64,000 nt of DNA, taken from Candidatus Micrarchaeota archaeon. GTDB taxonomy: Archaea; Micrarchaeota; Micrarchaeia; Micrarchaeales; CABMGC01. Made by a program: the position numbers and the translations under genes. Each line of letters starts with the position of its first letter. Positions within the stretch are counted from its first letter, which is position 1. The stretch spans positions 157,381-221,380 of the forward strand of contig JAKASP010000001.1 of assembly GCA_021818995.1 (NCBI GenBank), given 5' to 3'. The notes under the pieces were generated by a model that was not told where the DNA came from, made no database searches, and saw only the letters and a program-made list of their open reading frames with translations. Below, one piece after another: positions 1-64,000 of the stretch.

Positions 1-7317: not shown

Positions 7318-8064
7318 CTAGACGTCCCTTCTTTGCGGTAGGGTGCCCATGGCTTCCTTGAGCGATGGTGTCTGGCTCTTCGCGTTGCTGACCACGACCC
7401 CGAACGGCACTTTCTTGCCAGCCTGCACCTTTGACCCCTCGTAAACAACCACCGCGTCCTCGAGTATCGCCCTTGCGCCGATCCTTGCACCTTTGCCGAT
7501 TGTAACCCCGTTTACAAGGCCGTTGATGATAGCTTCCTCGCCTACCACAGCGTCGTCGCTTACCATAGAGTTGCGTATCTCTGCAAGGTCGCGCACCACG
7601 ACCTTGTCCCCTATCTGCACGCCTGGCCCGCCGTCGTACGTGCCCTCTATGTAGACGTTGCGGCCCGTGACCACCCCGTTTCCGAGCTTGGCGTCGAAGA
7701 TGTCGCTTTGCGGTCCTATCGTGCACCCGAAACCCAGATGCACCTCTCCCATGAGCAGCACGCCCCTCTTTATCGTCACGTTGCCCCTCACGAAGACTCC
7801 AGGGCCTATCAGCGCAGTGTAATGCCCGTACACATTCCTGCCTATCTTGGCGCCCTCGCCGACAAGCGGACCTGGGGTGCCGTCCCTGTTCCTGCGTCTC
7901 ACGTAGAATGTGTCTTCGAACGTTACGTTCCTTATCTCGGGGCCAAGCCTCCTGAAGGCGTATGCGCTCTTCAGCTCTAGGGCCTCGCCCTTCTTCAGCT
8001 CGGCGGCTTCTCCTTGCTCTCGCTCTTCAGCCTGCACCTGCCCCGATCTCTGGCGCGTTCCCAC
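7318..8064 (-). CDS. hexapeptide-repeat (left-handed beta-helix) protein, transferase-like
   Basis: The C-terminal 150 aa show repeated [LIV]-G-x-x-x-x hexads (IGPGVFVRGNVTIKRGVLLMGEVHLGFGCTIGPQSDIF...IGDKVVVRDLAEIRNSMVSDDAVVGEEAII). The GTG start is uncertain. Confidence 0.65.
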   Translation of the reverse strand: MGTRQRSGQVQAEEREQGEAAELKKGEALELKSAYAFRRLGPEIRNVTFEDTFYVRRRNRDGTPGPLVGEGAKIGRNVYGHYTALIGPGVFVRGNVTIKRGVLLMGEVHLGFGCTIGPQSDIFDAKLGNGVVTGRNVYIEGTYDGGPGVQIGDKVVVRDLAEIRNSMVSDDAVVGEEAIINGLVNGVTIGKGARIGARAILEDAVVVYEGSKVQAGKKVPFGVVVSNAKSQTPSLKEAMGTLPQRRDV

Positions 8065-8152
8065 CCTTCTGCTTCTTCTCCCGATTATAAATATCTTGCG
8101 TACGGGCGCGCCTGCCTGACAATCCTATTAATTGCATTTGCGATATGCTAGC

Positions 8153-8986
8153 ATGCTGAGGATCGGCTACCATGTCTCGATAAGCGGGAGCATGGACCTT
8201 GCCCTCGACCGGGCGCGAGAGATAGGGTGTACGTGCGTGCAGGTCTTTCCGAGCAATCCGCGCAGTTGGAGCGCGAGGGAGATGCAGGAAGGCGAGGCTG
8301 AAAGGTTCAGGGCTAAGCAGAAGGCGTATAACATAAGCCCTGTCTTCGTGCACATGCCGTACCTACCGAACCTCGCATCGCCCAAGGAAGACGTTTACAG
8401 GAAATCGATCGCGGCTATGATCGAAGCGCTGGAGAGGTGCAACGCGCTCGGCGCCAAATATCTGATAGTGCATCTCGGCAGCCACCTGGGATCAGGGGTC
8501 GAGGCCGGGAGGGAGCGCGTCTCTGCCGCGATAAACGAGGTCGAGAAGCACATGGGCAACGCGACGATACTCCTTGAGAACGAGGCTGGACAGAGGAACA
8601 GCGTTGGCTCAAAGCTGGACGAGCTGACCGACATATACAACAGGATAGAGCACAAGCATGTGGGCTTCTGCCTCGACACCTGCCACGTCTTCGCGGCAGG
8701 ATACGACATAAGGAAGGAGGAGGTGGCCAGGGAGGTGGTCGAGACTCTGGGCATAGACCGGATAGGCTGCATACACCTCAATGACGCAAAGCATCCACTG
8801 GGCTCTGGGCTGGACAGGCACGCTGACATAGGCTTCGGCCGTATAGGCAAGAAGGGCTTCGAGGAATTCTTCTCGCTGCCTGGGCTGAGGGAGAAGCCGA
8901 TGATACTCGAGACTCCGCTTGTGGAGACGCCGAAGGACGCTGCAGGCGAGCTCTCGATGGTGAGGAAGATGCTGAACTACGCCTAG
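8153..8986 (+). CDS. nfo: endonuclease IV (AP endonuclease)
   Basis: MLRIGYHVSISG...VFVHMPYLPNLASP...YLIVHLGSH...ILLENEAG...GFCLDTCHVFAAGYD...IHLNDAK...GSGLDRHADIG match the Nfo TIM-barrel metal-ligand motifs. The ORF-track start at 8132 is TTG, so the ATG at 8153 is preferred. Confidence 0.9.
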   Translation: MLRIGYHVSISGSMDLALDRAREIGCTCVQVFPSNPRSWSAREMQEGEAERFRAKQKAYNISPVFVHMPYLPNLASPKEDVYRKSIAAMIEALERCNALGAKYLIVHLGSHLGSGVEAGRERVSAAINEVEKHMGNATILLENEAGQRNSVGSKLDELTDIYNRIEHKHVGFCLDTCHVFAAGYDIRKEEVAREVVETLGIDRIGCIHLNDAKHPLGSGLDRHADIGFGRIGKKGFEEFFSLPGLREKPMILETPLVETPKDAAGELSMVRKMLNYA

Positions 8987-9633
8987 AGCGTGTCGCAGCC
9001 GAGGGCCAGTCTGCCGCCGAGGCCGTTTGGCATCATTGCGAAGTAGAACGTCTGCTCGAATCCTGTCCTGGGCGCGCTCCTCATCTGCATCGTGGTCATG
9101 CTTGCTATGAAGATGTACTGCACCTTCTCTGTTCCTGCCTTGGTCTCTGAGCTGAGCGCCAATTCCATGTTCCTGGCCAGGGTGTCGGTGATGTCCTTTG
9201 CGGAGTTCAGCGCCTGCTCGGAGCGAAGGCCGCGGCCAAGCATGCGGAGCTCGTCGCGCTCCAGTCCCATGCTCCCCTCGCATTCGCACTTCTCGAGCCT
9301 AAGCTCATAGTCGTGCATGAAGTTGACCATCGTCGCCTCGGTCTGCATCCTTATCCTGTTGCCGCTTACCCCGAAGTAGCTGACCTTCACACGGATCTGG
9401 TCAGGCCTCATTATCTCCGTGTTCGCAAGCACGAATGCGCCTATGTTTAGGCCGTGCATCTTCAGCTCGTCCTTTGTGTAGATGAGCGCCGGGGTCGTCT
9501 CCTTCCTCTGCGCCTCTATCAATTCCATCAGGTCGCTCCGCGCGAGGTAGCGCTCCCTGCGCACCGCGTCAGTGAGCAGTATGCTGCCTCCGCTTGGCAT
9601 CGAGAGGTCCTTTGTCAGCTCATTTCCCTTCAT
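8983..9633 (-). CDS. hypothetical protein, paralog of 9642-10313
   Basis: 216-aa ORF, 8 nt downstream of its paralog. Shared pieces include L-L-T-D-A-V-R-R versus I-M-S-D-A-A-R-K near the N-terminus, IRVKVSYF versus IEVKAAYD, and YIFIASM versus YLFVFKK. No family recognised. Confidence 0.55.
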   Translation of the reverse strand: MKGNELTKDLSMPSGGSILLTDAVRRERYLARSDLMELIEAQRKETTPALIYTKDELKMHGLNIGAFVLANTEIMRPDQIRVKVSYFGVSGNRIRMQTEATMVNFMHDYELRLEKCECEGSMGLERDELRMLGRGLRSEQALNSAKDITDTLARNMELALSSETKAGTEKVQYIFIASMTTMQMRSAPRTGFEQTFYFAMMPNGLGGRLALGCDTL

Positions 9634-9641
9634 AAGAACAC

Positions 9642-10313
9642 TCAGCTGCGGAGCACGCCCAGCTCCCCGCGTTGCGGCTTCTGCTTCTTGAAGACGAAGA
9701 GGTACTCCTGCCTGCCGGCCTCGTTCTCATTCTCCGATTCCGATGCCAAGGCGTAACCGTAGAGCTCCCTTCCTATGCCCCTCGCTACTGTCTTTGCCAT
9801 CAGCTCCACTGGATCTTCGCTGGAATCGAGCATCGTGCTGGAAAGCTCCGTCTTGTCCACCACTGTAGTCGGCAGGTATGTGGTACTGTCGAGCTCTTGG
9901 TGGGTGTCGACGAATACTGCCTCGACCCACAGGTCCTCGATCTTGACCGTGCAGTTCTTCTCGTTGCTGACCATCATGGGAGAGAAGCTCATGCACATTC
10001 CTGTCTGCACGGTTCTGCCATCGCCGTTGTGCGGGTCGGAAGGGTCGTACGCTGCCTTGACCTCTATGCTGTCGGCATCCATGACATAAGCTATGTGCCT
10101 CGCTATCGCGGCCCCTATCGCCCTCCCCTGCTCCCTGAGCCTGTCCTGGGTCGTGACCTCCTGCGGCACATTGGCCCCTGCGGTAAGCAGAGCCGAGTAC
10201 ATGCGCCCTAGCTCCTTATCACTCACCTTGAAGAAGTCCTTGCGCGCTGCGTCGCTCATTATTATTGGCAGCATAGCCCTGCCGTTCGCGCGCCTGAGGC
10301 TCTCCCCGGCCAT
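9642..10313 (-). CDS. hypothetical protein, paralog of 8983-9633
   Basis: 223-aa ORF with protein-like composition. The antisense and overlapping ORFs (9672-10211 and others) are Arg/Leu/His-biased. No family recognised. Confidence 0.55.
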   Translation of the reverse strand: MAGESLRRANGRAMLPIIMSDAARKDFFKVSDKELGRMYSALLTAGANVPQEVTTQDRLREQGRAIGAAIARHIAYVMDADSIEVKAAYDPSDPHNGDGRTVQTGMCMSFSPMMVSNEKNCTVKIEDLWVEAVFVDTHQELDSTTYLPTTVVDKTELSSTMLDSSEDPVELMAKTVARGIGRELYGYALASESENENEAGRQEYLFVFKKQKPQRGELGVLRS

Positions 10314-10417
10314 CTAAGCATCTGAAAAAGCTTGGGCGATAGCATTTAAATAAATTGGTTTTAGCTAAGTTGCTCGGTGCCAGCGGGTACCCTTGCCTTA
10401 TGAGAAGTCGGATTCCT

Positions 10418-11071
10418 TCAGTTCCACCAGTTCTCGTCAAAGATGGGAACGTCGAGTGGCAGCGTCTTCGCCTCGTCGCCCTTGAGCTTTCCGTTCCACG
10501 CGACGGCCCTGTTGCCCATCATCTGGTATATGGGCCCTGAATAGTCGAGCGTGGTCTTGAGCGTGTAGCCTATCGTTGCGTAGGTTATGCCAGTAGTGTG
10601 AAGCACGTCCACGAGCAGAAGCGGTGCTTGCGCATTCCTCTCCAGCACGCGTATGTGCTCGCTCATGGCGAAAATCTTCTCGGTCATGCTAGTTCGGTCT
10701 GAGAAGTGCCGGCGCGCGTGCAGTCCAGAGGAGTAGCCTATCAGAACGTTGCGCTTCGCGATGCCCGCAGCCTCAAGTGGCGGCAGTATCCATCTCTGGT
10801 TGTATGCGCCGGTCATCACAATGGCGACAGTCATGTCCTGCGGCAGTTCCCTGTGGTTGAGCGGCTTCGGTACGAAAGGCTCGGTCAAGTCCTGCATCAC
10901 CAGCGCCGTATCCATGCTCTTCCTGAATGCGGCTTTGATTGCATTGCGCGACTCGCGTGATGTTTCAGGGTCGAAGAGCGTGACCCACGCCGATACTTCG
11001 TTGTCAAGCTGGCCGTTGCTGTATAGGCCAGGCGTGTGGCCTTTCCGTGTGTTGGCTTCAGAGTGTAGCAT
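10418..11071 (-). CDS. hypothetical protein with a phosphoribosyltransferase-like loop
   Basis: 217 aa. The segment APLLLVDVLHTTGITYATI resembles the PRPP-binding loop of type I PRTases (hydrophobic x4-D-D-x-x-x-T-G-x-T), but with only one Asp. This is weak, motif-level evidence. Confidence 0.45.
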   Translation of the reverse strand: MLHSEANTRKGHTPGLYSNGQLDNEVSAWVTLFDPETSRESRNAIKAAFRKSMDTALVMQDLTEPFVPKPLNHRELPQDMTVAIVMTGAYNQRWILPPLEAAGIAKRNVLIGYSSGLHARRHFSDRTSMTEKIFAMSEHIRVLERNAQAPLLLVDVLHTTGITYATIGYTLKTTLDYSGPIYQMMGNRAVAWNGKLKGDEAKTLPLDVPIFDENWWN

Positions 11072-11085
11072 AGGATCGACTTTGT

Positions 11086-11553
11086 TCAGCCCCAGACGCA
11101 GACTCGCTTACCGCTCCTTTTGAGAACGCGCAGCGATTCGTTATCGCGCTCGTAGCCGTTAGCAGACACAACCTTGTCAAACGCCCCGTCCACGAACGGC
11201 AGGCGCCTGTTGTCCGCCACTATGAAGTTTGGTTTTGGCTTGCTCTCACGGCGCAGCACTCCTGAGAGCCGCTTGTTCGACTTTATCAGGTGCCTCTGCC
11301 AGTCGACCAGGACGAGGTCTCCCTGGTTGTAGAGCCTGTGGAACGGGAATGCGCCTGCGCCGAGCTCGAGCGTCAGGTCCCTGCTGGACGGCTTGGCCTC
11401 GTCCCTTATCTTGATGTATGCTGATACCCTGTCTACGAGTATGGGAGGCAGGACTACTGAGAGGAGCGGCCATACGGCCCCGTGGAAGAGCTTTGATGGC
11501 CTATCGTGGACCCTGTTGTCCACTACCCTGCACTCCAGCGCCAGTTCTGACAT
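11086..11553 (-). CDS. minimal class I SAM-dependent methyltransferase-like protein
   Basis: 155 aa. LELGAGAFPF is motif I-like, LVLVD resembles the acidic end of beta-2, and IVADNRRLPFVDGAFDKVVS plus LRVLKRSGKRV resemble the typical Methyltransf_11-like core. It lies 14 nt upstream of the PRTase-like gene. Confidence 0.5.
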   Translation of the reverse strand: MSELALECRVVDNRVHDRPSKLFHGAVWPLLSVVLPPILVDRVSAYIKIRDEAKPSSRDLTLELGAGAFPFHRLYNQGDLVLVDWQRHLIKSNKRLSGVLRRESKPKPNFIVADNRRLPFVDGAFDKVVSANGYERDNESLRVLKRSGKRVCVWG

Positions 11554-11609
11554 AATTCTGTGATTCTTTTCCGGCTTATTTAAGCGTTGACGTTATCGTT
11601 CGTTAGGTA

Positions 11610-12365
11610 TCAAGGATTGTACGATGAGTAGCGCTCCCGCTTTTCCCTCTCCTCGTTGGCGATGTCCCTGCGCTCCTTATCTTCAGCTGTGCGATCGCTT
11701 GCGACACCCATAGCAAACGATATTGCTGCAGTTCTCTGGTCCTCTTTCTCTTTCTCCTTCTGTTGGCGCCGTCTGTCTTTCTCAGCTTCGAGCTCTCTTC
11801 TGGCTTCAAGTATTTTGGATAGCTCTTCTGAGTTTCTTTTTTCTACAAGCTTAACCTCGCGGTCCAGTATCTCGAGCATCTTGTCTTGATCAATTCCAGG
11901 CCTGTCAATGAAGGCGAACCTGGCTTTGAGTATAGTGCGGATCTCAATTGCGTGAAGCCAGAGATAACCTTCGTTGTAACCGAAGTCTTTAGCATGATAG
12001 TGTGGTTCTGCCGCGAGTGCAAATTCTTTTGATTCTACGGCACCAGCTGAAACTATCAGCCGTTGTTCCAACGGCAGTTCGTTAAATGCAGGTTCATACG
12101 CTTTTTTTGCAGCCAGAGTTATTTTTACCTCAGTACTTTCCCCCGAGTCCGTTCTGTCTATTCTATAGAAGCCGTTAGCCGACGGTATGGATGAATCCCT
12201 AGATACCCATATGGATTGGTCTTTAAGCATTTTGAACTCTTCGGGTCTACGCAACCAGCCGACTAGCTCGGGGAGTGTTATCAGAGATGCGTTGCTCTCT
12301 CTTAGCACCGCTTCTAGCGAAGAGAACGGGATTGGAAGTTTGGATACTTTTACGACCATAGACAT
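11610..12365 (-). CDS. hypothetical protein, short member of a tandem paralog pair with a charged tail ending YNP
   Basis: 251 aa. The N-terminal roughly 170 aa align clearly with residues 128 onward of the upstream gene (KLPIPFSSLEAVLRESNASLITLPELVGWLR / RVPIPFSSVESVLRAGSASLITLPELLNWLR). The C-terminal E/R/K-rich tail ends ...YSSYNP. Confidence 0.6.
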   Translation of the reverse strand: MSMVVKVSKLPIPFSSLEAVLRESNASLITLPELVGWLRRPEEFKMLKDQSIWVSRDSSIPSANGFYRIDRTDSGESTEVKITLAAKKAYEPAFNELPLEQRLIVSAGAVESKEFALAAEPHYHAKDFGYNEGYLWLHAIEIRTILKARFAFIDRPGIDQDKMLEILDREVKLVEKRNSEELSKILEARRELEAEKDRRRQQKEKEKEDQRTAAISFAMGVASDRTAEDKERRDIANEEREKRERYSSYNP

Positions 12366-12428
12366 GCCTTCTTCTGATCATCTTCAATTTTTGTTCATTA
12401 AAGCGTTGGTGTGATAGCGCGTCAGACA

Positions 12429-13547
12429 TTATGGGTTGTACGGCGGGTGGTAGTACTCGTCGATCTCTCGCTTTTGTCTCTCTTCCTTTGCGGTCTCCCT
12501 GCGCGCCCAGTCATCGTTGAACCTGTCTGCAATAATTTCGCGATCTCGCTGTCTTGCCGCGTCTTCCGCTCTTCTTTCATACGCCTCCCTGCGACTCTCG
12601 CGCTCTTCAGCTTTGCGAGTTTCCTCCTCTTCTGAAAGTGTAACCTCTCGTTCTAGCACCCTGAGCATCCTATCCTGAGCGGGGCCGGGCTTGTCAACAA
12701 AGGCAAATTTGGCTTTGCCATATACTTCTGTTCCGAGCGAGAAATACCCATGAGGGATTAAGTTTTTCCTGAAGATGCCTATGTTTCTAAGGGAATAGTT
12801 TGGCTTAAGCGAGAGCGGAAATTCTTTGGAAGAGTTAACGATTTTCAGAACCTCCAATCGCTGCTCTAAGGGCAGGCGGAGGAATCCGTTCTGGTAGCTC
12901 TTGTCTGAAATCTTTGTTATGCGCACTTCAGGAATCTCCTCTGTGTCTATCCTGTCTATTCTGAAGAAACCAGGAACCGAAGGTATTGATGAGTCCCTGG
13001 CCACCCATATGGCCTGATCGTTGAGAGCTTCAAGATCTTGGGAGCTGCGCAGCCAGTTTAGCAGCTCGGGAAGCGTTATAAGAGACGCACTTCCCGCTCT
13101 CAGTACGGACTCAACAGAAGAGAATGGAATCGGGACCCTTGATAGCGTTATGGTTTTTGTTTGCATACGCGCTTCGCCTTCCCTATTTGAGCCACGGAGG
13201 TATGGTGCCGAGGCGCCTGCCGGTAGGCCTTGTGTAACATCAATCTCCTTGTGCTGCACATCCACGGCTATAGCAGTGGATCTTATCAGCCGGTTCAAAG
13301 CGCTTAACTGGTCTTGAAGTCCGTCTATTACCGAGTCCGTTTTCAATATGCCCTGCTTCTTCGCGATTGCTGCGGCTTTGAAGATGGTAGTTGTTTCGTC
13401 GTTGATTTCCCGTATAGATTCGTTGATGTGTTGCGTGTATTTCGATCTTTGCGAGCTCTTGAGCGCTTCCAGTCGTTTTATGTTTGCAGAGGTTCTTTCT
13501 CTAAGACACGATGTGAGCTCTGCTTCGCTGAAACCACCTAGCATCAC
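12429..13547 (-). CDS. hypothetical protein, long member of the tandem paralog pair
   Basis: 372 aa. It has an extra roughly 125-aa helical N-terminal extension, then the shared domain, then an E/R/K-rich tail ending ...YHPPYNP. The DNA is visibly more AT-rich than its neighbours. Confidence 0.6.
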   Translation of the reverse strand: MMLGGFSEAELTSCLRERTSANIKRLEALKSSQRSKYTQHINESIREINDETTTIFKAAAIAKKQGILKTDSVIDGLQDQLSALNRLIRSTAIAVDVQHKEIDVTQGLPAGASAPYLRGSNREGEARMQTKTITLSRVPIPFSSVESVLRAGSASLITLPELLNWLRSSQDLEALNDQAIWVARDSSIPSVPGFFRIDRIDTEEIPEVRITKISDKSYQNGFLRLPLEQRLEVLKIVNSSKEFPLSLKPNYSLRNIGIFRKNLIPHGYFSLGTEVYGKAKFAFVDKPGPAQDRMLRVLEREVTLSEEEETRKAEERESRREAYERRAEDAARQRDREIIADRFNDDWARRETAKEERQKREIDEYYHPPYNP

Positions 13548-13647
13548 CTTCTTCAGGAATGCGGTTCTGTCTTCTCTGGAAAGCTCTTTTTCAGGAACAT
13601 TCTCACCTATCGTGCTTGGTTTTGTCTGTTTTTAAGGATTGGTGTTA

Positions 13648-14622
13648 TCAGCTGGTTTCGGAGGCGGTGTTGTTCACGTGCGTGAGCACAGGCACCGAGC
13701 TCATGTTGTAGTACACCTGTATGTGCGCTGTCTGCAGCGGAGTCGCCTGGCTGCCCGGATGGTATGCGACCCAGAGTATGCCGTTGAAGGGGGCCGATGC
13801 GCTGCTTACGCCGAAGCACGGCAGGTCCTTGGCGCTTATGGGCGACGATGCGGTTATGGAAGTGCCATATTGCCCCTGACTGAAGGTGCCGTTCGCCTGC
13901 AGGTAGTAGAACTGGCTCTTCGGCGGCGCTGCGAGGCTGAAGGTGTTCGTGCACGCCAGGTCGAGGTTGTAGAGCGTGTCGTTGGTGTCGTTAGATGAGA
14001 GCGTGAAGGAGAGGTTCGCCGGGGCTGAGAGCACGGGATTCTGGCACTGGAACGGCTGGTCGAGCTCTATGGTTGAGCAGCCCGAGTAAGTCAGTATCGT
14101 AGTTGTGAGAGTGCTGGTGGTGACGGTCGTGGCTATTGTGCTCGTGGTGTTGAGTGATGTGGTTGTCGTGCTCGCCGGCGCTATCTGCGCCCCGCCATTT
14201 ATCCCGAAGAATACCAGCGCACTGACTATCGCTATTATCGCTATCGCGAGCAGGTAGACGTTCTGCTCGATTCTGCGCCTCTGGCCCCTCTTCATGTTGA
14301 AGATTATGTACAGGGTGAGGAGCGCGAAGATCAGGTTGAAGGTGAGCTCCGCGATGCTGATGGTTCCGGTGAACACGAAGATCACGGAGAGGATTGCGTA
14401 GCCGGCCGCGAATGCGAGCTGCTCGTCGACAAGCGGGGCCACAAGGCCCACGACCACTATCACGAGCGCGAGGCTTGACAGCGAGGCTATTCCGGTGAGA
14501 GCGATGATGCCCGTTCCCTGGAGCAGTTCGATCAGCTGGCTGATGAATGCGATGAACAGGCCGGCGGCGAACTCCTTGTAGCTCTCCTGCATTCCGTGCT
14601 TCATCCTGCTTGGTGCCTTCAT
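13648..14622 (-). CDS. polytopic membrane protein with a Thr-rich linker and an extracellular sequon-rich domain
   Basis: 324 aa with about five N-terminal hydrophobic helices. A linker ASTTTTSLNTTSTIATTVTTSTLTTT follows, and then a Cys-containing domain with many N-x-S/T sequons. Confidence 0.6.
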   Translation of the reverse strand: MKAPSRMKHGMQESYKEFAAGLFIAFISQLIELLQGTGIIALTGIASLSSLALVIVVVGLVAPLVDEQLAFAAGYAILSVIFVFTGTISIAELTFNLIFALLTLYIIFNMKRGQRRRIEQNVYLLAIAIIAIVSALVFFGINGGAQIAPASTTTTSLNTTSTIATTVTTSTLTTTILTYSGCSTIELDQPFQCQNPVLSAPANLSFTLSSNDTNDTLYNLDLACTNTFSLAAPPKSQFYYLQANGTFSQGQYGTSITASSPISAKDLPCFGVSSASAPFNGILWVAYHPGSQATPLQTAHIQVYYNMSSVPVLTHVNNTASETS

Positions 14623-14650
14623 GTAATGCGTCGCCTGTTACGGTGTTTGT

Positions 14651-16180
14651 ATGATGTGTGCTAATAAAAAGGTTATAGTATTGGGAAAAGTCCATCGAGA
14701 GTTGCGCCTCGCTAGGCGCTTTGGTCTTTTGAGATGGCACTGGAAGAGGAAGTGGCTCTTCAATATGATGAGGTTAAATCCGGAAAGGAACCTGAACTCG
14801 CACATAATGATAACTGGCGAGAGCGGCGCTGGTAAGAGCAACGTCTGCAAGCTCATACTGCGGCAGCTGGCCAATCAGGGAGCGGGCTTCGTTGTGCTGG
14901 ACCCCCATGCTGAATACGTGGAGCACGCGAAGGAGATGCATGCTGAGGTCTACGACGCGAGCATGCACTCTGTGAACCTCTTTGACCTAGACGGCTTGAC
15001 AGAAAGGGAGAGGACGGCAGAGATAACTGCGATGCTGCGAAGGGTGCTGCACCTGGGCGAGGTGCAGGCGAGCACGCTCTACAGGTGCATAGACTACACC
15101 TACTGGGTTAGCATGAGGAATGGTTCAGTTCCGAACATGCACAGCCTGCTCTACACGATAAAGGTCTTCGGGCGCAAAGCCAGGAGCAAGCCAGAGGCGA
15201 ATATGCTTGACTCGCTCGAGAAACGCCTGCTGGTCATAGCAGGAGAAAACTTCGCAAGGAACGTGAGCGTAGCCAAGATCCTGCAGGGCAGGAGCATCTT
15301 CTCCCTGCACGGGCTACACAGCGCGGAGGCGCAGAGCATATACATGGAGGGCATGCTCAGGAAGATCTACACCAGCGTGCTTGCGGCCAGGGTGAAGCGC
15401 AGGTTCTATATCGTCATAGACGAGGCGGAGAAGCTGCAGGGCAGCCCTGTGGTTGGAAGGTTCGTAGCGGAGGGAAGGAAGTACGGCATAGGGATGATCG
15501 CGATCTCGCAGCGCGCAAAGGCGCTGGACAAGGAGATACGCAGCAACGCTGCTACGATGATTACATTTACGCAGCGTGAACCGGAGGAGCAGAACTACGT
15601 GGCGAACATGATAGCAGCAGGTACGGAGTACAATAGGTTCATCGAAGTGAGGAAGGCGCTGAGGGAACTGCCGAGAGGGTACGCGCTCGTGCAGGAAGCG
15701 AGGGAGAGGAACGCGAAGATGGTGAAGTGCCTGAGGTTCAAGGCCAGGGAGAGGGACCCGAGCGGCGCGATAATGGTGATGGCGAGGAAGGTCGTGGGCA
15801 AGCGGGAGCTACTTGAAAAACTCAGGCATGATGGCTTCTCCGCAGAACAGGCGATTGGAGCGATCACGGAGCTTGTGAGGTCCGGAAAGCTGAAGTACCA
15901 CGTTGTGACCGAGGCGCCGTATGCAGGAACCTGGTACATCGCAATGCCGAGGAACAGCGCAGAGCACGACGTAATGGTGAGCCTGATAAGCAGGTACCTG
16001 AGCGAGAACGGGATTGCGAATAGGATACACAACAACTCCTACGGCCCTGATGTGATCGCATACAAAGATGGCAGGAAGGTTGCGGTCGAGTACGAGACCG
16101 GAAAGAAAAATACCTGGGACACGGAGCGCATGCTTGCGAAGAGGGTAGAAAAATATCCTGAGGTGATTGTTCTGCGTTGA
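14651..16180 (+). CDS. HerA/FtsK-superfamily P-loop ATPase (DUF87/AAA_10-like) fused to a C-terminal wHTH and a PD-(D/E)xK-like module
   Basis: Walker A is ITGESGAGKSN, Walker B is FYIVIDEAEKL, and GIGMIAISQR...ATMITF is also present. The last roughly 120 aa are ...AIGAITELVRSGKLKYHVV...SAEHDVMVSLISRYLSENG...GPDVIAYKDGRKVAVEYETGKK. The true start may be ATG 14765, because a TATA-like aaaaaggttatagtatt sits at about 14664-14680. Confidence 0.75.
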   Translation: MMCANKKVIVLGKVHRELRLARRFGLLRWHWKRKWLFNMMRLNPERNLNSHIMITGESGAGKSNVCKLILRQLANQGAGFVVLDPHAEYVEHAKEMHAEVYDASMHSVNLFDLDGLTERERTAEITAMLRRVLHLGEVQASTLYRCIDYTYWVSMRNGSVPNMHSLLYTIKVFGRKARSKPEANMLDSLEKRLLVIAGENFARNVSVAKILQGRSIFSLHGLHSAEAQSIYMEGMLRKIYTSVLAARVKRRFYIVIDEAEKLQGSPVVGRFVAEGRKYGIGMIAISQRAKALDKEIRSNAATMITFTQREPEEQNYVANMIAAGTEYNRFIEVRKALRELPRGYALVQEARERNAKMVKCLRFKARERDPSGAIMVMARKVVGKRELLEKLRHDGFSAEQAIGAITELVRSGKLKYHVVTEAPYAGTWYIAMPRNSAEHDVMVSLISRYLSENGIANRIHNNSYGPDVIAYKDGRKVAVEYETGKKNTWDTERMLAKRVEKYPEVIVLR

Positions 16181-16204
16181 AGCGCGTTGGACTGCAAATC
16201 ATCC

Positions 16205-16930
16205 TTAGCTTACAAATTCTTTTATCAGATCGGCCACAGCACCCGCGTGCGCGTAGTGCGCAACATGACCTGCGTCCTGCACAATCTCCAGCACACTACC
16301 TTTGATGTAATTGTTGAACATCTTCGCGTACTTGACATCCAGCGTCTTGTCATCAGAACCCCAGATTACCAGTGCTGGCTTGACTATGGAGCTAAGGCCC
16401 TCCTTGGTCAGGTACTCGCTCGCGGGCTGGTCGTTTGCTGAGCTTCTTATAACCCAGTCTCTGGGGTTGAAGATAAGGGCTTCTGCGATCCATTTCTCCT
16501 TCCATGCCTTTGCGTCTGTCTTCTCTATGTCATCGAAGATCTCTTTGAGGCCCATCGCATCCTCGAGTATTATGCCGTCTCCCTTGTAGTTGCCCTGCGC
16601 GATCAGCGCCGCTACCCAACCGCCGTAGCTGTGCCCGAAGATGCAGCTTTCCTGCAGGTCCAGGGATTGCATCAGTTCTTTCACCGCCTGTGCCTGCTTG
16701 CCAACGGTGTACTGGATCCTTGGTGCGTCCGACTCTCCGTGGCCAAGCAGATCCACGAGATAGACGCACAGCTCATCGGGCAGCTGCTCTGCCAACCTCG
16801 AAAATGACTTGGTGCTCGCCCCGAACCCGTGCAGGAATACTATCTTCTTGCCGTCGGTGCGGTGGCGCTTGCAGTGCAGCGTGCCCAGGCTGGTCTGCAC
16901 GCTTATATCTTCGAGATCCTCGTAGCGCAT
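16205..16930 (-). CDS. alpha/beta-fold hydrolase
   Basis: FLHGFGAS resembles the oxyanion HG motif, GHSYGG is the nucleophile elbow, and there is a C-terminal DAGHVAHY (catalytic His). Confidence 0.8.
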   Translation of the reverse strand: MRYEDLEDISVQTSLGTLHCKRHRTDGKKIVFLHGFGASTKSFSRLAEQLPDELCVYLVDLLGHGESDAPRIQYTVGKQAQAVKELMQSLDLQESCIFGHSYGGWVAALIAQGNYKGDGIILEDAMGLKEIFDDIEKTDAKAWKEKWIAEALIFNPRDWVIRSSANDQPASEYLTKEGLSSIVKPALVIWGSDDKTLDVKYAKMFNNYIKGSVLEIVQDAGHVAHYAHAGAVADLIKEFVS

Positions 16931-16973
16931 CTTCTCGTGCTAAAATAGGAAAAGAATTCACTTATTCCTTTAC

Positions 16974-17225
16974 TTATGCCTTGGACAGCTTCTCCACGTC
17001 CCTGAAGCATGATTCGCACTCCCAGTACTCAACAGGCACGGCCTCAGATTTAGCGAAATCCGGCTGTTCAAGCTTTAGAACCGATGCAGCCGCCTCGTAG
17101 TTCACGCTGAACTTGCCGAAGAAGTTCCAGCTCTTGTCTGCGATCTTTCCGTTCCTTCCGATCGCCACCCTTCCCTCTTTTCCGCAGACTGCGCATGCCA
17201 CCTTGTGTGTCGCCTTCTTTTCCAA
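16974..17225 (-). CDS. small zinc-ribbon-like protein
   Basis: 83 aa with CAVCGKEG near the N-terminus and CESCF near the C-terminus (two CxxC pairs). Confidence 0.5.
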   Translation of the reverse strand: MEKKATHKVACAVCGKEGRVAIGRNGKIADKSWNFFGKFSVNYEAAASVLKLEQPDFAKSEAVPVEYWECESCFRDVEKLSKA

Positions 17226-17266
17226 ACTACCACTCCTGCCCGCTCTGATTGTTACTCTCTGTCTTT

Positions 17267-17611
17267 TTATTTATTTCTTTTAAAGTTGATTGCCACGATT
17301 TTGTCAGGCAGCATGAAGAAACCAGAGTGCCTGAGCCTTATCGCGGATTCGCCGCTGTAGAGATACTTCGCATGCCTCTTCAGTTTCTCGTGGAGTTCGT
17401 CTGCGCTCTTCGCCGGCGGCAGGTCGAGATCCGAGTGGGATGTGAAGTGGTTGTAAGCTTCGAGGCTAAAGGCGAACTCCTGGATCTTGCCTCCGGGTTC
17501 CGGCATTATCCAGTCAGGGTTATGTGCCTCAGAAGCCACCATCACTGCCCATTCCCTGAACCTGTGCATTCCAGCCAAAAAGTCAGCATCGACCTCTTTT
17601 CCAAGCTCCAT
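17267..17611 (-). CDS. hypothetical protein
   Basis: 114-aa ORF with more protein-like composition than the overlapping plus-strand ORF 17249-17638. No family recognised. Confidence 0.45.
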   Translation of the reverse strand: MELGKEVDADFLAGMHRFREWAVMVASEAHNPDWIMPEPGGKIQEFAFSLEAYNHFTSHSDLDLPPAKSADELHEKLKRHAKYLYSGESAIRLRHSGFFMLPDKIVAINFKRNK

Positions 17612-17697
17612 CTCTCACCACCCACTGGAATATTGTGAAGAGAAAGGTGTATACGCCATTCCCAAAGGTTCGTTTAAAGCAGGAAACGGCTCCTGTT

Positions 17698-18588
17698 TCA
17701 GCCGCCGAGCAGAGACCTGAGGACAAGGACCAGGTGGCTCTCCTCCCTCAGCCTGCGCAGCGAGTAGCCTAGCCATCTCGTGCCGAATGGCACGTATATG
17801 GCCACGCTGTTGCCTTGCGCCGCGAGCTCTGCCGCGTAGCCGTTCCTTATCCCATTGAGCATCGCGTACGTCACCCTTCTCCTGTGAGACCTGTTGAGCT
17901 CCAGCGCCTCTTTTATCAGAGAGTCGTCGTGCGTTGCCACGGTGAACTCTCTGAGGTGTGTGAAAGCCTCGCGCATCAGCACCCTGTAGTTGCCCGTCGT
18001 CTCCTTTCTCGTATCGAACGCGATCTTTCCGCTCTCCTTGTAAGCGCCCTTGACTATCCTCACCGGCGCCTTCTTCTTGAAAAGCCTTGCCAGGTTCCTT
18101 TCGCCACTCCTGAGATACGCCTGCACCGTTATGCCCACGCCTCCCCTCCTTGCCTGGCTCTCGAATATGGAGATGGCGTCATCCACAGTATCCTGCGATT
18201 CCGCATCTATCCACACGAAGACCCTGCGCCGCCTCGCTGCGCCTACTATCCTGTTGTAGTTTTTCCTAGCCATGCTCTTGCTTACGCGAAGGCCAAGCGC
18301 TGTGAGCTTCAACGAGACGCTTGCCTGCAGCTTTGACTTCCTTATCTCGTTGATGAGCCTCAGGTTTGTCGAGACCGCCTCTGCTATCTCGCGCTTGTCA
18401 GTGAGGTCCTCTCCTATGTAGTTGATTATGGCGCTCATTCCGAGGGCGTTGAGCTGCTTTGTCCTCCGAACCGCATCCTTTATGCCAGGCCCGGCTATCC
18501 ACTTGCCGGCAAAGATGCGCTCTACTATGCCGCCTATACCCATGTTGAGAATAGACAAGGGGAAAATATGAAACTTCGGGTTGTGCAT
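17698..18588 (-). CDS. proline dehydrogenase family protein
   Basis: IINYIGEDL..., ASVSLKLTALGL, VFVWIDAESQD, GITVQAYLR, VRIVKGAYKE, VATHD and YAMLNGIR occur in the order expected for the PRODH (PutA-type) TIM barrel. Confidence 0.75.
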   Translation of the reverse strand: MHNPKFHIFPLSILNMGIGGIVERIFAGKWIAGPGIKDAVRRTKQLNALGMSAIINYIGEDLTDKREIAEAVSTNLRLINEIRKSKLQASVSLKLTALGLRVSKSMARKNYNRIVGAARRRRVFVWIDAESQDTVDDAISIFESQARRGGVGITVQAYLRSGERNLARLFKKKAPVRIVKGAYKESGKIAFDTRKETTGNYRVLMREAFTHLREFTVATHDDSLIKEALELNRSHRRRVTYAMLNGIRNGYAAELAAQGNSVAIYVPFGTRWLGYSLRRLREESHLVLVLRSLLGG

Positions 18589-18700
18589 GGTTTAAAAAGC
18601 CGGACTTATACGCGAATAATGGAAGTGTGCCCCTGATTCCAGCGCCATTTATATTTCTTTAAAGGGAATAGTTGCTGGCTATTTACTACCGGGGGTTTGG

Positions 18701-20782
18701 ATGGAAGACATACTGATGCAGAACGTCGTAAGCAAGGGACTTGAGGACAGGTTCGTCGAATTCTACAACACCTATTACATGCAGGAGATCAACAGCATGT
18801 TCCTTGCATACCCGCAGAAACGCGCCATATTTGTGGACATCAAGACCCTAGAGAAATTCGACAGCGAGCTCGCTAACGAGCTCATCACGAACCCCGATGC
18901 CGTAATGCCGAGCGCGTCCTCGGCGCTTCTCAGGCTCAGTCCGAGCCCCGAGACGATGGAGAAGAATGTCTACACTAGGTTCTACGGGCTTGGTGGGATG
19001 GGCATGCCGCTCATCCAGGACGTGGGCTCCGACAACATAGGCAGGCTGCTAACCCTTGACTCGCTGATAGTCAAGAAGTCTGAGATAATCCCAATGGTGC
19101 AGATAGGCGTATACAAGTGCGCACTCTGCGGAAACGTGACGAAGGTAGAGATTGAGAGGGACAACGTGCCCGACGTCTGCCCGCAATGCAAGAGGAGGGC
19201 GCTGCGCCAGGTCAACGAGGAGAGCAAGTTCATAAATCTGCAGCGCATCGCGGTCCAGGACCCTCTGGAGAAGCTGCGCGGGAGCACTCCGACGTGGCAG
19301 CTCGAAGTCTGGCTCGAGGACGACCTTGTGAACAGGCAGCAGCCGGGAGACCGCGTCGACATCACCGGTGTGCTCAGAATAAGGCCGCGAAGGAACGCGC
19401 ACGGGAAGCAGGAGAAGGCCCAGTTCGCGATGTTCATCGATGCAGTTTCGATAATGGCGACGCAGAAGGAGTTCAGCGAGCTGGAGATAACGCAGGATGA
19501 GGAGAAGGAGATAAAGGAATTGGCGAAGGATCCGCACATATTCGAGAAGATAGCGAAGTCTATCGCACCTTCGATCTACGGCTACGACGAGATAAAGAAG
19601 GCGATGACGCTTCAGCTCTTCGGGGGCACGCCGAACAAGAAGCTTGTAGATGGCAGCTTCGTGAGGAGCGACATGCACATACTGCTCATCGGCGACCCCG
19701 GAAGCGCAAAGACAAGGCTTCTCCAGGCAATCACTGGCATAGTGCCGAAGGGCATCTACGTGAGCGGCAAGTCCACCACATCGGCAGGCCTGACAGCCGC
19801 AGCCGAAAGGGACGAGTTCTCCGAGGGAGGCTGGACGCTGAAGGCCGGGGCGCTTGTGCTGGGATCCGGTGGAGAAGTCTCGATCGACGAATTTGACAAG
19901 GTCAGCGATGACGACAAAGCGGCGTTGCTCGAGGTCATGGAGTCGCAGACGATAAGCATAGCAAAGGCAGGCATAGTCGCGAGGTTCAACGCGAAGACAT
20001 CGATACTCGCGGCTGCGAACCCCAAGTACGGAAGGTTCGAGGTTAACGTGCTGCCCGCCGAGCAGTTCGATATTCCGCCCACGCTGCTTTCCAGGTTTGA
20101 CCTCATATTCCCGATAAGGGACGTGATGGACGAGGAGCAGGACAGGAACATAGCGCACCACATACTTGTCCAGCATGCGGCCGCTGGCGCCGCGATAGCT
20201 GAGATGGAGGGATACGAGCAGGTCGAAGCCCCTCCGATCAAGCCGGAGACGCTTAGGAAATACGTCGCTTATGCGAAGAGGAACAGCAACCCTAGGCTCA
20301 CCAACGATGCGATTGAGCGCATACAGAAGTTCTACCTCGAGCTGAGGAAGCTGGGAATGAGGTCGGGGACCACGCCCATGACCCCGAGGCAGATAGAGGG
20401 CATCGTGAGGCTAGCAGAGGCGAGCGCAAAGAGCAGGCTCTCGGACATGGTCGAGGTGCGCGACACCGATATAGCGATCGGTCTGGTCAACTACATGCTC
20501 CAGACCCTTGCCGTGGAGAAGGGCGGGGCGGTGAACATAGACATACTCACTACGGGCTTCTCGCGCGAGAAGGTGGACAAGCTTAACCTGATCATGGGCA
20601 TAATCAAGAAGCTGGAGACGGACGAGAAGGAGGCGAGGTACGAGCGCGTGCTGGAAGAGGCGGAGAAGGCCGGGGTTGACAAGAACACGAGCAAGAGGTA
20701 CATAGACGACCTCAGCCGCACCGGCGACATCTACACGCCGAAGCCTGGTTTCCTGAAGATAGTAAGGCGCGAGGCCGAGTAG
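18701..20782 (+). CDS. mcm: MCM replicative helicase
   Basis: 693 aa. It has a zinc motif CALCGN...CPQCK, Walker A ILLIGDPGSAKT, Walker B VSIDEFDK, the arginine finger region SRFDLIF, and a C-terminal wHTH. Confidence 0.95.
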   Translation: MEDILMQNVVSKGLEDRFVEFYNTYYMQEINSMFLAYPQKRAIFVDIKTLEKFDSELANELITNPDAVMPSASSALLRLSPSPETMEKNVYTRFYGLGGMGMPLIQDVGSDNIGRLLTLDSLIVKKSEIIPMVQIGVYKCALCGNVTKVEIERDNVPDVCPQCKRRALRQVNEESKFINLQRIAVQDPLEKLRGSTPTWQLEVWLEDDLVNRQQPGDRVDITGVLRIRPRRNAHGKQEKAQFAMFIDAVSIMATQKEFSELEITQDEEKEIKELAKDPHIFEKIAKSIAPSIYGYDEIKKAMTLQLFGGTPNKKLVDGSFVRSDMHILLIGDPGSAKTRLLQAITGIVPKGIYVSGKSTTSAGLTAAAERDEFSEGGWTLKAGALVLGSGGEVSIDEFDKVSDDDKAALLEVMESQTISIAKAGIVARFNAKTSILAAANPKYGRFEVNVLPAEQFDIPPTLLSRFDLIFPIRDVMDEEQDRNIAHHILVQHAAAGAAIAEMEGYEQVEAPPIKPETLRKYVAYAKRNSNPRLTNDAIERIQKFYLELRKLGMRSGTTPMTPRQIEGIVRLAEASAKSRLSDMVEVRDTDIAIGLVNYMLQTLAVEKGGAVNIDILTTGFSREKVDKLNLIMGIIKKLETDEKEARYERVLEEAEKAGVDKNTSKRYIDDLSRTGDIYTPKPGFLKIVRREAE

Positions 20783-20835
20783 AATTTCCGCAGATTTAAA
20801 TACTTTGATGGTGCAATCATTTTGCTGGCGACCTG

Positions 20836-21249
20836 ATGAAGATACTCGACCTGTTCGGCAAGAAAGACGCGGCTGCTGAGGTAGGCAGGAACCTGCCTTA
20901 TCAGATCTCATATGAGTTCATACCCTTCAGGCTCTACGCCAACAGGAAGGGCTCGAGCATGCTTCTGATGCGGCTCAAGAACCTTACGACCGAGCCGGTG
21001 CTGAGTTCTGTTGTGGTGCAGGTGCCGAAGGGAATAAGCCTCGATGACACAGGCCTGTCTGGAGCCAAGGAGCTCCGCGTGGGCACGCTCGCTCCTGGAG
21101 AGGAGAAGCAGGTCAGGGCCGACGTTTTTGGGGACATAGGAACCGACAAGGGTGAGTACACGCTCTCCATAACAGCTTTCATCCACTACCGGGACTACGG
21201 CCACGTGCTGAACGCGATGAAGAAGAAGACGGTTCTGGAGGTCGTTTAG
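20836..21249 (+). CDS. hypothetical beta-rich protein
   Basis: 137-aa ORF with an alternating beta-strand-like pattern. No family recognised. Confidence 0.5.
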   Translation: MKILDLFGKKDAAAEVGRNLPYQISYEFIPFRLYANRKGSSMLLMRLKNLTTEPVLSSVVVQVPKGISLDDTGLSGAKELRVGTLAPGEEKQVRADVFGDIGTDKGEYTLSITAFIHYRDYGHVLNAMKKKTVLEVV

Positions 21250-21268
21250 CCGGATTTACTGTTTTTGG

Positions 21269-21538
21269 TTGATGATAATGGTTGACATAACGAAAAAGAT
21301 TGCTGCTGAGTTTAGCGATACGCGGCACACTGAGTATCGCGTTGGGCTGCGCGGCAAGAACCTCACAGAACAGCTCGTCGAGGCCGAGATAGGCCGCCTC
21401 ATCAGGAAGAGCGGGACGATGAGCATCAGGGAAGCGAGGCACGAGGAACTCAGGCTGCGCAAGGCGTACTTGCCTAGCTCGCTCACCTCCGCGGAACTGA
21501 AACAGCTTGAGAAGCTGCCGGGGATTTCGCCTTTATAA
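21269..21538 (+). CDS. hypothetical small protein
   Basis: 89-aa ORF. Competing minus-strand ORFs (21256-21573, 21179-21442) look less protein-like. The call is uncertain. Confidence 0.4.
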   Translation: MMIMVDITKKIAAEFSDTRHTEYRVGLRGKNLTEQLVEAEIGRLIRKSGTMSIREARHEELRLRKAYLPSSLTSAELKQLEKLPGISPL

Positions 21539-21637
21539 GCAAAATCATGTTTTCCGAGAGTAAAGGAAGTCACGGGAATTACATAATGGATATAAATCTT
21601 ATCAGTATAGACAAATATTGTGTTTTAAGGCGAGAAC

Positions 21638-21892
21638 ATGGTAAAGTACGTTATTGCTGAACAGCTTATCGGCAAGGAGGTCGTCACAACTGACGGCATA
21701 GATCTGGGTAGGTTCCTTGATGCGGAACTCAACGAAGTGACTGGCAAGCTGACCAGCCTGATAGTTGAGCCGAACGCGGACAACGAGTTCGTGAAGAGGC
21801 TTGACGTGAAGGACGGCAAGCTGAAGGTCCCGTACGACAGCGTGATGGCCGTTAATGACTACATAGTCGTTGACAGGAAGAGCGTCTCATAG
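21638..21892 (+). CDS. PRC-barrel domain protein
   Basis: 84 aa. LIGKEVVTTDGIDLGRFLDAELNEVTGKLTSLIV...KVPYDSVMAVNDYIVV is the typical PRC-barrel pattern. Confidence 0.7.
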   Translation: MVKYVIAEQLIGKEVVTTDGIDLGRFLDAELNEVTGKLTSLIVEPNADNEFVKRLDVKDGKLKVPYDSVMAVNDYIVVDRKSVS

Positions 21893-21953
21893 CTTCTTTT
21901 CCATCTTCCTGAAAGGGTTTAAATTCTTAGCATGAGCATTGCATATAGAGAGT

Positions 21954-22670
21954 ATGATAATTGGGGGAGGCGACGAGGCTGGCCGCGGGGCGGTCATAGG
22001 CCCTCTTGTTGTAAGCGTGATAGCTGTGAGCAAGGGCAAGGAGAAGCGCCTCTCTGACATAGGCGTGCGCGATTCCAAGCTGCTCACGAGAAGGAAGCGT
22101 GACTTCCTCTTCGATGAGATCAAGGGCGTGTGCGAGGAGGTCAAGACATACGCGATAAGCAACGAGGAGATAAACAGCGCCATGCGCAGCGGCGTATCGC
22201 TGAACCAGCTCGAGGCTATGAGGTTCGCCCAGCTTGTTGACTCGCTTGAGAGCAACGTGCAGAAGATGTACATAGACTCTCCGGACGTGCGCGCGGAACG
22301 CTTCGGCGTGCGCATGAGGCTCTCTGCGAAGAAGCCGATGCGCGTCCTGGGCGCCAAGGTCGAGGGCAAGGAGAAGGGCAGGATGAACAGCGGCATGCGC
22401 GTCATCTCCGAGCACAAGGCCGACGCCAGGTATCCTGTAGTATCAGCGGCGAGCATAATCGCGAAGGTTATACGCGACCGCGAGATGGAAAGGATAGAGA
22501 GGGAGAGCGGCGTGGAGATCGGCTCAGGTTATCCGAGCGACAAGTACACGATCGAGGCGATAAAGACGAACCTTGCGAGCAAGAGGCTCAATCCCTATAT
22601 ACGCGAGTACTGGAAGACGCTCGCGAAGATAAAGCAGAGGAAGATAAAGGAATTCGTCGGCTTCGCCTGA
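21954..22670 (+). CDS. rnhB: ribonuclease HII
   Basis: MIIGGGDEAGRGAVIGPLVV (DEAGRG active-site motif), DSKLL and SAASIIAKV are present. The ORF-track start at 21939 is TTG. The ATG at 21954 is preferred, with tttaaatt as a TATA-like box about 35 nt upstream. Confidence 0.9.
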   Translation: MIIGGGDEAGRGAVIGPLVVSVIAVSKGKEKRLSDIGVRDSKLLTRRKRDFLFDEIKGVCEEVKTYAISNEEINSAMRSGVSLNQLEAMRFAQLVDSLESNVQKMYIDSPDVRAERFGVRMRLSAKKPMRVLGAKVEGKEKGRMNSGMRVISEHKADARYPVVSAASIIAKVIRDREMERIERESGVEIGSGYPSDKYTIEAIKTNLASKRLNPYIREYWKTLAKIKQRKIKEFVGFA

Positions 22671-22818
22671 AGCGACTTACAAGAATATGTAGCGCGGTTT
22701 CGGTTTAAAAAAAATGGCTTATTAAATTCATTGCACAAATAGTGTCTGGCAAGTGGGTTCTGGTTGCTTTTTTATAATAAGAAAGGTGTTGGGAGTGGCT
22801 TCTACCGATGATAAACGC

Positions 22819-25170
22819 ATGGAAAAAGAAGAAGAGGAACTGAAGGTCGAGGGTACGCAGATAGTGGGCATACCGAAGGAAACGCTCGACTTCTTCAAAG
22901 GAGATGAGATCCGAGCCAGGGTCTTCTACGAGAAGTACGCGCTCAAGGACGAGAAGGGCACAGTGCTAGAGAAGTTGCCAACCGAGATGTGGGAAAGGAT
23001 ATCGCACGAGCTCGCAGGCGTTGAGACAGATGACGCGAAGAGGAGCGAGTGGCACGAGAAGTTCATGTGGCTGCTCCAGAACTTCAGGTTCGTGCCCGGC
23101 GGGAGGATCATGTTCGGAGCCGGAGCGAAGAAGAGGGCGACGCTGCTCAACTGCTATGTCATCCCGGTCAAGGAGGACTCGATAGAGGGCATATTCGACT
23201 GGTGCAAGGAGGCCGCGAGGACGTACAGCCTCGGCGGAGGAGTCGGCACTGACATCAGCGTTCTCAGGCCAAGAGGCTCGCGCGTGAACAACAGCGCCAT
23301 CTTCTCGAGCGGAGCCGTATCGTTCATGGAGATAATGAGCGAGACCACGCACACGATAGGCCAGAACGGCAGGCGCGGCGCGCTGATGATAACGATAAGC
23401 GTAGACCATCCTGACGTCATCGAGTTTGTCAAGGTCAAGCAGAACCTGAAGAAGGTGAGGTACGCGAACGTCAGCATACGCATAACCGACGAGTTCATGC
23501 GGGCGGTTGAGGCTGACACCGACTTTGCTCTTAGGTTTGAGGGGCCGAAGACCGGGAAGATAGAGAGGCACGTGAAGGCCAGGGCGCTATGGAACGAGCT
23601 GGTCAAGACCGCGAGGGACTGGGCGGAACCTGGACTCATATTCTGGGACACGGTGAAGCGTTTCTCTCCGAGCGAGTACAACGGAATGGAGGTCATAACC
23701 ACGAACCCGTGCAGCGAGCAGCCTCTGCAACCATACGGCGCATGCGATCTCGGCAGCCTGAACCTTTCTGCGTTTGTGCTCGACGCCTTTACCGACAACG
23801 CGCGGGTCGACTGGGCCAGCCTGGAGAAGGCGACGCGCTACTCCATGCGCTTCCTGGACAACGTGCTAGACTACAATTCGGACAGGCACCCGCTCAAGAT
23901 GCAGTCCGATGCTGTTGGCAAGAGCAGGAGGACAGGCCTGGGCGTGACCGGCCTCGGGGACATGCTCGCAAAGCTGAGGATAAAGTACGACAGCGAAGCC
24001 TCGCTCCAGTTCGTCGAGAAGCTCTTCTCTGCGATAGAGAACGCGGCTTACGATGAGAGCACGGAGATAGCGAAGGAGAAGGGCCCGTTCCCTCTCTTCG
24101 ACAAGGAGAAGCACCTATCGATGCCATTCATCAGGACGCTCAACGAGGGCCTAAGGCAGAAGATCGCTGACAACGGATTGAGGAATGTGGCACTGCTGAC
24201 GATACCGCCCGTGGGAAGCGGATCCGTGCTCGCCGGCACATCGAGCGGCATAGAACCGATATTCGCATTCAGCTACACGCGAAGGAGCGAGTCGCTGAGC
24301 AAGGAGTTCTTCAAGGTATACCATCCGCTCGTGCTGGAGTACATGCAGGTCGCCGGGCTGAAGGACGACGCCAAGCTCCCTGACTTCTTCGTCCCTGCCC
24401 ATCAGATAAAGGCCGAGTTCAGGGTAAGGCTCCAGGGAATAATCCAGAAGCACATAGACAGCGCGATCTCCTCAACGGTCAACCTGCCTGAGAACACGAC
24501 CGTAGAGCAGGTGGGCGACATCTACATGATGGCGTGGAAGGCGGGCTGCAAGGGCATAACAGTATATAGGGAGGGCTCGCGCGAAGGCATACTGATAAGC
24601 GACGAGGAGGAAAAGAAGAAGGAAGCGGTGAAGGCCGCGGAAAGCGAGTGGAAGAGGCCGCAGGCGATGATTGGCAAGACGGTCCACCTGAAGATGCAGC
24701 AGACCTCCCTTTACGTAACGGTCAATTATGACGAGAGCAACAAGATACGGGAAGTGTTCGTCAACATGGGGCATACGGGAAGCCAGGAGAAGAGCTACAC
24801 AGAGGCGATTGGCAGGCTGATAAGCAGGTACCTGCAGCTCAACGGAGACATAACAGCTGTGCTCCAGAGCCTCAAGGGCATAAAGGCGAACGACGCCATA
24901 GCCTGGGACCGCGGGATAAAGCTGTACAGCGTGCCTGACGCCATCGCCAAGGCGCTGGAGATAGCGATGGGCATAACCAACTTCAAAGCTGCACCGCTTT
25001 CCGAGCACGGGAAGCAGGAGGAGCAGCCATCGGATGGGAAGCAGATGGGCGTGCATGGAAGCGACAGCGCGATAAAGCCGGAGGTATGCCCTGAGTGCAG
25101 CGAGCCAATGCTCGTCTACGAGAGCGGATGCTACACATGCAAGAACTGCGGATACACAAAGTGCGCGTGA
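22819..25170 (+). CDS. nrdJ: ribonucleotide reductase, class II (B12-dependent) type with a C-terminal zinc ribbon
   Basis: It has a GGRIMFGAG-type N-domain, TNPCSEQPLQPYGACDLGSLNLS (radical Cys loop), SSTVNLP, and the tail CPECSEPMLVYESGCYTCKNCGYTKC. No intein is present. The upstream GTG at 22753 is possible, but the ATG at 22819 follows a TATA-like ttttttataataa. Confidence 0.9.
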   Translation: MEKEEEELKVEGTQIVGIPKETLDFFKGDEIRARVFYEKYALKDEKGTVLEKLPTEMWERISHELAGVETDDAKRSEWHEKFMWLLQNFRFVPGGRIMFGAGAKKRATLLNCYVIPVKEDSIEGIFDWCKEAARTYSLGGGVGTDISVLRPRGSRVNNSAIFSSGAVSFMEIMSETTHTIGQNGRRGALMITISVDHPDVIEFVKVKQNLKKVRYANVSIRITDEFMRAVEADTDFALRFEGPKTGKIERHVKARALWNELVKTARDWAEPGLIFWDTVKRFSPSEYNGMEVITTNPCSEQPLQPYGACDLGSLNLSAFVLDAFTDNARVDWASLEKATRYSMRFLDNVLDYNSDRHPLKMQSDAVGKSRRTGLGVTGLGDMLAKLRIKYDSEASLQFVEKLFSAIENAAYDESTEIAKEKGPFPLFDKEKHLSMPFIRTLNEGLRQKIADNGLRNVALLTIPPVGSGSVLAGTSSGIEPIFAFSYTRRSESLSKEFFKVYHPLVLEYMQVAGLKDDAKLPDFFVPAHQIKAEFRVRLQGIIQKHIDSAISSTVNLPENTTVEQVGDIYMMAWKAGCKGITVYREGSREGILISDEEEKKKEAVKAAESEWKRPQAMIGKTVHLKMQQTSLYVTVNYDESNKIREVFVNMGHTGSQEKSYTEAIGRLISRYLQLNGDITAVLQSLKGIKANDAIAWDRGIKLYSVPDAIAKALEIAMGITNFKAAPLSEHGKQEEQPSDGKQMGVHGSDSAIKPEVCPECSEPMLVYESGCYTCKNCGYTKCA

Positions 25171-25174
25171 TTAT

Positions 25175-25489
25175 ATGAGCACGAGGGTCGTCTCGGAGAA
25201 GGAGTTCAACGAGAGCGCGGCGAAGGTCTTCCTGAACGCAAGCGGAAGGGCGAGGACTACGGTCAGGCTTGAGGATTTCGAGAACCTGCAGAACAGGTTC
25301 AGCGGCCTTCCCGGAATCGACAAGAGGCTTGTTTTCTACAGCACGTGCGGTGAGACGGGGATAGAGGTGCACGGCGTGGGAAAGAACGACACCGAGGTAT
25401 ATGTGGTAGACACGCTGCACAAGGAGCTCCACCACCTGCTTGGAATAGTGGGGCGCGATATAGACAGGAGCCGCATGGGCTGCACCTGA
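25175..25489 (+). CDS. hypothetical protein downstream of the RNR
   Basis: 104-aa ORF starting 5 nt after the nrdJ stop. No family recognised. Confidence 0.45.
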   Translation: MSTRVVSEKEFNESAAKVFLNASGRARTTVRLEDFENLQNRFSGLPGIDKRLVFYSTCGETGIEVHGVGKNDTEVYVVDTLHKELHHLLGIVGRDIDRSRMGCT

Positions 25490-25490
25490 G

Positions 25491-25976
25491 CTACGTCACC
25501 TTAGAGATTAGCTGCCCTATGATCGTGTGCGGGAACCCGCTCGTGGTCTCAGTATAGTTGACGGTCAGGTAACCGGAGAACGTCGAGCCAGGGTTTGCGG
25601 AGAAAGTGCTCGCTCCGGCCCAGCACTGCACGCTGAACGTGAGGTTCGCGCCTATCTGCATCTTTATCTGGTTCGTCGGAGGGTTTAGCGGTATGGACAT
25701 GTGAGCAACAGTGTTGTTCGCGTTGCAGCCGTATGCGGTTATGTTTATCGGCGTGGTGGTTGCCTGGAGCAGGTTTATCGATGCTAGGCCGTTGCTCGCC
25801 ACGAAGACGCTCACGCATGAGAGCCCGGCAGGGAGTATACACTGCGAGGTGACTACGCTGCTCGGGTTGAAGAGTCCGAGGGAGAAGAGGACAACTAGCA
25901 CGAGCGCGATTACAAGAAGGGCCCAGCTGTAGGTCATGAGGTACTCCATTGCCGACTGAAGCCTTAGGGGTCGCAT
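25491..25976 (-). CDS. archaeal type IV pilin-like protein
   Basis: The N-terminus MRPLRLQSAMEYLMTYSWALLVIALVLVVLFSLGLF matches the common archaeal prepilin motif (R-x-Q-S-A-M-E-Y-L-x-T-Y-x-W-A). The remainder is a Thr/Asn-rich beta domain. Confidence 0.7.
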   Translation of the reverse strand: MRPLRLQSAMEYLMTYSWALLVIALVLVVLFSLGLFNPSSVVTSQCILPAGLSCVSVFVASNGLASINLLQATTTPINITAYGCNANNTVAHMSIPLNPPTNQIKMQIGANLTFSVQCWAGASTFSANPGSTFSGYLTVNYTETTSGFPHTIIGQLISKVT

Positions 25977-26032
25977 GATACCTATGCTACGGATACCCTT
26001 TTAAGATTTTTATTGCAAGTGATTTCGATTGA

Positions 26033-26740
26033 ATGTTCATTCCCTTTCTACTCCAGGACGCTTCTACATACGTAACCGCCGGTTCTGTATACACGGAGAA
26101 CACCATAGTCGTGCTGATCACCCTGCTGATGATACTGGCGCTGTCTGTGCAGATAGCCAGGAACTACTTCCTGAGGATACTGCGGAAGTTCACGCTGAGG
26201 CTTGCAGCCGATATCTGGTGGCTTGTGTACGTGCTGCTTCGCGACGCCAGCATATTCCTTGTAGTGTTCCTCGGCTTCCTGCTTTTCTGGCCTGCAATCT
26301 ACCAGGATTTCCCGATAGCAGTGCCATTTGAGCCGCTTGCCATAGACTTCTACGCGATGGCGCTGGTCCTCATGCTCGTGGTGGACACCGACGAGGTGCC
26401 GTTCTACAACAGCCTGATGACAATACTCGTTCTCATCGGCACTGTGCTCTACATAACTGGCGTGATCTTCGTAACTGAGAGCGCGACCGCGCTTCCCGTG
26501 CTTCCTGCCACGGTATCGATGGCGTCGACCAACATATGGGGCTACTTCAATGCCAACTTCAACTCGATCAACAACCCCGACCTTTCAATATACACGTTCT
26601 ACGTGACGTTCGGCATACTCTCGCTCTGCGGGCTGGCGGCAATACTTTACTCGTTCAAGGGAGGAATATTGAACAGGCTGATAGAACCGAAGCCAAAGCC
26701 GGCTGTGAAGGAGACGGTAAACCCGCCGCAAGCGAAGTGA
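26033..26740 (+). CDS. polytopic membrane protein, unknown function
   Basis: 235 aa with about six hydrophobic helices. The next gene, a ferredoxin, starts 7 nt downstream, so the two may form an operon. Confidence 0.55.
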   Translation: MFIPFLLQDASTYVTAGSVYTENTIVVLITLLMILALSVQIARNYFLRILRKFTLRLAADIWWLVYVLLRDASIFLVVFLGFLLFWPAIYQDFPIAVPFEPLAIDFYAMALVLMLVVDTDEVPFYNSLMTILVLIGTVLYITGVIFVTESATALPVLPATVSMASTNIWGYFNANFNSINNPDLSIYTFYVTFGILSLCGLAAILYSFKGGILNRLIEPKPKPAVKETVNPPQAK

Positions 26741-26746
26741 GGCTGC

Positions 26747-27202
26747 ATGCCTTTCAAGTACACGTTCGATGACAACAAGTGCATACAGTGCGGAATCTGC
26801 GGCGACGTCTGCCCTGTGAATGCGCTCGATTTTACAAGACCTAGGCACAAGAACGTGGAGGACGCGAGGGGACAGCCGCCTTCAGCAGAGGACATGACCG
26901 AGTATCCGATACAGGTGGACAAATGCATAGGCTGCATGATCTGTCCCACGGAGTGCCCGGTTTCGTGCATTGAGATAATTTCGGTGCCGAAGGAGCCAAA
27001 GTACCACTCTAAGCAGGGGCCGATGCTCACCGAGGAACCGACGAAGGACGAGTTCTCGCTCTCGAAGTACACAAAGATAAGGCCCACGAAGGCGAAGGTC
27101 AAGGATCCGTGGGGCAACGAGTGGCACTACATACCGCATACGGGCCCGAGAGCTACTAAGAAGCCGTCTGAAGTTTGGGAGAAGCATGAAGAGATGGATT
27201 AG
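26747..27202 (+). CDS. 2x[4Fe-4S] ferredoxin-domain protein
   Basis: It has the two motifs CIQCGICGDVCP and CIGCMICPTECP, followed by a basic C-terminal extension. Confidence 0.8.
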   Translation: MPFKYTFDDNKCIQCGICGDVCPVNALDFTRPRHKNVEDARGQPPSAEDMTEYPIQVDKCIGCMICPTECPVSCIEIISVPKEPKYHSKQGPMLTEEPTKDEFSLSKYTKIRPTKAKVKDPWGNEWHYIPHTGPRATKKPSEVWEKHEEMD

Positions 27203-27213
27203 CGGTGCTATGA

Positions 27214-27810
27214 ATGAGTACTGTGATTATTGTTCATGGTTGGGCCGGGAATTCGGAAAGCGGCTGGCTGCCTTGGCTCTCTGAAGAGCTAAGGAACAGG
27301 AATGTTGAAGTGATAACGCCTGACATGCCTGATACAAACACACCGAGAATCGAGTCCTGGGTGCCTTTTCTTGCGGGGCTCGTAAAGGAAGCGAACGAAA
27401 ACCTGTATTTCGTTGGCCACAGCATGGGATGCCTGACCATCATGAGGTACTTGCAAAACCTACCTGAGAACGATAAGGTAGGAGGCGTCGTGTTTGTTGC
27501 GGGGTTCAGCAAAACACTTACGGGGTTGAGCGATGCCGAGGTGCTCGTAGCGAAACCCTGGTTAGAAACGCCGGTGGATTGGGCACATGTCGTGTCTCAT
27601 TGCAGCTCGTTCGTTGACATATATTCTGACGACGACCCATTTGTGCCTGTGAGTGAAGCGCAGATTCTAAAAGACAAACTTAATGCGAAGCTTGTTTTGG
27701 ACTCTGGCAGGGGGCATTTCACAGATGAAGATGACGTGACGCAGTTGCCTGTTGTGCTGAACGAGCTTCTTGTAGTAATGGGCTTGCCGGTTGATACGAC
27801 GCTCATTTAG
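27214..27810 (+). CDS. serine hydrolase, YdeN/RBBP9-like alpha/beta fold
   Basis: IIVHGWAGNSESGWLPWL, the nucleophile elbow GHSMGC, a late D (SDDDPFVP) and GHF. The size (198 aa) fits the family. The DNA is visibly more AT-rich. Confidence 0.7.
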   Translation: MSTVIIVHGWAGNSESGWLPWLSEELRNRNVEVITPDMPDTNTPRIESWVPFLAGLVKEANENLYFVGHSMGCLTIMRYLQNLPENDKVGGVVFVAGFSKTLTGLSDAEVLVAKPWLETPVDWAHVVSHCSSFVDIYSDDDPFVPVSEAQILKDKLNAKLVLDSGRGHFTDEDDVTQLPVVLNELLVVMGLPVDTTLI

Positions 27811-28699
27811 TGACTATAGAACATGAGTCCTTCTCCACTATAACCTCCTTCTCCGCCTGCGCAACCATCCCTCCACTCCTTTCAACGAGCGTCGGGAACG
27901 ATTCTATCACGCCGAAGGAGTTGAGCTCGTTGAGCGCCTTCCTTATACCGAACTCTGAAGGGAACTCCTTGGAGAGCCATCTGATTGAGAACGGGTACGT
28001 GACATAGTTCTTGTCTATACTTTCTGAGATTCTCCTTGTTTCTGGAGACCTCGTGCTCGCGCCGCCTGTCTTCTGGAAGATCTGCACCGTGTCGCTGTCT
28101 GTTACAAAGCCCTCGCCGGTGGTTATGAACGTCTCTACCGCAATTACCTGGCCCTCCTCGAGCTTCGTTGTATCGCCATTGTCGAAATTGGGTATGAAGA
28201 TGCTTGCGTGCAGCTCCTCGCGCTCTATCGCGTGACCGCCAAGATTCCTTATCGGCTCGAATCCTTTCTTCTTTGCGAGCTGCTCGACCTCTCTACCTAT
28301 CGAGTTGAGTTCGGTGCCTGCCTTGACCTTGCTGAGCGCGGCTTCAAGGGTTTGCTCTGCCGTTTCGATGAGTTGCGCGTACTTCCCCGAGAGGTCGACG
28401 CATACGGCGCAGTCTCCGAGCACGTCTCCAGAGCGCGCGCCCAGATCAACCTTGACCAGATCATTATCGGCGAACTGCAGCGCGTCGTTTATCGTTGCGG
28501 TATAGTGTGCTGCCCGCTCGTTGATTGAGATGTTGACAGGAAAAGCTGGCGCCATTCCCTTGCCTCTTATGAACTCCTCTGCCTTCTCGCAGACGTCATA
28601 GACTTTTGCACCGACTTTCACCAGGCCCTTCGCGTACTGCAGCGCCTCGTACGAGACCTTGCCCACTTCCTTCAACTTTTCGTAATCGTAATCCTGCAT
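27803..28699 (-). CDS. map: methionine aminopeptidase, archaeal type 2
   Basis: AFPVNISINERAAHYT, VKVDLGARSGDVLGDCA, NLGGHAIE and IAVETFITTG carry the pita-bread metal ligands in the expected order. Confidence 0.9.
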   Translation of the reverse strand: MQDYDYEKLKEVGKVSYEALQYAKGLVKVGAKVYDVCEKAEEFIRGKGMAPAFPVNISINERAAHYTATINDALQFADNDLVKVDLGARSGDVLGDCAVCVDLSGKYAQLIETAEQTLEAALSKVKAGTELNSIGREVEQLAKKKGFEPIRNLGGHAIEREELHASIFIPNFDNGDTTKLEEGQVIAVETFITTGEGFVTDSDTVQIFQKTGGASTRSPETRRISESIDKNYVTYPFSIRWLSKEFPSEFGIRKALNELNSFGVIESFPTLVERSGGMVAQAEKEVIVEKDSCSIVTK

Positions 28700-28703
28700 G
28701 CGA

Positions 28704-31145
28704 TCAGCCTCCGAGCCTCTTCTGCGCGCCGCCGCCCTTCAGCTCCTCCTCGTTTATACCTAGCTCCTTGAGTATCTTTAACGTTGCTGGTAGGACTTGG
28801 TGGTCTATGTAGTACTCGGGATCATAGTCCTTCGCGGTCTCCTCTATCTCAGCCCTCTCGCTTATGCTGTTGCCATGCTTTGTTATCACGTAGCCTATTG
28901 CGGCACCTTCCAGCTCGTCCCTGCGCTTCGCCCCGCTCTGCATCGCCTTCTTAGCTGCAGCGAGCTCCGGGCTCTTTATGTCGTAGCTGCCTATGCCCTT
29001 CCTAAGCTGCGTGTGTATCACGAGCTCGCTCATGGGCATCTTCCCGCTCTTCAGCCTGTTGACCACGTCCTTGATTATCGAAACTGCCTTCTCCTTGCTT
29101 CCCTCCTTGAGTATCGCCTCAAGAACCGCGTGCTGCGTGTCCCTTGCGACCTTGGACCAGTCCCTCCTCACGAGCTCGAATCCCCTGATCTTTATCCTTC
29201 CGGATTCTGAGAGCATCGCGTACTTCTTCTTGGCGCCGCTGCCTCCCGCCACAGCTCCGCGCTTGCCCACGAATACGCCCCTTGTGTAGAAATCCTCAAG
29301 CTCAAGTTCCATTGTGTTTGGCAGCGACTTGTTAACGCCTTTCAGGAAATCGTCTGCATCACTCTTCGTCTTGCCGCTCATCAGGAGGAAGACAGAGTCT
29401 GTGTCGCTGTACAGCGCCTTGAATCCTGCCCTCTCGGCCTGGTCTATGGTGCTCATGATGAACTGCCTAGCGAAAGCGGTAACGCTGGCCGCCGCTTCCC
29501 TAGAGTACCACCTCGAGCGGGCGTAGCCGAGATAGCCGTAGAACGCGTTTGCCACTATCTTCAATGCCGTGGACCTTGCGGCCAGGGACTTGCTGTCAGG
29601 ATTCTTCTTGAACGCCTTCTTCGCCTCGGTTCGCTCGTCTATCAGCATCTTGAGCAGCTTGGGCATCAGGCCGTCCCTGTCCTTCCTGAACTTCGTTCCT
29701 GTAGGTGACTGGTAGAAGGCGCCGCATTCGGTGCAGATCGTTGAAAGGTCGATGTTGTGCGCGATTATTATCGAAGGGTACAGTCCTCGGAAGTCGAAGA
29801 CCGCGATGTTCTCGTATATCCCGGCTTCGGGAGTTTTGACATACGCGCCCTCGTAGGGGTTCGCTAGCCTCATCGATATCTCGCCTTCGTTGGGCTTGTT
29901 TGGTATCATCTGTTTTCGCTCCTGCGCGTATCCCATCAGCATGAACTCTACCAGCTGGCTTGTAGTAGATATGCTTGCCTCGCCCATCGTCGTCCTTGCA
30001 ACCTTCGACATCTCCAGCTCTATTGGTAAAAAGAATTTGTAGAGCTCCTCTACAGCGAGCGAGTCCGCGAGCGAGTACTCAGCAAGCTCCTCCACATCCC
30101 TCCCGCCGCGGTCCCACTGCTCCCATATGCTGCCCTTGTCAACCATCTTCTTGTTCGATCCCGTTATCGCCCTGTAGACCTCAGGCAGCTTGAAGTTGTT
30201 GACCTTGATCACCTTCTCCGATGCGCCGACCACAGCCACGAACCTGGCCACGTTGTAGAGATCAAGGTTTATCCTGCCAGGTATGCGCACCGCCTCTATG
30301 AGTCCGTGGTGCTCCATCTTCACGTCGCCCTCCTCGTGCCTCGCGATCTTGAACTCGACCTTCTGCACCTCGGCGCGCTTCATCAAATACGGGATGTCGA
30401 AGACGGATGTGTTGTAACCTGTTATGATGTCAGGATCTATCCTCCTAATCGCATCTACGAACTCCTGCAGCATCTCCTTCTCGTTCTTGCACGTGTGCAC
30501 GAACCCCTTGTCTATCTTCTTCGTTGTCAGCACGCGCTTCTCCTTGCCGTCCGTGTAGCTGATCATGATGACCGGATCCTTCAGCTCGTTCGGTATGCCG
30601 AGCGGGTTGTAGGTCTCGATGTCGAAGCAGAGGTAGGTTAGCGGTATCTCGCTCTGCTTCTCGCTGCTCGATATCTTGTCTATTACTAGGTCGCCGTCCT
30701 GTTCGTGTGCCTTGACCTTGTTCACAGAAAGCGGCGAGAGCCCCTTGTCTATCAGGTACCTCTTCCAGAAGACTATGTCGGACTCGTAGCAGGTGCCGAA
30801 CTCCGAGAAGACCTCGCTCATCTTGGGCACGTTCCTGGGGCTCTCAAGGTATATGCGGAATGCCTTCTTCTCGTCCCTGCCGACAAGAAGCTTTGCCTCT
30901 TCGACCGACCTGACACCCACTTCCTCGTTCTCCTTGGTCAACACCTTGATGCCTTCGAGCGGCTTCGGCTCCTGGTTCTCGCGAGCAGGCACCAGATAGA
31001 AGTAGGGATAGAAGCCTGGGTCGAGGAGGTTGTAGACCTTGTCCTTTGTCTTGAGCGTAATCCTGATTATGCCGCGGCTGCCCCTGAGCACGTAGCTCGC
31101 GTCAAGGATAACTCCCTCGAGTTCGATCTCCCCCATAAGGATCAA
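28704..31145 (-). CDS. polB: family B DNA polymerase
   Basis: 813 aa. It has Exo I FDIETYN, Exo II-like ITGYNTSVFDIPYL, Pol A FDFRGLYPSIII, KxxxNAFYGY (KIVANAFYGYLG) and Pol C YSDTDSVF. No intein is present. Confidence 0.95.
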   Translation of the reverse strand: MILMGEIELEGVILDASYVLRGSRGIIRITLKTKDKVYNLLDPGFYPYFYLVPARENQEPKPLEGIKVLTKENEEVGVRSVEEAKLLVGRDEKKAFRIYLESPRNVPKMSEVFSEFGTCYESDIVFWKRYLIDKGLSPLSVNKVKAHEQDGDLVIDKISSSEKQSEIPLTYLCFDIETYNPLGIPNELKDPVIMISYTDGKEKRVLTTKKIDKGFVHTCKNEKEMLQEFVDAIRRIDPDIITGYNTSVFDIPYLMKRAEVQKVEFKIARHEEGDVKMEHHGLIEAVRIPGRINLDLYNVARFVAVVGASEKVIKVNNFKLPEVYRAITGSNKKMVDKGSIWEQWDRGGRDVEELAEYSLADSLAVEELYKFFLPIELEMSKVARTTMGEASISTTSQLVEFMLMGYAQERKQMIPNKPNEGEISMRLANPYEGAYVKTPEAGIYENIAVFDFRGLYPSIIIAHNIDLSTICTECGAFYQSPTGTKFRKDRDGLMPKLLKMLIDERTEAKKAFKKNPDSKSLAARSTALKIVANAFYGYLGYARSRWYSREAAASVTAFARQFIMSTIDQAERAGFKALYSDTDSVFLLMSGKTKSDADDFLKGVNKSLPNTMELELEDFYTRGVFVGKRGAVAGGSGAKKKYAMLSESGRIKIRGFELVRRDWSKVARDTQHAVLEAILKEGSKEKAVSIIKDVVNRLKSGKMPMSELVIHTQLRKGIGSYDIKSPELAAAKKAMQSGAKRRDELEGAAIGYVITKHGNSISERAEIEETAKDYDPEYYIDHQVLPATLKILKELGINEEELKGGGAQKRLGG

Positions 31146-31195
31146 GCAGCAAGTATGCTATGCTATTGGGAAATTCAGGAATAAAAGATTGCCTA

Positions 31196-31609
31196 TTACT
31201 TCTGGGGCCCTTCCTCCAGCTTCGCTCTTGTGAGCGGAAGCGGTGCGATCATTCCTATGGACCACGCGAGCAGCGTGCCCCTTGATGCGCACTCGAAGTT
31301 GAGTATGTTGATCAGGTCCTCTGCGAACTTCACCGGCAGGGTCTTCTTGCTCTTCCACGCCTCGTTGATCTGCGCAATCATCTCCTTCTCCTCCTTCGCG
31401 GTTATCGTGCCCTTTATCTTCAGGTCACCCACTGCCTTGTCTCCCTTTGAGCCGCCTTCGTACGCGGTTGTGAATGTGTACGCCACTTCCACGTCGCTGC
31501 CAGTGACCTTTACGTTGTCGAAGTTTATGTTGAACTTCATGTTCGTAATGGGGTCTGCTACTGGCCTGTGCGCTTCTACATCGTTTATTCCTATTCCTGT
31601 TATTGCCAT
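31196..31609 (-). CDS. hypothetical protein (possible SecB-like topology)
   Basis: 137-aa ORF with a beta-rich N-half followed by a helix. The segment LINILNFECASRGTLLAWSIGMIAPLPL is loosely reminiscent of the SecB PNILFPYARE...GFPPLNL region. This is a weak resemblance only. Confidence 0.45.
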   Translation of the reverse strand: MAITGIGINDVEAHRPVADPITNMKFNINFDNVKVTGSDVEVAYTFTTAYEGGSKGDKAVGDLKIKGTITAKEEKEMIAQINEAWKSKKTLPVKFAEDLINILNFECASRGTLLAWSIGMIAPLPLTRAKLEEGPQK

Positions 31610-31721
31610 GTCATCATTCCAATCTGTATTGCCTTCACTAAGTATTTATAGATTTCGCGATTGATTCAGCAAACAAAAGCCTTTATTAAATCATTTAAAC
31701 AAATGTTAAAACGGACACAAT

Positions 31722-32141
31722 ATGCCGAATAGAACCATATTGAACAAATATGGTTTATTTGTTTCGCAAATCCACAAAGTTCTCAAGAAAAAAGAAGCGG
31801 ACGGGGGCGATCTTCGAGTAATAAACATGGCGAGACTAGTGGCAACGCTATCATCTAACCACTCCTGGCGCATTTTCAGGTACCTGCACAACGGAGAGCC
31901 GTTCGACAAGGACGCAATACACGTGGAGATAGTCGCGGCATACAGGGAAGGCTGGAAGGAGATAAACGAGAACGACATAAAGGAGGTGCTTACAACTCCG
32001 ATAGAAGAGCATGCGTTCTCGATGGTGCTTACGTGCTGGCCGGAGAAGGACGAGCGGAAGACGTTCAAGGATCTCTTCGAGGAGCTGCAGCAGGAGTTCA
32101 TCGATGGCATCGAGCCGCTTGAGACCAGAGAACTAGTCTGA
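31722..32141 (+). CDS. hypothetical protein
   Basis: 139-aa ORF. The competing minus ORF 31706-32110 is Ser/Cys/Phe-biased and less plausible. No family recognised. Confidence 0.45.
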   Translation: MPNRTILNKYGLFVSQIHKVLKKKEADGGDLRVINMARLVATLSSNHSWRIFRYLHNGEPFDKDAIHVEIVAAYREGWKEINENDIKEVLTTPIEEHAFSMVLTCWPEKDERKTFKDLFEELQQEFIDGIEPLETRELV

Positions 32142-32187
32142 GCGGTTCTGTTCCTATTTATATTCCTTTAAATCAAACCCTAGTTGT

Positions 32188-32262
32188 GGGCATGTGGCGC
32201 AACTTGGATAGCGCACCTGGCTTCGGACCAGGGGGTTGCGGGTCCAAATCCCGTCATGCCCG
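32188..32262 (+). tRNA. tRNA-Arg (anticodon TCG)
   Basis: Acceptor GGGCATG/CATGCCC, D-arm GCGC-AACTTGGATA-GCGC, anticodon stem CCTGG/CCAGG with loop CTTCGGA, T-arm GCGGG-TCCAAAT-CCCGT. C is at position 55. Confidence 0.9.
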
Positions 32263-32271
32263 CGTGATGTT

Positions 32272-32802
32272 ATGAAGATCGCGATAGGCACGAACAACGA
32301 GTTGAAGGCCAAGGCAATAGAGGCAGCGCTGAGAAAGGTGTACCCAGAAGCTGAGGTGGTGAAGGTTGACGTTCCCTCAGGAGTGAAGGACAATCCAGTG
32401 GGAAGGGAGGAGGGAATGGTCGGCGCACTGAACAGGGCGAAGCGGGCCAGGGACAAGGCTGGCGCAGACATGGGAGTCGGACCCGAAGGGATAACGGAGA
32501 CCACTGCGTACGGCAGCTTCGTCTATGGATGGGTCGCCATTGTTGACACAAGCGGAAGGGTCGGATTCGGTGCGAGCGCGCAGGTGATGCTTCCTGCTGC
32601 GGTTGAGGAACGCGTGCTGGGCGCGCACATGACCATGGACCAGGCCATGTCAGAGATTTCGAAAAAGACGAAGGACGAGATACGCTTCAAGCACGGAACC
32701 AATGGCGTTCTTACCAACGGGATGTATGATAGGGAGAAGGAGTTCCGGGACGCCACGATATGCGCTCTGGCGCGGTTCGTGTCGGATTACTACAAGGAGT
32801 GA
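32272..32802 (+). CDS. non-canonical purine NTP phosphatase (YjjX / DUF84-like inosine-xanthosine triphosphatase)
   Basis: MKIAIGTNNELKAKAI...VDVPSGVKDNPVG..EGMVGALNRA...GVGPEGI fits the YjjX-type NTPase. The ORF-track start at 32236 lies inside the tRNA, so the ATG at 32272 is used. Confidence 0.7.
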   Translation: MKIAIGTNNELKAKAIEAALRKVYPEAEVVKVDVPSGVKDNPVGREEGMVGALNRAKRARDKAGADMGVGPEGITETTAYGSFVYGWVAIVDTSGRVGFGASAQVMLPAAVEERVLGAHMTMDQAMSEISKKTKDEIRFKHGTNGVLTNGMYDREKEFRDATICALARFVSDYYKE

Positions 32803-32808
32803 GATTGG

Positions 32809-33894
32809 TTGGTTAAGCTAATAGAGTACAGGCAGCTCACGAGCATACTTGCGATGTTCCTAATAGTTCAGCTTGCAGGCCTGCTCGTGGTCTTTTACCT
32901 GCTCACTCCGGCCGAGGTGTCGATCGGTCCGCCGGGAGGAGGCGGCAGCTCTATCAGCGTCTTCCTCTACTTCATCTACCTGATTGCTGCCGCGGTGGCG
33001 ATGTTCTTCCTTTTCAAGAGGTATCATGGCCCGCTGCTATTCAAGGGCATAGAGGCTGTGGTCGTAGTATCGGCAGCGTTCTACCTCTTCGTGATAATCC
33101 TGTCGGCGCTCTTCCCCAACGGCTCGTACTACGTCTTCGGGGCTGCGCTTGCGGCATCGGTGGTGCTCATCGCTGCAAAGAACAAGTGGCAATGGCTCCG
33201 CAACTTCACGGCTATTGTTGCAAGCGTTGGCGTGGGGGTTGTGCTGGGCGTCTTCTTCGGGTTCACGGCAGCGCTCGTCTTCATGGCGCTTGTCGCAGCG
33301 TACGACTACGTTGCGGTCTTCGTGACGAAACATATGATAACGCTAGGAAGGGAGTCTGTAAACAGGAACCTCGCGTTCATGGTGGGAACGTATGATGTAG
33401 AGGTCGTGCCCAGGAGCTACCTTAAGGCCAAGGAAGCCTCGATGCTCGGCAAGGAACTGAGAAGCACGAAGGATGCGGCGCTCAGGAAGCTTATCAAGTC
33501 CGGGAGCCTGCCGATGCCGGCATTCTCGGCACTGGGCGCGGGGGACCTTGCGATACCGCTCATGGTGGCAGTGAGCGCATACGTGACCTTTCTCAGCTAC
33601 TTCTTCAGCGCGCTGATAGTGGCGTGCTCGTGCCTCGGTTTGATCTTTGCGATGTACATCTCGAAGCGCTACCAGATGGCGCTGCCTGCGATACCTCCTC
33701 TTTTCGCTTTTGTGAGCGTAGGGCTTGGAATATACGTGCTGATCACCTCGCCAGGCAACTGGCACCTCTACTCCCTCGCTTTCGCTGAGGGCGTTATCGT
33801 GCTTGCGATCATGTGGATAACTGCAGTAAACAGGAGCAGGCAGGGCCTTGGCTCGAGGATAACCCCACGCAGGCCTATCTCTTCTCGATCCTGA
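32809..33894 (+). CDS. presenilin/signal-peptide-peptidase-like intramembrane aspartyl protease
   Basis: 361 aa and polytopic. The catalytic pair is AAYDYVAVF (YD) and LGAGDLAIP (GxGD), followed by a Pro-rich ALPAIPP (PAL-like) segment. The TTG start is uncertain. Confidence 0.75.
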   Translation: MVKLIEYRQLTSILAMFLIVQLAGLLVVFYLLTPAEVSIGPPGGGGSSISVFLYFIYLIAAAVAMFFLFKRYHGPLLFKGIEAVVVVSAAFYLFVIILSALFPNGSYYVFGAALAASVVLIAAKNKWQWLRNFTAIVASVGVGVVLGVFFGFTAALVFMALVAAYDYVAVFVTKHMITLGRESVNRNLAFMVGTYDVEVVPRSYLKAKEASMLGKELRSTKDAALRKLIKSGSLPMPAFSALGAGDLAIPLMVAVSAYVTFLSYFFSALIVACSCLGLIFAMYISKRYQMALPAIPPLFAFVSVGLGIYVLITSPGNWHLYSLAFAEGVIVLAIMWITAVNRSRQGLGSRITPRRPISSRS

Positions 33895-34564
33895 GCCTGA
33901 ATCTTTCCTTTACGATTATCTGCCCGCGGCCCCTGCAGACCTTGCAGCTCTTGTCAAATGTCTTGCCGCGTCCGCCGCATCTGCCACACACACCTTGCAT
34001 GAAGAAGAATGCCCCAAGCCCTTGCGACCCGCCCCTGCGCACCGTGCCGGTGCCGTTGCACTCGGGACATGTTGCTATTTTAGACCCGGGTTCTGCGCCG
34101 TTGCCGTTGCAGTGGTCGCACGTCTTGTACCGCTGTATCTCAATCTCCCTGTCAAGGCCTTTCTCCATGTCAGATATGGGAACGTTGAGGTTGAGCTGCT
34201 CTTCATACTGCTGCCTCTGCCTGCTGCCGATGTCTGCTCCGAAAATCTCTTCGAAGTTGCCCATGCTTCCGAAGTTGATTCCCATCTGCTTGAACAGGCT
34301 CTCGAAATCTACGCCGCGCATTATGTCCTCCGGATTATACCACTGGTTGAACTGCGCAGAGCCGAGCATGTCGTACTGCTGCCTCTTCTGAGGGTCGCTC
34401 AGCACCGCGTAAGCCTCATTGATCGATTTGAATCTCTCCTCAGCGTCCTTGCTCTTGTTGCGGTCCGGATGGAACTGGAGGGCGAGGTTCCTGTAAGCGC
34501 GCTTTATGTCCTCAGGGTTCGCGTCCTTCCTGACGCCCAGCACATCATAGTAGTCCTTTGCCAC
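33875..34564 (-). CDS. dnaJ: DnaJ-type co-chaperone, short form (J domain plus Cys-rich zinc domain only)
   Basis: The J domain is DYYDVLGV...HPDRN...AYAVLSDPQKRQQYD, and there are four CxxCxGxG repeats (CDHCNGNG, CPECNGTG, CGRCGGRG, CKVCRGRG). The ORF ends after 229 aa. Confidence 0.85.
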   Translation of the reverse strand: MAKDYYDVLGVRKDANPEDIKRAYRNLALQFHPDRNKSKDAEERFKSINEAYAVLSDPQKRQQYDMLGSAQFNQWYNPEDIMRGVDFESLFKQMGINFGSMGNFEEIFGADIGSRQRQQYEEQLNLNVPISDMEKGLDREIEIQRYKTCDHCNGNGAEPGSKIATCPECNGTGTVRRGGSQGLGAFFFMQGVCGRCGGRGKTFDKSCKVCRGRGQIIVKERFRLRIEKR

Positions 34565-34567
34565 CTA

Positions 34568-36421
34568 TTAGCCTCTAAAGTTTGCATCCGCAGATCCTTC
34601 GCTGCTGCTCGGTCCTCCGGATTCTGGTCCCGGACCCTGCTCCGGTCCGGTCTGTCCCTGGCCTTGACCCTGGCCGTAGACGCTCGAGCCTATTGACTGC
34701 AGTTCGTTCTTGAGCGATTCGAGCTTCTCCTTTATCGAAGGGTAGTCGTCCTTGTCAAGCGCTGCCTGCAGTTCGTCCTTCGCCTTGTCGGCCTTCTCGT
34801 ACATCTCCTTCGATAGCTTTTCCTTGTTATCCTTCAGTAGCTTTCCTGCTGAGTAGACGAGAGTTTCGGCGTCGTTCTTTGTCTGCGTCTTCTCGAGCTC
34901 CTCCTTGTCCTGCGAGGCGTATTCCTCGGCTTCCTTTACCTTCTTGTCTATGTCCTCCCTGGCCATCTTGTTCGGGGCAACGACCTGCATACCCTGCTGC
35001 TTGCCGGTCTTAGTGTCCTTTGCGTTGACGTGGAGTATGCCGTTCGCGTCGATATCGAACGTCACCTCTATCTGCGGCATTCCTCGCGGGGCGGGAAGTA
35101 TGCCGGTAAGCATGAACCTTCCAAGGCTCACGTTGTCCTTGGCCATAGGGCGCTCGCCCTGCAGTATGTTAATATCTACTGCAGACTGGTTGTCATCGGC
35201 TGTCGAGAATATCTGCGATTTCTTTATCGGCACTGTTGTGTTTCTTGATATGAGCACTGTGGAGACTCCACCGAGCGTCTCAAGGCCTAGCGAAAGCGGC
35301 GTTACATCGAGCAGCACTATGTCCTTCACCTCTCCGGTGAGCACACCCGCCTGCACCGCAGCGCCGAACGCTACGGCTTCCATCGGATCCACGCCGCGCT
35401 CTATCTTCTTGCCGTACAGCTGCTCCACATATCTCTGCACTATCGGCATTCTTGTGGGTCCGCCTACCAGTATGACCTTGTCTATGTGGCCAGGCTCGAG
35501 CTTCGCGTCCCTGAGGGCCTGCTGCATCGGCTTGAGCGTGCGCTCGACTATGGGCATGACAAGCTCCTCGAGCTTCGCCCTTGTGAGCGAGTAGCTGAAG
35601 TTGACCGGCTTGCCCCCGACGCTGCCTAGGAACGGCAGGTTTATCTCGCTGCTTAGCGTCGTCGAGAGTTCTATCTTCGCGCGCTCCGCAGCTTCCCTTA
35701 CCCTTTGCAGCGCCTGCGCATCCTTGCTTATGTCAAGGTTCGCCTTCTTCTTTATCTCCGCCTTGAGGAAATCAACAAGCGTGTTGTCCATGTCAGTTCC
35801 TCCAAGCTGCGTGTCCCCGTTTGTGGACTTCACTTCGAAAACGCCGTTGCCGAACTCCATGATGGTCACATCCAGGGTTCCGCCCCCGAAGTCATAGACC
35901 ATTATCTTCTGCTCCTTGCCTGTCTTGTCGAGGCCGTATGCGAGCGCGGCTGCGGTGGGCTCGTTAACCAGCCTCGTTACCTTCAGTCCTGCGATCTCGC
36001 CGGCGTCCTTTGTCGCCTGGCGCTGGTTGTCATTGAAGTACGCAGGCACGGTGATCACTGCCTCCTTGATCTCCTCTCCGAGGAACGCCTCTGCATCGTG
36101 CTTTATTTTCTGAAGAAGTATCGCGGACAGCTCTTGGGGCGCGTACTCCTTGCCCAGTATCTTGTACTTGAAACTCGTTCCCATCTTTCTCTTGAACGCG
36201 GCAGCAGTCCCCTCGGTGTTTGCCACCGCCTGCCTTCTCGCGGGCTCGCCGACTATGCGCTGGCCGTCCTTGGTGAAGGCTACGTAGCTCGGGAAGGATT
36301 TCCCGTATAGCGATGTGCCTTCCGCGCTCGGTATTAGGACAGGCCTGCCTCCCTGCAGCACAGCCGCAGCTGAATTCGAAGTTCCAAGATCTATTCCGAT
36401 TGTCTTTGCCATTTTATTCAC
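34568..36421 (-). CDS. dnaK: Hsp70 chaperone DnaK
   Basis: [19 protein letters not shown] and [11 protein letters not shown] signatures are present. The tail is Gly/Gln/Pro-rich. Confidence 0.97.
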
Positions 36422-36986
36422 CTTCTTTTTCCTCCTCTTCCGAAGCGTTACTTTTTGATACTATGACGGCGCTCGGCCTGAGCAGCATGTCGTTGAACGT
36501 GTATCCCTTCCTGACTATCTCTATGATGGTGCCCTCCGGCTCCTTGCTCTCCCTCGTCATTATTATCTCATGCTTGTACGGGTCGTATTTGCCCTTAGAG
36601 TCTATCTCCTTCAGGCCTGCGCTCTTCAGCGAGCCGAGTATGTTGGAGAAGACGAGCTCGACGCCTTTTATGTGCGCCTTATCGTGCTCCGACTCCGAAA
36701 GCGCAGCGAGCGCCAGTTCGAACTCATCGAGCGTCGGAAGAAGGGCCTTTGCCAGCTCGGCCTTCCCTACGCCCCTCGCCGCGTCGAGGTCCTTTGCGGA
36801 TCTCTTCTTGTAGTTGTCGAACTCGGCCGCGAGCCTCAGCAGCTTGTCCTTCATCTCAACCATCTCTTTTTCCTGGTCGTTCGAAGGAGCCGCCGGCTCA
36901 CTTTTTTGCTGCTTTTGCTCTCTTTTCCCGTTTTGTTGCGGTTTGTTCTCTTCCTGTGCCATAAACCTCACTTGTGAATAGCTCAT
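36414..36986 (-). CDS. grpE: nucleotide exchange factor GrpE
   Basis: [17 protein letters not shown], and a C-terminal beta domain ending ...[21 protein letters not shown]. It overlaps dnaK by 8 nt. An alternative ATG at 36962 would reduce the overlap with the upstream regulator. Confidence 0.85.
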
Positions 36987-37365
36987 CGAGTTTGCTTGCG
37001 AACTGCATCATGCGGTTGAATTCTGCGACCATCTCTGCCTGTATCTCCTGTATCGTACTCTGGAAATCGCTTCCGCGAAGGAAGTACTCCCTGCCCTTCC
37101 TCACCACCAGGCCCGAATCAATGAACTTGTTAAGGTTGTATATCACTGTGCTGAGCGGCTGCTTTAGCTCTGCGCTAAGTCCCTTGCTCGTGGTGCCTAC
37201 TCCCTGCAGGCTGTTGTTCACTATGATCGCGAACATCTTACGTTCTGGAGTATCGTCCTTGCCGGAAAGGTTGAACGACTCGAAGAACCAGTTGGTGATG
37301 GCCTGGGGGTTATCTTCGTCTGGCTTGCTAACCGCTCTGATTACTATCTTTTCCCCCTTTGGCAT
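36898..37365 (-). CDS. winged-helix transcriptional regulator upstream of grpE-dnaK-dnaJ
   Basis: 155 aa. The segment TSKGLSAELKQPLSTVIYNLNKFIDSGLVVRKGREYFLRG looks like an HTH plus wing. It is the first gene of the co-directional chaperone operon. Confidence 0.55.
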   Translation of the reverse strand: MPKGEKIVIRAVSKPDEDNPQAITNWFFESFNLSGKDDTPERKMFAIIVNNSLQGVGTTSKGLSAELKQPLSTVIYNLNKFIDSGLVVRKGREYFLRGSDFQSTIQEIQAEMVAEFNRMMQFASKLDELFTSEVYGTGREQTATKREKRAKAAKK

Positions 37366-37427
37366 GCTTCAAACTATATATGTTCTAATATAAAAATATT
37401 TGCTTTTTTCCAAGAAAAAGTTGAAAA

Positions 37428-37898
37428 TTAGCTAGTTAAGGCTGCGCCGTGAAGGGAAGGCCAATATCTGTCCTGCAGCTCTTGCGCGAGAACTCCCAGA
37501 AGCCTCAAAGCGACATTTTTGTTTTCCGGAGTGGCATCATAGAAATGTACAGCTGTAGAATTCGCAAATGTGACGCTGCTGCCAACTTCCGTGTAAGAGA
37601 CCGGCAAGAATTGCACAGTGAGCTTGAGATGTCCTGCGACTTCGTCGAAGTCGGGGTTCTTGATCCTGTGTACTATCTTTATCTTCTCCGGAGAAAAAGT
37701 GTCGACGAAGTCCAGCGCATCGTTGAACTCTAGGTTGTTAAATATCTTGCTAATTATCGGGGTCATCTCTCTTTCTATTTCATTATCGCTGCGCTTTGCC
37801 TTGAACAGCAGGTGCGAGAGCGTGCCCTTCGAGCCGCTCATTTCGCGCTCTAGCTTCTTTGCGGTTTCAGCATCAGCAGTAACCAGTCTTACCCCCAT
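37428..37898 (-). CDS. hypothetical protein
   Basis: 156-aa ORF with protein-like composition. No family recognised. Confidence 0.45.
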   Translation of the reverse strand: MGVRLVTADAETAKKLEREMSGSKGTLSHLLFKAKRSDNEIEREMTPIISKIFNNLEFNDALDFVDTFSPEKIKIVHRIKNPDFDEVAGHLKLTVQFLPVSYTEVGSSVTFANSTAVHFYDATPENKNVALRLLGVLAQELQDRYWPSLHGAALTS

Positions 37899-37962
37899 GT
37901 CCTTCCATTTGCCTCGGCTTAATATAAAGATTGTTGTTAAAAACGGCTGTTGACGAAGGATG

Positions 37963-38034
37963 TGGACTCTGCGGGATTCGAACCCGCAACCCCCTGCATG
38001 CCATGCAGGTGCGCTACCGTTGCGCTAAGAGCCC
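37963..38034 (-). tRNA. tRNA-Ala (anticodon GGC)
   Basis: The minus-strand acceptor GGGCTCT/AGAGTCC contains the G3-U70 alanine identity pair. The anticodon stem is CCTGC/GCAGG with loop ATGGCAT, and the T-arm is GCGGG-TTCGAAT-CCCGC. Confidence 0.9.
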
Positions 38035-38080
38035 AACGGTAAACCTGATCGTTTTAGGTTTAAATGCTCTTCTGCAAAGG

Positions 38081-38308
38081 TCAGACCGGCGACACGTAAA
38101 GGATGTTTCCGCCGCGCAGCAGTATCGTGCCGAGCTTTGTCTTTGAGCCTCCGTCGTCGCCGAGCTCCTCAGCCTCAGCCAGAACCATGTTCATGTGCGC
38201 GTCGAACGATGAGACCTTTCCCCTTATCCCGCTGCCGTTCTTAAGGCGTATTAGCACATGCTGGCCTATCGACTTGTTGAGAAGATCAAACGGCCTTTCT
38301 GCTTGCAT
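38081..38308 (-). CDS. Sm-like archaeal protein (LSm/SmAP)
   Basis: 75 aa. Sm1 is VLIRLKNGSGIRGKVSSFDAHMNMVL and Sm2 is ILLRGGNILYVSP. Confidence 0.85.
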   Translation of the reverse strand: MQAERPFDLLNKSIGQHVLIRLKNGSGIRGKVSSFDAHMNMVLAEAEELGDDGGSKTKLGTILLRGGNILYVSPV

Positions 38309-38350
38309 AAAATCAACACAAGATACAAATCACAACTATTTAATGCTTGC

Positions 38351-39382
38351 TCATTTCTCCTTCTTCTTCGTCTCTTTTCTCTTTATGACCAGCTTGACCG
38401 AGCCAGTGCCCAGGGGTATCTGCTTTCCAACGAGTATGTTCTCGGTAACTCCGCGCATGTAGTCTATCTGGCCGAAGGCCGCGGCGTTGATCAGGTGCTT
38501 GACAGTTTCCTCGAAAGCCGCCTTTGCGAATACTGATTCCTTCTTGCCGACAAGGCCGTGCCTTCCTATGCTCTGGAGCGTGCCGTCCGCAGTCATAGCG
38601 TCTGCGATGAGCGAGATGTGCCTGTCGTTCACAGATATGTCCTGGTCCTCCAGCGTCTTCTTCAGCTCCAGGGCCAGTGTGTTCCTTGCAGCTTCAACTC
38701 CGAAGACCCTGTACATCGCGAAGAGGTCGTTCGTGTAGATCTTGCCGGGGTCCACGCCCTCTACCTGCATCACAGGCTCGATGTTGCTGCCGGCGGCCTC
38801 AACATAGAACTCTCCGCCCTTTTCCTGCGCGACCATTGCTTTGCCGGCGCCCTCTATTCCGTTGACAATCGCCTTTGTTATCTTGACGGTCACCGCGCGC
38901 ACGTCCTTCAGGTTCTTCGTGTGCGTGTTGACTATTATGTTCCCGTGCTCGCCCACCTTCGTCTCCACTCCCAACTCCTTGGCGAGTCTCGCAGCTGCCT
39001 GCCTGGCAGTGAGGTCGACAGCCTGCATTGACTGCTCGTTAAGTATCACGAGTATCTTGCCGCTCGCGAAGTTCTCTGCCACGCGCTTCATTATGCTCCT
39101 CATCTTGATCTCGCTTATCTTCTTAGCGACCTCGTCAGCTTTAGCGAAGCTCTTCGAGTAAGATTCCTTTAGATGGATGCGCATTATCGGGGACGATGGC
39201 ATCTTCTTGGCGTCGAGCAGCTCTATTATCCTTGGAAGGCCGGACGTGGCGATCGTAGCCGCGACTCCTGCAAGGTGGAACGTCCTGAGCACCATCTGCG
39301 TGCCAGGCTCTCCGAGCGATTGCGCTGCTATGACTCCCACCGGTTCTCCGGCTTGAACGTTATACTCCTGGTCCTTTGCCAT
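38351..39382 (-). CDS. rpoA2: DNA-directed RNA polymerase subunit A''
   Basis: [27 protein letters not shown] starts the protein. It is the last gene of the rpoH-B-A operon, 2 nt after A'. Confidence 0.95.
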
Positions 39383-39384
39383 GT

Positions 39385-41934
39385 CTATTCCTTCTTCTGC
39401 TTTGCGAAGCTCACCCTTGTCGGGTCTATGCCGTCGCCTCCGTATATGGTCTCTATCACGTTGTTGTTGACGTCCCTGACGCTGTTGTCGTGCGTCACGT
39501 AGTAGTCCTGGAGCGCGTTCGCGAGCCTTCTCTGCAGGTATCCGCTCCTCTGCGTGAGCAGGCCCTTCTGTATGACTGTGCCCCTGCCTCCCACAGCGTG
39601 CATTATCATCTCTATAGGCGTAAGTCCGTCGGAGTAGCTGCTGCCTACGAAGCCCCTCGCCTCTGCGCTGCTATCATTCCTGGGTATGTGCGGCACGACC
39701 CTGTTTGTGTAGTATCCGCGCTTTATCCTGCCACCTTCCCTTGTTGCCTGCTGCCCGAGAAACATGCTTACCTGCTCGAGGTTGAGCACGTTGGCCCTGG
39801 CCCCGGATGTTGCCATGAGCATCGCGAAGTTTGAGCTGCTCGTGTTCTTGACAAGCATCTGTATCGCCTTCCCCCTCGCGAGGTCCAGCTCCACCATGAT
39901 CATCTGCTCCAGCGACTGCCTGAGCGTGAGTCCGAGGAGCGGCTCAAGCTTTTTGCTCTTGTACTGCGCGATCAGCTCCTTGACCTTGCCCTCGGTCTCC
40001 GCTATCATCTTCTCCTTCTCCTTCCTCATCTCGTCTGTGAGCAGGTAGTCCTTCACTCCTATGGTGACACCTGAGAGGGTCGCATATGCGTATGCGAGCC
40101 TTGACGATGTCGCCAGGAACTTCTTCAGCTCCTCGAATCCGCACTGCATCGCTATCGCAGCGAAGAGCTTGTTGGATCCGCCGGCGGCGTACGCCTTCTT
40201 GTTTATCACTCCAGACACCAGCTCGCTGTCCTTGATCTTCAGCACGTCGTTGCCCGACTGCGATTCGAAGTTGAGGCCCTTAGGCAGAAGCATCGAGAAG
40301 ATTGCCTTCCCGCTGTATGTTCCGTCCCTCTCTGCCTTCGGCAGCTCCCTTATGCCTGCTGCGCCGAGCAGGTACTCTGCTTCCTCGAGCTCTAGGGACG
40401 TGCCGTCCTGCGTAAGCATGTAGAGTCCGATGACCCCGTCCTCTCCGTTCGCGATTATCACGTTGCCGTCCCTGGGTGAGAAGATCTGGTTCTGGACAGC
40501 CATGAGGTACTTGGCCTCGGCCTGGGCCTCGAGCGTCTGCGGTATGTGCAGGTTCATCTCGTCTCCGTCGAAGTCTGCGTTGTACGGGGCAGTCGCCGGG
40601 TATGTTATTCGGAAGGTCTTGCCAGGCAGCACCTTGACCCTGTGTGCCATTATGCTTATCCTGTGGAGCGACGGCTGCCTGTTGAAGAGCGCTATGTCGC
40701 CGTCCTGCAGCTGCCTCTCGAGTACGTAGCCTGCCTTTATCTCCTTGAGCAGCTCCTCCTTGTTCGTGTCAAGTATTCGCTTGCGCTTGCCGTCCTGCGC
40801 GACTATGTTTATCACCATCGGGTACTCCGTGCGCTCGAGCAGCTTCTTCGCAGCTTCGAGGTTCCACTCGGTTATGTAGAACGGCACTGTCAGCTTCTCC
40901 GCTATAGCTTGAGGCACCCCTACCTCGTCTATGTCTATTGCGGGATCGACGCTGATGACAGTTCTTGCTGAGTAGTTGACCCTCTTTCCCGAGAGGTTGT
41001 ACCTGAAACGGCCCTCCTTGCCCTTCAGCCTCTGCGCGATGGTCTTGAGCGCCCTCCCGCTCCTGTGCCTTGCGGGCGGTATGCCGCTGGTCTCGTTGTT
41101 GAAGTACGTGGTGACGTGGTACTGGAGCAGCTCCCAGAGGTCGTCTATGATTATCTGAGGCGCGCCCGCGTTTATGTTCTGCTCTAGCCTCTGGTTGATC
41201 CTCATTATGTCCACGAGCTTGTGCGTTAGGTCGTCCTCGCTCCTCTCTCCTGTCTCCAAGGTTATGCTGGGCCTCACGTCCACTGGAGGCACCAGGAGCG
41301 AATTCAGTATGAGCGCTTCGGGCCTGCTCGTCTTTGGGTCAACGCCTATCAGCTTCAGGTCGTCGTCGCTAACCTTCGCGAGCATGTCGCGTATCTCGTC
41401 AGGCTTGAGCCTGCGCTCTCCGAGGTAGAAGTATGTGGGCATGGAGAACTTGAGCTTCTCCTGCACCGTCTGGCAGTGCGGGCACTTCTTCACGCTCTTA
41501 AGCTTCTTCAGCATGTCCTGCTCAGAGTGCTTGTCGGCCGATGCCTCTGCCGGGGTGGTCTCAGGTGCAAGCTCGCGCTCCATCTCCTCCTTGAAGACCC
41601 CGATCTGGTCGTTGTTCAGCAGGATCCTGTGGCACTTCTGGCACGTGGCCTGCAGCAGCATATTGATTATCTTCGCGAACTCGGAATGGATCACAGGGCG
41701 CACGAGCTCAATGTGGCCGAAGTGGCCGGGGCAGGTCTTCGCCCTACCGCCGCACGTCTTGCACACGAGTCCTGGGTCTATGACCCCGAGCCTCTGGTCC
41801 AGCAGGCCCCCGTCTATCGGGTAGCCGTCCTCGTTGTACGTGTCTGGCACTGTGAGCTTCGCCACGCTGAGCTTGCGTATCTGCTCCTGGGAGAAGATCC
41901 CGAACTTTATCTGCTTGATCACTTCTGCTTGCAT
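39385..41934 (-). CDS. rpoA1: DNA-directed RNA polymerase subunit A'
   Basis: 849 aa. It has zinc motifs [16 protein letters not shown], the active site [12 protein letters not shown], and RQPSLHR. Confidence 0.97.
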
Positions 41935-41936
41935 GC

Positions 41937-43766
41937 CTATTCCTCCATTCCAACCTGCGGCCTGATGTGCAGGCTCTTTATCTCGTCAAGAAGCAGCTTG
42001 AAAGCGTAGCTTATCTCCACTTCCGAGAGCTTGTTGCTGTTGCACAGCGGGCAGACGTCCACGCGCTTCGCGTAGTCTCTGTATCCTATGCTTCCGCACT
42101 CCTTGCAGATCAGCACCGTGGCCTTGTCGCTCTGGTCGAGCATTCGCTCCTTCAGCAGAAGGCTCGCTCCGTATGCGACGAGCACGTCTCGTTCCATCTC
42201 TCCGAACCTGAGGCCTCCGAGCCTCGCCTTGCCCTCTGTCGGCTGGTGCGTGAGTATCTGCACCGTTCCCCTTGACCTGACCTGCATCTTGTTGCTGACC
42301 ATGTGGTGCAGTCTGTTGTAATAGACAACTCCTTGGAAGAGCTTTGCCTTGAAAGGCCTTCCTGTTACGCCGTCGAATAGGGTCTCCTCTCCGTACTTCT
42401 CGAATCCGTGGCCCTCGAGTATCTTCGCGTATTCTGACAGACGCTCGCTCCCCTTCTCTGAGAAGGCTGTGCCGTCCATCCTTGTGCCTTTGAGAGATCC
42501 GGCCTTCGCTCCCAAGGTCTCAAGCAGATGGCCGAAGGTCATTCTGCTTGGTATTCCGTGCGGGTTGAGCATGAGGTCCGGCACTATTCCCTGCTCTGTG
42601 AACGGCATGTCCGCGTGCGGCACCACAAGCGCCACGACTCCCTTCTGCCCGTGCCTGCTGCCGAACTTGTCCCCGGCTTCCGGCACGCGTATGCCCCTCA
42701 CCCTCACCTTGACTATCCTTGTAGCTCCTGGCGATTCTGTGAATATCACATCGTCGACGACGCCGCTCTCTCCCGGCTTCATTACTATCGAGTCGTCGCG
42801 TGTCTTCTCCTCAAGCCCTCCTGCGCCTATGCTCTCCTCGAGGAATCTCGGCGGCGCGACCTTGCCTATGAGCACGTCTCCCTCCTCCACAGTCATCTCT
42901 GGCTCTATGACACCGTCCTCGCTCAGCTTCGAGTACGCATGCTCGCCGAGGTAGCCCTCGGTTGTTGCGGGCGGAATCTTGAAGATGTCCTTCTGTCCTC
43001 CAGGGTATCTGCGCTCCTCATCAGAATAGGTCTTGTAGAACATGCTCCTTGCGAGGCCCCTGTCGACAGCTGCCTTGTTCAGGACCACGGCATCCTGCAT
43101 GTTATATCCATAGAAGGTGGAGAGTGCAACAACGAAGTTCTGCCCGGATGCGTGTTTGCCCAGCTTGAGCGCCTCGTAAGCTGCCGTGGTTACTATCGGC
43201 GCCTGCGGGTAGAAGAGTATGTACGCCCTCGACTCGAACCTGAGGTTGAAGTTAGTAGCATAAAGGCCCTGCGCCTGCTTGATGTAGCTTGAGAACATGA
43301 GGTGCCTCGGCGCGCTGTTCGTCTCTGGGAACGGGGCTGTGTTCGCTGTGAACCCAAAGATCGAGACCGGGTCAACTTCCAGGTGGGTCGTCTTCTCGCC
43401 TATGTCTGCTTCGGTCATGGCAACGAGCGCGTTCTCCTCCTCCTCAGCGTCGAGAAACTCGAGTATGCCGTTCCTTATCAGGTAGCCGAAGTCTATCTCC
43501 TTCTTCTCAAGCTTCTCGAAGAGCTCCTTTGTGAGCCTCGACTTGCCGTTCTCTACGATTATGTATGGCTTCCTGACCCTTCCGCGGTCAGTGTTTATGT
43601 GGACCTCGTTGAGCTTCTCAAGATAAGCGACGTTGACCTCTCCTGATATTACGCCCTTCCTCCTCGCCTCCTTCACTTCCTTTATGTAGGCAAATGGGTC
43701 TGCAACGTGGCCTATGGCCTTGCCGTTGAGGTGAACATAGCACTTTTCGCTTACCTTCTTCGCCAT
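41937..43766 (-). CDS. rpoB1: DNA-directed RNA polymerase subunit B' (C-terminal half of the split B)
   Basis: GDKFGSRHGQKGV, LRFGEMERD and the zinc ribbon CKECGS...CPLC are present. It is separated from B'' by 1 nt. Confidence 0.97.
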   Translation of the reverse strand: MAKKVSEKCYVHLNGKAIGHVADPFAYIKEVKEARRKGVISGEVNVAYLEKLNEVHINTDRGRVRKPYIIVENGKSRLTKELFEKLEKKEIDFGYLIRNGILEFLDAEEEENALVAMTEADIGEKTTHLEVDPVSIFGFTANTAPFPETNSAPRHLMFSSYIKQAQGLYATNFNLRFESRAYILFYPQAPIVTTAAYEALKLGKHASGQNFVVALSTFYGYNMQDAVVLNKAAVDRGLARSMFYKTYSDEERRYPGGQKDIFKIPPATTEGYLGEHAYSKLSEDGVIEPEMTVEEGDVLIGKVAPPRFLEESIGAGGLEEKTRDDSIVMKPGESGVVDDVIFTESPGATRIVKVRVRGIRVPEAGDKFGSRHGQKGVVALVVPHADMPFTEQGIVPDLMLNPHGIPSRMTFGHLLETLGAKAGSLKGTRMDGTAFSEKGSERLSEYAKILEGHGFEKYGEETLFDGVTGRPFKAKLFQGVVYYNRLHHMVSNKMQVRSRGTVQILTHQPTEGKARLGGLRFGEMERDVLVAYGASLLLKERMLDQSDKATVLICKECGSIGYRDYAKRVDVCPLCNSNKLSEVEISYAFKLLLDEIKSLHIRPQVGMEE

Positions 43767-43767
43767 C

Positions 43768-45243
43768 CTAATCCTCCTCTATCTTCCCAATGTCCTTGAG
43801 CTTGCTCTCGACCTGCTTCTCCTCGGCGCCGACGCTTATCTTCGCCATTATGGCGAGGTACTTCGTCAGGCCTACGTCGAGTCCCTCCGGTGTTTCCGAT
43901 ATGCAGATCTTGCCCCACTGCGTGCCGTGCACCTCCCTTGCATTGAAGTGCGGGTGCTTCTTCGCCAGCGGGCTCTTCACCCTGCGCAGGTTCGTGTAGG
44001 TGCTGATCAGATTGGTCCTGTCTAGGACCTGCGAGACTCCTGTCTGGCCCGCTACCCATGTGCCGGTGCCCATCGCGTATGAGATCTTCTCTGTCATCGT
44101 CTCGGGGCTGATTATCGTCGGTATGCTCAGCTTGCGGCCCCTTGCGCTCGCGCGCTCTATCTGGTACTTCACGTCCTTGACGAAGAACCTGAAGGCATAG
44201 GCGAAGAGCTCCTCCATTAGCTGGCCCGAGTACTTTACGCGCTTGTTCGAGTAGTGGTCCTTGTCGTCCTGAGGTGCAAGCCTGTTCGCGACCACACTCG
44301 CGCGCCTTGACATCTGCAGTATGTACCTGCCCTTGTCCTTCCTGTCCTCAGGTTTTGTGCCTATGTGAGGGAGCAGGTAGGTGTCGAGCTGCGTCTCGGC
44401 GCGCTTTATCTGGTACTCCTTCGCCTGGCCCGGCGCAGAGAGCTTGCCCAGCTCGAGGAGCGCGTCGCTGGGTCCGAGGTCCTTGGCCTCGCTCAGCTCT
44501 ATGTTGAGAAGCATGTCGTTCTTGTAAGAGAGCACGTCGCTCGCTGATGCTAGCATATCGCTCACCTGTATGCCGAGGGCGCGCAGGATCAGCACCATGC
44601 CGACTGCCTTGTGCAGCGTCGGGAACTCGACAGCGAAGACTCCGTTCTGGTTCCTCGAGACCACGGTCCTCGCCCTGAATCCCGGAGCCGTCGAGAAGAC
44701 CTTGCTCGTGGTCTCCGCCCCGCCCTTCTCCTTGCTCGTGATTATCCTGTTCGGCGCCAGGTCCTCAAGGCCTATAAGCACTCGCTCTGTTCCCTTGACC
44801 ACGAAGTACCCGCCTGGATCCTCGGGATCCTCACCGTTCTCGACAAGCTGGTTCTTTGTAAGCGTCCTGAAGTGGCAGAGGTTGCTCCTGACCACTATTG
44901 GAAGCTCGCCGATGAACACCTCGCCGTACGATGCTTCCTTCTCTATGCCCCTGATGACAGGCACGAACTCTAGGAACATGGGCGATGAGTACGTTAGGTT
45001 CCTGAGCCTGGCCTCGTTAGGCAGTATGCTCCTCCTTGAGCTGTCCGCCTCGATGACCGAAGGCTTGTCCAGTCTTATTTTTCCAAGCTTGAGCGAGAAT
45101 CCCTCAACGCTCGGCTCGATTGTCGCCTGCTGGTCTATTATCTTCTGAACGTCCTGCTCGACGAACCTGTTGAAGCTCTCGATCTGATGCTGGACCAGAG
45201 AGTTGGAACTGAGGTAAGATTCCAATATTATGTTCTTCCTCAT
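43768..45243 (-). CDS. rpoB2: DNA-directed RNA polymerase subunit B'' (N-terminal half of the split B)
   Basis: 491 aa with LVQHQIESFNRF, PNEARLRNLTYS and GYFVVKGTERV. It sits in the usual position between rpoH and B'. Confidence 0.95.
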   Translation of the reverse strand: MRKNIILESYLSSNSLVQHQIESFNRFVEQDVQKIIDQQATIEPSVEGFSLKLGKIRLDKPSVIEADSSRRSILPNEARLRNLTYSSPMFLEFVPVIRGIEKEASYGEVFIGELPIVVRSNLCHFRTLTKNQLVENGEDPEDPGGYFVVKGTERVLIGLEDLAPNRIITSKEKGGAETTSKVFSTAPGFRARTVVSRNQNGVFAVEFPTLHKAVGMVLILRALGIQVSDMLASASDVLSYKNDMLLNIELSEAKDLGPSDALLELGKLSAPGQAKEYQIKRAETQLDTYLLPHIGTKPEDRKDKGRYILQMSRRASVVANRLAPQDDKDHYSNKRVKYSGQLMEELFAYAFRFFVKDVKYQIERASARGRKLSIPTIISPETMTEKISYAMGTGTWVAGQTGVSQVLDRTNLISTYTNLRRVKSPLAKKHPHFNAREVHGTQWGKICISETPEGLDVGLTKYLAIMAKISVGAEEKQVESKLKDIGKIEED

Positions 45244-45255
45244 CGGATCCTGCCG

Positions 45256-45486
45256 CTATCTATCAACAACATACCTGTAGTACTTGTAGCCCTTCCCAAA
45301 ATCTTCCCTGTCTATCTCAAGGACGTCGCCGGCCTTTGCCTGCGCCTTCTTAGCCTGTGGGTCGTTAACGAGTATCTTCGGGAGGTTGCCGAGAGTGACG
45401 CCGAGTGCCGCGAGCACCTCGTTTACCTCGTTGCGACTCATGATTCTGTGCGTGGGTACGAGGTCGTGTTCCCGCTTGCTCAACAA
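45256..45486 (-). CDS. rpoH: DNA-directed RNA polymerase subunit H
   Basis: The C-terminal part of ORF 45256-45768 reads (L)LSKREHDLVPTHRIMSRNEVNEVLAALGVTLGNLPKILVNDPQAKKAQAKAGDVLEIDR...YYRYVV, the RpoH/Rpb5-C pattern. The likely start is TTG at 45486 or 45483, preceded by GGTGG. The longer ORF N-terminus is implausible. Confidence 0.8.
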   Translation of the reverse strand: MLSKREHDLVPTHRIMSRNEVNEVLAALGVTLGNLPKILVNDPQAKKAQAKAGDVLEIDREDFGKGYKYYRYVVDR

Positions 45487-45550
45487 TCCACCTAAAAGAA
45501 GGCTGGTGCTAACGTTGTCGGTAGTATAAAGTAGGTATAAGTAGCAAAGA

Positions 45551-45622
45551 TTTATATACATGTTTGCAATCGGCGAGAGTGCCACTAAAGGACGCGGGCT
45601 CGCTGGCGTCATCTTAATATAA
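45551..45622. promoter_or_regulatory. divergent promoter region (rpoH operon leftward, kae1 rightward)
   Basis: tttatata (45551-45558) is suitably placed for leftward transcription. ttaatataa (45614-45622) ends about 22 nt before the kae1 ATG, implying a leaderless mRNA. Confidence 0.35.
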
Positions 45623-45643
45623 TTCAGAGGGGAAAGGCAAGCA

Positions 45644-46618
45644 ATGCTAACGATAGGGATAGAGAGCAGCGCGCATACGTTCGGCGTAGGCATCGTTGAC
45701 AAAGGCAGGGTACTCGCGAATGAGAAGCTGATGTACGATGTTGGAAGCAGGGGCATGATACCCTCCAAGGTCGCTGAGACTCATGTGAAGAACGCGAGAA
45801 CGGTAATAAGGATGGCTCTCGACAAGGCGAAGGTCGAGATGCGCGACATCGAGGGCGTGGGATACACTAGGGGCCCGGGAATAGGGGCGTGCCTGCAGGT
45901 AGGCCAGCTTGCCGCGAAGACTATCGCGGCGGGTCTCGGGGTTAAGATCGTACCAGTGAACCACGCGGTCGCGCACGCCGAGATAACAAAGCACGAGGCC
46001 GGGTTCGGGGACCCGATAACGCTCTATGTCAGCGGCGGCAATTCGCAGCTTTTGAAACTGGCAAAGGGGCCTTCGCCGCACTACCAGATACTCGGAGAAA
46101 CGTTTGACATCGGCGTTGGGAATATGCTTGATGCCTTCGCGCGCGAGATAAAGCTGAAGCCTGCATGGGGCTCTACAGTGGCGAGGTTTGCAGCAAACGG
46201 CAAGTACATCGAGATGCCGTACACTGTAAAGGGCATGGACTTCGCTTTTACCGGATTGCTCACATACGCGTCGAGCCTCGCGGGCAAGGAGAGCAAAGAG
46301 GACCTCTGCTACTCCATACAGGAAACCTCCTTTGCGATGCTCTGCGAAGCCACCGAGCGCGCGCTCTTGCTCACCAACAGCGACGAGCTTTGCGTCTGCG
46401 GAGGCGTGGCGCAGAGCTCGAGACTCAAGGAGATGCTTGCGAGCGTGTGCAAGGAGCACGGGATGAGGTTCGGTTTCGCGGCCAACGAGTTCAACGCGGA
46501 CAACGGCGGCATGATAGCATATGTGGCGGAGCGCATGCTTAGAAACGGCTTCTCTGTTCCTCTCGAGAGATGCGACATAGAGCAGAGGTACAGGATAGAC
46601 AGGGCAGTGGTGTATTAG
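45644..46618 (+). CDS. kae1: tRNA N6-adenosine threonylcarbamoyltransferase Kae1
   Basis: LGIESSAHTFGVGIV, GPGIGACLQVG, VNHAVAH (metal His pair) and SGGNSQ are present, with a C-terminal DNGGMIA. Confidence 0.95.
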   Translation: MLTIGIESSAHTFGVGIVDKGRVLANEKLMYDVGSRGMIPSKVAETHVKNARTVIRMALDKAKVEMRDIEGVGYTRGPGIGACLQVGQLAAKTIAAGLGVKIVPVNHAVAHAEITKHEAGFGDPITLYVSGGNSQLLKLAKGPSPHYQILGETFDIGVGNMLDAFAREIKLKPAWGSTVARFAANGKYIEMPYTVKGMDFAFTGLLTYASSLAGKESKEDLCYSIQETSFAMLCEATERALLLTNSDELCVCGGVAQSSRLKEMLASVCKEHGMRFGFAANEFNADNGGMIAYVAERMLRNGFSVPLERCDIEQRYRIDRAVVY

Positions 46619-46625
46619 TGATCAT

Positions 46626-47213
46626 ATGAGGCAACTTAGCGAGGGCGCGGAGGCAAGGGTGTATGCCACAAGCGTGTTCGGGAAGGAGGCGGTCGCGAAA
46701 GTTAGGCATGCGAAAGCGTACAGGATAAAGGTTTTGGACGAGACGCTCAGGAAGACGCGCACCAGGAGGGAGGCGCGGGCGATGGCACGCGCAGCAGAGG
46801 CAGGTGTGCGGGTGCCGGAACTGCTGGGACTCGGAATGTTCTCGATATATATGGAGAAAGTTAAGGGGAAGCTGCTGAAAGACACAACGGGCGCGCGTGT
46901 GAGATACGGGGAGATAGGGAGAATGCTTGCGAAGATGCACGGTGCTGACGTGATACACGGAGATTTCACGCCGGCAAACATAATGATCTCGAGCTCGGGG
47001 CCCTGCGTCATAGACTTCGGACTCGCGGAGATAGGGGAGAGCATGGAGGGGAAGGCGATAGACCTGCTGCTGATCAAGCGCTCGATAGGGAAACGGGAGT
47101 ACAGCGAACTATCCAAAGCTTATTCGAAAGCGTATGCTGACTCAAAGAAAATATTCGCGAGACTTGCAGACATAGAAAGGCGTGGAAGGTACCAGATAAG
47201 GACGCTCGCCTAG
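46626..47213 (+). CDS. bud32: Bud32/PRPK-type small kinase (Kae1-associated)
   Basis: 195 aa. GAEARVY, VAKVRHAKAYR, the catalytic IHGDFTPANIMI and IDFGLAE are present. It is a separate gene 7 nt after kae1, not fused to it. Confidence 0.85.
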   Translation: MRQLSEGAEARVYATSVFGKEAVAKVRHAKAYRIKVLDETLRKTRTRREARAMARAAEAGVRVPELLGLGMFSIYMEKVKGKLLKDTTGARVRYGEIGRMLAKMHGADVIHGDFTPANIMISSSGPCVIDFGLAEIGESMEGKAIDLLLIKRSIGKREYSELSKAYSKAYADSKKIFARLADIERRGRYQIRTLA

Positions 47214-47327
47214 CTAGAGCTCTCCTACCCTTCTCTTCTGGGCCCTCTTCATCCTCTTCCTGCGCTTCTTGATCCACTTCCAGCGCATTCGGCCCTTCTT
47301 CTTCCATTTCCTAGGTATGCTTCCCAA
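47214..47327 (-). CDS. rpl41e: ribosomal protein eL41 (37 codons, hand-translated)
   Basis: The minus strand reads (TTG)[37 protein letters not shown]-stop. The [19 protein letters not shown] core matches my recollection of archaeal L41e. The listed ORF 47074-47307 is in another frame and is acidic, so it was rejected. Confidence 0.6.
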
Positions 47328-47391
47328 ACAAAAACACTTCTGCTGCTGATATGGTTTTATTAGTGCTTATCTATATTAAAGATGCGGTTTG

Positions 47392-48174
47392 ATGCAGAGA
47401 GGAATACTCGCGTATGTCGTGATACTGGCCATACTGATAGTGCTCGCGATATACCTCTTCGCCACGCACGGAGGCTCAGGTGCGCAAACAACGTTGACAA
47501 CCACTCTCTTCACGAACGGCACGCCGACCACCAGCGTGGGAGGCAACGGGACAGCGAACACAAGTAGCATCACGTTCACCACGACAACAGTCTATTTCGC
47601 GAGCTGCATATCTAAGAACGCAAGCGTCGCGATACCCAACGGCAACTTCTCAACTGGAACGTATGCTGACTGGAATGCGACAGGCCCGGGTTTCGGCTCC
47701 GCACCCTTCAATCTAACAAAGGCGAACTCCCAGGGCGCGTACTATGCTGCGCCGTGGAGCGGATACAACGATACCTACGCAGCCACAACATACAACACGG
47801 GCGTTGCTCTCCAGGCTGGCAACCTTACCTCGGAGCCATTCCCAGTCAGCCAGTTGTACCTCAATTTCAAGCTCATATCGTCGCAGAGTTCTTCCCTCTA
47901 CGTTCAGATACTCAAGGCCGGCAAGCCTGTCATAACAGATCACTACAACACATACGTTTCGCCGAAGAACGTGGCCAATCCGCAGAGCACATTCGTAAAC
48001 GCGAGCATACCGCTCGGCACGCTGCTCTGCCAAAACGTAAGCATTAAGTTGGTTGCCGGCGTGACAGGCACCTCGTCCCAAGGAAAGGGGTACATAGCTG
48101 CTGGAGACTTCTATCTGGGAAGGAATCCGGCGCTTAATGCGACACAGCCTGTGAACCAGACAATAGCAAACTAA
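47392..48174 (+). CDS. N-terminally anchored secreted protein, sequon-rich
   Basis: It has one N-terminal hydrophobic helix (ILAYVVILAILIVLAIYLF), then a Thr-rich segment and many N-x-S/T sequons (NGT, NTS, NAS, NFS, NAT, NLT, NDT...). Confidence 0.55.
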   Translation: MQRGILAYVVILAILIVLAIYLFATHGGSGAQTTLTTTLFTNGTPTTSVGGNGTANTSSITFTTTTVYFASCISKNASVAIPNGNFSTGTYADWNATGPGFGSAPFNLTKANSQGAYYAAPWSGYNDTYAATTYNTGVALQAGNLTSEPFPVSQLYLNFKLISSQSSSLYVQILKAGKPVITDHYNTYVSPKNVANPQSTFVNASIPLGTLLCQNVSIKLVAGVTGTSSQGKGYIAAGDFYLGRNPALNATQPVNQTIAN

Positions 48175-48176
48175 CC

Positions 48177-48641
48177 TTACGCCTGTGCCTCTGAAGGTTC
48201 GCTTTTTTGGTCGCGCGCGTCTGGCTGCACGTCTGCAGACATCCTGCCTCCACGCTTCTTCTGCCTGTCTGTCTTCGCGTTGGCAAAGAGCACGTCAGCA
48301 TCCTCGCCCTCCTGAGCCTCGACCCACGCCTTTATGTAAACTGCTATGTTCTTGAACGGCTTCGAGTACCTGTCTGTGAAGCTGTATACGCTGTCCTCGT
48401 GCTTGAGTATGCCGACCTCCACCCCGAAGTCAAGATACCTCTTCCAGGTTGCGAGCGGAAGCGAGTCGTCGCAGTCCTTGAGGCGCATGCTCTGTCTCTT
48501 CTTCACTTCGAGAAGCGCCTTGGAAAATCTGTATGCGCGCGTCTCGTTGTCGAAATAGATCTTCGCCAGTTCGCGCACGTTCGGATTCTTCAGTTTCTCC
48601 CTAAGGGGTGCGTCTTCGAACTCCCAGTACTTGATCGCCAT
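48177..48641 (-). CDS. hypothetical protein (possible winged helix)
   Basis: 154-aa ORF downstream of srp54. LATWKRYLDFGVEVGILKHEDSVYSFT is HTH/wing-like, and the tail is basic/acidic. Confidence 0.5.
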   Translation of the reverse strand: MAIKYWEFEDAPLREKLKNPNVRELAKIYFDNETRAYRFSKALLEVKKRQSMRLKDCDDSLPLATWKRYLDFGVEVGILKHEDSVYSFTDRYSKPFKNIAVYIKAWVEAQEGEDADVLFANAKTDRQKKRGGRMSADVQPDARDQKSEPSEAQA

Positions 48642-48689
48642 GCTTCATATTCCATAGTTTAGAAATTTTAACCTTTCCATGCGCGCCGA

Positions 48690-49991
48690 TTACTGCTTGG
48701 GCATGAACTTGGAGAACTGCTTGCGCACGTTGCGGTCGTTCTTCATCATCGAGAACATCTTCTTCATCTTGTTGAAGTCAGAGATGAGGGAGCGCACCTC
48801 CTTCTCTGTTGACCCGCTGCCCTTGGCTATCCTCTTTATGCGCGCAGAGTTGGAGAGTAGGGTGCCATCCTCGCGCTCCGACTGCGTCATAGAGTCTATT
48901 ATCGCCTTGTAGCGCTTCATCTTGATCTCGCTCTGCTCTAGTGCTTCCTTCGGCGCAGACACTCCCAGCGAGGCCATCATGTTGTTGAGCGGACCCATCT
49001 TGCTCATCGCCTTCAGCTGCGTGTAGAACGTGCTGTAGTTGAGTTCCTCTGCTGCCATCTCCTCAGGCTTCACGTTCGCCTCCTTTATCGCCTGCTGCAC
49101 GTTTGTGACCAGGGACTCGAGGTCCGGCATGCCGAGCAGCTTGCTGACGAACTTCTTCGAGTCGTAGAGCTCTATTGCGTTGAGCTTCTCTCCGGTTCCT
49201 ATGAACTCTATGCCAACATGCGCCGCGCTGACAGCGCTGAGTGCGCCGCCGCCCTTCCCGGAGCCGTCGAGCTTCGTGACGACTACGCCGGTGAGTTTCA
49301 CTGCAGTGTCGAACTCCTTGGCCTGCTTGCCCGCGACCTGGCCGGTATCAGCGTTTATGACCAGAACGCGCTCGTCGGGTTTGAACTCTTCGGCGACGAC
49401 CTTGAGCTGCTCTATCAGCTCCTTGTCGAGCGCGTTCCTGCCGCTCGTGTCGCAGATGAGCACCTTCTTGTCCTTGAGCGCGGCCTGCGCGCCCTTTATT
49501 ATCTTCCTGACATCGGTCTCGTCTTTTATCCCGTAGAATCCTACGCCTGCTTGCTTTGCGAGGGTTTCAAGCTGCTCGTACGCCGCTGGCCTGGACACGT
49601 CGCATGCGATAAGCGCGCTGCTCAATCCACGCTCCTGGTAGTACCTCGCGAGTTTTGCTGCTGTAGTCGTCTTCCCGGACCCGTACAGGCCCAGGAGCAG
49701 GACACGCTTCGGCTTCATCACCGGTTCGAAAGAGGCGCCCATCAAGCCAACGAGCTGCTCGTAGAGCATGTTGGTTATGTAATCTTTGGCGCTCACGCCC
49801 TCGGGCAGCTTCTCCTTCAGAGCCGCGTCCTCGAGCTTCTGTGTCAGCGCGAGCACAAGCTCGACATTCACGTCTGCGGATATGAGAGAGCGCTGCAGTT
49901 CCTTGTTGAACTCGCGCATCGTCTTTGCGTCTATTATTGTGGCTCCGGTGAGCCTCGCAATCGCCTTCCTGAGTCCTTCGCCTAGATCCAT
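48690..49991 (-). CDS. srp54: signal recognition particle protein SRP54
   Basis: GLYGSGKTTTAAKLA, DTSGR and TKLDG make up the G domain. The Met-rich M domain has MMASLG...MKKMFSMM. Confidence 0.95.
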   Translation of the reverse strand: MDLGEGLRKAIARLTGATIIDAKTMREFNKELQRSLISADVNVELVLALTQKLEDAALKEKLPEGVSAKDYITNMLYEQLVGLMGASFEPVMKPKRVLLLGLYGSGKTTTAAKLARYYQERGLSSALIACDVSRPAAYEQLETLAKQAGVGFYGIKDETDVRKIIKGAQAALKDKKVLICDTSGRNALDKELIEQLKVVAEEFKPDERVLVINADTGQVAGKQAKEFDTAVKLTGVVVTKLDGSGKGGGALSAVSAAHVGIEFIGTGEKLNAIELYDSKKFVSKLLGMPDLESLVTNVQQAIKEANVKPEEMAAEELNYSTFYTQLKAMSKMGPLNNMMASLGVSAPKEALEQSEIKMKRYKAIIDSMTQSEREDGTLLSNSARIKRIAKGSGSTEKEVRSLISDFNKMKKMFSMMKNDRNVRKQFSKFMPKQ

Positions 49992-50061
49992 TGGCTGCGC
50001 CTGTACTTATGGTAAAAATATGGCTCTCAACGTTTAAATATCGCTGTTGCCGAGTGAGGTC

Positions 50062-50427
50062 ATGGAAGCTGTGATAGCAGATCCTATGAGTCACTATCGT
50101 CGCTATGTAGGGTCGCAGACTCTGCTAAGAATGCCTTCGATGCTTGAGACGATATCCAGAAGAACGGGCACTGGCAGCAAGGAGATTAAAGAGTTGGCGC
50201 TGCAGATGGCTGCTGCGCAACTGGAAAACAATCCGCTTACTTCTCTCCGTGAGCTCAGTTTGGCTTCGTACTACCTTGCCATAGACGAACATGAACCCAA
50301 GAAGGCGGACACGGCCCTGAGAGCCGAACTGACCAAGATGGATGACGGGCACACGTGGTGGCACTATTTGGCTCCTGTGGTCAAAGCGAACTGGAAAAAC
50401 AAGATAAGCGATGTTAAAAGAGCTTAG
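50062..50427 (+). CDS. hypothetical protein
   Basis: The ORF-track start at 50047 is TTG and the first ATG is at 50062. It is helical, and no family was recognised. Confidence 0.4.
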   Translation: MEAVIADPMSHYRRYVGSQTLLRMPSMLETISRRTGTGSKEIKELALQMAAAQLENNPLTSLRELSLASYYLAIDEHEPKKADTALRAELTKMDDGHTWWHYLAPVVKANWKNKISDVKRA

Positions 50428-50484
50428 AGTCTGACGGTTCGATTTCACAAAACAATAAGAACCTTGAGAGGAAAGTATGCTCGC

Positions 50485-50559
50485 GGGCTCGTAGCTCAGC
50501 TTGGTTAGAGCGGCGGTCTTATAAGCCGTAGGTCCTGAGTTCAAATCTCAGCGGGCCCA
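50485..50559 (+). tRNA. tRNA-Ile (anticodon TAT)
   Basis: Acceptor GGGCTCG/CGGGCCC, D-arm GCTC-AGCTTGGTTA-GAGC, anticodon stem GCGGT/GCCGT with loop CTTATAA, T-arm CTGAG-TTCAAAT-CTCAG. Confidence 0.85.
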
Positions 50560-50569
50560 TCTTCCTTGG

Positions 50570-51136
50570 TCAACCCACGATCTGCCTTGGCTGTTCCTGG
50601 GAGCTGTCCTCAGGAACATCCGTGGTCCTTCTGAAGCGAAGCGCTACCCTGAGCGCCGGTTCTTCGCCATTACGAGTGTGCAGATTTATCGCTGCTGTTC
50701 CTGAGCCGAAGTCCAGCTCTGCGTTCTCGAAAGCGAACCTCCGCACACTCCCAATAAGAGACCTTGCGAGTTCGTCGCTTGTTACTAGATCTCCTGAACG
50801 TGTGACGCTTACGCCGCATTCGTATAGGCGGAGGTTGGTCGCTAGGTAGAAGAAAGGGTACAGCTGCCCGAACCCATACTTATCAGTAGAATCCTCGAAT
50901 CCGACAGCAAGGGTCAATCGGTCACTGAGATTCTTTATGCTGATCAGCCTCTTGCTCTCTCCCGTTACCGGGCGCAGCAGATCTTTCCAGATAGTCGGCT
51001 GCACCGCCACAAAGGCGTTCTCTAAGACCAACGACTCCTTTCCATTTTTCTTGCTCTCCACATACTTGCTTTTTATCCGGGCAATAAATAGGTTGGCACG
51101 ACGTAAGATGGGAGTCGTATTAGCAGGCTGGGCCAC
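50570..51136 (-). CDS. hypothetical protein (downstream member of an overlapping pair)
   Basis: 188-aa ORF whose start overlaps the upstream gene's end by 17 nt. No family recognised. Confidence 0.5.
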   Translation of the reverse strand: MAQPANTTPILRRANLFIARIKSKYVESKKNGKESLVLENAFVAVQPTIWKDLLRPVTGESKRLISIKNLSDRLTLAVGFEDSTDKYGFGQLYPFFYLATNLRLYECGVSVTRSGDLVTSDELARSLIGSVRRFAFENAELDFGSGTAAINLHTRNGEEPALRVALRFRRTTDVPEDSSQEQPRQIVG

Positions 51137-51575
51137 GCTTAGCCGAGTAGAGCATGTTCCTCAGGTGCATCTCGAAAGTTACGGTCTCTCCGTTGACCTT
51201 CGTCCTCAGCTTCAGGTCCGTAAGGTAGTTGGTGAAGACCTCATCGCCTATCCGTTCGGGTCGCGTTCCTCCGGAAATCCAGCTAGTGAGTTCAAGACGC
51301 TCTGATTTCCTCATTAGATCCATTATCTCTTCGAGATCCATGTCAGATACGATGAGCTTGCTTCCGCAGCGATTGAGGTCCTCGCTTATCTTGCTGAGCA
51401 CACCGGGAACCATCGTGCTGACGAGCGCCTCCGCCCTTTCGCCAGAGGCCTGCACAGTAAGTTTTGCCAGCGTCGCGCCCTTGGAAACTGTATACTCCCC
51501 AATTCCAGGTTCCAGGCCTACAGATGCCTCTCCCCTGACCTGCAGTCTGTTTTTGGCCAAGGCCTGATACGCCAT
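51120..51575 (-). CDS. hypothetical protein (upstream member of an overlapping pair)
   Basis: 151-aa ORF with protein-like composition. No family recognised. Confidence 0.5.
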   Translation of the reverse strand: MAYQALAKNRLQVRGEASVGLEPGIGEYTVSKGATLAKLTVQASGERAEALVSTMVPGVLSKISEDLNRCGSKLIVSDMDLEEIMDLMRKSERLELTSWISGGTRPERIGDEVFTNYLTDLKLRTKVNGETVTFEMHLRNMLYSAKRGPAC

Positions 51576-51622
51576 GTTTATATGTCATTTTGGGCCTATA
51601 AATAACTTAGCATGATGTTTGC

Positions 51623-51943
51623 ATGAAAAACCTTGATCTTGTCGACAGGATTGCTTCGGAAAGGATACGCAGGCTTGTCTCGATGGCGGAAGCAAGGACA
51701 AAGGAGAAAAACGCGGATTCGAGGAAGCTTGCGAAGAGGTACGCGTCGCTCGCGAAGAGGATAAGCGCACACTACAAGACCGAGATCCCGAGGGACCTCA
51801 AGGCGAAGATCTGCAAGAACTGCGGCAACATACTCGTTCCCGGAATAAACTGCAGCGTAAGGCTCGCGAGTTCGCGCGGCTACGTAGTGTATGTATGCGA
51901 GTGTGGAGAGGAAAAGCACATATTCTACAAAAAGAGGCGCTGA
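51623..51943 (+). CDS. rnp4: RNase P protein component Rpp21/Rpr2
   Basis: 106 aa with an N-terminal helical ERIRRLVSMAEA...YASLAKRIS, then the zinc ribbon CKNCGNILVPG...VRL...YVCECG. Confidence 0.8.
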   Translation: MKNLDLVDRIASERIRRLVSMAEARTKEKNADSRKLAKRYASLAKRISAHYKTEIPRDLKAKICKNCGNILVPGINCSVRLASSRGYVVYVCECGEEKHIFYKKRR

Positions 51944-51944
51944 C

Positions 51945-52457
51945 CTAAGCTTCCTTCTGCGACAGCGCCGCGATGAAATCAGGTATGTTGTCTACCCCGC
52001 TCGCGGTAACTATGCTCCTGTCGTTCACCACGAAGTCCTCGGTGGGCTTGCCCCTGTATAGCCTGACGAGCTTCTCCGTTTCCTCGTCGGTCTTCGCTAT
52101 TCGCGTGTCCTTTATTATGTTGGCCCGCGCCACGGCCCTTATCCCGTTGCCTATGCCCGCGACCTTCTTGTGGTTATCGTGGAACGCCTTGATCAGGTCA
52201 AGGAGCGGCCTGTGGTCGTATAGCTTGAGAGATTCAACTCCAGGTCCATCGGCTATGAGCAGAACGTCGAAGGTTCCGGTCTCCATCGCCCTTGCGTCAG
52301 CCTGCGGCTTTATCACAGCACCGTGGTATCCGGTGCAGGGTTTGGTAGTGAGGCTCACGACCTGCGACTCTATGTCGCTCTTTCCGAAAAGAAGCTGCAG
52401 GTGAGAGACCGTCTCGTCCTTGAAATCCCTGGGTGCAATCAGGATTGCTACCTTCAT
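51945..52457 (-). CDS. DJ-1/PfpI-fold protein lacking the nucleophile cysteine
   Basis: MKVAILIAPRDFKDETV...FDVLLIADGPG fits the class I glutamine-amidotransferase-like fold. The elbow reads VAGIGNGI where the family normally has AAICHGP. Confidence 0.7.
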   Translation of the reverse strand: MKVAILIAPRDFKDETVSHLQLLFGKSDIESQVVSLTTKPCTGYHGAVIKPQADARAMETGTFDVLLIADGPGVESLKLYDHRPLLDLIKAFHDNHKKVAGIGNGIRAVARANIIKDTRIAKTDEETEKLVRLYRGKPTEDFVVNDRSIVTASGVDNIPDFIAALSQKEA

Positions 52458-52500
52458 CTAACCTATATTATTGGCCTGTAAAACAAAATAAAGCTTACCA

Positions 52501-54312
52501 TTAAGGCGACCATATCCTCTTTGGAGGCTGCGAGCCCTGCTGCTTCTTCTGCCTGAGATGCGCGAATTCCCTTTTTATGCTCACGTCGGCGACATAGAGG
52601 AAGATGGCTATCAGTATAAGCAGTTCGACCGCGTTCAGCGGAGATATGAAGATGCTTTCGACAGCAACGCCGTTGTTCTCCACCGCGCTCTCGTGAAGGT
52701 AGAGGTAGCTCATGCTCGCGTTAGCGTATCCGTACGGCACGTTCGGTATGCTCACTATCCCGTTCGGACCCGAATAGAACGAAGCTGTTGTCCCGTTCTT
52801 GAAAGTTACGTTGACTGATGCGTTTACCGGGAACCCGAAGACGCCCGTGGTCTTTATCGTGACATTGTAGATTGGAAGAGGGACCGGCACCGACTCGGGA
52901 GAGTTCTGGGTTATGTTCGTGTTAGCAGCTATCCACACGCCCTTGTAGTAGGCTCCGGAGATCAGCGTCGGCTTGTCGGTGTCAAGGAACGGAGTATCGT
53001 TGACTTGCTGGTTGTTTGCAAGGAACTTTGACACGTTTACACGCTGCCCGTATGCGTTTGTTGCCAGCAGTTCGCTCCTGAACTGCCATATCGCAGTTAT
53101 GTTCGCGGGTCCGGTCACGAGACTCTGGTTGGCGGTTCCGGTTGCGCCTGTGCTCCACCTCATGAACCTAAACTCTTGGCCGTTCCTGAAGAACGACGTG
53201 TTTGTTACACTGAAAGTCACATACGTGCCATTTCCATACCAGCCCGAGCCCGTGACTCTGCCATACGGCGAAAGGACATTAATTAGGTACTGTATCTGCC
53301 AGTTTGCCGTCTCAGTTATGTTGGCTGTCATAAGCAGGTTGACCGTGTTCTGGACCCCGCTGTAGAAGCCGAGTCCGCTGCCTGTCCAGCTTGTGAATGC
53401 TGCGCGGCTCGTTGGCGTGAAGTTCACGAAGAGAGGAGCGTAGATCGCCTGCGGCGAGTACGCCACGTACGTGTTCCTGCTCGATATGTTGGCGTACTGC
53501 GAGTTGACAGTCAGCCTGTATCCAAGATTCCAGAGCCTGGTGTCGTTGTTGGAAGTCGGAAGCCCGGAGCCAACTGCGAAGTAGTTTGTCCTTGTTCCTA
53601 CCTCCTGCACCCCGTATGGGTTGCGCAGGTTCGTCTTGCTGCCCACGCCGTAGTTCACGGTCCCATAGCCGCTCTGCACAGGAAGGAACATATCGTACTT
53701 GTAAGAGGAAAGGTTTGCAAAAATCACCTGGTGCATGTATGTGCTGGCGTTGCTAGTGTTTGCTACCTCGCCTAAGGCGATCGGGGTATACGGGCCCGAG
53801 TCTGATGTTCCGAGGTCTGCGCTCCCTATTGTCTTGTTGTTGAAAGTGAAGTACCAGGTGTTGCCCAGGGAGTAGAAGGCATATGTGTTCACGGTGCCGT
53901 TAGCTCCCGCGGAGCCGTCGGGACCGGTGCTGCCGTAAAAGGTGTCGTTGTTCCCTGGAGTGAAGTACTCGTAGAACCATTCCGCATCTCCTGCCCTGAT
54001 GAACGTGGAGCCAGAACATCCGGAGGCCGTGCAGCTGGTAGTGATGTTGCCTGTTTCGTTAGATATTGTATAGCCTACTTGGAGAAAGGCGCCGTTGGAT
54101 AGCGTCTCGCCCACCCAGAACGCCATGGCCCCGGAGACCAGGTTCTGCGGGGTTATTGTTTGTATCTGCACGCTGGCCCCGTTGTTTTGGTCTGAGTTGC
54201 CTACGGCCCTCGCGCCGCTCTGGAACCAGTACTCGGCGCTTGCTGTGCTTGCCATCGCCAGGAACAGTATAAGCGCAAAAGCCACGAATGGCTCATATCT
54301 TCTCATTGTCAA
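52501..54312 (-). CDS. large surface glycoprotein candidate (signal peptide plus C-terminal TM anchor)
   Basis: 603 aa. The N-terminal signal is FVAFALILFLAMASTASA, there are more than 20 N-x-S/T sequons, and the C-terminal helix LLILIAIFLYVADV is followed by a basic tail. Confidence 0.6.
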   Translation of the reverse strand: MTMRRYEPFVAFALILFLAMASTASAEYWFQSGARAVGNSDQNNGASVQIQTITPQNLVSGAMAFWVGETLSNGAFLQVGYTISNETGNITTSCTASGCSGSTFIRAGDAEWFYEYFTPGNNDTFYGSTGPDGSAGANGTVNTYAFYSLGNTWYFTFNNKTIGSADLGTSDSGPYTPIALGEVANTSNASTYMHQVIFANLSSYKYDMFLPVQSGYGTVNYGVGSKTNLRNPYGVQEVGTRTNYFAVGSGLPTSNNDTRLWNLGYRLTVNSQYANISSRNTYVAYSPQAIYAPLFVNFTPTSRAAFTSWTGSGLGFYSGVQNTVNLLMTANITETANWQIQYLINVLSPYGRVTGSGWYGNGTYVTFSVTNTSFFRNGQEFRFMRWSTGATGTANQSLVTGPANITAIWQFRSELLATNAYGQRVNVSKFLANNQQVNDTPFLDTDKPTLISGAYYKGVWIAANTNITQNSPESVPVPLPIYNVTIKTTGVFGFPVNASVNVTFKNGTTASFYSGPNGIVSIPNVPYGYANASMSYLYLHESAVENNGVAVESIFISPLNAVELLILIAIFLYVADVSIKREFAHLRQKKQQGSQPPKRIWSP

Positions 54313-55105
54313 GTCCTATTTCGTTTAACTTCTTAATTGTTTCCTCTTTCATGATCGAGCTGAGGCTCTTCCAGTCTATCACCGCAAGCTCGGGCTTCGG
54401 CTCCGACCTATCTAGCGCCTGCTCGAGCACGTCGAGGTTGCTGCTCCCATCCTCGTTGAGTATAGCATACTTCGGCATTATGTGAGAGAAGGCATAGCCC
54501 TTTGAAACGGCAAGCTCGGAGAATTTTTGCGGGTAGTGGTTGCTTCCTATGCCCACCGCGACTTTCTGGTAGTCCACCTCTTCGTTGGCCATATCTGTCA
54601 CCGCGGCAAATGCGGCCTTTGCTACCGTTGCGGCAGCGGTTTTGTCACCAATCATCCTATCGCTTCCCCCAAGCTCCACGAAAAGCGAAGGGGTTTTGAG
54701 CAGTGGGCCGTGGTGCGTTGCCTCGTAGGTTTTGTCGACGCTGGGCGCCGTGTCTCTGATCTTTATTAGCGCGGAGAGCATAAGCAGAGGAGAAGCGGCA
54801 GAAAGCTGCTTTGGTTTTCCCCCGAAATCGGCACTGGGCCTCCAGTTGCCGAGCGAGTGCGTTGTGAAGGCATCGACGTCCGCCTCGCTCTTGTGCCTGC
54901 TCAAGAACAGGAGATGGTCGCACTCGAAACCATCCGCCATATCTGCTTGGAATGGGAGCGTGTCGACCTCGTAGATGCTTGCGGCTTCACCCCTGTACCT
55001 CAGGTTCTTTTCGTTTTCAACGGCCTCGAACTCATAGGATTTCGCTATGAATTCAGCCATGTTGGTTCCTGCCGCATCAAGCTTGGAATACACTATTCCT
55101 ATCAT
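54293..55105 (-). CDS. dtdA: D-aminoacyl-tRNA deacylase, archaeal type (DtdA)
   Basis: MIGIVYSKLDAAGTNMAEF, FLSRHKSE, FTTHSLGNW, GGKP, ATHHGP and FVELGGS occur in the order expected for the archaeal tRNA_deacylase family. The ORF-track start at 55138 is TTG, so the ATG at 55105 is preferred. Confidence 0.8.
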   Translation of the reverse strand: MIGIVYSKLDAAGTNMAEFIAKSYEFEAVENEKNLRYRGEAASIYEVDTLPFQADMADGFECDHLLFLSRHKSEADVDAFTTHSLGNWRPSADFGGKPKQLSAASPLLMLSALIKIRDTAPSVDKTYEATHHGPLLKTPSLFVELGGSDRMIGDKTAAATVAKAAFAAVTDMANEEVDYQKVAVGIGSNHYPQKFSELAVSKGYAFSHIMPKYAILNEDGSSNLDVLEQALDRSEPKPELAVIDWKSLSSIMKEETIKKLNEIGLDNEKI

Positions 55106-55180
55106 CGAACCACGCACATGACGTTGAAAACTGTACAAATGATTAAATAAGGGGAAAGTTATATTGTTAGCAGTAAGCGT

Positions 55181-55504
55181 ATGGAGGCCAAGACTTTGCT
55201 GAGAAAGGCGAAGGATGTGGCAGTCGATGCCGCAATCCCGGCGTTAGCCGCCGCTACGCAATACGACCTAGGAGATCTGGCACACTTCAACATTCTTCTG
55301 AAGCTCGGCAGCGCCGCGGCCTTGGGAGTTGTCGCTGGACAGCTTGAGGCATGGAAGATGAAGAGCGAGATTGCGAAGCTCAAGAGAGATAGCAACCGCG
55401 ATGCCCCCGCAAGCAGGCACGACATTGGCGAGGATTACGACAAGCGCTGGAGTCTTGGTTTCGGACACGGTGCGTGGAGTTCCCAGTTTGGGCTTGGGTT
55501 CTGA
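55181..55504 (+). CDS. hypothetical small protein
   Basis: 107-aa ORF that is Ala/Gly-rich. A competing antisense ORF exists, so the support is weak. Confidence 0.35.
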   Translation: MEAKTLLRKAKDVAVDAAIPALAAATQYDLGDLAHFNILLKLGSAAALGVVAGQLEAWKMKSEIAKLKRDSNRDAPASRHDIGEDYDKRWSLGFGHGAWSSQFGLGF

Positions 55505-55619
55505 TTTTTGCCGCGCCTGTTTGACGGCGTAGAAAAGGGCCCGCGTGATGATATTTTCCTGAAGGCGACGAATAGCTTATATAAGCATATATGTCAATAG
55601 CTATTGCAAGGGGGCTAAG

Positions 55620-56366
55620 ATGTCTTTTGAGCTAAAGCTAGATAACGCAAGGTACTGGAGAGACTGCGTGGAAGCGATTGTCAGTCTCGTTGATGAGGGA
55701 ACGTTCAGCATAAGCAAGGAAGGTATAGGACTGAAGGCGATGGACCCCTCTGGAATAAGCATGATCTCATTCTTCATGCCGAGCAAGGCGTTCTCCAAGT
55801 ACGAGATAGAGAAGAGCATGGACATCGGCTTGAACATAGACAACCTCAGCAAGATAATGTCAAGGACAAGGGACGACGAGGCCCTTGTGATAAAGGACGC
55901 GGACGGCAAGCTGCTGCTCGAGTTCGTTGGTGCGAAGAGTAGGAGGAGGTACAGGCTGCACCTCATAGATGTGAGGAAGAAGGATGACAAGGAGCCGAAG
56001 GTCGAGTTCGACGCCCAGATAGAGGTAGACGGAGAGCATCTGAAGAACGCGCTCAAGGACGCGTCGCTGATCTCATCTTACATAGCGTTCAAGGCCGGCA
56101 AGGGCCACTTCACGATAAGCGCGAAGGGCGATTCCGGAGATCTTGAGGAGCTGAACGAGGTCGACGGCGCAGGTATAAAGAAGCTCGACGCGAGCAAGGA
56201 CGCAGAATCTGTATTCAACCTGGAGTTCCTTGAGAACATGGTGCGCTCGAGCCCGATGGGCAACGCCATCAAGCTCTCGATAAAGAGCGACCAGCCGCTC
56301 AGGCTGACGTACAACATCGGCGACGCTGCGGTGACGTACTTCCTCGCCCCCTACGTCGAGGAGTAG
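55620..56366 (+). CDS. pcn: DNA polymerase sliding clamp PCNA
   Basis: 248 aa with two similar halves. The N-terminal FELKLDNARYWRDCVEAIVSLVDEGTFSISKEGIGLKAMDPS pattern and the size are typical. GGGGC precedes the ATG. Confidence 0.9.
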   Translation: MSFELKLDNARYWRDCVEAIVSLVDEGTFSISKEGIGLKAMDPSGISMISFFMPSKAFSKYEIEKSMDIGLNIDNLSKIMSRTRDDEALVIKDADGKLLLEFVGAKSRRRYRLHLIDVRKKDDKEPKVEFDAQIEVDGEHLKNALKDASLISSYIAFKAGKGHFTISAKGDSGDLEELNEVDGAGIKKLDASKDAESVFNLEFLENMVRSSPMGNAIKLSIKSDQPLRLTYNIGDAAVTYFLAPYVEE

Positions 56367-56368
56367 GA

Positions 56369-56824
56369 CTAGTTTCTAGGTTTAAGTAGCGACGCTAGCT
56401 CGTGCGCTGCAGCTCTGAACTCGTCTTCCTCGGGTCTGCTATCGTACTTGACAGCAAGCAGGCTCTCGGCTTCAGGCCAGAGACCAGGGTTCAACTTCAC
56501 ATGGTCGCTCAGCATATCGAACCAGATCTGTCCGGAGTAAATCCAATGGCCCGCGAGCGCACGCTCTAAAGGTTCAGACCACGGTCCTTTTCCTATTCTT
56601 GTATCAAAATTGAAGCCTCCGAAAACATCAGGGTGCTTCCTGCTCACCTCATAGAATGCTTTGTGAATCTCGCCATGACTGGCGTGAAATTCGGTTAGTT
56701 TTTCTTGCTCCCTCACAAGGCCCAGCAGTATCGTGACTCTTTCGCTCGGATGCTTCGCCGCAAGCAGTTTGGCTTCAAGAACGTTCGCCTCTCGCTCCGT
56801 CAGCTTCCTATTTAGCGACACCAT
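56369..56824 (-). CDS. hypothetical protein
   Basis: The ATG at 56824 (MVSLNRKLTE...) avoids overlap with the divergent priL. The ORF-track start at 56914 would overlap it. No family recognised. Confidence 0.5.
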   Translation of the reverse strand: MVSLNRKLTEREANVLEAKLLAAKHPSERVTILLGLVREQEKLTEFHASHGEIHKAFYEVSRKHPDVFGGFNFDTRIGKGPWSEPLERALAGHWIYSGQIWFDMLSDHVKLNPGLWPEAESLLAVKYDSRPEEDEFRAAAHELASLLKPRN

Positions 56825-56883
56825 AGTCTGCCCCCGGTCTACATCAAATCGGAGTTTTATATTACTTCGTGTCAAGAGTAAGC

Positions 56884-57807
56884 ATGGTATCAGAATCGGT
56901 TCTCGACTTTGCATACAAGTATCCTTTTTCTACTGAGGCGAAGGAGGTAGTGGCAGAGCTTGGCGCAACGTCGGTAAACCAGCAGTACCTGCAGGAAGGT
57001 GTTTCTAGGCTCGGCAGCGTCTTCAAGACCGGCAGGGTGGCTCACGAAAGGGCGCGGGGAATAACCGGGGTGAAGATAAGATACATAATGGGCTACGCGT
57101 ACGCGCGCATGCTGGTCAGCGCGATGGGCGATGGTTACTCGATTTCAAGGTTTGCTGCTGCCGAAGCGGATGCGGCTACGGAATTCTTTGCGCTTAACCT
57201 TGATGACATGATCAAGGTGGGCAACGAGATGGGCCTCGGGATAGAGAGGGAGAAGGAGGACTTCATCGTGGGCTTCGAGGCCTTCGTGTCTGTGCCGAAG
57301 AGGGATCAGGCCATGAGGCTGATAAACCAGCGCGTATCGAACGGAAAGGTGCGCATGAACGTAAGGCAGCTTCTGGAACTAGTAAAGGGTTCGGTCGAGA
57401 AGGGTATTGGTGGGAGCCTGCCGATAGACAGGAAGAAGCTTCCGAAGGAAGTGATAGATGCTGCGAAATCACTGAAGCCGCAGGAAAGAAGAGTGCCGCT
57501 TAGCGCGCGCGCAGGTTCCTACGCTTGGATAGAGAAGCTGCTCGAAACGCCGATAGCTGATGTCAGGCACAGATCAGTCAACCTCATCTTCGCTCCATAC
57601 CTTGTGAACGTCAAGGGCCTCGATGAGGAGAGCGCGGCGAAGGTGATAATAGATTACATCGAAAGGTGCAAGATGATAAACCCTAACACGAAAATCAACG
57701 AATCGTACATAAGGTACCAGTGCAAGTACGCCAAGAACAAGGGCATGAGGCCCCTTTCCATGGCAAAGGCAAAGGACCTGCTAAAGGAGGTCGCGGAATT
57801 CGAGTGA
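56884..57807 (+). CDS. priL: DNA primase large subunit PriL (Fe-S ligands apparently absent)
   Basis: The N-terminus has YPFSTEAKEVV...MGYAYARMLVSA...RFAAAEA. The C-terminal VRHRSVNLIFAPYLVNVKGLDEESA...YIRYQCKYAKNKGMRPLSMAK parallels the eukaryotic/archaeal PriL-CTD pattern H.GR.QLGLFLKGIGLSLEEA...Y.IRH.YG..G....Y.P.SC. The ATG at 56884 follows ttttatatta. Confidence 0.72.
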   Translation: MVSESVLDFAYKYPFSTEAKEVVAELGATSVNQQYLQEGVSRLGSVFKTGRVAHERARGITGVKIRYIMGYAYARMLVSAMGDGYSISRFAAAEADAATEFFALNLDDMIKVGNEMGLGIEREKEDFIVGFEAFVSVPKRDQAMRLINQRVSNGKVRMNVRQLLELVKGSVEKGIGGSLPIDRKKLPKEVIDAAKSLKPQERRVPLSARAGSYAWIEKLLETPIADVRHRSVNLIFAPYLVNVKGLDEESAAKVIIDYIERCKMINPNTKINESYIRYQCKYAKNKGMRPLSMAKAKDLLKEVAEFE

Positions 57808-57811
57808 GTTT

Positions 57812-57970
57812 ATGGAATTCAGGAAATCGCTTGGCATGTGCCACATCTGCGGCAGGCTTGCCTCGCACACGTGCGCAAATTGCGGGAAGCTGGCGTGCGA
57901 CAAGGACTTCGACCAGCGAGTGGGCATCTGCATGGCGTGCAGGCGCGGGCGTGTAGTGAACAAAAGTTAA
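57812..57970 (+). CDS. 7-Cys mini-protein (52 aa, hand-translated)
   Basis: Translation is MEFRKSLGMCHICGRLASHTCANCGKLACDKDFDQRVGICMACRRGRVVNKS. It starts 5 nt after the priL stop and contains CxxC-x7-CxxC-x4-C-x10-CxxC. It falls below the ORF-track cutoff. Confidence 0.45.
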   Translation: MEFRKSLGMCHICGRLASHTCANCGKLACDKDFDQRVGICMACRRGRVVNKS

Positions 57971-58263
57971 TCGATCTTGAAGTCTCCGGCGCTTGTGCCC
58001 TTTGGAAACGCCTTTCCGTTCGGCGCCTCAACCGGAAGACCAATCTCCTCAGAAATCTTTGCCAGCTCTGCCAGCTCTATTATCCTATCTGTGAAGAGCT
58101 CAAGGTACTCGATGTTTCCGATCTTTGCCTTCTTTACAGTGAAGGTTATCTGCTGGAACATACCACTGCGGCTGACGCGCAGCTTCGTGCCACCTTGTCT
58201 CAATACGCCCTGCGCCTTTTCTGAAAGTTTCAAACCATCGCCTGTATCGTTGGAAAATACCAT
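57967..58263 (-). CDS. hypothetical small protein
   Basis: 98-aa ORF, convergent with the mini-protein (the stops overlap in ttaa). It is more protein-like than the plus-strand ORFs 57838-58224 and 57977-58282. Confidence 0.45.
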   Translation of the reverse strand: MVFSNDTGDGLKLSEKAQGVLRQGGTKLRVSRSGMFQQITFTVKKAKIGNIEYLELFTDRIIELAELAKISEEIGLPVEAPNGKAFPKGTSAGDFKID

Positions 58264-58298
58264 ACAAATATTAACATTTTGAGTTCATTAACTATTCG

Positions 58299-58655
58299 AT
58301 GGCCGACCAATACCTTCAGTTGCTGGTTTTTGTCATAATAGCCGCGCTGATTCCCATCTCTATGCTCATTTTTTCGATGATGGTCAGACCCAGAAGCGAC
58401 GAGAACAAGGTAAAGAAGCTCGTGTATGAGAGCGCGGAGGAGAGCGTCGGGCAGAAGGTAGAGATAATGCACGAGTACCTGCACTATTTCATAGCGTTTC
58501 TGGCCTTTGAGATAATAGGAGTGATCGTTCTCATATGGTCGACGTTCGCACGGGCGGCGCAGAGTTCGAGCGGATTCTATGTTGTGCTTCTCCTAATATT
58601 CGGTTTCGTGTTTGAGGTTTTCCTGCTTGGAATAAGCAGGAGCAAGGTTGATTAG
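58299..58655 (+). CDS. nuoA: NADH-quinone oxidoreductase subunit A
   Basis: 118 aa with three TM helices. It has the conserved-loop-like KLVYESAEE and YLHYFIAFLAFEI, and is the first gene of the nuo cluster. Confidence 0.8.
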   Translation: MADQYLQLLVFVIIAALIPISMLIFSMMVRPRSDENKVKKLVYESAEESVGQKVEIMHEYLHYFIAFLAFEIIGVIVLIWSTFARAAQSSSGFYVVLLLIFGFVFEVFLLGISRSKVD

Positions 58656-58796
58656 ATGGAGATTCTGGAGTGTGGATGCAGGGTGGAAGGCGGTGCTTTC
58701 ATCGTAGGGGACAACTGCGCGTACTGCAAAGAGTGCAACGCTGTTGCGGAGATGCACCCCTTCGGAGACAAACGGCTGAAGGATTTCTTGGAGTGA
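58656..58796 (+). CDS. Cys-rich micro-ORF between nuoA and nuoB (46 aa, hand-translated)
   Basis: The ATG directly abuts the nuoA stop. Translation is MEILECGCRVEGGAFIVGDNCAYCKECNAVAEMHPFGDKRLKDFLE (CxC...CxxCxxC). Coding status is unproven. Confidence 0.35.
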   Translation: MEILECGCRVEGGAFIVGDNCAYCKECNAVAEMHPFGDKRLKDFLE

Positions 58797-58854
58797 TCGA
58801 ATAGAAGAAGTTGCGCCTTACGACAGGGAGAGGTTCCTCAACGCAGAGGAGGAG

Positions 58855-59373
58855 ATGAGCAAGCTTGTCAAGGCGTCGATGGAAAAATACGAGACTAAGC
58901 CGAACGTGATGTTCGCTAAGCTCTCCGAGGTCACGAAGGCGATGTCGAAGGGGCTGATAGAGTGGTCCAGGGTGAGGTCGCTCTGGCCGCTGCAGTTCGG
59001 ACTCTCGTGCTGCGCGATGGAGCTGATGGACTTCGGCTCCGCGAGAATCGACGCGGAGCGCCGCGGGTATCTCTTCTTCAGGGCCACGCCGAGGCAGGCG
59101 GACGTGATGGTTGTAGCTGGCTGGGTGACAAAATCGATGGTGCCTGAGATAAAGAGGCTGTACGAACAGATGCTAAAGCCAAGGTATGTGATAGCGTTTG
59201 GTGAGTGCGCCACGTGCGGGGGGCCGTGGTGGGAGAGCTACAACATAATCAAGGGCATAGACCAGGTGCTGCCTGTTGATGTTTACGTTGTTGGCTGCCC
59301 GCCGAAGCCAGAGAACCTGTACGCAGGGTTCATCAAACTGCAGAAGAAGATCGGTGGTGAGATTGAAGATTGA
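58855..59373 (+). CDS. nuoB: NADH-quinone oxidoreductase subunit B
   Basis: WPLQFGLSCCAMEL, TPRQADVMVVAG, GECATCGGPW and GCPP carry the N2 cluster ligands. GGAGGAG precedes the ATG. Confidence 0.95.
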   Translation: MSKLVKASMEKYETKPNVMFAKLSEVTKAMSKGLIEWSRVRSLWPLQFGLSCCAMELMDFGSARIDAERRGYLFFRATPRQADVMVVAGWVTKSMVPEIKRLYEQMLKPRYVIAFGECATCGGPWWESYNIIKGIDQVLPVDVYVVGCPPKPENLYAGFIKLQKKIGGEIED

Positions 59374-59737
59374 GAGAAGCGGGCTTGTGCAGGGCGCGAG
59401 GGACTTGAAGACCCGCGGCTATTCCTATCTTGTCAAGATCACTGCCGTCGACTACGAGAAGTACCTAGAAGTCATATACACGGTGAGGAATCTCTCTGAG
59501 AGGAAGGATGAAACCCTTGAGGTTGAGATAGACCCAGCAGACGCGTGGGTTCCTACGGTTATGGGCGAATTCAGGGCCGCGGACTGGTACGAGCGCGAGC
59601 TGTTCGAGATGTTCGGCATACAGGTTAAAGGGCGAAACGTTGAGCGCCTGCTGCTCGAGAAGTGGAACGGCAAGGCAGCGCCGCTAAGGAAGAACTTCAC
59701 GTGGAACGCGCCCTACGAGACAAGTGACAACCAATGA
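59357..59737 (+). CDS. nuoC: NADH-quinone oxidoreductase subunit C
   Basis: ITAVDY...LEVIYTVRN...FRAADWYERELFEMFGIQVKG is the NuoC/30-kDa signature. The GTG at 59357 (or TTG at 59363) overlaps the nuoB end by a few codons. The ORF-track start at 59276 would overlap nuoB by about 100 nt. Confidence 0.85.
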   Translation: MRLKIERSGLVQGARDLKTRGYSYLVKITAVDYEKYLEVIYTVRNLSERKDETLEVEIDPADAWVPTVMGEFRAADWYERELFEMFGIQVKGRNVERLLLEKWNGKAAPLRKNFTWNAPYETSDNQ

Positions 59738-60825
59738 CCACGCGCATCAACATAGGACCTGTACACCCGAGCACGCACGGAGTGCTGAGGCTTGTAGCTG
59801 ACATAGACGGCGATACTGTAGTGAACCTCGAGCCGCACATCGGCTTCCTCCACAGGGGAGTGGAGAAGCTAGTTGAAACCAGAATGTACATGCAGAGCCC
59901 TCCGTACATGGAGAAGCTTGACTACGTCGCGCCCATGTCCTACGACGAGGCGTATGTAGCTACGGTCGAGCAGGCGATGGGCGTGGAGGTGAAGGAGCGC
60001 GCGATGTGGGTGCGCACCGCGCTGCTCGAACTGCAGAGGATAGCGAGCCATCTGCTCTGGCTTGGAACTATGGCGAACGATGTCGGCCAGTTCTTCACGC
60101 TGTTCATGTGGTGCTTCAAGGACAGGGACCTTGTCCTGCGCCTGCTCGAGGAAGCGTCAGGAGCCAGGATGTTCTACGTAAACATGAGGATAGGAGGGCT
60201 CATCAGGGACCTGCCGCCAGGATTTGAGGACAGGGCCAGGGAGGCGCTCGACTACATCGAGAAGCGAGTGAAGGAGTACGAGGACTTCCTTGAGAAGAAC
60301 CCGCTCTTCATGGAGAGAATGAAAGGGGTAGGAGTCATGGACAGGGACATGGCGATATCGCTGGGGGTTACGGGACCTGTGCTCCGCGGCTCCGGGGTGA
60401 GCTACGACGTGAGGAAGGACATCCCCTATTACGTGTACGACAAGCTGAACTTCGAGGCGCAGGTCAGGAGCGAGGGCGACTGCTTCGCCAGGTACAAGGT
60501 AAGGATGCTGGAACTGCGCGAGAGCATAAAGCTGGTCAGGAACGCGCTTTCGAAAATGCCCGCGGGTGATGCGCTTGGTATGCAGGTCAGGCTCATACTA
60601 CCAAGCGCTAAGAACAGGGAGGTGCGCGTGAGCAGAGAACTTCCAAGAGGTGAGTGTATGATGTACATGGTTGCGGACCCGCAAAGGCCGTACCGGCTCT
60701 CGATAAGGTCCCCTACGTTCATCAACCTTGCCGCCCTGGGTGAGATATCGAAGGGGTGCAAGACCGCAGACATATTCGCCATACTCGGAAGCTTGGATGT
60801 TGTGATGGGAGATGCCGACAGATAG
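59734..60825 (+). CDS. nuoD: NADH-quinone oxidoreductase subunit D
   Basis: INIGPVHPSTHGVLRL, GFLHRGVEKL, a LERIASHLLWLG-like segment, and a C-terminal DVVMGDADR. Confidence 0.95.
   Translation: MTTRINIGPVHPSTHGVLRLVADIDGDTVVNLEPHIGFLHRGVEKLVETRMYMQSPPYMEKLDYVAPMSYDEAYVATVEQAMGVEVKERAMWVRTALLELQRIASHLLWLGTMANDVGQFFTLFMWCFKDRDLVLRLLEEASGARMFYVNMRIGGLIRDLPPGFEDRAREALDYIEKRVKEYEDFLEKNPLFMERMKGVGVMDRDMAISLGVTGPVLRGSGVSYDVRKDIPYYVYDKLNFEAQVRSEGDCFARYKVRMLELRESIKLVRNALSKMPAGDALGMQVRLILPSAKNREVRVSRELPRGECMMYMVADPQRPYRLSIRSPTFINLAALGEISKGCKTADIFAILGSLDVVMGDADR

Positions 60826-64000: not shown

Follow-up and report, generated by a model that had tools for sequence, protein, structure and literature searches.

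Among described proteins the phosphoribosyltransferases (PRTs) of purine salvage come closest to one product of the locus considered here, and PRTFDC1, a paralog of human HPRT with low activity, belongs with them in the type I PRT superfamily (Pfam PF00156). Loops of the PRT nucleotide-binding type also occur in the PRTase-domain toxins of two anti-phage systems, ShosT of Shosta and PsyrT of PsyrTA, and a second product resembles the class I SAM methyltransferases, with their GxGxG motif. At the level of gene organisation the comparison is with the genomic islands rich in hypothetical proteins described in the cultured Micrarchaeota 'Ca. Mancarchaeum acidiphilum' Mia14 (PMC5498576). The window, a stretch of 64,000 nucleotides from a Micrarchaeota-like genome, contains genes that recall each of these in part. 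An earlier note on this DNA took four of them (g1 to g4) for a single functional module, and we think it probable that they instead form two independent two-gene units, g4-g3 and g2-g1, in the distal part of a 5.6-kb lineage-specific block of seven genes (8983-14622). The features are as follows, by window position.

8132-8986, plus strand: nfo (deoxyribonuclease IV; TIGR00587, 4e-73), conserved left flank
8983-9633, minus strand: g1, 216-aa orphan, paralog of g2 and second in the g2-g1 pair
9642-10313, minus strand: g2, 223-aa orphan, first in the g2-g1 pair
10344-10354, minus strand: archaeal TATA-box-like element TTTATTTAAAT in the 104-nt gap, 31-41 nt before the start of g2
10418-11071, minus strand: g3, 217 aa, divergent, predicted member of a small HGPRT-like type I phosphoribosyltransferase-fold family
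11086-11553, minus strand: g4, 155-aa class I SAM-methyltransferase-like protein, first in the g4-g3 pair of the window genome
11576-11584, minus strand: TATA-box-like element CTTAAATAA, 23-31 nt before the start of g4
11610-12365, minus strand: g5, 251 aa, orphan
12429-13547, minus strand: g6, 372 aa, orphan
13648-14622, minus strand: g7, 324-aa predicted membrane protein with a Thr-rich linker, first of the seven minus-strand genes
14651-16180, plus strand: HerA/CedD-like ATPase gene (Pfam DUF87/HerA, 2.7e-13), conserved right flank

The ORF list reproduces exactly the four minus-strand frames of the earlier note, with their sizes (216, 223, 217 and 155 aa) and with gaps of 8, 104 and 14 nt for g1/g2, g2/g3 and g3/g4 respectively, and both strings that had been quoted, LLLVDVLHTTGIT in g3 and LELGAG...LPFVDGAFDKVVS in g4, are present. 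Its picture of four co-directional genes right after nfo holds for the tight minus-strand run but not for nfo, which is on the plus strand and convergent with g1, the palindrome CTAG being common to both stop codons; the run itself comprises seven genes rather than four, with g5, g6 and g7 further upstream. The tight packing of g1-g4 is ordinary for the window, where a rough gene map gives about 91% coding sequence, as many as 9 consecutive genes on one strand and a median of 25 nt between neighbours on the same strand.

Given that nearly all of the proteins are singletons or near-singletons among 15 billion proteins, and that long alternative ORFs overlap on both strands, they might be something other than genes, either frames that are open by chance in GC-rich DNA or pseudogenes in decay. 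Such an explanation is extremely improbable, since g2 and g4 show dN/dS values of 0.17 and 0.15 respectively (each against its sole homolog) and those homologs have the same lengths (223 and 155 aa), while g3 belongs to a family of 52 representatives and gives a confident AF2 model. For g2, g3 and g4 the dN/dS values, the homolog lengths and the g3 family refute it, and against it for g1 stand the significant paralogy with g2 and a start conserved in a related contig (L003). Purifying selection thus acts on at least two of the four, and g1-g4 are real genes. The comparative sample is tiny because g2, g3 and g4 have a single close homolog each, in searches where g1 was not a query of its own.

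The expectation that g3 would prove PRTase-like with a degenerate PRPP loop was borne out at the family level only. On its own g3 has no Pfam or NCBIfam match at E <= 1, the Pribosyltran model (PF00156) and the NCBIfam PRTase models included. It has a homolog at 47% identity and a wider family, with the 52 representatives recovered from 1.84 billion proteins by exhaustive HMMER search, and a family profile built from 50 members matches in the PDB PRTFDC1 (9e-7), Giardia GPRT (7e-6) and many HGPRTs and PRPP synthetases; Pribosyltran itself is matched by 10 of the 50 members, the best at E 2.3e-9. In the PRTFDC1 alignment the PPi loop VLKGGY corresponds to VMtgGY of the profile, the flexible catalytic loop LKSYRNDQSMGEM to krFsDGtsMagk and the PRPP loop LIVEDVVGTGRT to LlvDDvieTGlT. 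The family looks to be a small, undescribed group of HGPRT-like phosphoribosyltransferases. It nevertheless has conserved motifs of its own, unlike those of HGPRT (GYSSG, FSDG.sM and a C-terminal P-I-x-T-E), together with about 75 additional N-terminal residues and a C-terminal region that does not resemble the purine-binding hood.

Within this family g3 departs from the canonical PRPP loop, LLVDDxxxTGxT, which the majority of members have. Its own loop reads LLLV-D155-V156-LHT-T160-G161-I162-T163, so that the first acidic residue and the T-G-x-T, which binds the 5'-phosphate, are kept and V156 replaces the second acidic residue, at a position where 25 of the 50 aligned members carry D or E. 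The position of the catalytic acid, Asp137 in human HPRT, was mapped via the PRTFDC1 alignment; it is T159 in g3, which has thus lost the acid serving as catalytic base, Gly in PRTFDC1 and D or E in 23 of 50 members. An AF2 model of g3 (pLDDT 89.5) has strands and helices in the order of the PRT core, and its best Foldseek matches are HGPRTs, although the similarity is weak (E 8e-3, TM ~0.3). By its family profile and loop residues g3 appears to be HGPRT-like, of PRT fold but diverged, and to represent a decayed relative of the purine-salvage enzymes. It would most likely bind PRPP or a nucleoside monophosphate, with a transferase activity that may be weak, altered or absent, and might then be a pseudoenzyme or sensor, or else a salvage enzyme whose chemistry is unusual.

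The fourth gene had been described as a stripped-down class I methyltransferase, and the profile searches agree: g4 matches Methyltransf_25 at 22.1 bits (E 2.5e-4) and Methyltransf_11 at 19.5 bits (E 1.6e-3), in both cases below the Pfam gathering scores (27 and 21.2), and ArsM_2 of NCBIfam at E 1.3e-4, with no methyltransferase model of Pfam reaching its curated threshold. Residues 58-151 align by profile with residues 39-139 of the 227-aa methyltransferase PH0226 (PDB 1ve3), and the segments ADNRRLPF...FDKVVS and RVLKxxGK align both there and with the Pfam models. The SAM-binding motifs comprise motif I (E63-L-G65-A-G67, within ELGAGA), D84 as the acidic residue closing strand 2, and A113-D114-N115...F125 before strand 4; all are conserved in the single homolog (P0009, 70% identity) and align to PH0226, although the third Gly of the class I GxGxG motif is Phe in g4. 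Four residues past the end of the 1ve3 alignment, after the equivalent of strand 5, g4 stops, some 90 residues short of the C-terminus of 1ve3, and it therefore lacks strands 6-7 and the part that binds substrate. The shortness is not a truncation artefact, because P0009 is equally long (155 aa). Another difference from class I methyltransferases is a conserved 55-residue N-terminal extension. Altogether g4 is, as judged from its motifs, a small class I SAM-methyltransferase-like protein whose fold lacks its final two strands and which would bind SAM.

In contrast to g4 with its sub-threshold methyltransferase matches, searches of Pfam, NCBIfam, PHROGs and PADLOC gave nothing significant for g1, g2 or g3, two chance-level matches of g2 (E 0.036 and 0.099) being all that these collections return for the three. 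The two distal genes are, as had been claimed, paralogous orphans. Their similarity is weak yet significant, with 27% identity across 73 N-terminal residues by BLASTP (E 5e-5) and a Smith-Waterman score of 63 against 32.7 +/- 5.2 for shuffled sequences (none of 2000 reaching 63, z ~5.8). The sole homolog of g2 among 5.8 billion clusters (P0008) has 223 aa and 83% identity. A low-confidence AF2 model of g2 (pLDDT 49.9) gave no meaningful fold match, and the g2 family profile no sequence match in the PDB.

On contig L003 the g2 homolog is followed, again across 8 nt, by an ORF with 82% identity to the first 22 residues of g1, and the pair comes after a gene unrelated to g3. This is the only pairing among the four genes that is kept in relatives, in this one relative. 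The two proteins of the g2-g1 unit, paralogous and apparently alpha/beta, would probably function jointly, a heterodimer being one possibility. At the DNA level homology to L003 (87%) starts at window position 10366, inside the 104-nt gap and just upstream of the TTTATTTAAAT element, a putative promoter of archaeal TATA type for the g2-g1 unit. No TATA-like box was found in the 70 nt upstream of g1. The second element, CTTAAATAA, is the putative promoter of g4-g3, and in L012 the g4 homolog is preceded by the same element, GCTTAAATAG. Reading of the sequence found no TATA-like element upstream of g3. Only 14 nt, in which no promoter is visible, separate g4 from g3; the two are probably co-transcribed in the window genome, where they could also cooperate. 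The operon structure suggested by these promoter calls, all of them read from the sequence, is of g4-g3 and g2-g1 each with its own archaeal TATA-like promoter.

The relatives show how far the four genes stay together. In L012 homology to the window is limited to the g4 ORF and 42 nt upstream; between the g4 homolog and the HerA-like gene there are 65 nt, and the 115 nt that follow the stop codon of the homolog do not code for g3 but hold a copy of the g7-promoter/HerA-5' sequence. The HerA 5' end is thus present in two versions, one on each side of g4. The g3-family genes have heterogeneous genomic contexts, and in L001, L013, L014, L015 and L016 no homologs of g4, g2 or g1 were found nearby by tblastn (E <= 1). 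The g4-g3 adjacency, with its 14-nt gap, is seen in the window genome only. Synteny of the four, whose loss in close relatives the earlier note had named as an argument against a functional module, is therefore not kept in L003, L012, L001 or L013-L016, and L017 has none of the four at this locus. The relatives that break the order are short metagenome contigs (877, 1200 and 8129 nt), which show that adjacency is lost and leave the rest of those genomes outside view.

One might still hold that a nucleotide, or a signal derived from one, is what the PRTase-like and methyltransferase-like proteins act on, with the duplicated orphans as partners or effectors, in signalling or defence. The co-directional and close spacing of g1-g4, the conjunction of a PRT-fold g3 with a methyltransferase-like g4, and a variable slot beside a HerA-like ATPase whose best PADLOC match is mad8 are all in keeping with that, as are weak matches of a few g3-family members to the PADLOC models PsyrT and ShosT (5 and 2 of 50 respectively, best E ~9e-4). 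However no pair but g2-g1 is adjacent in any relative, the 104-nt gap holds both a promoter-like box and the homology break at 10366, and the HerA-like gene neighbours nfo with or without the block. The PsyrT and ShosT matches are to be expected of any PRPP-loop protein: the resemblance of the family to these toxins is restricted to the generic loop, g3 itself has no PADLOC match, and the partner genes of Shosta and PsyrTA are absent. None of the four proteins matches a PADLOC defence model at E <= 0.1 or any PHROGs entry, so that PADLOC gives no link to defence for any of them. The synteny data contradict a single functional module of four genes, which we regard as very unlikely; nothing shows cooperation of g1-g4 as a foursome.

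The two-unit reading leaves the setting of both pairs to be described. Between the conserved flanks the block g7-g1 is lineage-specific accessory cargo, absent from relatives: nfo directly adjoins the HerA-like gene in L006, L017, L018 and L020 (in L017 with 74% identity for nfo and 73% for HerA), with g1-g7 absent in between, and in L019 one unrelated gene fills the slot. The block holds a second paralogous orphan pair, g5 and g6, which are 42% identical (E 3e-60) and gave no significant family, PDB or viral-contig match; g7 has no significant family match in Pfam or NCBIfam. GC content is 0.475 in g5 and 0.498 in g6 against 0.57-0.60 in the neighbours, and these are the only genes of the block to deviate, g1-g4 being like their surroundings.

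A broader proposal makes of the seven genes a variable accessory island, by which an episymbiotic archaeon might, for example, defend itself, counter defences or interact with its host, and in which self-contained cassettes of promoter plus ORF are gained, lost and moved, g4-g3 and g2-g1 being two such. It draws on the slot being empty in four relatives and otherwise occupied by one unrelated gene, by g4 (L012) or by seven genes here, on sharp homology limits that enclose promoter and ORFs in L003 and L012, and on the position of g4 between two HerA 5'-end versions in the latter. The deviant GC of g5 and g6, the membrane protein g7 with its Thr-rich linker and the hypothetical-protein islands of the cultured relative Mia14 (PMC5498576) also fit. 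Like those islands, the block consists of lineage-specific orphan genes flanked by conserved neighbours in an archaeon with a small genome, but it measures just 5.6 kb and deviates in composition only in g5 and g6, and no integrase, transposase, or flanking or att-like repeat was found there. Against the proposal, too, are the GC of g1-g4, which equals that of the neighbours, and the lack of any defence-family match for g1-g6, g7 having one chance-level PADLOC match (BrxB, E 0.037). Moreover gene content differs between the window and L017 elsewhere too, so the turnover may be a general one and not particular to the slot. Being compatible with two separate units, the proposal adds a putative function to them, and we hold it to be possible but rather doubtful.

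With or without that function, the two units lie in a fast-changing stretch of a tiny archaeal genome of symbiotic type. The right flank of this stretch is itself traceable, with orthologs of the HerA-like ATPase at 45-73% identity in Micrarchaeota MAGs and metagenome contigs, and the TATA-like box of g7 (CTTTTTATTA) sits within the first codons of this divergent gene.

The four minus-strand genes g1–g4 look like a module only through an accident of packing in a compact, high-turnover genome, and what is new here is solely a rare HGPRT-like family together with orphan genes typical of DPANN-type genomes. The locus between nfo and the divergent HerA-like ATPase gene is laid out as follows.

8132–8986, plus strand: nfo (TIGR00587 match, 4e-73)
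8983–9633, minus strand: g1, 216 aa (ORF list)
9642–10313, minus strand: g2, 223 aa (ORF list)
10344–10354, minus strand: TATA-like box TTTATTTAAAT, putative promoter of g2-g1 (sequence reading)
10418–11071, minus strand: g3, 217 aa (ORF list)
11086–11553, minus strand: g4, 155 aa (ORF list)
11610–12365, minus strand: g5, 251 aa
12429–13547, minus strand: g6, 372 aa
13648–14622, minus strand: g7, 324 aa, predicted multi-span membrane protein
14651–16180, plus strand: HerA-like ATPase gene, 509 aa, divergent from g7

The four minus-strand ORFs, their spacing of 8, 104 and 14 nt and both motif strings quoted for them in the earlier note were all reproduced in the ORF list, and its per-gene readings have proved largely right. 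Judged by sequence comparison with one close homolog each for g2, g3 and g4, g1–g4 are real genes. For g2 a search of 5.8 billion protein clusters gave a single homolog (83% identity) and for g4 the protein cluster search likewise gave one (70% identity), each of equal length to its query, and codon-level comparison with these sole homologs yields dN/dS of 0.17 for g2 and 0.15 for g4. A 47% identical homolog and a wider family exist for g3, and in L003, a relative's contig, the ORF downstream of the g2 homolog shares 82% identity with residues 1–22 of g1. That g1 and g2 are paralogs is borne out by BLASTP (27% identity over 73 residues, E 5e-5) and by a Smith-Waterman score matched by none of 2000 shuffles.

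Two features of the proposed grouping hold in part. The genes g1–g4 are indeed co-directional, but the run goes on through g5, g6 and g7 to the divergent HerA-like gene; and nfo does adjoin g1, but it lies on the plus strand and is convergent with it, the palindrome CTAG being common to the two stop codons. A rough gene map shows the window to be about 91% coding, with as many as nine genes in a row on one strand and a median of 25 nt between same-strand neighbours, so that four tightly packed co-directional genes are the chance expectation in this genome; the 104-nt gap between g3 and g2 is among the larger ones. No further paralogs of g1–g7 are present in the window.

Loss of synteny in relatives, set beforehand as the observation that refutes a single four-gene functional module, is what was found. 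In L017, the contig with nfo and HerA 74% and 73% identical to those of the window, nfo leads straight into the HerA-like gene and g1–g7 are all missing between them, and the same direct succession without g1–g7 is seen in the more distant L018, L020 and L006; in L019 a single unrelated gene occupies the slot. L003 (1200 nt) is 87% identical to the window from 10366 to 9565, its homology starting in the 104-nt gap, a short way 5' of the TATA-like box; the g2-g1 pair is kept there with its 8-nt gap, and the co-directional gene upstream is unrelated to g3. In L012 (877 nt) the g4 homolog lies 65 nt from a HerA-like gene and divergent from it, homology with the window is restricted to the g4 ORF and 42 nt upstream, where a TTAAATA box is common to both, and the 115 nt 3' of the stop codon are without g3 and carry a copy of the window's HerA 5' end/g7 promoter sequence. 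The closest g3 homolog, in L001, lacks a g4-like upstream neighbour, and downstream of it lie genes for Fic and lipoyl synthase. At four further g3-family loci (L013–L016) tblastn at E <= 1 found no g4, g1 or g2 homolog; neighbours are varied, and two of the four loci have tandem g3-family paralogs. The contigs that break synteny are short, and show lost adjacency rather than absence of genes from those genomes.

The most economical reading is of two bicistronic units, g4-g3 and g2-g1, with predicted promoters, within a seven-gene lineage-specific block; no TATA-like element was seen before g3 or g1. In this genome g4 and g3 probably share a transcript, and they might act together.

The suggestion of a nucleotide-signalling or defence module of four genes is unsupported. 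Against PHROGs and PADLOC, g1–g4 and their neighbours gave no significant match; g7 had one match per library, both at chance level (E 0.025 and 0.037). The block may serve in defence or host interaction, but no family match speaks for this. No integrase or transposase was found in the block, and direct or inverted repeats flanking it amount to short chance-level matches. GC content is 0.57–0.60 in g1–g4 and g7, like the neighbours, and deviates in g5 (0.475) and g6 (0.498) alone. Gene content differs between the window and L017 elsewhere too, which makes turnover look like a general feature. The genome of Mia14, a cultured Micrarchaeota relative, is known to have islands rich in hypothetical genes (PMC5498576).

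The pair g5 and g6 (11610–13547, minus strand) are clear paralogs (42% identity, E 3e-60) and so a second such pair, with highly charged, Arg/Glu-rich C-terminal tails ending YxPPYNP or SSYNP; neither has a significant family, PDB (profile noise only) or viral-contig match. In the g7 protein a linker is rich in Thr, and the C-terminal domain in N-x-S/T sequons. The TATA-like box of g7, CTTTTTATTA (about 14660–14670), falls within the opening codons of the divergent HerA-like gene, the two start codons being 28 nt apart. In L012 (785–824 against window 14645–14682) the g4 homolog sits between two versions of the HerA 5' end, on one side the real gene start MFYKRKDTIILGKVH and on the other, 3' of g4, a 38-nt remnant that corresponds to the HerA start/g7 promoter of the window (30 of 36 positions identical, with a 15-nt exact run). 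It is as if a cassette of about 590 nt had been inserted at the HerA 5' end. The 38-nt stretch was considered as a mobile element's target-site duplication, but stands as an observation only, since it overlies the region of the g7 promoter and mobility genes are absent.

Taken alone, g3 has no match in Pfam, NCBIfam, PHROGs, PADLOC or PDB. Its family, recovered by exhaustive HMMER search of 1.84 billion representatives with a profile of g3 and the homologous protein P0002, comprises 52 proteins of about 210–260 aa, most of which carry in the family alignment the canonical type I PRTase PRPP loop LLVDDxxxTGxT; 10 of 50 match Pfam Pribosyltran. The family profile matches solved 6-oxopurine PRTases (PRTFDC1, the low-activity human HPRT paralog, 9e-7; Giardia GPRT 7e-6; many HGPRTs about 1e-3) in alignments that span the PPi loop, flexible loop and PRPP loop. 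The AF2 model of g3 built on the family alignment (pLDDT 89.5, pTM 0.86) has the strand and helix order of the PRT core; HGPRTs rank first in Foldseek, weakly (E 8e-3, TM about 0.3), and the best match in a viral library is a phage Hpt. The whole family against NCBIfam and PADLOC gives weak generic PRTase matches and nothing more. This places g3, as a diverged member, in an undescribed HGPRT-like family, which differs from HGPRT in its C-terminal region and in conserved motifs of its own (GYSSG, FSDG.sM and a C-terminal P-I-x-T-E).

The degenerate PRPP loop noticed in g3 stands, and its PRT kinship is seen via the family profile. D155 and T160-G161-x-T163 are retained, whereas V156 replaces the D or E of 25 of 50 members, T159 occupies the catalytic-base position where 23 of 50 have D or E, and R126 replaces the G of 44 of 50. 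Judging from HPRT and PRTFDC1, g3 would be expected to bind a ribose-5-phosphate ligand and to have poor or altered transferase activity. The catalytic acids are gone in about half of the family, which is often tandemly duplicated (L014, L016) and has archaeal or unassigned neighbours in the few contexts seen. The tandem pairs (L014 2150–3754, L016 222–1764) lie on metagenome contigs unrelated to each other; in L016 one copy has the canonical DD...D-TG-T loop and the other a strongly degenerate one, reminiscent of enzyme/pseudoenzyme pairs. It is possible, if rather unlikely, that the family is a new functional HGPRT-fold offshoot in small symbiotic-type archaea, acting perhaps as a PRPP/nucleotide sensor or new-acceptor salvage enzyme in active/inactive paralog pairs, and here recruited beside a minimal SAM-binding protein. 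A literature search on Micrarchaeota and phosphoribosyltransferase found nothing relevant.

The earlier view of g4 as a stripped-down class I methyltransferase core agrees with its methyltransferase-clan matches, all sub-threshold (Methyltransf_25 E 2.5e-4, 22.1 bits against a cut-off of 27; NCBIfam ArsM_2 1.3e-4), and with its profile alignment against PH0226, a Pyrococcus methyltransferase, which begins at motif I and extends through strand 5 as far as residue 139 of 227. The g4 homolog conserves the SAM-binding positions; g4 itself lacks strands 6–7 of the class I fold and has a conserved 55-residue N-terminal extension. The most fitting description of g4 is a minimal, putatively SAM-binding, methyltransferase-like protein. 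That g4 and g3 are one split gene is ruled out by the equal 155-aa length and C-terminus of the g4 homolog. Neither the g4 profile nor that of g1/g2 has relatives in viral contigs.

The g1/g2 profile has no match among solved structures by sequence search at E <= 10, and hhalign finds no relation to the g3 family, g4 or g5/g6. The AF2 model of g2 from a three-sequence alignment has low confidence (pLDDT 49.9), so its Foldseek matches are meaningless, and g1 and g2 remain orphans.

As a system the four genes matter little. The g3 family is of modest value; small, HGPRT-like and undescribed, with motifs of its own and frequent catalytic-residue loss, it bears on purine/PRPP handling by nucleotide-dependent symbiotic archaea. 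The locus is a warning not to infer function in DPANN-type genomes merely because genes point the same way, and offers a concrete case of promoter-plus-ORF cassettes at different sites among close relatives around a conserved nfo/HerA-like pair.

The HerA/CedD-like ATPase is a conserved nfo neighbour across Micrarchaeota-like genomes (the window, L004, L006 and L017–L020), directly adjacent in L006, L017, L018 and L020, and the pairing may be meaningful for DNA repair or uptake. The ATPase matches DUF87 (2.7e-13), has mad8 as its best PADLOC match (3.6e-25) and a weak C-terminal AHJR-like nuclease match (E 0.025); it and nfo find their best genome matches in Candidatus Micrarchaeota MAGs at 44–48% identity. 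That the window is archaeal is seen from a tRNA with an intron. Between a 216-aa gene (5051–5701) and nfo, window 5541–8064 holds three genes, of which two on the plus strand are orphans (274 and 295 aa) and one on the minus strand (7318–8064) encodes a hexapeptide-repeat transferase; all three are absent at the equivalent position of L017, hence a second indel beside nfo. Pfam on the relatives' slot genes and other neighbours gave nothing besides alpha/beta-hydrolase matches for the 241-aa gene at 16205–16930, nearly all others being orphans. L001 (3256–5279) and L013 (3999–5995) each have two unannotated proteins of about 330–346 aa, 62% and 42% identical between the contigs and without a Pfam match, close in both loci to a g3-like gene and a lipoate-protein ligase gene. 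Elsewhere in the window a tRNA-His (1953–2025, minus strand) adjoins an intron-containing tRNA (2082–2203, plus strand) which, missed by ARAGORN in bacterial mode, was detected by Rfam.

Follow-up and report, generated by a model that had tools for sequence, protein, structure and literature searches.

A tandem pair of paralogous genes of foreign base composition and without detectable homologs in a Micrarchaeota chromosome

In the tiny genomes of DPANN archaea, many genes, a large share of the total, lack an assignable function; these genomes are mosaic and contain many lineage-specific genes, and the mobile elements and host interactions of DPANN archaea are little known. In archaea more generally, small DNA-binding proteins are frequent cargo of mobile elements, and some archaeal viruses encode two paralogous capsid proteins side by side. 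With regard to protein design, FtsZ, bacterial SSB, and the ribosomal stalk proteins use a C-terminal peptide as the docking site for their partners, while the PGF-CTERM/archaeosortase signal for protein sorting is composed of an N-terminal signal peptide, a C-terminal hydrophobic helix, and a basic end. Single alpha-helix (SAH) segments link functional parts in both prokaryotic and eukaryotic proteins (PMC5378345, PMC4183817). Designed and classical SAHs consist almost entirely of A, E, K, and R (PMC5347031), and charge networks at positions i, i+3/4, and i+6/7/8 represent the salt-bridge pattern of the SAH (PMC5378345).

Here we describe two adjacent genes from the chromosome of a Micrarchaeota (DPANN) archaeon, situated in a window that comprises the whole 64,000-nucleotide stretch of DNA analyzed. 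Both open reading frames lie on the minus strand, exactly where the original prediction had placed them, and their parts are listed in Table 1. The database copy of the short paralog, P0001, has a length of 249 aa and forms a singleton cluster in a collection of 15 billion proteins. Each paralog is preceded by its own TATA-like box at a spacing typical of this genome, in which similar boxes are found at -28 to -41 ahead of many first-in-operon genes of the window.

Table 1. Features of the paralogous gene pair, with positions counted from the first nucleotide of the window
Feature	Position	Strand	Description
Short paralog	11610..12365	-	251 aa from ATG; domain, charged tail, and YSSYNP end; paralogy E = 3e-60
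Long paralog	12429..13547	-	372 aa from GTG at 13547; 371 aa from ATG at 13544 (= P0002)
Shared globular domain, short paralog	11862..12365	-	aa 1-168; alignment, dN/dS 0.17, AlphaFold pLDDT 34
Shared globular domain, long paralog	12651..13166	-	aa 128-299; alignment, codon analysis, AlphaFold
Charged helix-prone tail, short paralog	11631..11861	-	aa 169-245; central hydrophobic patch AAISFAMGVA
Charged tail (predicted helical), long paralog	12453..12650	-	aa 300-365; hydrophobic patch EIIADRFNDDW
C-terminal peptide YSSYNP, short paralog	11613..11630	-	read from the ORF
C-terminal peptide YHPPYNP, long paralog	12432..12452	-	read from the ORF
N-terminal extension, long paralog	13167..13547	-	aa 1-127; predicted three helices
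TATA-like box TTTAATGA	12395..12402	-	37 nt upstream of the ATG of the short paralog
TATA-like box TTAAAAAC	13628..13635	-	upstream of the long paralog
15-codon upstream ORF	13553..13600	-	between TATA-like box TTAAAAAC and the start of the long paralog; different frame; read from the sequence
GC/GC3 trough	11550..13650	.	coincides with both genes

The two proteins proved to be tandem paralogs with a common domain of ~170 aa, as had been proposed: BLASTP aligned them with 42% identity over 251 columns (E = 3e-60), and the domains alone are 48-50% identical. Among the identical runs described earlier, PIPFSS, ASLITLPEL, WLR, RDSSIPS, F.RIDR, and LPLEQRL are indeed shared, but the run given as AKFAF.D.PG is actually A[RK]FAF.D[RK]PG. 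Over 175 aligned codons of the domain, dN/dS is ~0.17 with a saturated dS of ~2.5, and the copies are identical at 62% of first, 70% of second, and only 42% of third codon positions. In 20,000 shuffles, a frame as long as the long paralog's N-terminal extension stayed open only 28 times, and the first codon position of the extension is purine-rich (0.67). The paralogy, the low dN/dS, the improbably open extension, and the genes' own TATA-like boxes together establish, at the level of sequence, that both genes are real, protein-coding, and under purifying selection. The failure to find homologs, described below, would fit spurious or decaying frames in non-functional DNA, but this reading, already disfavored, is scarcely credible in view of two long frames that are both intact, the constraint across the 175 codons, the lower identity at third positions than at the other two, the promoter-like boxes, and the small probability that the extension opened by chance.

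The pair has no detectable homolog in public data comprising ~15 billion proteins. Curated families (Pfam, NCBIfam, PHROGs, and PADLOC) gave nothing at E ≤ 0.1, and Pfam, searched at E ≤ 10 with whole domains and half-domains, gave nothing apart from noise at E = 0.19-0.24. Both phmmer and profile searches of PDB sequences were empty. A HMMER profile search run exhaustively against 1.84 billion representative proteins recovered only the pair itself and P0003; the latter is an 8-fold repeat protein in which weak matches to ITTPELVDNLR add up, and the hit is a spurious repeat artefact. Queried with the domain or with the complete long copy, word-index homology searches returned the query alone. 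Chosen peptides found nothing when GTDB genomes, JGI metagenomes, and IMG/VR were scanned by pattern and by tblastn, tblastn against phage and plasmid records gave no match, and searches with the long paralog's extension yielded no homolog. The pattern IWV.RDSSIP had only chance matches, mostly in arabinofuranosidase-like genes; the metagenome matches to this pattern carry GIWVGRDSSIPN..G.R.DVV...VPNVRWPGGCFADEYHW and are presumably GH51 members. An assignment of the pair to GH51 alpha-L-arabinofuranosidases was rejected because the alignments stop at the seeded decapeptide IWV.RDSSIP and no Pfam glycosidase matched. A superficial “...YxFxFV...” likeness prompted a comparison with the adjacent 216/223-aa paralog family (8983-9633 and 9642-10313, with kin in the related locus L003). 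BLASTP gave no match between this family and the pair, and at an hhalign probability of 0.2% (E = 0.26) the idea of the pair as a diverged offshoot of the family was dropped. Guilt by association via the neighbor at 10418-11071 was likewise rejected, because its one homolog is in an unrelated context with no gene resembling the pair. The sensitive profile searches, which matched no curated family, structure, or uncharacterized family, therefore bear out the view of the family as unrecognized, and neither of two observations that the original prediction had named beforehand as counting against it, a match to a characterized family and decay of the frames, was made.

The base composition of the pair is foreign to the genome. 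GC contents of the genes are 0.475 and 0.498 versus a window mean of 0.550, and their GC3 values are 0.48 and 0.53 versus a window mean of 0.70 (sd 0.09). With GC3 of 0.74-0.83 in the adjacent genes, the early impression that the pair is more AT-rich than its flanks was correct, and core genes (RNA polymerase, MCM, PolB, RNR, SRP54, and DnaK) have GC3 of 0.71-0.81. The GC trough is sharply bounded. The possibility that low GC3 marks high expression was rejected, because the core genes are GC3-high and the remaining low-GC3 ORFs in the window are not highly expressed core genes; some other cause of low GC3 could in principle be at work. The pair occupies an interval of variable content, with an endonuclease-IV-like gene on one side and a conserved HerA/FtsK-type ATPase gene on the other, and was not found in 80 related Micrarchaeota loci. 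In two of these loci, L003 and L004, both flanking genes are kept only 1.6-1.7 kb apart and enclose other genes. The AT-rich composition and the absence from related Micrarchaeota fit the earlier hint of acquisition, and we infer that the pair was acquired by horizontal transfer. Because synonymous divergence is saturated and yet neither copy is near the GC3 of the host, the duplication seems to predate by far the arrival of the genes here. The copies would have diverged beforehand and arrived as a pair, and the donor would be AT-richer and unsampled, e.g., a virus, a plasmid, or another archaeon.

The composition is foreign, but the hallmarks of mobile elements were not found nearby: no hallmark domain, integrase included, was found in 8983-16180, no flanking direct repeats of >20 nt were found around the pair, and the nearest tRNAs are ~9.4 kb off. 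With neither an integrase or hallmark gene, nor flanking repeats, nor an adjacent tRNA, the locus does not show the features of an integrated mobile element or provirus. The lack of a flanking integrase or att-like repeat would also agree with native, fast-evolving Micrarchaeota genes whose low GC3 is a local mutational or expression quirk and whose relatives lost them or diverged from them beyond recognition, as would the richness of mosaic DPANN genomes in lineage-specific genes and the finding that the neighbor genes at 8983-11553 are also singleton clusters, or nearly so, in the 15-billion-protein collection. A native origin nevertheless seems unlikely, because those equally lineage-specific neighbors have native GC3 while the pair occupies its sharply bounded trough, and because orthologs would be expected in relatives whose MCM is 87-90% identical. 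The domain is slow, having kept 48% protein identity despite saturated dS, so such orthologs should be detectable, and none was found.

The HerA/FtsK-type ATPase ~1 kb from the pair, a protein of 509 aa with a nuclease-like C-terminal part, matches the PHROG “terminase large subunit” family at 2.4e-19. Together with the foreign composition and a divergent tandem pair that seems to have been co-inherited, this match might indicate a remnant of a virus or provirus, in which the pair would encode paired structural proteins or other virion or anti-host proteins. We consider such a remnant very unlikely, however, because the ATPase is a conserved chromosomal gene with native GC3 (0.74) that is 65-75% identical in L003, L004, and L008, all of which lack the pair, because the pair has no match in PHROGs, IMG/VR, or phage records, and because the interval holds no second viral hallmark gene.

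Both proteins would be soluble proteins of the cytoplasm: neither has a signal peptide or a transmembrane segment, and the maximum Kyte-Doolittle mean over 19 residues is 1.17 and 0.99. The head, a putative compact alpha/beta domain of ~170 aa, would perform the specific job of each protein. Its fold was not predicted by AlphaFold, which gave pLDDT of 34 on the domain alignment and of 47 on the full-length alignment with the domain at <45, and a Foldseek search of the PDB with the low-confidence domain model returned noise only (TM ≤ 0.33). A PD-(D/E)xK nuclease, conceivable from E18...D70...E79-V-K81 of the short copy, was not adopted because the long copy has arginine in place of the lysine, the residues are wrongly spaced, and nuclease profiles gave no score. 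In the low-confidence models, the order of elements in the first ~70 residues of the domain (helices 145-150, 158-164, and 168-174; strands 178-182 and 193-200) resembles that of a winged helix, with a helix, a short strand, two helices, and then the beta hairpin IWV.RD...GF.RIDR. Given also how often archaeal mobile elements carry small DNA-binding proteins, the pair might bind nucleic acids as mobile-element regulators or chromatin/partition-type proteins. We think this improbable, because pLDDT of the models is <45, the sub-domain alone found no helix-turn-helix or winged-helix Pfam model even at E ≤ 10, the supposed recognition helix, which is acidic, is poorly conserved from one copy to the other, and the domain of the short copy has a pI of ~5.3. 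The N-terminal extension of the long copy, which had been described as helical and ~125 aa long, comprises 127 aa and is modelled by AlphaFold as three helices (7-31, 37-63, and 70-94; pLDDT 55-73) that may add a second surface for interaction or oligomerization. Since the two proteins travel together, they probably function as a pair.

The tails, of 83 residues in the short copy and 73 in the long one, have charged fractions of 0.54 and 0.56 and a net charge per residue near zero, and their E+R+K fraction is 0.52 over 67-83 residues. Their earlier description as polyampholyte low-complexity tails holds with respect to high charge and near-neutrality, but they are better regarded as helix-prone charged segments whose central part carries a conserved hydrophobic patch. 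For the long copy, AlphaFold gives one continuous helix (288-365; pLDDT 64-87). Opposite-charge pairs at i/i+3 and i/i+4 number 31 in the short tail (23.7 ± 3.8 in shuffles; z ~1.9) and 31 in the long tail (21.9 ± 3.6; z ~2.5), three-residue charge networks (i, i+3/4, i+6/7/8) number 15 in the short tail (14.0 ± 5.2; p = 0.43) and 23 in the long tail (13.6 ± 5.1; borderline at p = 0.053), and hydrophobic seams (i, i+3/4, i+7) number zero in either. The tails resemble SAH (ER/K) linkers in their richness in E, R, and K, the enrichment of opposite charges at i/i+3 and i/i+4, the lack of a heptad seam, and the continuous helix in the AlphaFold model. They differ from such linkers in that their E+R+K fraction is below that of designed or classical SAHs, the charge networks of the short copy are not significantly enriched, and the conserved hydrophobic patch (AAISFAMGVA / EIIADRFNDDW) breaks the helix; the SAH pattern is therefore reproduced only in part. 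Based on the models, a charged helix of 65-80 residues without a coiled-coil seam may serve as a semi-rigid spacer, which would span ~10 nm if wholly helical.

The C-termini read ...RYSSYNP in the short and ...YYHPPYNP in the long copy, and both conform to the Y-x(2-3)-Y-N-P ending noted earlier. The tails have otherwise diverged, while A.EER.KRE and YNP are kept at the C-terminus, and a survey of 5,292 ORFs in 1.4 Mb of Micrarchaeota DNA showed a YNP ending in no further case. The conservation of YNP is that between only two homologous sequences, and plain shared ancestry could be an alternative explanation for it. A role as a sorting signal, which had also been suggested, was rejected for the PGF-CTERM/archaeosortase type: the proteins have no hydrophobic segment, and their termini are polar. 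Known docking motifs were also considered and rejected. As for the PIP box (Q-x-x-[ILM]-x-x-[FYW]-[FYW]), the hydrophobic residue of QKREIDEYY in the long copy is one position out of register and EKRERYSSY of the short copy has none, and as for the HbYX proteasome-docking motif, in which the final three residues are hydrophobic-Tyr-X, the termini S-Y-N-P and P-Y-N-P have Tyr in the antepenultimate and Asn in the penultimate position. To our knowledge, Y-x2-3-Y-N-P matches none of the described docking peptides that were checked. The conserved end A.EER.KRE...Y-x2-3-Y-N-P would dock on a partner. FtsZ, bacterial SSB, and the ribosomal stalk proteins have the same arrangement, in which a long low-complexity spacer separates a folded domain from a short conserved peptide at the very C-terminus, although the pair has no sequence similarity to any of them and its spacer is helix-prone, whereas theirs are disordered.

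The best explanation overall, which we hold tentatively and at somewhat short of an even chance, is that the genes are an imported, already-diverged pair encoding cytoplasmic proteins composed of a head, a spacer, and a peptide. It is a long shot, but the pair might even be the sole sampled trace of a two-protein module from a Micrarchaeota virus or plasmid, with a head of new fold, a rigid charged helix, and a novel Tyr-x-x-Tyr-Asn-Pro peptide for docking to a host machine; if so, the module might redirect, for example, host replication, division, or proteolysis. What the present study provides is a well-documented orphan family, not a new mechanism. Orphan genes are common in tiny symbiotic genomes of the Micrarchaeota type, and these two proteins, both small and predicted to be soluble, are a concrete target that would be cheap to pursue by structure determination and pull-downs, through which a partner machine or a lineage of mobile elements might be exposed.

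Similar to the ORFan islets of DPANN genomes, the pair is limited to a single population and resides in an interval that differs between close relatives, among neighbors that are themselves singleton clusters or nearly so. It differs from such islets in being a compositional outlier relative to its neighbors, and in being duplicated; the divergence of the copies is old, and purifying selection on them is clear. As a family, the pair appears by sequence to be related to nothing known, but its design of head, charged helix, and C-terminal peptide, and its setting as an acquired orphan islet, are each a familiar kind of thing.

The two adjacent minus-strand ORFs, here called the short and the long paralog, are real, selected, orphan paralogs of foreign composition, which lie in a variable interval of a Micrarchaeota chromosome. 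The coordinates given for both in the original prediction were exact, and its view of them as tandem paralogs agrees with the BLASTP comparison of one copy with the other, which gave 42% identity over 251 columns (E=3e-60), or 48-50% when limited to the common domain of ~170 aa. The conserved runs it listed, PIPFSS, ASLITLPEL, RDSSIPS, F.RIDR, LPLEQRL, and A[RK]FAF.D[RK]PG, are all present. Over 175 aligned domain codons, dN is 0.43, dS is ~2.5 (saturated), and dN/dS is ~0.17, while nucleotide identity at codon positions 1, 2, and 3 is 62%, 70%, and 42%, respectively. The ratio and the codon-position pattern together indicate that both copies have been kept as coding sequence through a long divergence, and it is scarcely credible that they are non-functional ORFs. 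The long copy has 127 additional N-terminal residues; when the same DNA is shuffled 20,000 times, a frame of that length remains open in only 28 cases.

Features of the window around the paralog pair, and tRNA genes
Feature	Position	Strand	Length
Short paralog	11610-12365	-	251 aa
Long paralog	12429-13547	-	372 aa
Upstream ORF	13553-13600	-	15 codons
Endonuclease-IV-like gene	8132-8986		
Weaker paralog pair, first gene	8983-9633	-	
Weaker paralog pair, second gene	9642-10313	-	
217-aa gene	10418-11071	-	217 aa
155-aa gene	11086-11553		155 aa
Multi-pass membrane protein	13648-14622	-	324 aa
HerA/FtsK-type ATPase	14651-16180	+	509 aa
tRNA-His	1953-2025		
Additional tRNA	2082-2203	+	122 nt
tRNA-Ile, anticodon TAT (UAU)	50485-50559	+	

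Both copies are preceded by a candidate A/T-rich TATA-like box, TTTAATGA at 37 nt 5' of the ATG of the short copy and TTAAAAAC upstream of the long copy, and comparable boxes are found 28-41 nt ahead of many first-in-operon genes within the window. The upstream ORF, MFLKKSFPEKTEPHS, is in a different frame from the long paralog, starts 35 nt past TTAAAAAC, and stops 5 nt ahead of the paralog's GTG; it could encode a translationally coupled leader peptide, or else the promoter may have been misassigned.

The GC3 values of the pair, 0.48 and 0.53, are well below the window mean of 0.70 (sd 0.09) and those of the flanking genes (0.74-0.83), and the GC trough at ~11550-13650 covers exactly the two genes; the AT-richness noted at the outset is real. 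Low GC3 as a mark of high expression was ruled out, because the core genes of the window have values of 0.71-0.81 and none of the remaining low-GC3 ORFs is a core gene. The saturated synonymous divergence, together with a GC3 ~0.2 under that of the host in both copies, suggests that the duplication is probably older than the arrival, and we infer that both genes were probably imported jointly from an AT-richer, unsampled donor. Set beside this composition, an origin as native, fast-evolving genes appears unlikely. No integrase, flanking repeat, or adjacent tRNA that would point to a vehicle was found around the pair.

The window encodes MCM, a family-B DNA polymerase, split RNA polymerase B subunits, SRP54, DnaK, and ribonucleotide reductase, and its MCM is 90% identical to that of YP1.bin77 and 87% to that of REEA67, both Micrarchaeota MAGs, which identifies the host as a DPANN archaeon. 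The fetched MCM loci reach 10 kb upstream, and the syntenic region is therefore covered. The endonuclease-IV-like gene and the HerA/FtsK-type ATPase gene both occur in REEA67 and in FK1.bin85, separated by only 1.6-1.7 kb. In REEA67 this interval holds three small ORFs (243, 189, and 90 aa), the first two being distant kin of the second and first genes, respectively, of the weaker paralog pair, and in FK1.bin85 it holds a CTP synthase gene. When 80 related loci were searched with tblastn and with a profile HMM on all six-frame segments, neither paralog was detected in any of them, and nor were the 217-aa and 155-aa genes. The differing content and the absence from related loci mean that the interval is variable and the pair confined to this population; its sole other copy, on a contig from run SRR13205814, is 100% identical. 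Every gene of the interval is a singleton cluster in a 15-billion-protein collection. The genomes of this clade are strongly mosaic. In the closest relative, YP1.bin77 (locus L002, 2700-10000), ~7.3 kb of additional genes lie between the proline dehydrogenase and MCM genes, which are adjacent in the window; read from their translations, these presumably include an Lrp-like regulator, a transporter, a nucleotidyltransferase, a 631-aa protein, a Nudix hydrolase, and an IPP isomerase.

Judged by the public data, the family is, as predicted, an unrecognised one, unique to one population. The pair had no match in Pfam (domains and half-domains, including E<=10), NCBIfam, PHROGs, or PADLOC, nor in PDB sequences or a PDB profile search, and no relative was found in scans of GTDB genomes, JGI metagenomes, and IMG/VR or by tblastn against phage and plasmid records. 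When 1.84 billion representatives were searched exhaustively with a HMMER profile, only the pair itself and a 795-aa protein (P0003) came up. The latter was rejected: a repeat containing ITTPELVDNLR occurs in it eight times, and its score sums these chance resemblances. With a hand-made DNA pattern for IWV.RDSSIP, 90 metagenome stretches and four viral contigs were retrieved, which were likewise rejected because the alignments end at the seeded motif. Several top-scoring matches carry the motif GIWVGRDSSIPN...VPNVRWPGGCFADEYHW, which we take to be that of GH51 arabinofuranosidase. The decapeptide coincides with the conserved arabinofuranosidase-like glycosidase motif GIWVGRDSSIPN in metagenome contigs L092, L103, L128, L150, and L163, a short likeness that is due to chance and could lead motif-based searches astray. 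Population-restricted unrecognised families are common for DPANN genomes, and this one gives no pointer yet to a new mechanism.

The weaker tandem pair nearby (27% identity over 73 aa, E=5e-5) has native GC3 and no family assignment, and its distant relatives in REEA67 (locus L003, 503-1234 and 1185-1754) are in syntenic position; kinship of our pair with this 216/223-aa family was ruled out (hhalign probability 0.2%). The 217-aa gene has a single homolog among 5.8 billion clustered proteins (47% identity), at 369-1037 of a locus from a different MAG (L176), where it adjoins a Fic-domain gene; we read LLLVDVLHTTG in the 217-aa protein as a possible phosphoribosyltransferase-like stretch. The 155-aa gene beside it has a weak likeness, under Pfam thresholds, to class I methyltransferases. 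The multi-pass membrane protein, a singleton cluster whose linker is Thr-rich and whose C-terminal part is full of N-x-S/T sequons, is probably a surface glycoprotein, and there is a possible weak relationship between its N-terminal part and the 90-aa ORF at the same position in REEA67 (E=0.036). The HerA/FtsK-type ATPase matches PADLOC mad8 (3.6e-25), NCBIfam CedD (2.3e-19), and a PHROG "terminase large subunit" family (2.4e-19), and its C-terminus faintly matches an AHJR-like nuclease. The terminase match might suggest that the pair is a viral structural or anti-host remnant, but the ATPase is a conserved chromosomal gene of native composition, present at 65-75% identity in three relatives and thus a clade core gene, and such a viral descent is very unlikely. 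Elsewhere in the window, the 122-nt tRNA beside tRNA-His (Rfam 55 bits, missed by ARAGORN) is presumably an intron-bearing archaeal tRNA. AUA is read in most archaea by a CAU tRNA modified with agmatidine, and there are reports of UAU-Ile tRNAs from a few reduced lineages; the UAU tRNA-Ile found here would fit a DPANN genome without the modification enzyme.

AlphaFold failed on the domain because only two sequences were available (pLDDT 34 alone, <45 inside the full-length model), and a Foldseek search with this low-confidence model gave only noise. The order of the low-confidence secondary-structure elements is all that suggests winged-helix-type nucleic-acid binders, but the would-be "recognition" helix is acidic and unconserved, which leaves that assignment distinctly unlikely. 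The original prediction was right on every checkable point, architecture included: the extension of the long copy is modeled as three helices (pLDDT 55-73), and the tails that follow the domain (73-83 residues, 54-56% charged, net charge ~0) end in RYSSYNP and YYHPPYNP. A sorting signal, for which it proposed a check, is excluded by the YNP sequence itself, as are a PIP box and an HbYX motif, and both proteins lack transmembrane segments and signal-like hydrophobic stretches. Both tails retain a mid-tail hydrophobic patch and a conserved A.EER.KRE right before the tyrosines, so they are more than low-complexity filler.

The reading we tentatively favor, while rating it somewhat short of even, combines the foreign origin with a head-spacer-peptide design, and its weight lies mostly on origin and architecture and little on docking, an idea resting on two sequences. 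The ~170-aa domain would be a functional head, the charged helix a semi-rigid spacer, and the conserved C-terminal peptide a docking site, with the helical extension of the long copy perhaps giving a second contact surface. The pair offers a clean and tractable starting point for structural and interaction studies. Single alpha-helices act as spacers in other proteins (PMC4183817, PMC5378345). In the AlphaFold model, tail residues 288-365 form a single helix (pLDDT 64-87) that leaves the last six residues free, and opposite-charge i/i+3 and i/i+4 pairs are enriched in both the short (31 versus 23.7+-3.8) and the long copy (31 versus 21.9+-3.6). The absence of hydrophobic seams from both tails speaks against a coiled coil. 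E+R+K is only 0.52, and three-residue charge networks show no enrichment in the short copy (p=0.43) and a borderline one in the long copy (p=0.053). By the features that define a single alpha-helix (PMC5378345), the tail therefore resembles one without clearly qualifying.

Follow-up and report, generated by a model that had tools for sequence, protein, structure and literature searches.

A predicted ATPase-winged helix-nuclease protein encoded downstream of the endonuclease IV gene in Micrarchaeota, with a possible role in DNA repair

The window, by which we mean the whole 64,000-nucleotide stretch of a Micrarchaeota contig that was analyzed, contains an open reading frame (ORF) for a 509-amino-acid ATPase lying 28 nt from a divergently oriented ORF for a membrane protein. 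A preliminary description of this DNA had reported the divergent pair together with several sequence motifs, and both ORFs, as well as the motifs at the residues quoted, were recovered in the ORF list and the alignment. The endonuclease IV gene nfo lies further upstream. The features are as follows, with the number of related loci retaining a residue given out of 87.

8132 to 8986, forward strand: nfo (endonuclease IV, also deoxyribonuclease IV), identified by TIGR00587, PDB matches and synteny
8983 to 14622, reverse strand: inserted block of seven orphan ORFs between nfo and the ATPase gene (ORF lists)
13648 to 14622, reverse strand: orphan polytopic membrane protein, 324 aa (hydropathy, sequons, database search)
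14651 to 16180, forward strand: ATPase-winged helix-nuclease ORF, 509 aa (ORF list, 141 homologues, alignment, full AF2 model)
14651 to 14785, forward strand: conserved N-terminal β-hairpin of ∼45 aa, strands 9–23, 26–33 and 39–42 (DSSP of the AF2 model)
14786 to 15745, forward strand: RecA-like ATPase core of the FtsK-HerA superfamily, aa ∼46–365 (Pfam, NCBIfam, Foldseek, PADLOC)
14816 to 14839, forward strand: Walker A, GESGAGKS, aa 56–63; G56, K62 and S63 each in 87/87
15419 to 15424, forward strand: Walker B acidic pair D257-E258 in VIDEAE (VIDE given at 254–258); E258 in 87/87
15467 to 15487, forward strand: invariant AEGRKYG segment, aa 273–279; E274, R276 and K277 in 87/87
15758 to 15943, forward strand: predicted winged helix-turn-helix (wHTH), aa ∼370–431, H-(b)-H-H-b-b (tail model and Foldseek)
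15953 to 16177, forward strand: predicted minimal PD-(D/E)xK nuclease domain, aa 435–509, αβββαβ (AF2 topology, Foldseek, conservation)

Of two candidate starts for the ATPase ORF, 14651 is favored over 14765: conservation among homologues extends over the first 38 residues, G12 and L18 included, tryptophans W29 and W31 are kept in 80 and 86 of the 87 loci, respectively, and the homologues begin at the same point in the alignment. AF2 modeled the full protein with a pLDDT of 90.9 and the tail with 94.4, values of 91–94 corresponding to high confidence. In the model, an N-terminal β-hairpin leads into a HerA/VirB4-clade ATPase, which is followed by a winged helix and then by a minimal PD-(D/E)xK nuclease. 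Profiles, AF2 and Foldseek thereby bear out the domain reading originally offered, namely that a wHTH and a tail of restriction endonuclease fold follow a HerA/FtsK-superfamily ATPase whose N-terminus is very short. The hairpin, for which a Pfam search of the N-terminal ∼45 residues gave no match, stands in the model where HerA has its HAS-barrel. Hydropathy analysis found no transmembrane (TM) helix or hydrophobic segment in the 509-aa protein.

The ATPase belongs to the FtsK-HerA superfamily and to its HerA/VirB4 clade. Its core exceeded the Pfam cut-offs for the DUF87/HerA central domain (51 bits vs. 23.2, E = 2.7e-13), AAA_10 (45.7 bits vs. 27.5), and TrwB_AAD_bind (41.6 bits vs. 20.5), which upholds the superfamily membership proposed earlier. 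Chance is excluded for this ORF because of the DUF87 score, the 141 homologues, and the invariance of the motif residues across 87 loci; at the Walker B position D257, every locus has D or E. Both Walker motifs are intact and fit the consensus forms GxxGxGK[ST] and hhhhDE. All NCBIfam matches were below threshold: CedD (NF053655) was the best, at 69.5 bits against a cut-off of 600 (2.3e-19), and CedB (NF041017) scored 43.4 against 700, both alignments being limited to the ATPase core, while the HerA equivalogs (models NF040819 and NF040937) gave 52.8 bits vs. 970 and 48.6 vs. 800. In Foldseek the top match of the core was the DndH C-domain (7es4, 7.5e-15, TMt 0.77), followed by SsoHerA (4d2i) and VirB4 (4ag5/6); DndH-C, HerA, VirB4, TdpA, and TrwB all had a probability of 1.00 with E-values of 7.5e-15 to 1e-10, and the defense proteins SIR2-HerA, TdpA, and DUF4297-HerA were also among the matches, behind DndH. 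The best PADLOC match was mad8 (87 bits, 3.6e-25, profile positions 26–299 of 314), although PADLOC models carry no curated cut-off and this match spans only the generic ATPase core. The PADLOC DndH model gave 29 bits, and further HerA and DndH defense models were matched.

Beyond the core, the tail model contains three helices (11–20, 24–33, and 38–51, tail numbering) and two strands (55–59 and 66–70) for which Foldseek returned PadR/MarR-type wHTH proteins at a probability of 0.97–0.99. The predicted nuclease follows (helix 437–452, strands 456–459, 468–472, and 475–481, helix 488–501, strand 504–508) and carries the motifs NSAEHD (435–440), GPDVIAY (465–471), and VAVEYETGKK (477–486). E438 lies in α1, P466-D467 opens β2, and E480-Y-E482 is in β3, so placed that the acidic residues occupy the canonical PD-(D/E)xK positions (α1 E, β2-start (P)D, β3 E). 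H439, P466, D467, E480, Y481, E482, G484, and R498 are each present in 87 of 87 loci and E438 in 84. The PD-(D/E)xK-like character first suggested for the tail holds for the fold and the acidic residues; the ExK lysine is absent, all 87 loci having E482 at its position. The spacing originally quoted, ExE-x2-K, also required correction: it is E482-x3-K, and this lysine, K486, four residues past E482, is not invariant (K in 79 of 87 loci, N in 7), with K485 variable. Glutamate in place of lysine is a known variant of PD-(D/E)xK enzymes, as in BamHI (D94/E111/E113), and such a substitution does not exclude either the fold or the predicted nuclease activity.

Structural matches of the tail comprised Hjc/Hje (2eo0, 1ob8, 2wcw, 4tkd), FokI, R2 RLE, VRR_NUC, HindIII, and Bax1, with further matches to viral VRR-NUC proteins and nucleases. 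Those to Hjc/Hje had probabilities of 0.9–0.99 and rmsd values of 3.4–5.5 Å over 71–86 columns; for Hjc, FokI, VRR_NUC, R2 RLE, and HindIII, probabilities were 0.9–1.0, every E-value against the PDB was above 1e-3, and one BFVD match reached 4.5e-4. Pfam matches in the tail were below threshold (AHJR-like, PF18743, 14.6–16.5 bits vs. 26.1; Hjc, PF01870, 12.7 bits vs. 21.1). The nuclease-like fold proposed in the preliminary description is backed by the modeled core, the structural matches, and the conserved acidic residues, and we assign the tail to the PD-(D/E)xK fold superfamily, as an ExE variant. The conserved residues suggest that selection acts on both ATPase and nuclease and that both activities are maintained, if the tail is indeed an active nuclease.

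The 141 homologues of the 509-aa protein (42–100% identity) are nearly all labeled Micrarchaeota, and the gene is essentially single-copy per genome bin. Searched against 1.84e9 representatives, the tail profile recovered no more than 129 proteins; in nearly all of them the tail forms the C-terminal end of a DUF87/HerA/VirB4-type ATPase, and it is found almost only in Micrarchaeota-type proteins. On this distribution the wHTH-nuclease module is specific to the HerA/VirB4-type ATPase class, and the ATPase-nuclease family is almost confined to Micrarchaeota. The tail is shared by two related subfamilies, the 593-aa and 674-aa types, whose genes do not adjoin nfo. A remote relative of the tail is carried by a TraC/VirB4-like ATPase within a T4SS-like integrated element of Ca. 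Burarchaeum. A literature search found no published description of a HerA-clade motor with fused wHTH and ExE nuclease partnered with endonuclease IV; this is an uncharacterized family.

The identity of nfo is secure (TIGR00587, 246 bits vs. a cut-off of 129.65; PDB endonuclease IV 4hno, 9.8e-60). In 75 of the 86 related loci it is encoded upstream of the ATPase gene in the same orientation; it immediately precedes that gene in 43 and is the sole neighbor cluster found in most of the 87 loci. Of 69 non-redundant loci, 40 have the two genes no more than 115 nt apart; in the other 29, as in this window, 0.4–5.7 kb of unrelated genes split the pair, and co-transcription is therefore not obligatory. 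Ancestrally, nfo precedes the ATPase gene on a single strand, the spacing between them being −8 to +115 nt. Here a 5,664-nt insertion intervenes, and the conserved partner had been overlooked at first because, at 5.66 kb upstream, it falls beyond the coordinates then under consideration. Pairwise identities of the ATPase and nfo co-vary (Mantel r = 0.70, reached by 0 of 999 permutations), and the adjacency of nfo suggests a functional link with the ATPase. Core genes are nearby (MCM, proline dehydrogenase, RNA polymerase subunits, PolB, RNR, DnaK, SRP54), Pfam identifies an alpha/beta hydrolase and the proline dehydrogenase as downstream neighbors, and the ATPase gene has the same GC content as its surroundings. 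It sits in the core chromosome, and its inheritance looks vertical.

The membrane protein has ∼4–5 TM segments in residues 20–148 by hydropathy, a Thr-rich stretch at ∼150–176, and seven N-x-S/T sequons in its C-terminal domain, in agreement with the polytopic protein with a Thr-rich stalk originally portrayed. Its supposed conserved pairing with the ATPase did not survive comparison. Searches of Pfam, NCBIfam, PADLOC, and PHROG with this protein gave no match, only four clusters were found among 5.8 billion proteins, and just three of the 87 loci have a member of the family (the window, L007, and L015), which is adjacent to the ATPase in two; a divergent upstream multi-TM gene of any kind is present in only 5 of 85. 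It forms part of the inserted block, which also includes the paralogues at 11610–12365 and 12429–13547. Family searches with the ORFs of the block gave no match, the same junction in related genomes carries different gene sets, and GC is 0.503 at 12–14 kb as compared to ∼0.55 elsewhere in the window. The membrane protein is a recent lineage-specific insertion outside the ATPase system, and the pairing seen in this genome is an artifact of that insertion.

Our best reading, to which we give a probability of about 45%, is that the 509-aa protein is a housekeeping DNA-repair motor-nuclease coupled to Nfo. It would be a soluble ATP-driven DNA motor carrying its own DNA-binding domain and nuclease. 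By analogy with its family, it may form a ring of the HerA-clade type and translocate on double-stranded DNA; the wHTH would hold or recognize the DNA substrate, and the tethered nuclease would cut DNA fed by the motor. Such a protein could act after endonuclease IV, or jointly with it, on broken DNA or on sites that are nicked or abasic, where it would excise or resect a strand or flap; it would unite in one chain what machines such as HerA-NurA or XPB-Bax1 divide between two proteins.

Defense, Ced-like transport, and FtsK-like roles are all less likely than this repair reading. A role against viruses or plasmids, in which a HerA-type motor and a restriction-fold nuclease degrade foreign DNA as in DndFGH, TdpAB, MADS, SIR2-HerA, and DUF4297-HerA, is the alternative toward which the searches of the ATPase point most directly, with mad8 as the best PADLOC match, other HerA and DndH defense models behind it, and, in the structural comparison, the DndH C-domain ahead of SIR2-HerA, TdpA, and DUF4297-HerA. 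The fusion of motor and nuclease would also suit it, as would the variable DNA directly upstream in several lineages. However, the similarity to defense HerA proteins is confined to the generic core, and the genomic setting speaks against this role: the gene is essentially single-copy, its position beside nfo is fixed in 75 of 86 loci, it co-diverges with nfo, the only neighbor conserved across loci, and the neighborhood is one of core genes. The neighbors include no methyltransferase, Sir2, or other mad or dnd gene, and the six upstream-side ORFs of the window scanned with PADLOC (all but 11086–11553) gave no match. The defense-island frame entertained in the preliminary description accordingly fits poorly with a core chromosomal position near MCM, RNA polymerase, PolB, RNR, and SRP54, and we regard defense as unlikely. 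Slightly less probable is a processor of recombination intermediates, in which the ring branch-migrates Holliday junctions or stalled forks and paired Hjc-like nucleases resolve them, analogous to a fused RuvB and RuvC or PINA and Hjc. A nuclease fold closest to archaeal Hjc/Hje, weak AHJR-like and Hjc matches in Pfam, a motor of the dsDNA-translocase clade, and the housekeeping setting are all consistent with this; yet those tail matches lie beyond 1e-3 in Foldseek and below the Pfam thresholds, VRR-NUC, FokI, and R2-type nucleases are equally close in fold, the lysine of the Hjc ExK motif is replaced by Glu, and the linkage to nfo is left unexplained.

The two remaining alternatives are weaker. 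FtsK is built as a motor (alpha/beta) followed by a wHTH (gamma), and this parallel in domain order raises the notion of a segregation or dimer-resolution motor whose wHTH reads DNA polarity like FtsK-gamma, with the nuclease acting at the division site. Sub-threshold FtsK_SpoIIIE matches occur in 56 of 64 family members, but they are weak (8e-06 at best), and this model is absent from the listed Pfam matches of the window protein. At four loci (L005, L006, L064, L076) the ATPase gene has FtsZ genes no more than a few kb away, but these are four of 87, and L005, L006, and L064 share gene order. With no membrane anchor or TM segment, no link to a Xer recombinase, and nfo as the conserved partner, such a role is very unlikely. 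The least probable reading is a membrane-associated DNA translocation machine of the Ced/Ted/T4SS type working with the divergent membrane protein, as the early interpretation had considered. CedD and CedB are crenarchaeal HerA-clade DNA import ATPases (PMC11868833, which also covers the architecture of CedD). CedD was the best NCBIfam match, the divergent polytopic membrane gene is only 28 nt distant, and the Ca. Burarchaeum relative of the tail belongs to a T4SS-like element, but the Ced scores fall far below their cut-offs on the core alone, the ATPase has neither TM helix nor VirB4-like N-terminal domain, and the membrane protein is an orphan that, like divergent multi-TM genes in general, is rarely found at these loci. 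Locus comparison found no pilin or VirB6/CedA-like gene conserved nearby. Non-conservation has thereby already refuted most of the case for such a machine.

We return to the repair reading and consider, as a more tentative possibility that we judge less likely than the general role itself, that Micrarchaeota and a few related lineages have a lineage-specific single-polypeptide repair machine. It would combine a HerA-clade ring, a wHTH, and an ExE nuclease, coupled to Nfo, and carry out ATP-driven excision or resection from Nfo nicks, or migration and resolution of branched DNA. If true, this would be a repair route undescribed in any cultured model archaeon and might replace multi-protein pathways lost in genome reduction. 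Micrarchaeota are symbiotic DPANN archaea with very small genomes. The phylum-wide retention of a ∼500-aa protein beside a base-excision-repair gene despite such tiny genomes makes an important role likely. If the link to repair holds, the protein would provide a new accessory step in AP-site or nick processing and a compact model enzyme for the hand-over of DNA from ring translocase to nuclease. For annotation, the label "ATP-binding protein / DUF87" on ∼140 clusters conceals a three-domain enzyme.

Machines that combine a motor with a nuclease are known as separate subunits or as defense systems (HerA-NurA, XPB-Bax1, DndH). DndH and mad8 provide the best structural and profile matches, respectively, and share with the micrarchaeal protein and other defense HerA proteins a compact ATPase without a HAS-barrel. 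Unlike DndFGH and MADS, the micrarchaeal locus has no other dnd or mad components or nearby methyltransferase, its chromosomal position is fixed with vertical-looking inheritance, and its product adds the wHTH-nuclease tail. CedD and CedB have the HerA/VirB4-clade ATPase in common with it but no nuclease tail, whereas the micrarchaeal protein lacks a TM segment, a VirB4-like N-terminal domain, and a conserved CedA-like partner. With Hjc/Hje, VRR-NUC, and AHJR-like nucleases the tail shares an αβββαβ core of ∼75 aa, with the α1 E, β2-start D, and β3 E at the same positions as in Hjc/Hje and the minimal nucleases; Hjc/Hje, however, are free dimers with a catalytic lysine, while the micrarchaeal domain is the C-terminal part of a motor protein and has an invariant Glu (E-Y-E). 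The PD...ExE arrangement recalls BamHI, although the searches detected no sequence or specific structural similarity to it; the restriction enzymes matched in Foldseek included HindIII and FokI and not BamHI.

XPB-Bax1 of archaeal nucleotide excision repair is likewise a repair machine of motor and nuclease, and the structures to which Foldseek matched the tail include Bax1 (8gy8, 6p66, 6p4o; probability 0.63–0.80). That match is weak, XPB-Bax1 consists of two separate proteins, and its motor is of SF2 rather than FtsK-HerA type. In HerA-NurA, a DNA end-resection complex found in archaea and Deinococcus-Thermus, the resemblance extends to the HerA-clade ring-ATPase core (structural matches 4d2i, 9x1l, 9x1m), the logic by which a dsDNA motor feeds a nuclease, and the housekeeping repair context. 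The micrarchaeal protein differs in having only its 45-aa β-hairpin where HerA has a HAS-barrel and in scoring 52.8 bits against the HerA equivalog cut-off of 970. No nurA, mre11, or rad50 was found beside its gene, whose neighbors in the window are the membrane ORF and the alpha/beta hydrolase; its conserved neighbor is nfo, and its predicted PD-(D/E)xK nuclease is covalently fused to the motor, whereas NurA is a separate dimer.

The ATPase and the divergently transcribed membrane protein on which the preliminary description centred are both present as it had described them, 28 nt apart, and all of the motifs it had quoted from the ATPase (GESGAGKS, VIDEAE, and NSAEHD...GPDVIAY...VAVEYETGKK) were found. 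The features needed for what follows are:

14651-16180, + strand, ATPase ORF, 509 aa
13648-14622, - strand, membrane protein ORF, 324 aa
8983-14622, - strand, inserted block of seven consecutive orphan ORFs between nfo (the endonuclease IV gene) and the ATPase gene
12429-13547 (372 aa) and 11610-12365 (251 aa), - strand, tandem paralogous ORFs, 42-45% identical

The choice between ATPase starts at 14651 and 14765 had been left open. Because the first 45 residues, including G12, L18, W29, and W31, are conserved in an alignment of 33 homologues (W29 in 80 and W31 in 86 of the 87 loci, i.e., 86 related loci plus the window), the start at 14651 is favored; the alternative at 14765 was rejected on the conservation of the first 38 residues.

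The ATPase belongs to the FtsK-HerA superfamily, with a Walker A motif at residues 56-63 (GESGAGKS) and a Walker B motif (VIDEAE) whose acidic pair is D257-E258. Among Pfam models, DUF87/HerA-central scored 51 bits against a cut-off of 23.2, and AAA_10 and TrwB_AAD_bind also exceeded their thresholds. The NCBIfam matches were limited to the core and fell far under their cut-offs (CedD, 69.5 vs 600; HerA, 52.8 vs 970; CedB, 43.4 vs 700). The full-length AlphaFold2 model (pLDDT 90.9) has a RecA-like core followed by two C-terminal domains, and a long N-terminal beta-hairpin takes the place of the HAS-barrel. By Foldseek, the closest match to the core was the DndH C-domain (7es4, E 7.5e-15, TMt 0.77), followed by Sulfolobus solfataricus HerA, VirB4, Thermococcus kodakarensis HerA, SIR2-HerA, TdpA, and TrwB, and the best PADLOC model was MADS mad8 (3.6e-25, with nearly all 314 positions aligned). 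The protein is neither HerA proper, CedB/D, nor FtsK, and probably not a MADS/Dnd component. PHROG 2666 ("terminase large subunit") also matched residues 246-335 at 70 bits, probably through generic similarity among FtsK-HerA packaging ATPases rather than viral origin.

The preliminary description had likened the C-terminal tail to a restriction endonuclease, and the predicted structure contains both features by which it had proposed to test this, namely the fold and the acidic triad. The model of residues 361-509 (pLDDT 94.4) comprises a winged helix (H-b-H-H-b-b) and then an alpha-beta-beta-beta-alpha-beta unit. In Foldseek searches of the PDB, the first half matched PadR/MarR-type wHTH proteins and the second half matched Hjc/Hje, FokI, the R2 restriction-like endonuclease, splicing endonuclease, VRR_NUC, HindIII, and Bax1, with probabilities of 0.9-0.99 and every E-value above 1e-3. 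A viral structure library returned VRR-NUC proteins and other nucleases, Pfam gave sub-threshold matches to AHJR-like and Hjc, and searching the PDB with a sequence profile built from the tail gave nothing meaningful, only spurious low-complexity or helical matches. Candidate catalytic residues occupy canonical positions in the model: E438 at the start of alpha1, P466-D467 at the start of beta2, and E480 and E482 within beta3. D467, E480, Y481, E482, H439, G484, and R498 are invariant over the 87 loci, and E438 is found in 84. The position of the usual PD-(D/E)xK lysine is thus held by an invariant glutamate, E482; BamHI likewise bears a glutamate where these enzymes usually have lysine. The lysine proposed earlier does exist as K486, but it is not invariant (79 of 87 loci, with N in 7), so this "migrated lysine" cannot be relied on as an essential catalytic residue. 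We conclude that this is a three-part protein, a HerA/VirB4-clade ATPase joined to a wHTH and a predicted nuclease of the PD-(D/E)xK (ExE) type, and that strong purifying selection acts on both predicted active sites. In the window protein and its closest relatives, the chain ends immediately behind the final strand of the nuclease (...EVIVLR; region 16178-16205); most family members extend 20-50 aa further, with the consensus VVxNDxxxxxY....

The ATPase gene is nearly confined to Micrarchaeota. The database search gave 141 homologues, and among the best 120 of them (42-100% identity) nearly all those with a named source were labelled Micrarchaeota and most were 510-590 aa long. When 1.84 billion representatives were searched with a tail profile, only 129 proteins were found, nearly all of them 520-600 aa long and carrying the tail C-terminally; the remaining matches were fragments, a 674-aa HerA_C-containing form labelled Marsarchaeota, and forms of 740-1051 aa that include a TraC/VirB4-like protein of Ca. 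Burarchaeum. The last of these, a 1051-aa ATPase of Ca. Burarchaeum australiense (CABMJK010000030.1; locus L091, 8001-11156), has a distant copy of the tail (E 5.6e-5), and its element also encodes an integrase, TrbC, a T4SS pilin, DNA methylases, and a type III-like restriction enzyme; it resembles a conjugative or Ted-like element of archaea in which VirB4 bears a tail of nuclease fold. The same tail also occurs in two more distant sister subfamilies, one compact and 593 aa long (L087, 6001-7782), the other 674 aa long, matching HerA_C and extended by ∼170 aa at its N-terminus (L089, 6001-8025). Both sit among metabolic housekeeping genes and have no adjoining nfo.

Conservation of the neighborhood was assessed in the 86 related loci (80 from species-representative genomes and 6 from metagenomes) by tblastn with the proteins neighboring the ATPase in the window and by clustering of all ORFs, and the main correction to the preliminary description concerns the conserved partner of the ATPase, which is endonuclease IV and not the membrane glycoprotein. 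Positions 8132-8986 encode a true endonuclease IV (TIGR00587 nfo, 246 bits vs a cut-off of 129.65; PDB 4hno, ∼1e-59), whose gene is found upstream of the ATPase gene and in the same orientation in 75 of the 86 loci. In the ORF clustering, nfo was the sole neighbor family found in most loci and the gene immediately before the ATPase in 43. Of 69 non-redundant loci, 40 have -8 to +115 nt between the nfo stop codon and the start of the ATPase, and the remaining 29 carry 0.4-4.6 kb of inserted, varied genes there. Pairwise identities of the two proteins co-vary (Mantel r 0.70, reached by 0 of 999 permutations), and the ancestral position of the ATPase gene is directly downstream of nfo. In 30 loci (among them L022, L026, L028, L030-L032, L039, L043, and L045), a ∼190-aa family absent from the window, c2, immediately precedes nfo in the same orientation, giving a conserved order c2-nfo-ATPase; it had no Pfam, NCBIfam, or PDB sequence match. 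Two genome bins hold two copies of the nfo-ATPase locus (L074/L075 in JAJZKQ01, near-identical in gene order, and L063/L069 in CAZCSE01, sharing an ORF of family c47 just downstream), more likely strain mixtures than true paralogy.

In the window, nfo and the ATPase are separated by an insert of 5,664 nt. Its seven ORFs had no Pfam, NCBIfam, PADLOC, or PHROG match, and a mobile-element check found no att-like repeats flanking the block. GC falls to 0.50 at 12-14 kb. Because the orphan sets at this junction differ among the closest relatives, an insertion hot spot is suggested. The tandem paralogues have Glu/Arg/Lys-rich C-terminal tails ending ...YNP, and homologous ORFs were found in 0 of 86 related loci.

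The ATPase gene resides in the core chromosome. The window encodes MCM, proline dehydrogenase, RNA polymerase B and A subunits, PolB, ribonucleotide reductase, DnaK, and SRP54, and sequence homologues assign it to Micrarchaeota. Downstream of the ATPase, the alpha/beta hydrolase, proline dehydrogenase, and MCM genes are syntenic among nearer relatives; the hydrolase gene is convergent and ends just 24 nt away. A canonical HerA-Mre11-Rad50-NurA operon considered at 38351-45243 was rejected, as its ORFs encode RNA polymerase subunits. An Rfam tRNA match at 2082-2203 (+; 122 nt, 55 bits), adjoining tRNA-His at 1953-2025 and absent from the ARAGORN calls, is probably an intron-containing archaeal tRNA. 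The promoter and terminator scan used bacterial-type models and was uninformative for this archaeal host.

The membrane protein is polytopic with a Thr-rich linker, as first described; it has ∼4-5 hydrophobic segments (residues 20-148), and seven N-x-S/T sequons lie in its C-terminal half. The conserved divergent pairing that had been proposed did not hold up. The protein occurs in only 2 of 86 related loci (3 of 87 including the window), once adjacent and divergent (L007, 84% identity) and once two genes away (L015, 57% identity), and in 4 clusters within a 5.8-billion-protein collection, while a divergent multi-TM upstream gene of whatever family is found in 5 of 85 loci. The Ced-like membrane pairing was rejected on these counts, and DNA transport of the Ced type, for which every membership feature tested came out negative, is highly improbable.

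We favor, at a probability of roughly 0.45, a repair motor-nuclease acting with or after endonuclease IV. Beyond domain identity, each mechanistic step is one that we infer: the ATPase would form a ring, translocate along DNA, and cut it, and it may act with or after endonuclease IV on nicks, abasic sites, or breaks. A role in defence would also suit the resemblance to mad8 and DndH and the fusion of a nuclease to a motor, but it is unlikely, given that the gene keeps a fixed position in a core-chromosome setting, has diverged together with nfo, and lacks partner genes. Branch migration and resolution, which would fit the Hjc-like fold, leaves the nfo linkage unexplained and is quite unlikely, and an FtsK-like role, with little support, is improbable.

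In the literature that we searched, neither this family nor a pairing of nfo with a HerA-like gene is described, and the FtsK-HerA survey of 2004 may mention related fusions. Compared with known systems, the ATPase carries an N-terminal beta-hairpin where HerA has its HAS-barrel, and its tail has the fold of PD-(D/E)xK nucleases but with a lysine-to-glutamate variation of a known type. As a repair motor-nuclease, it would be a fused analogue of HerA-NurA or XPB-Bax1.
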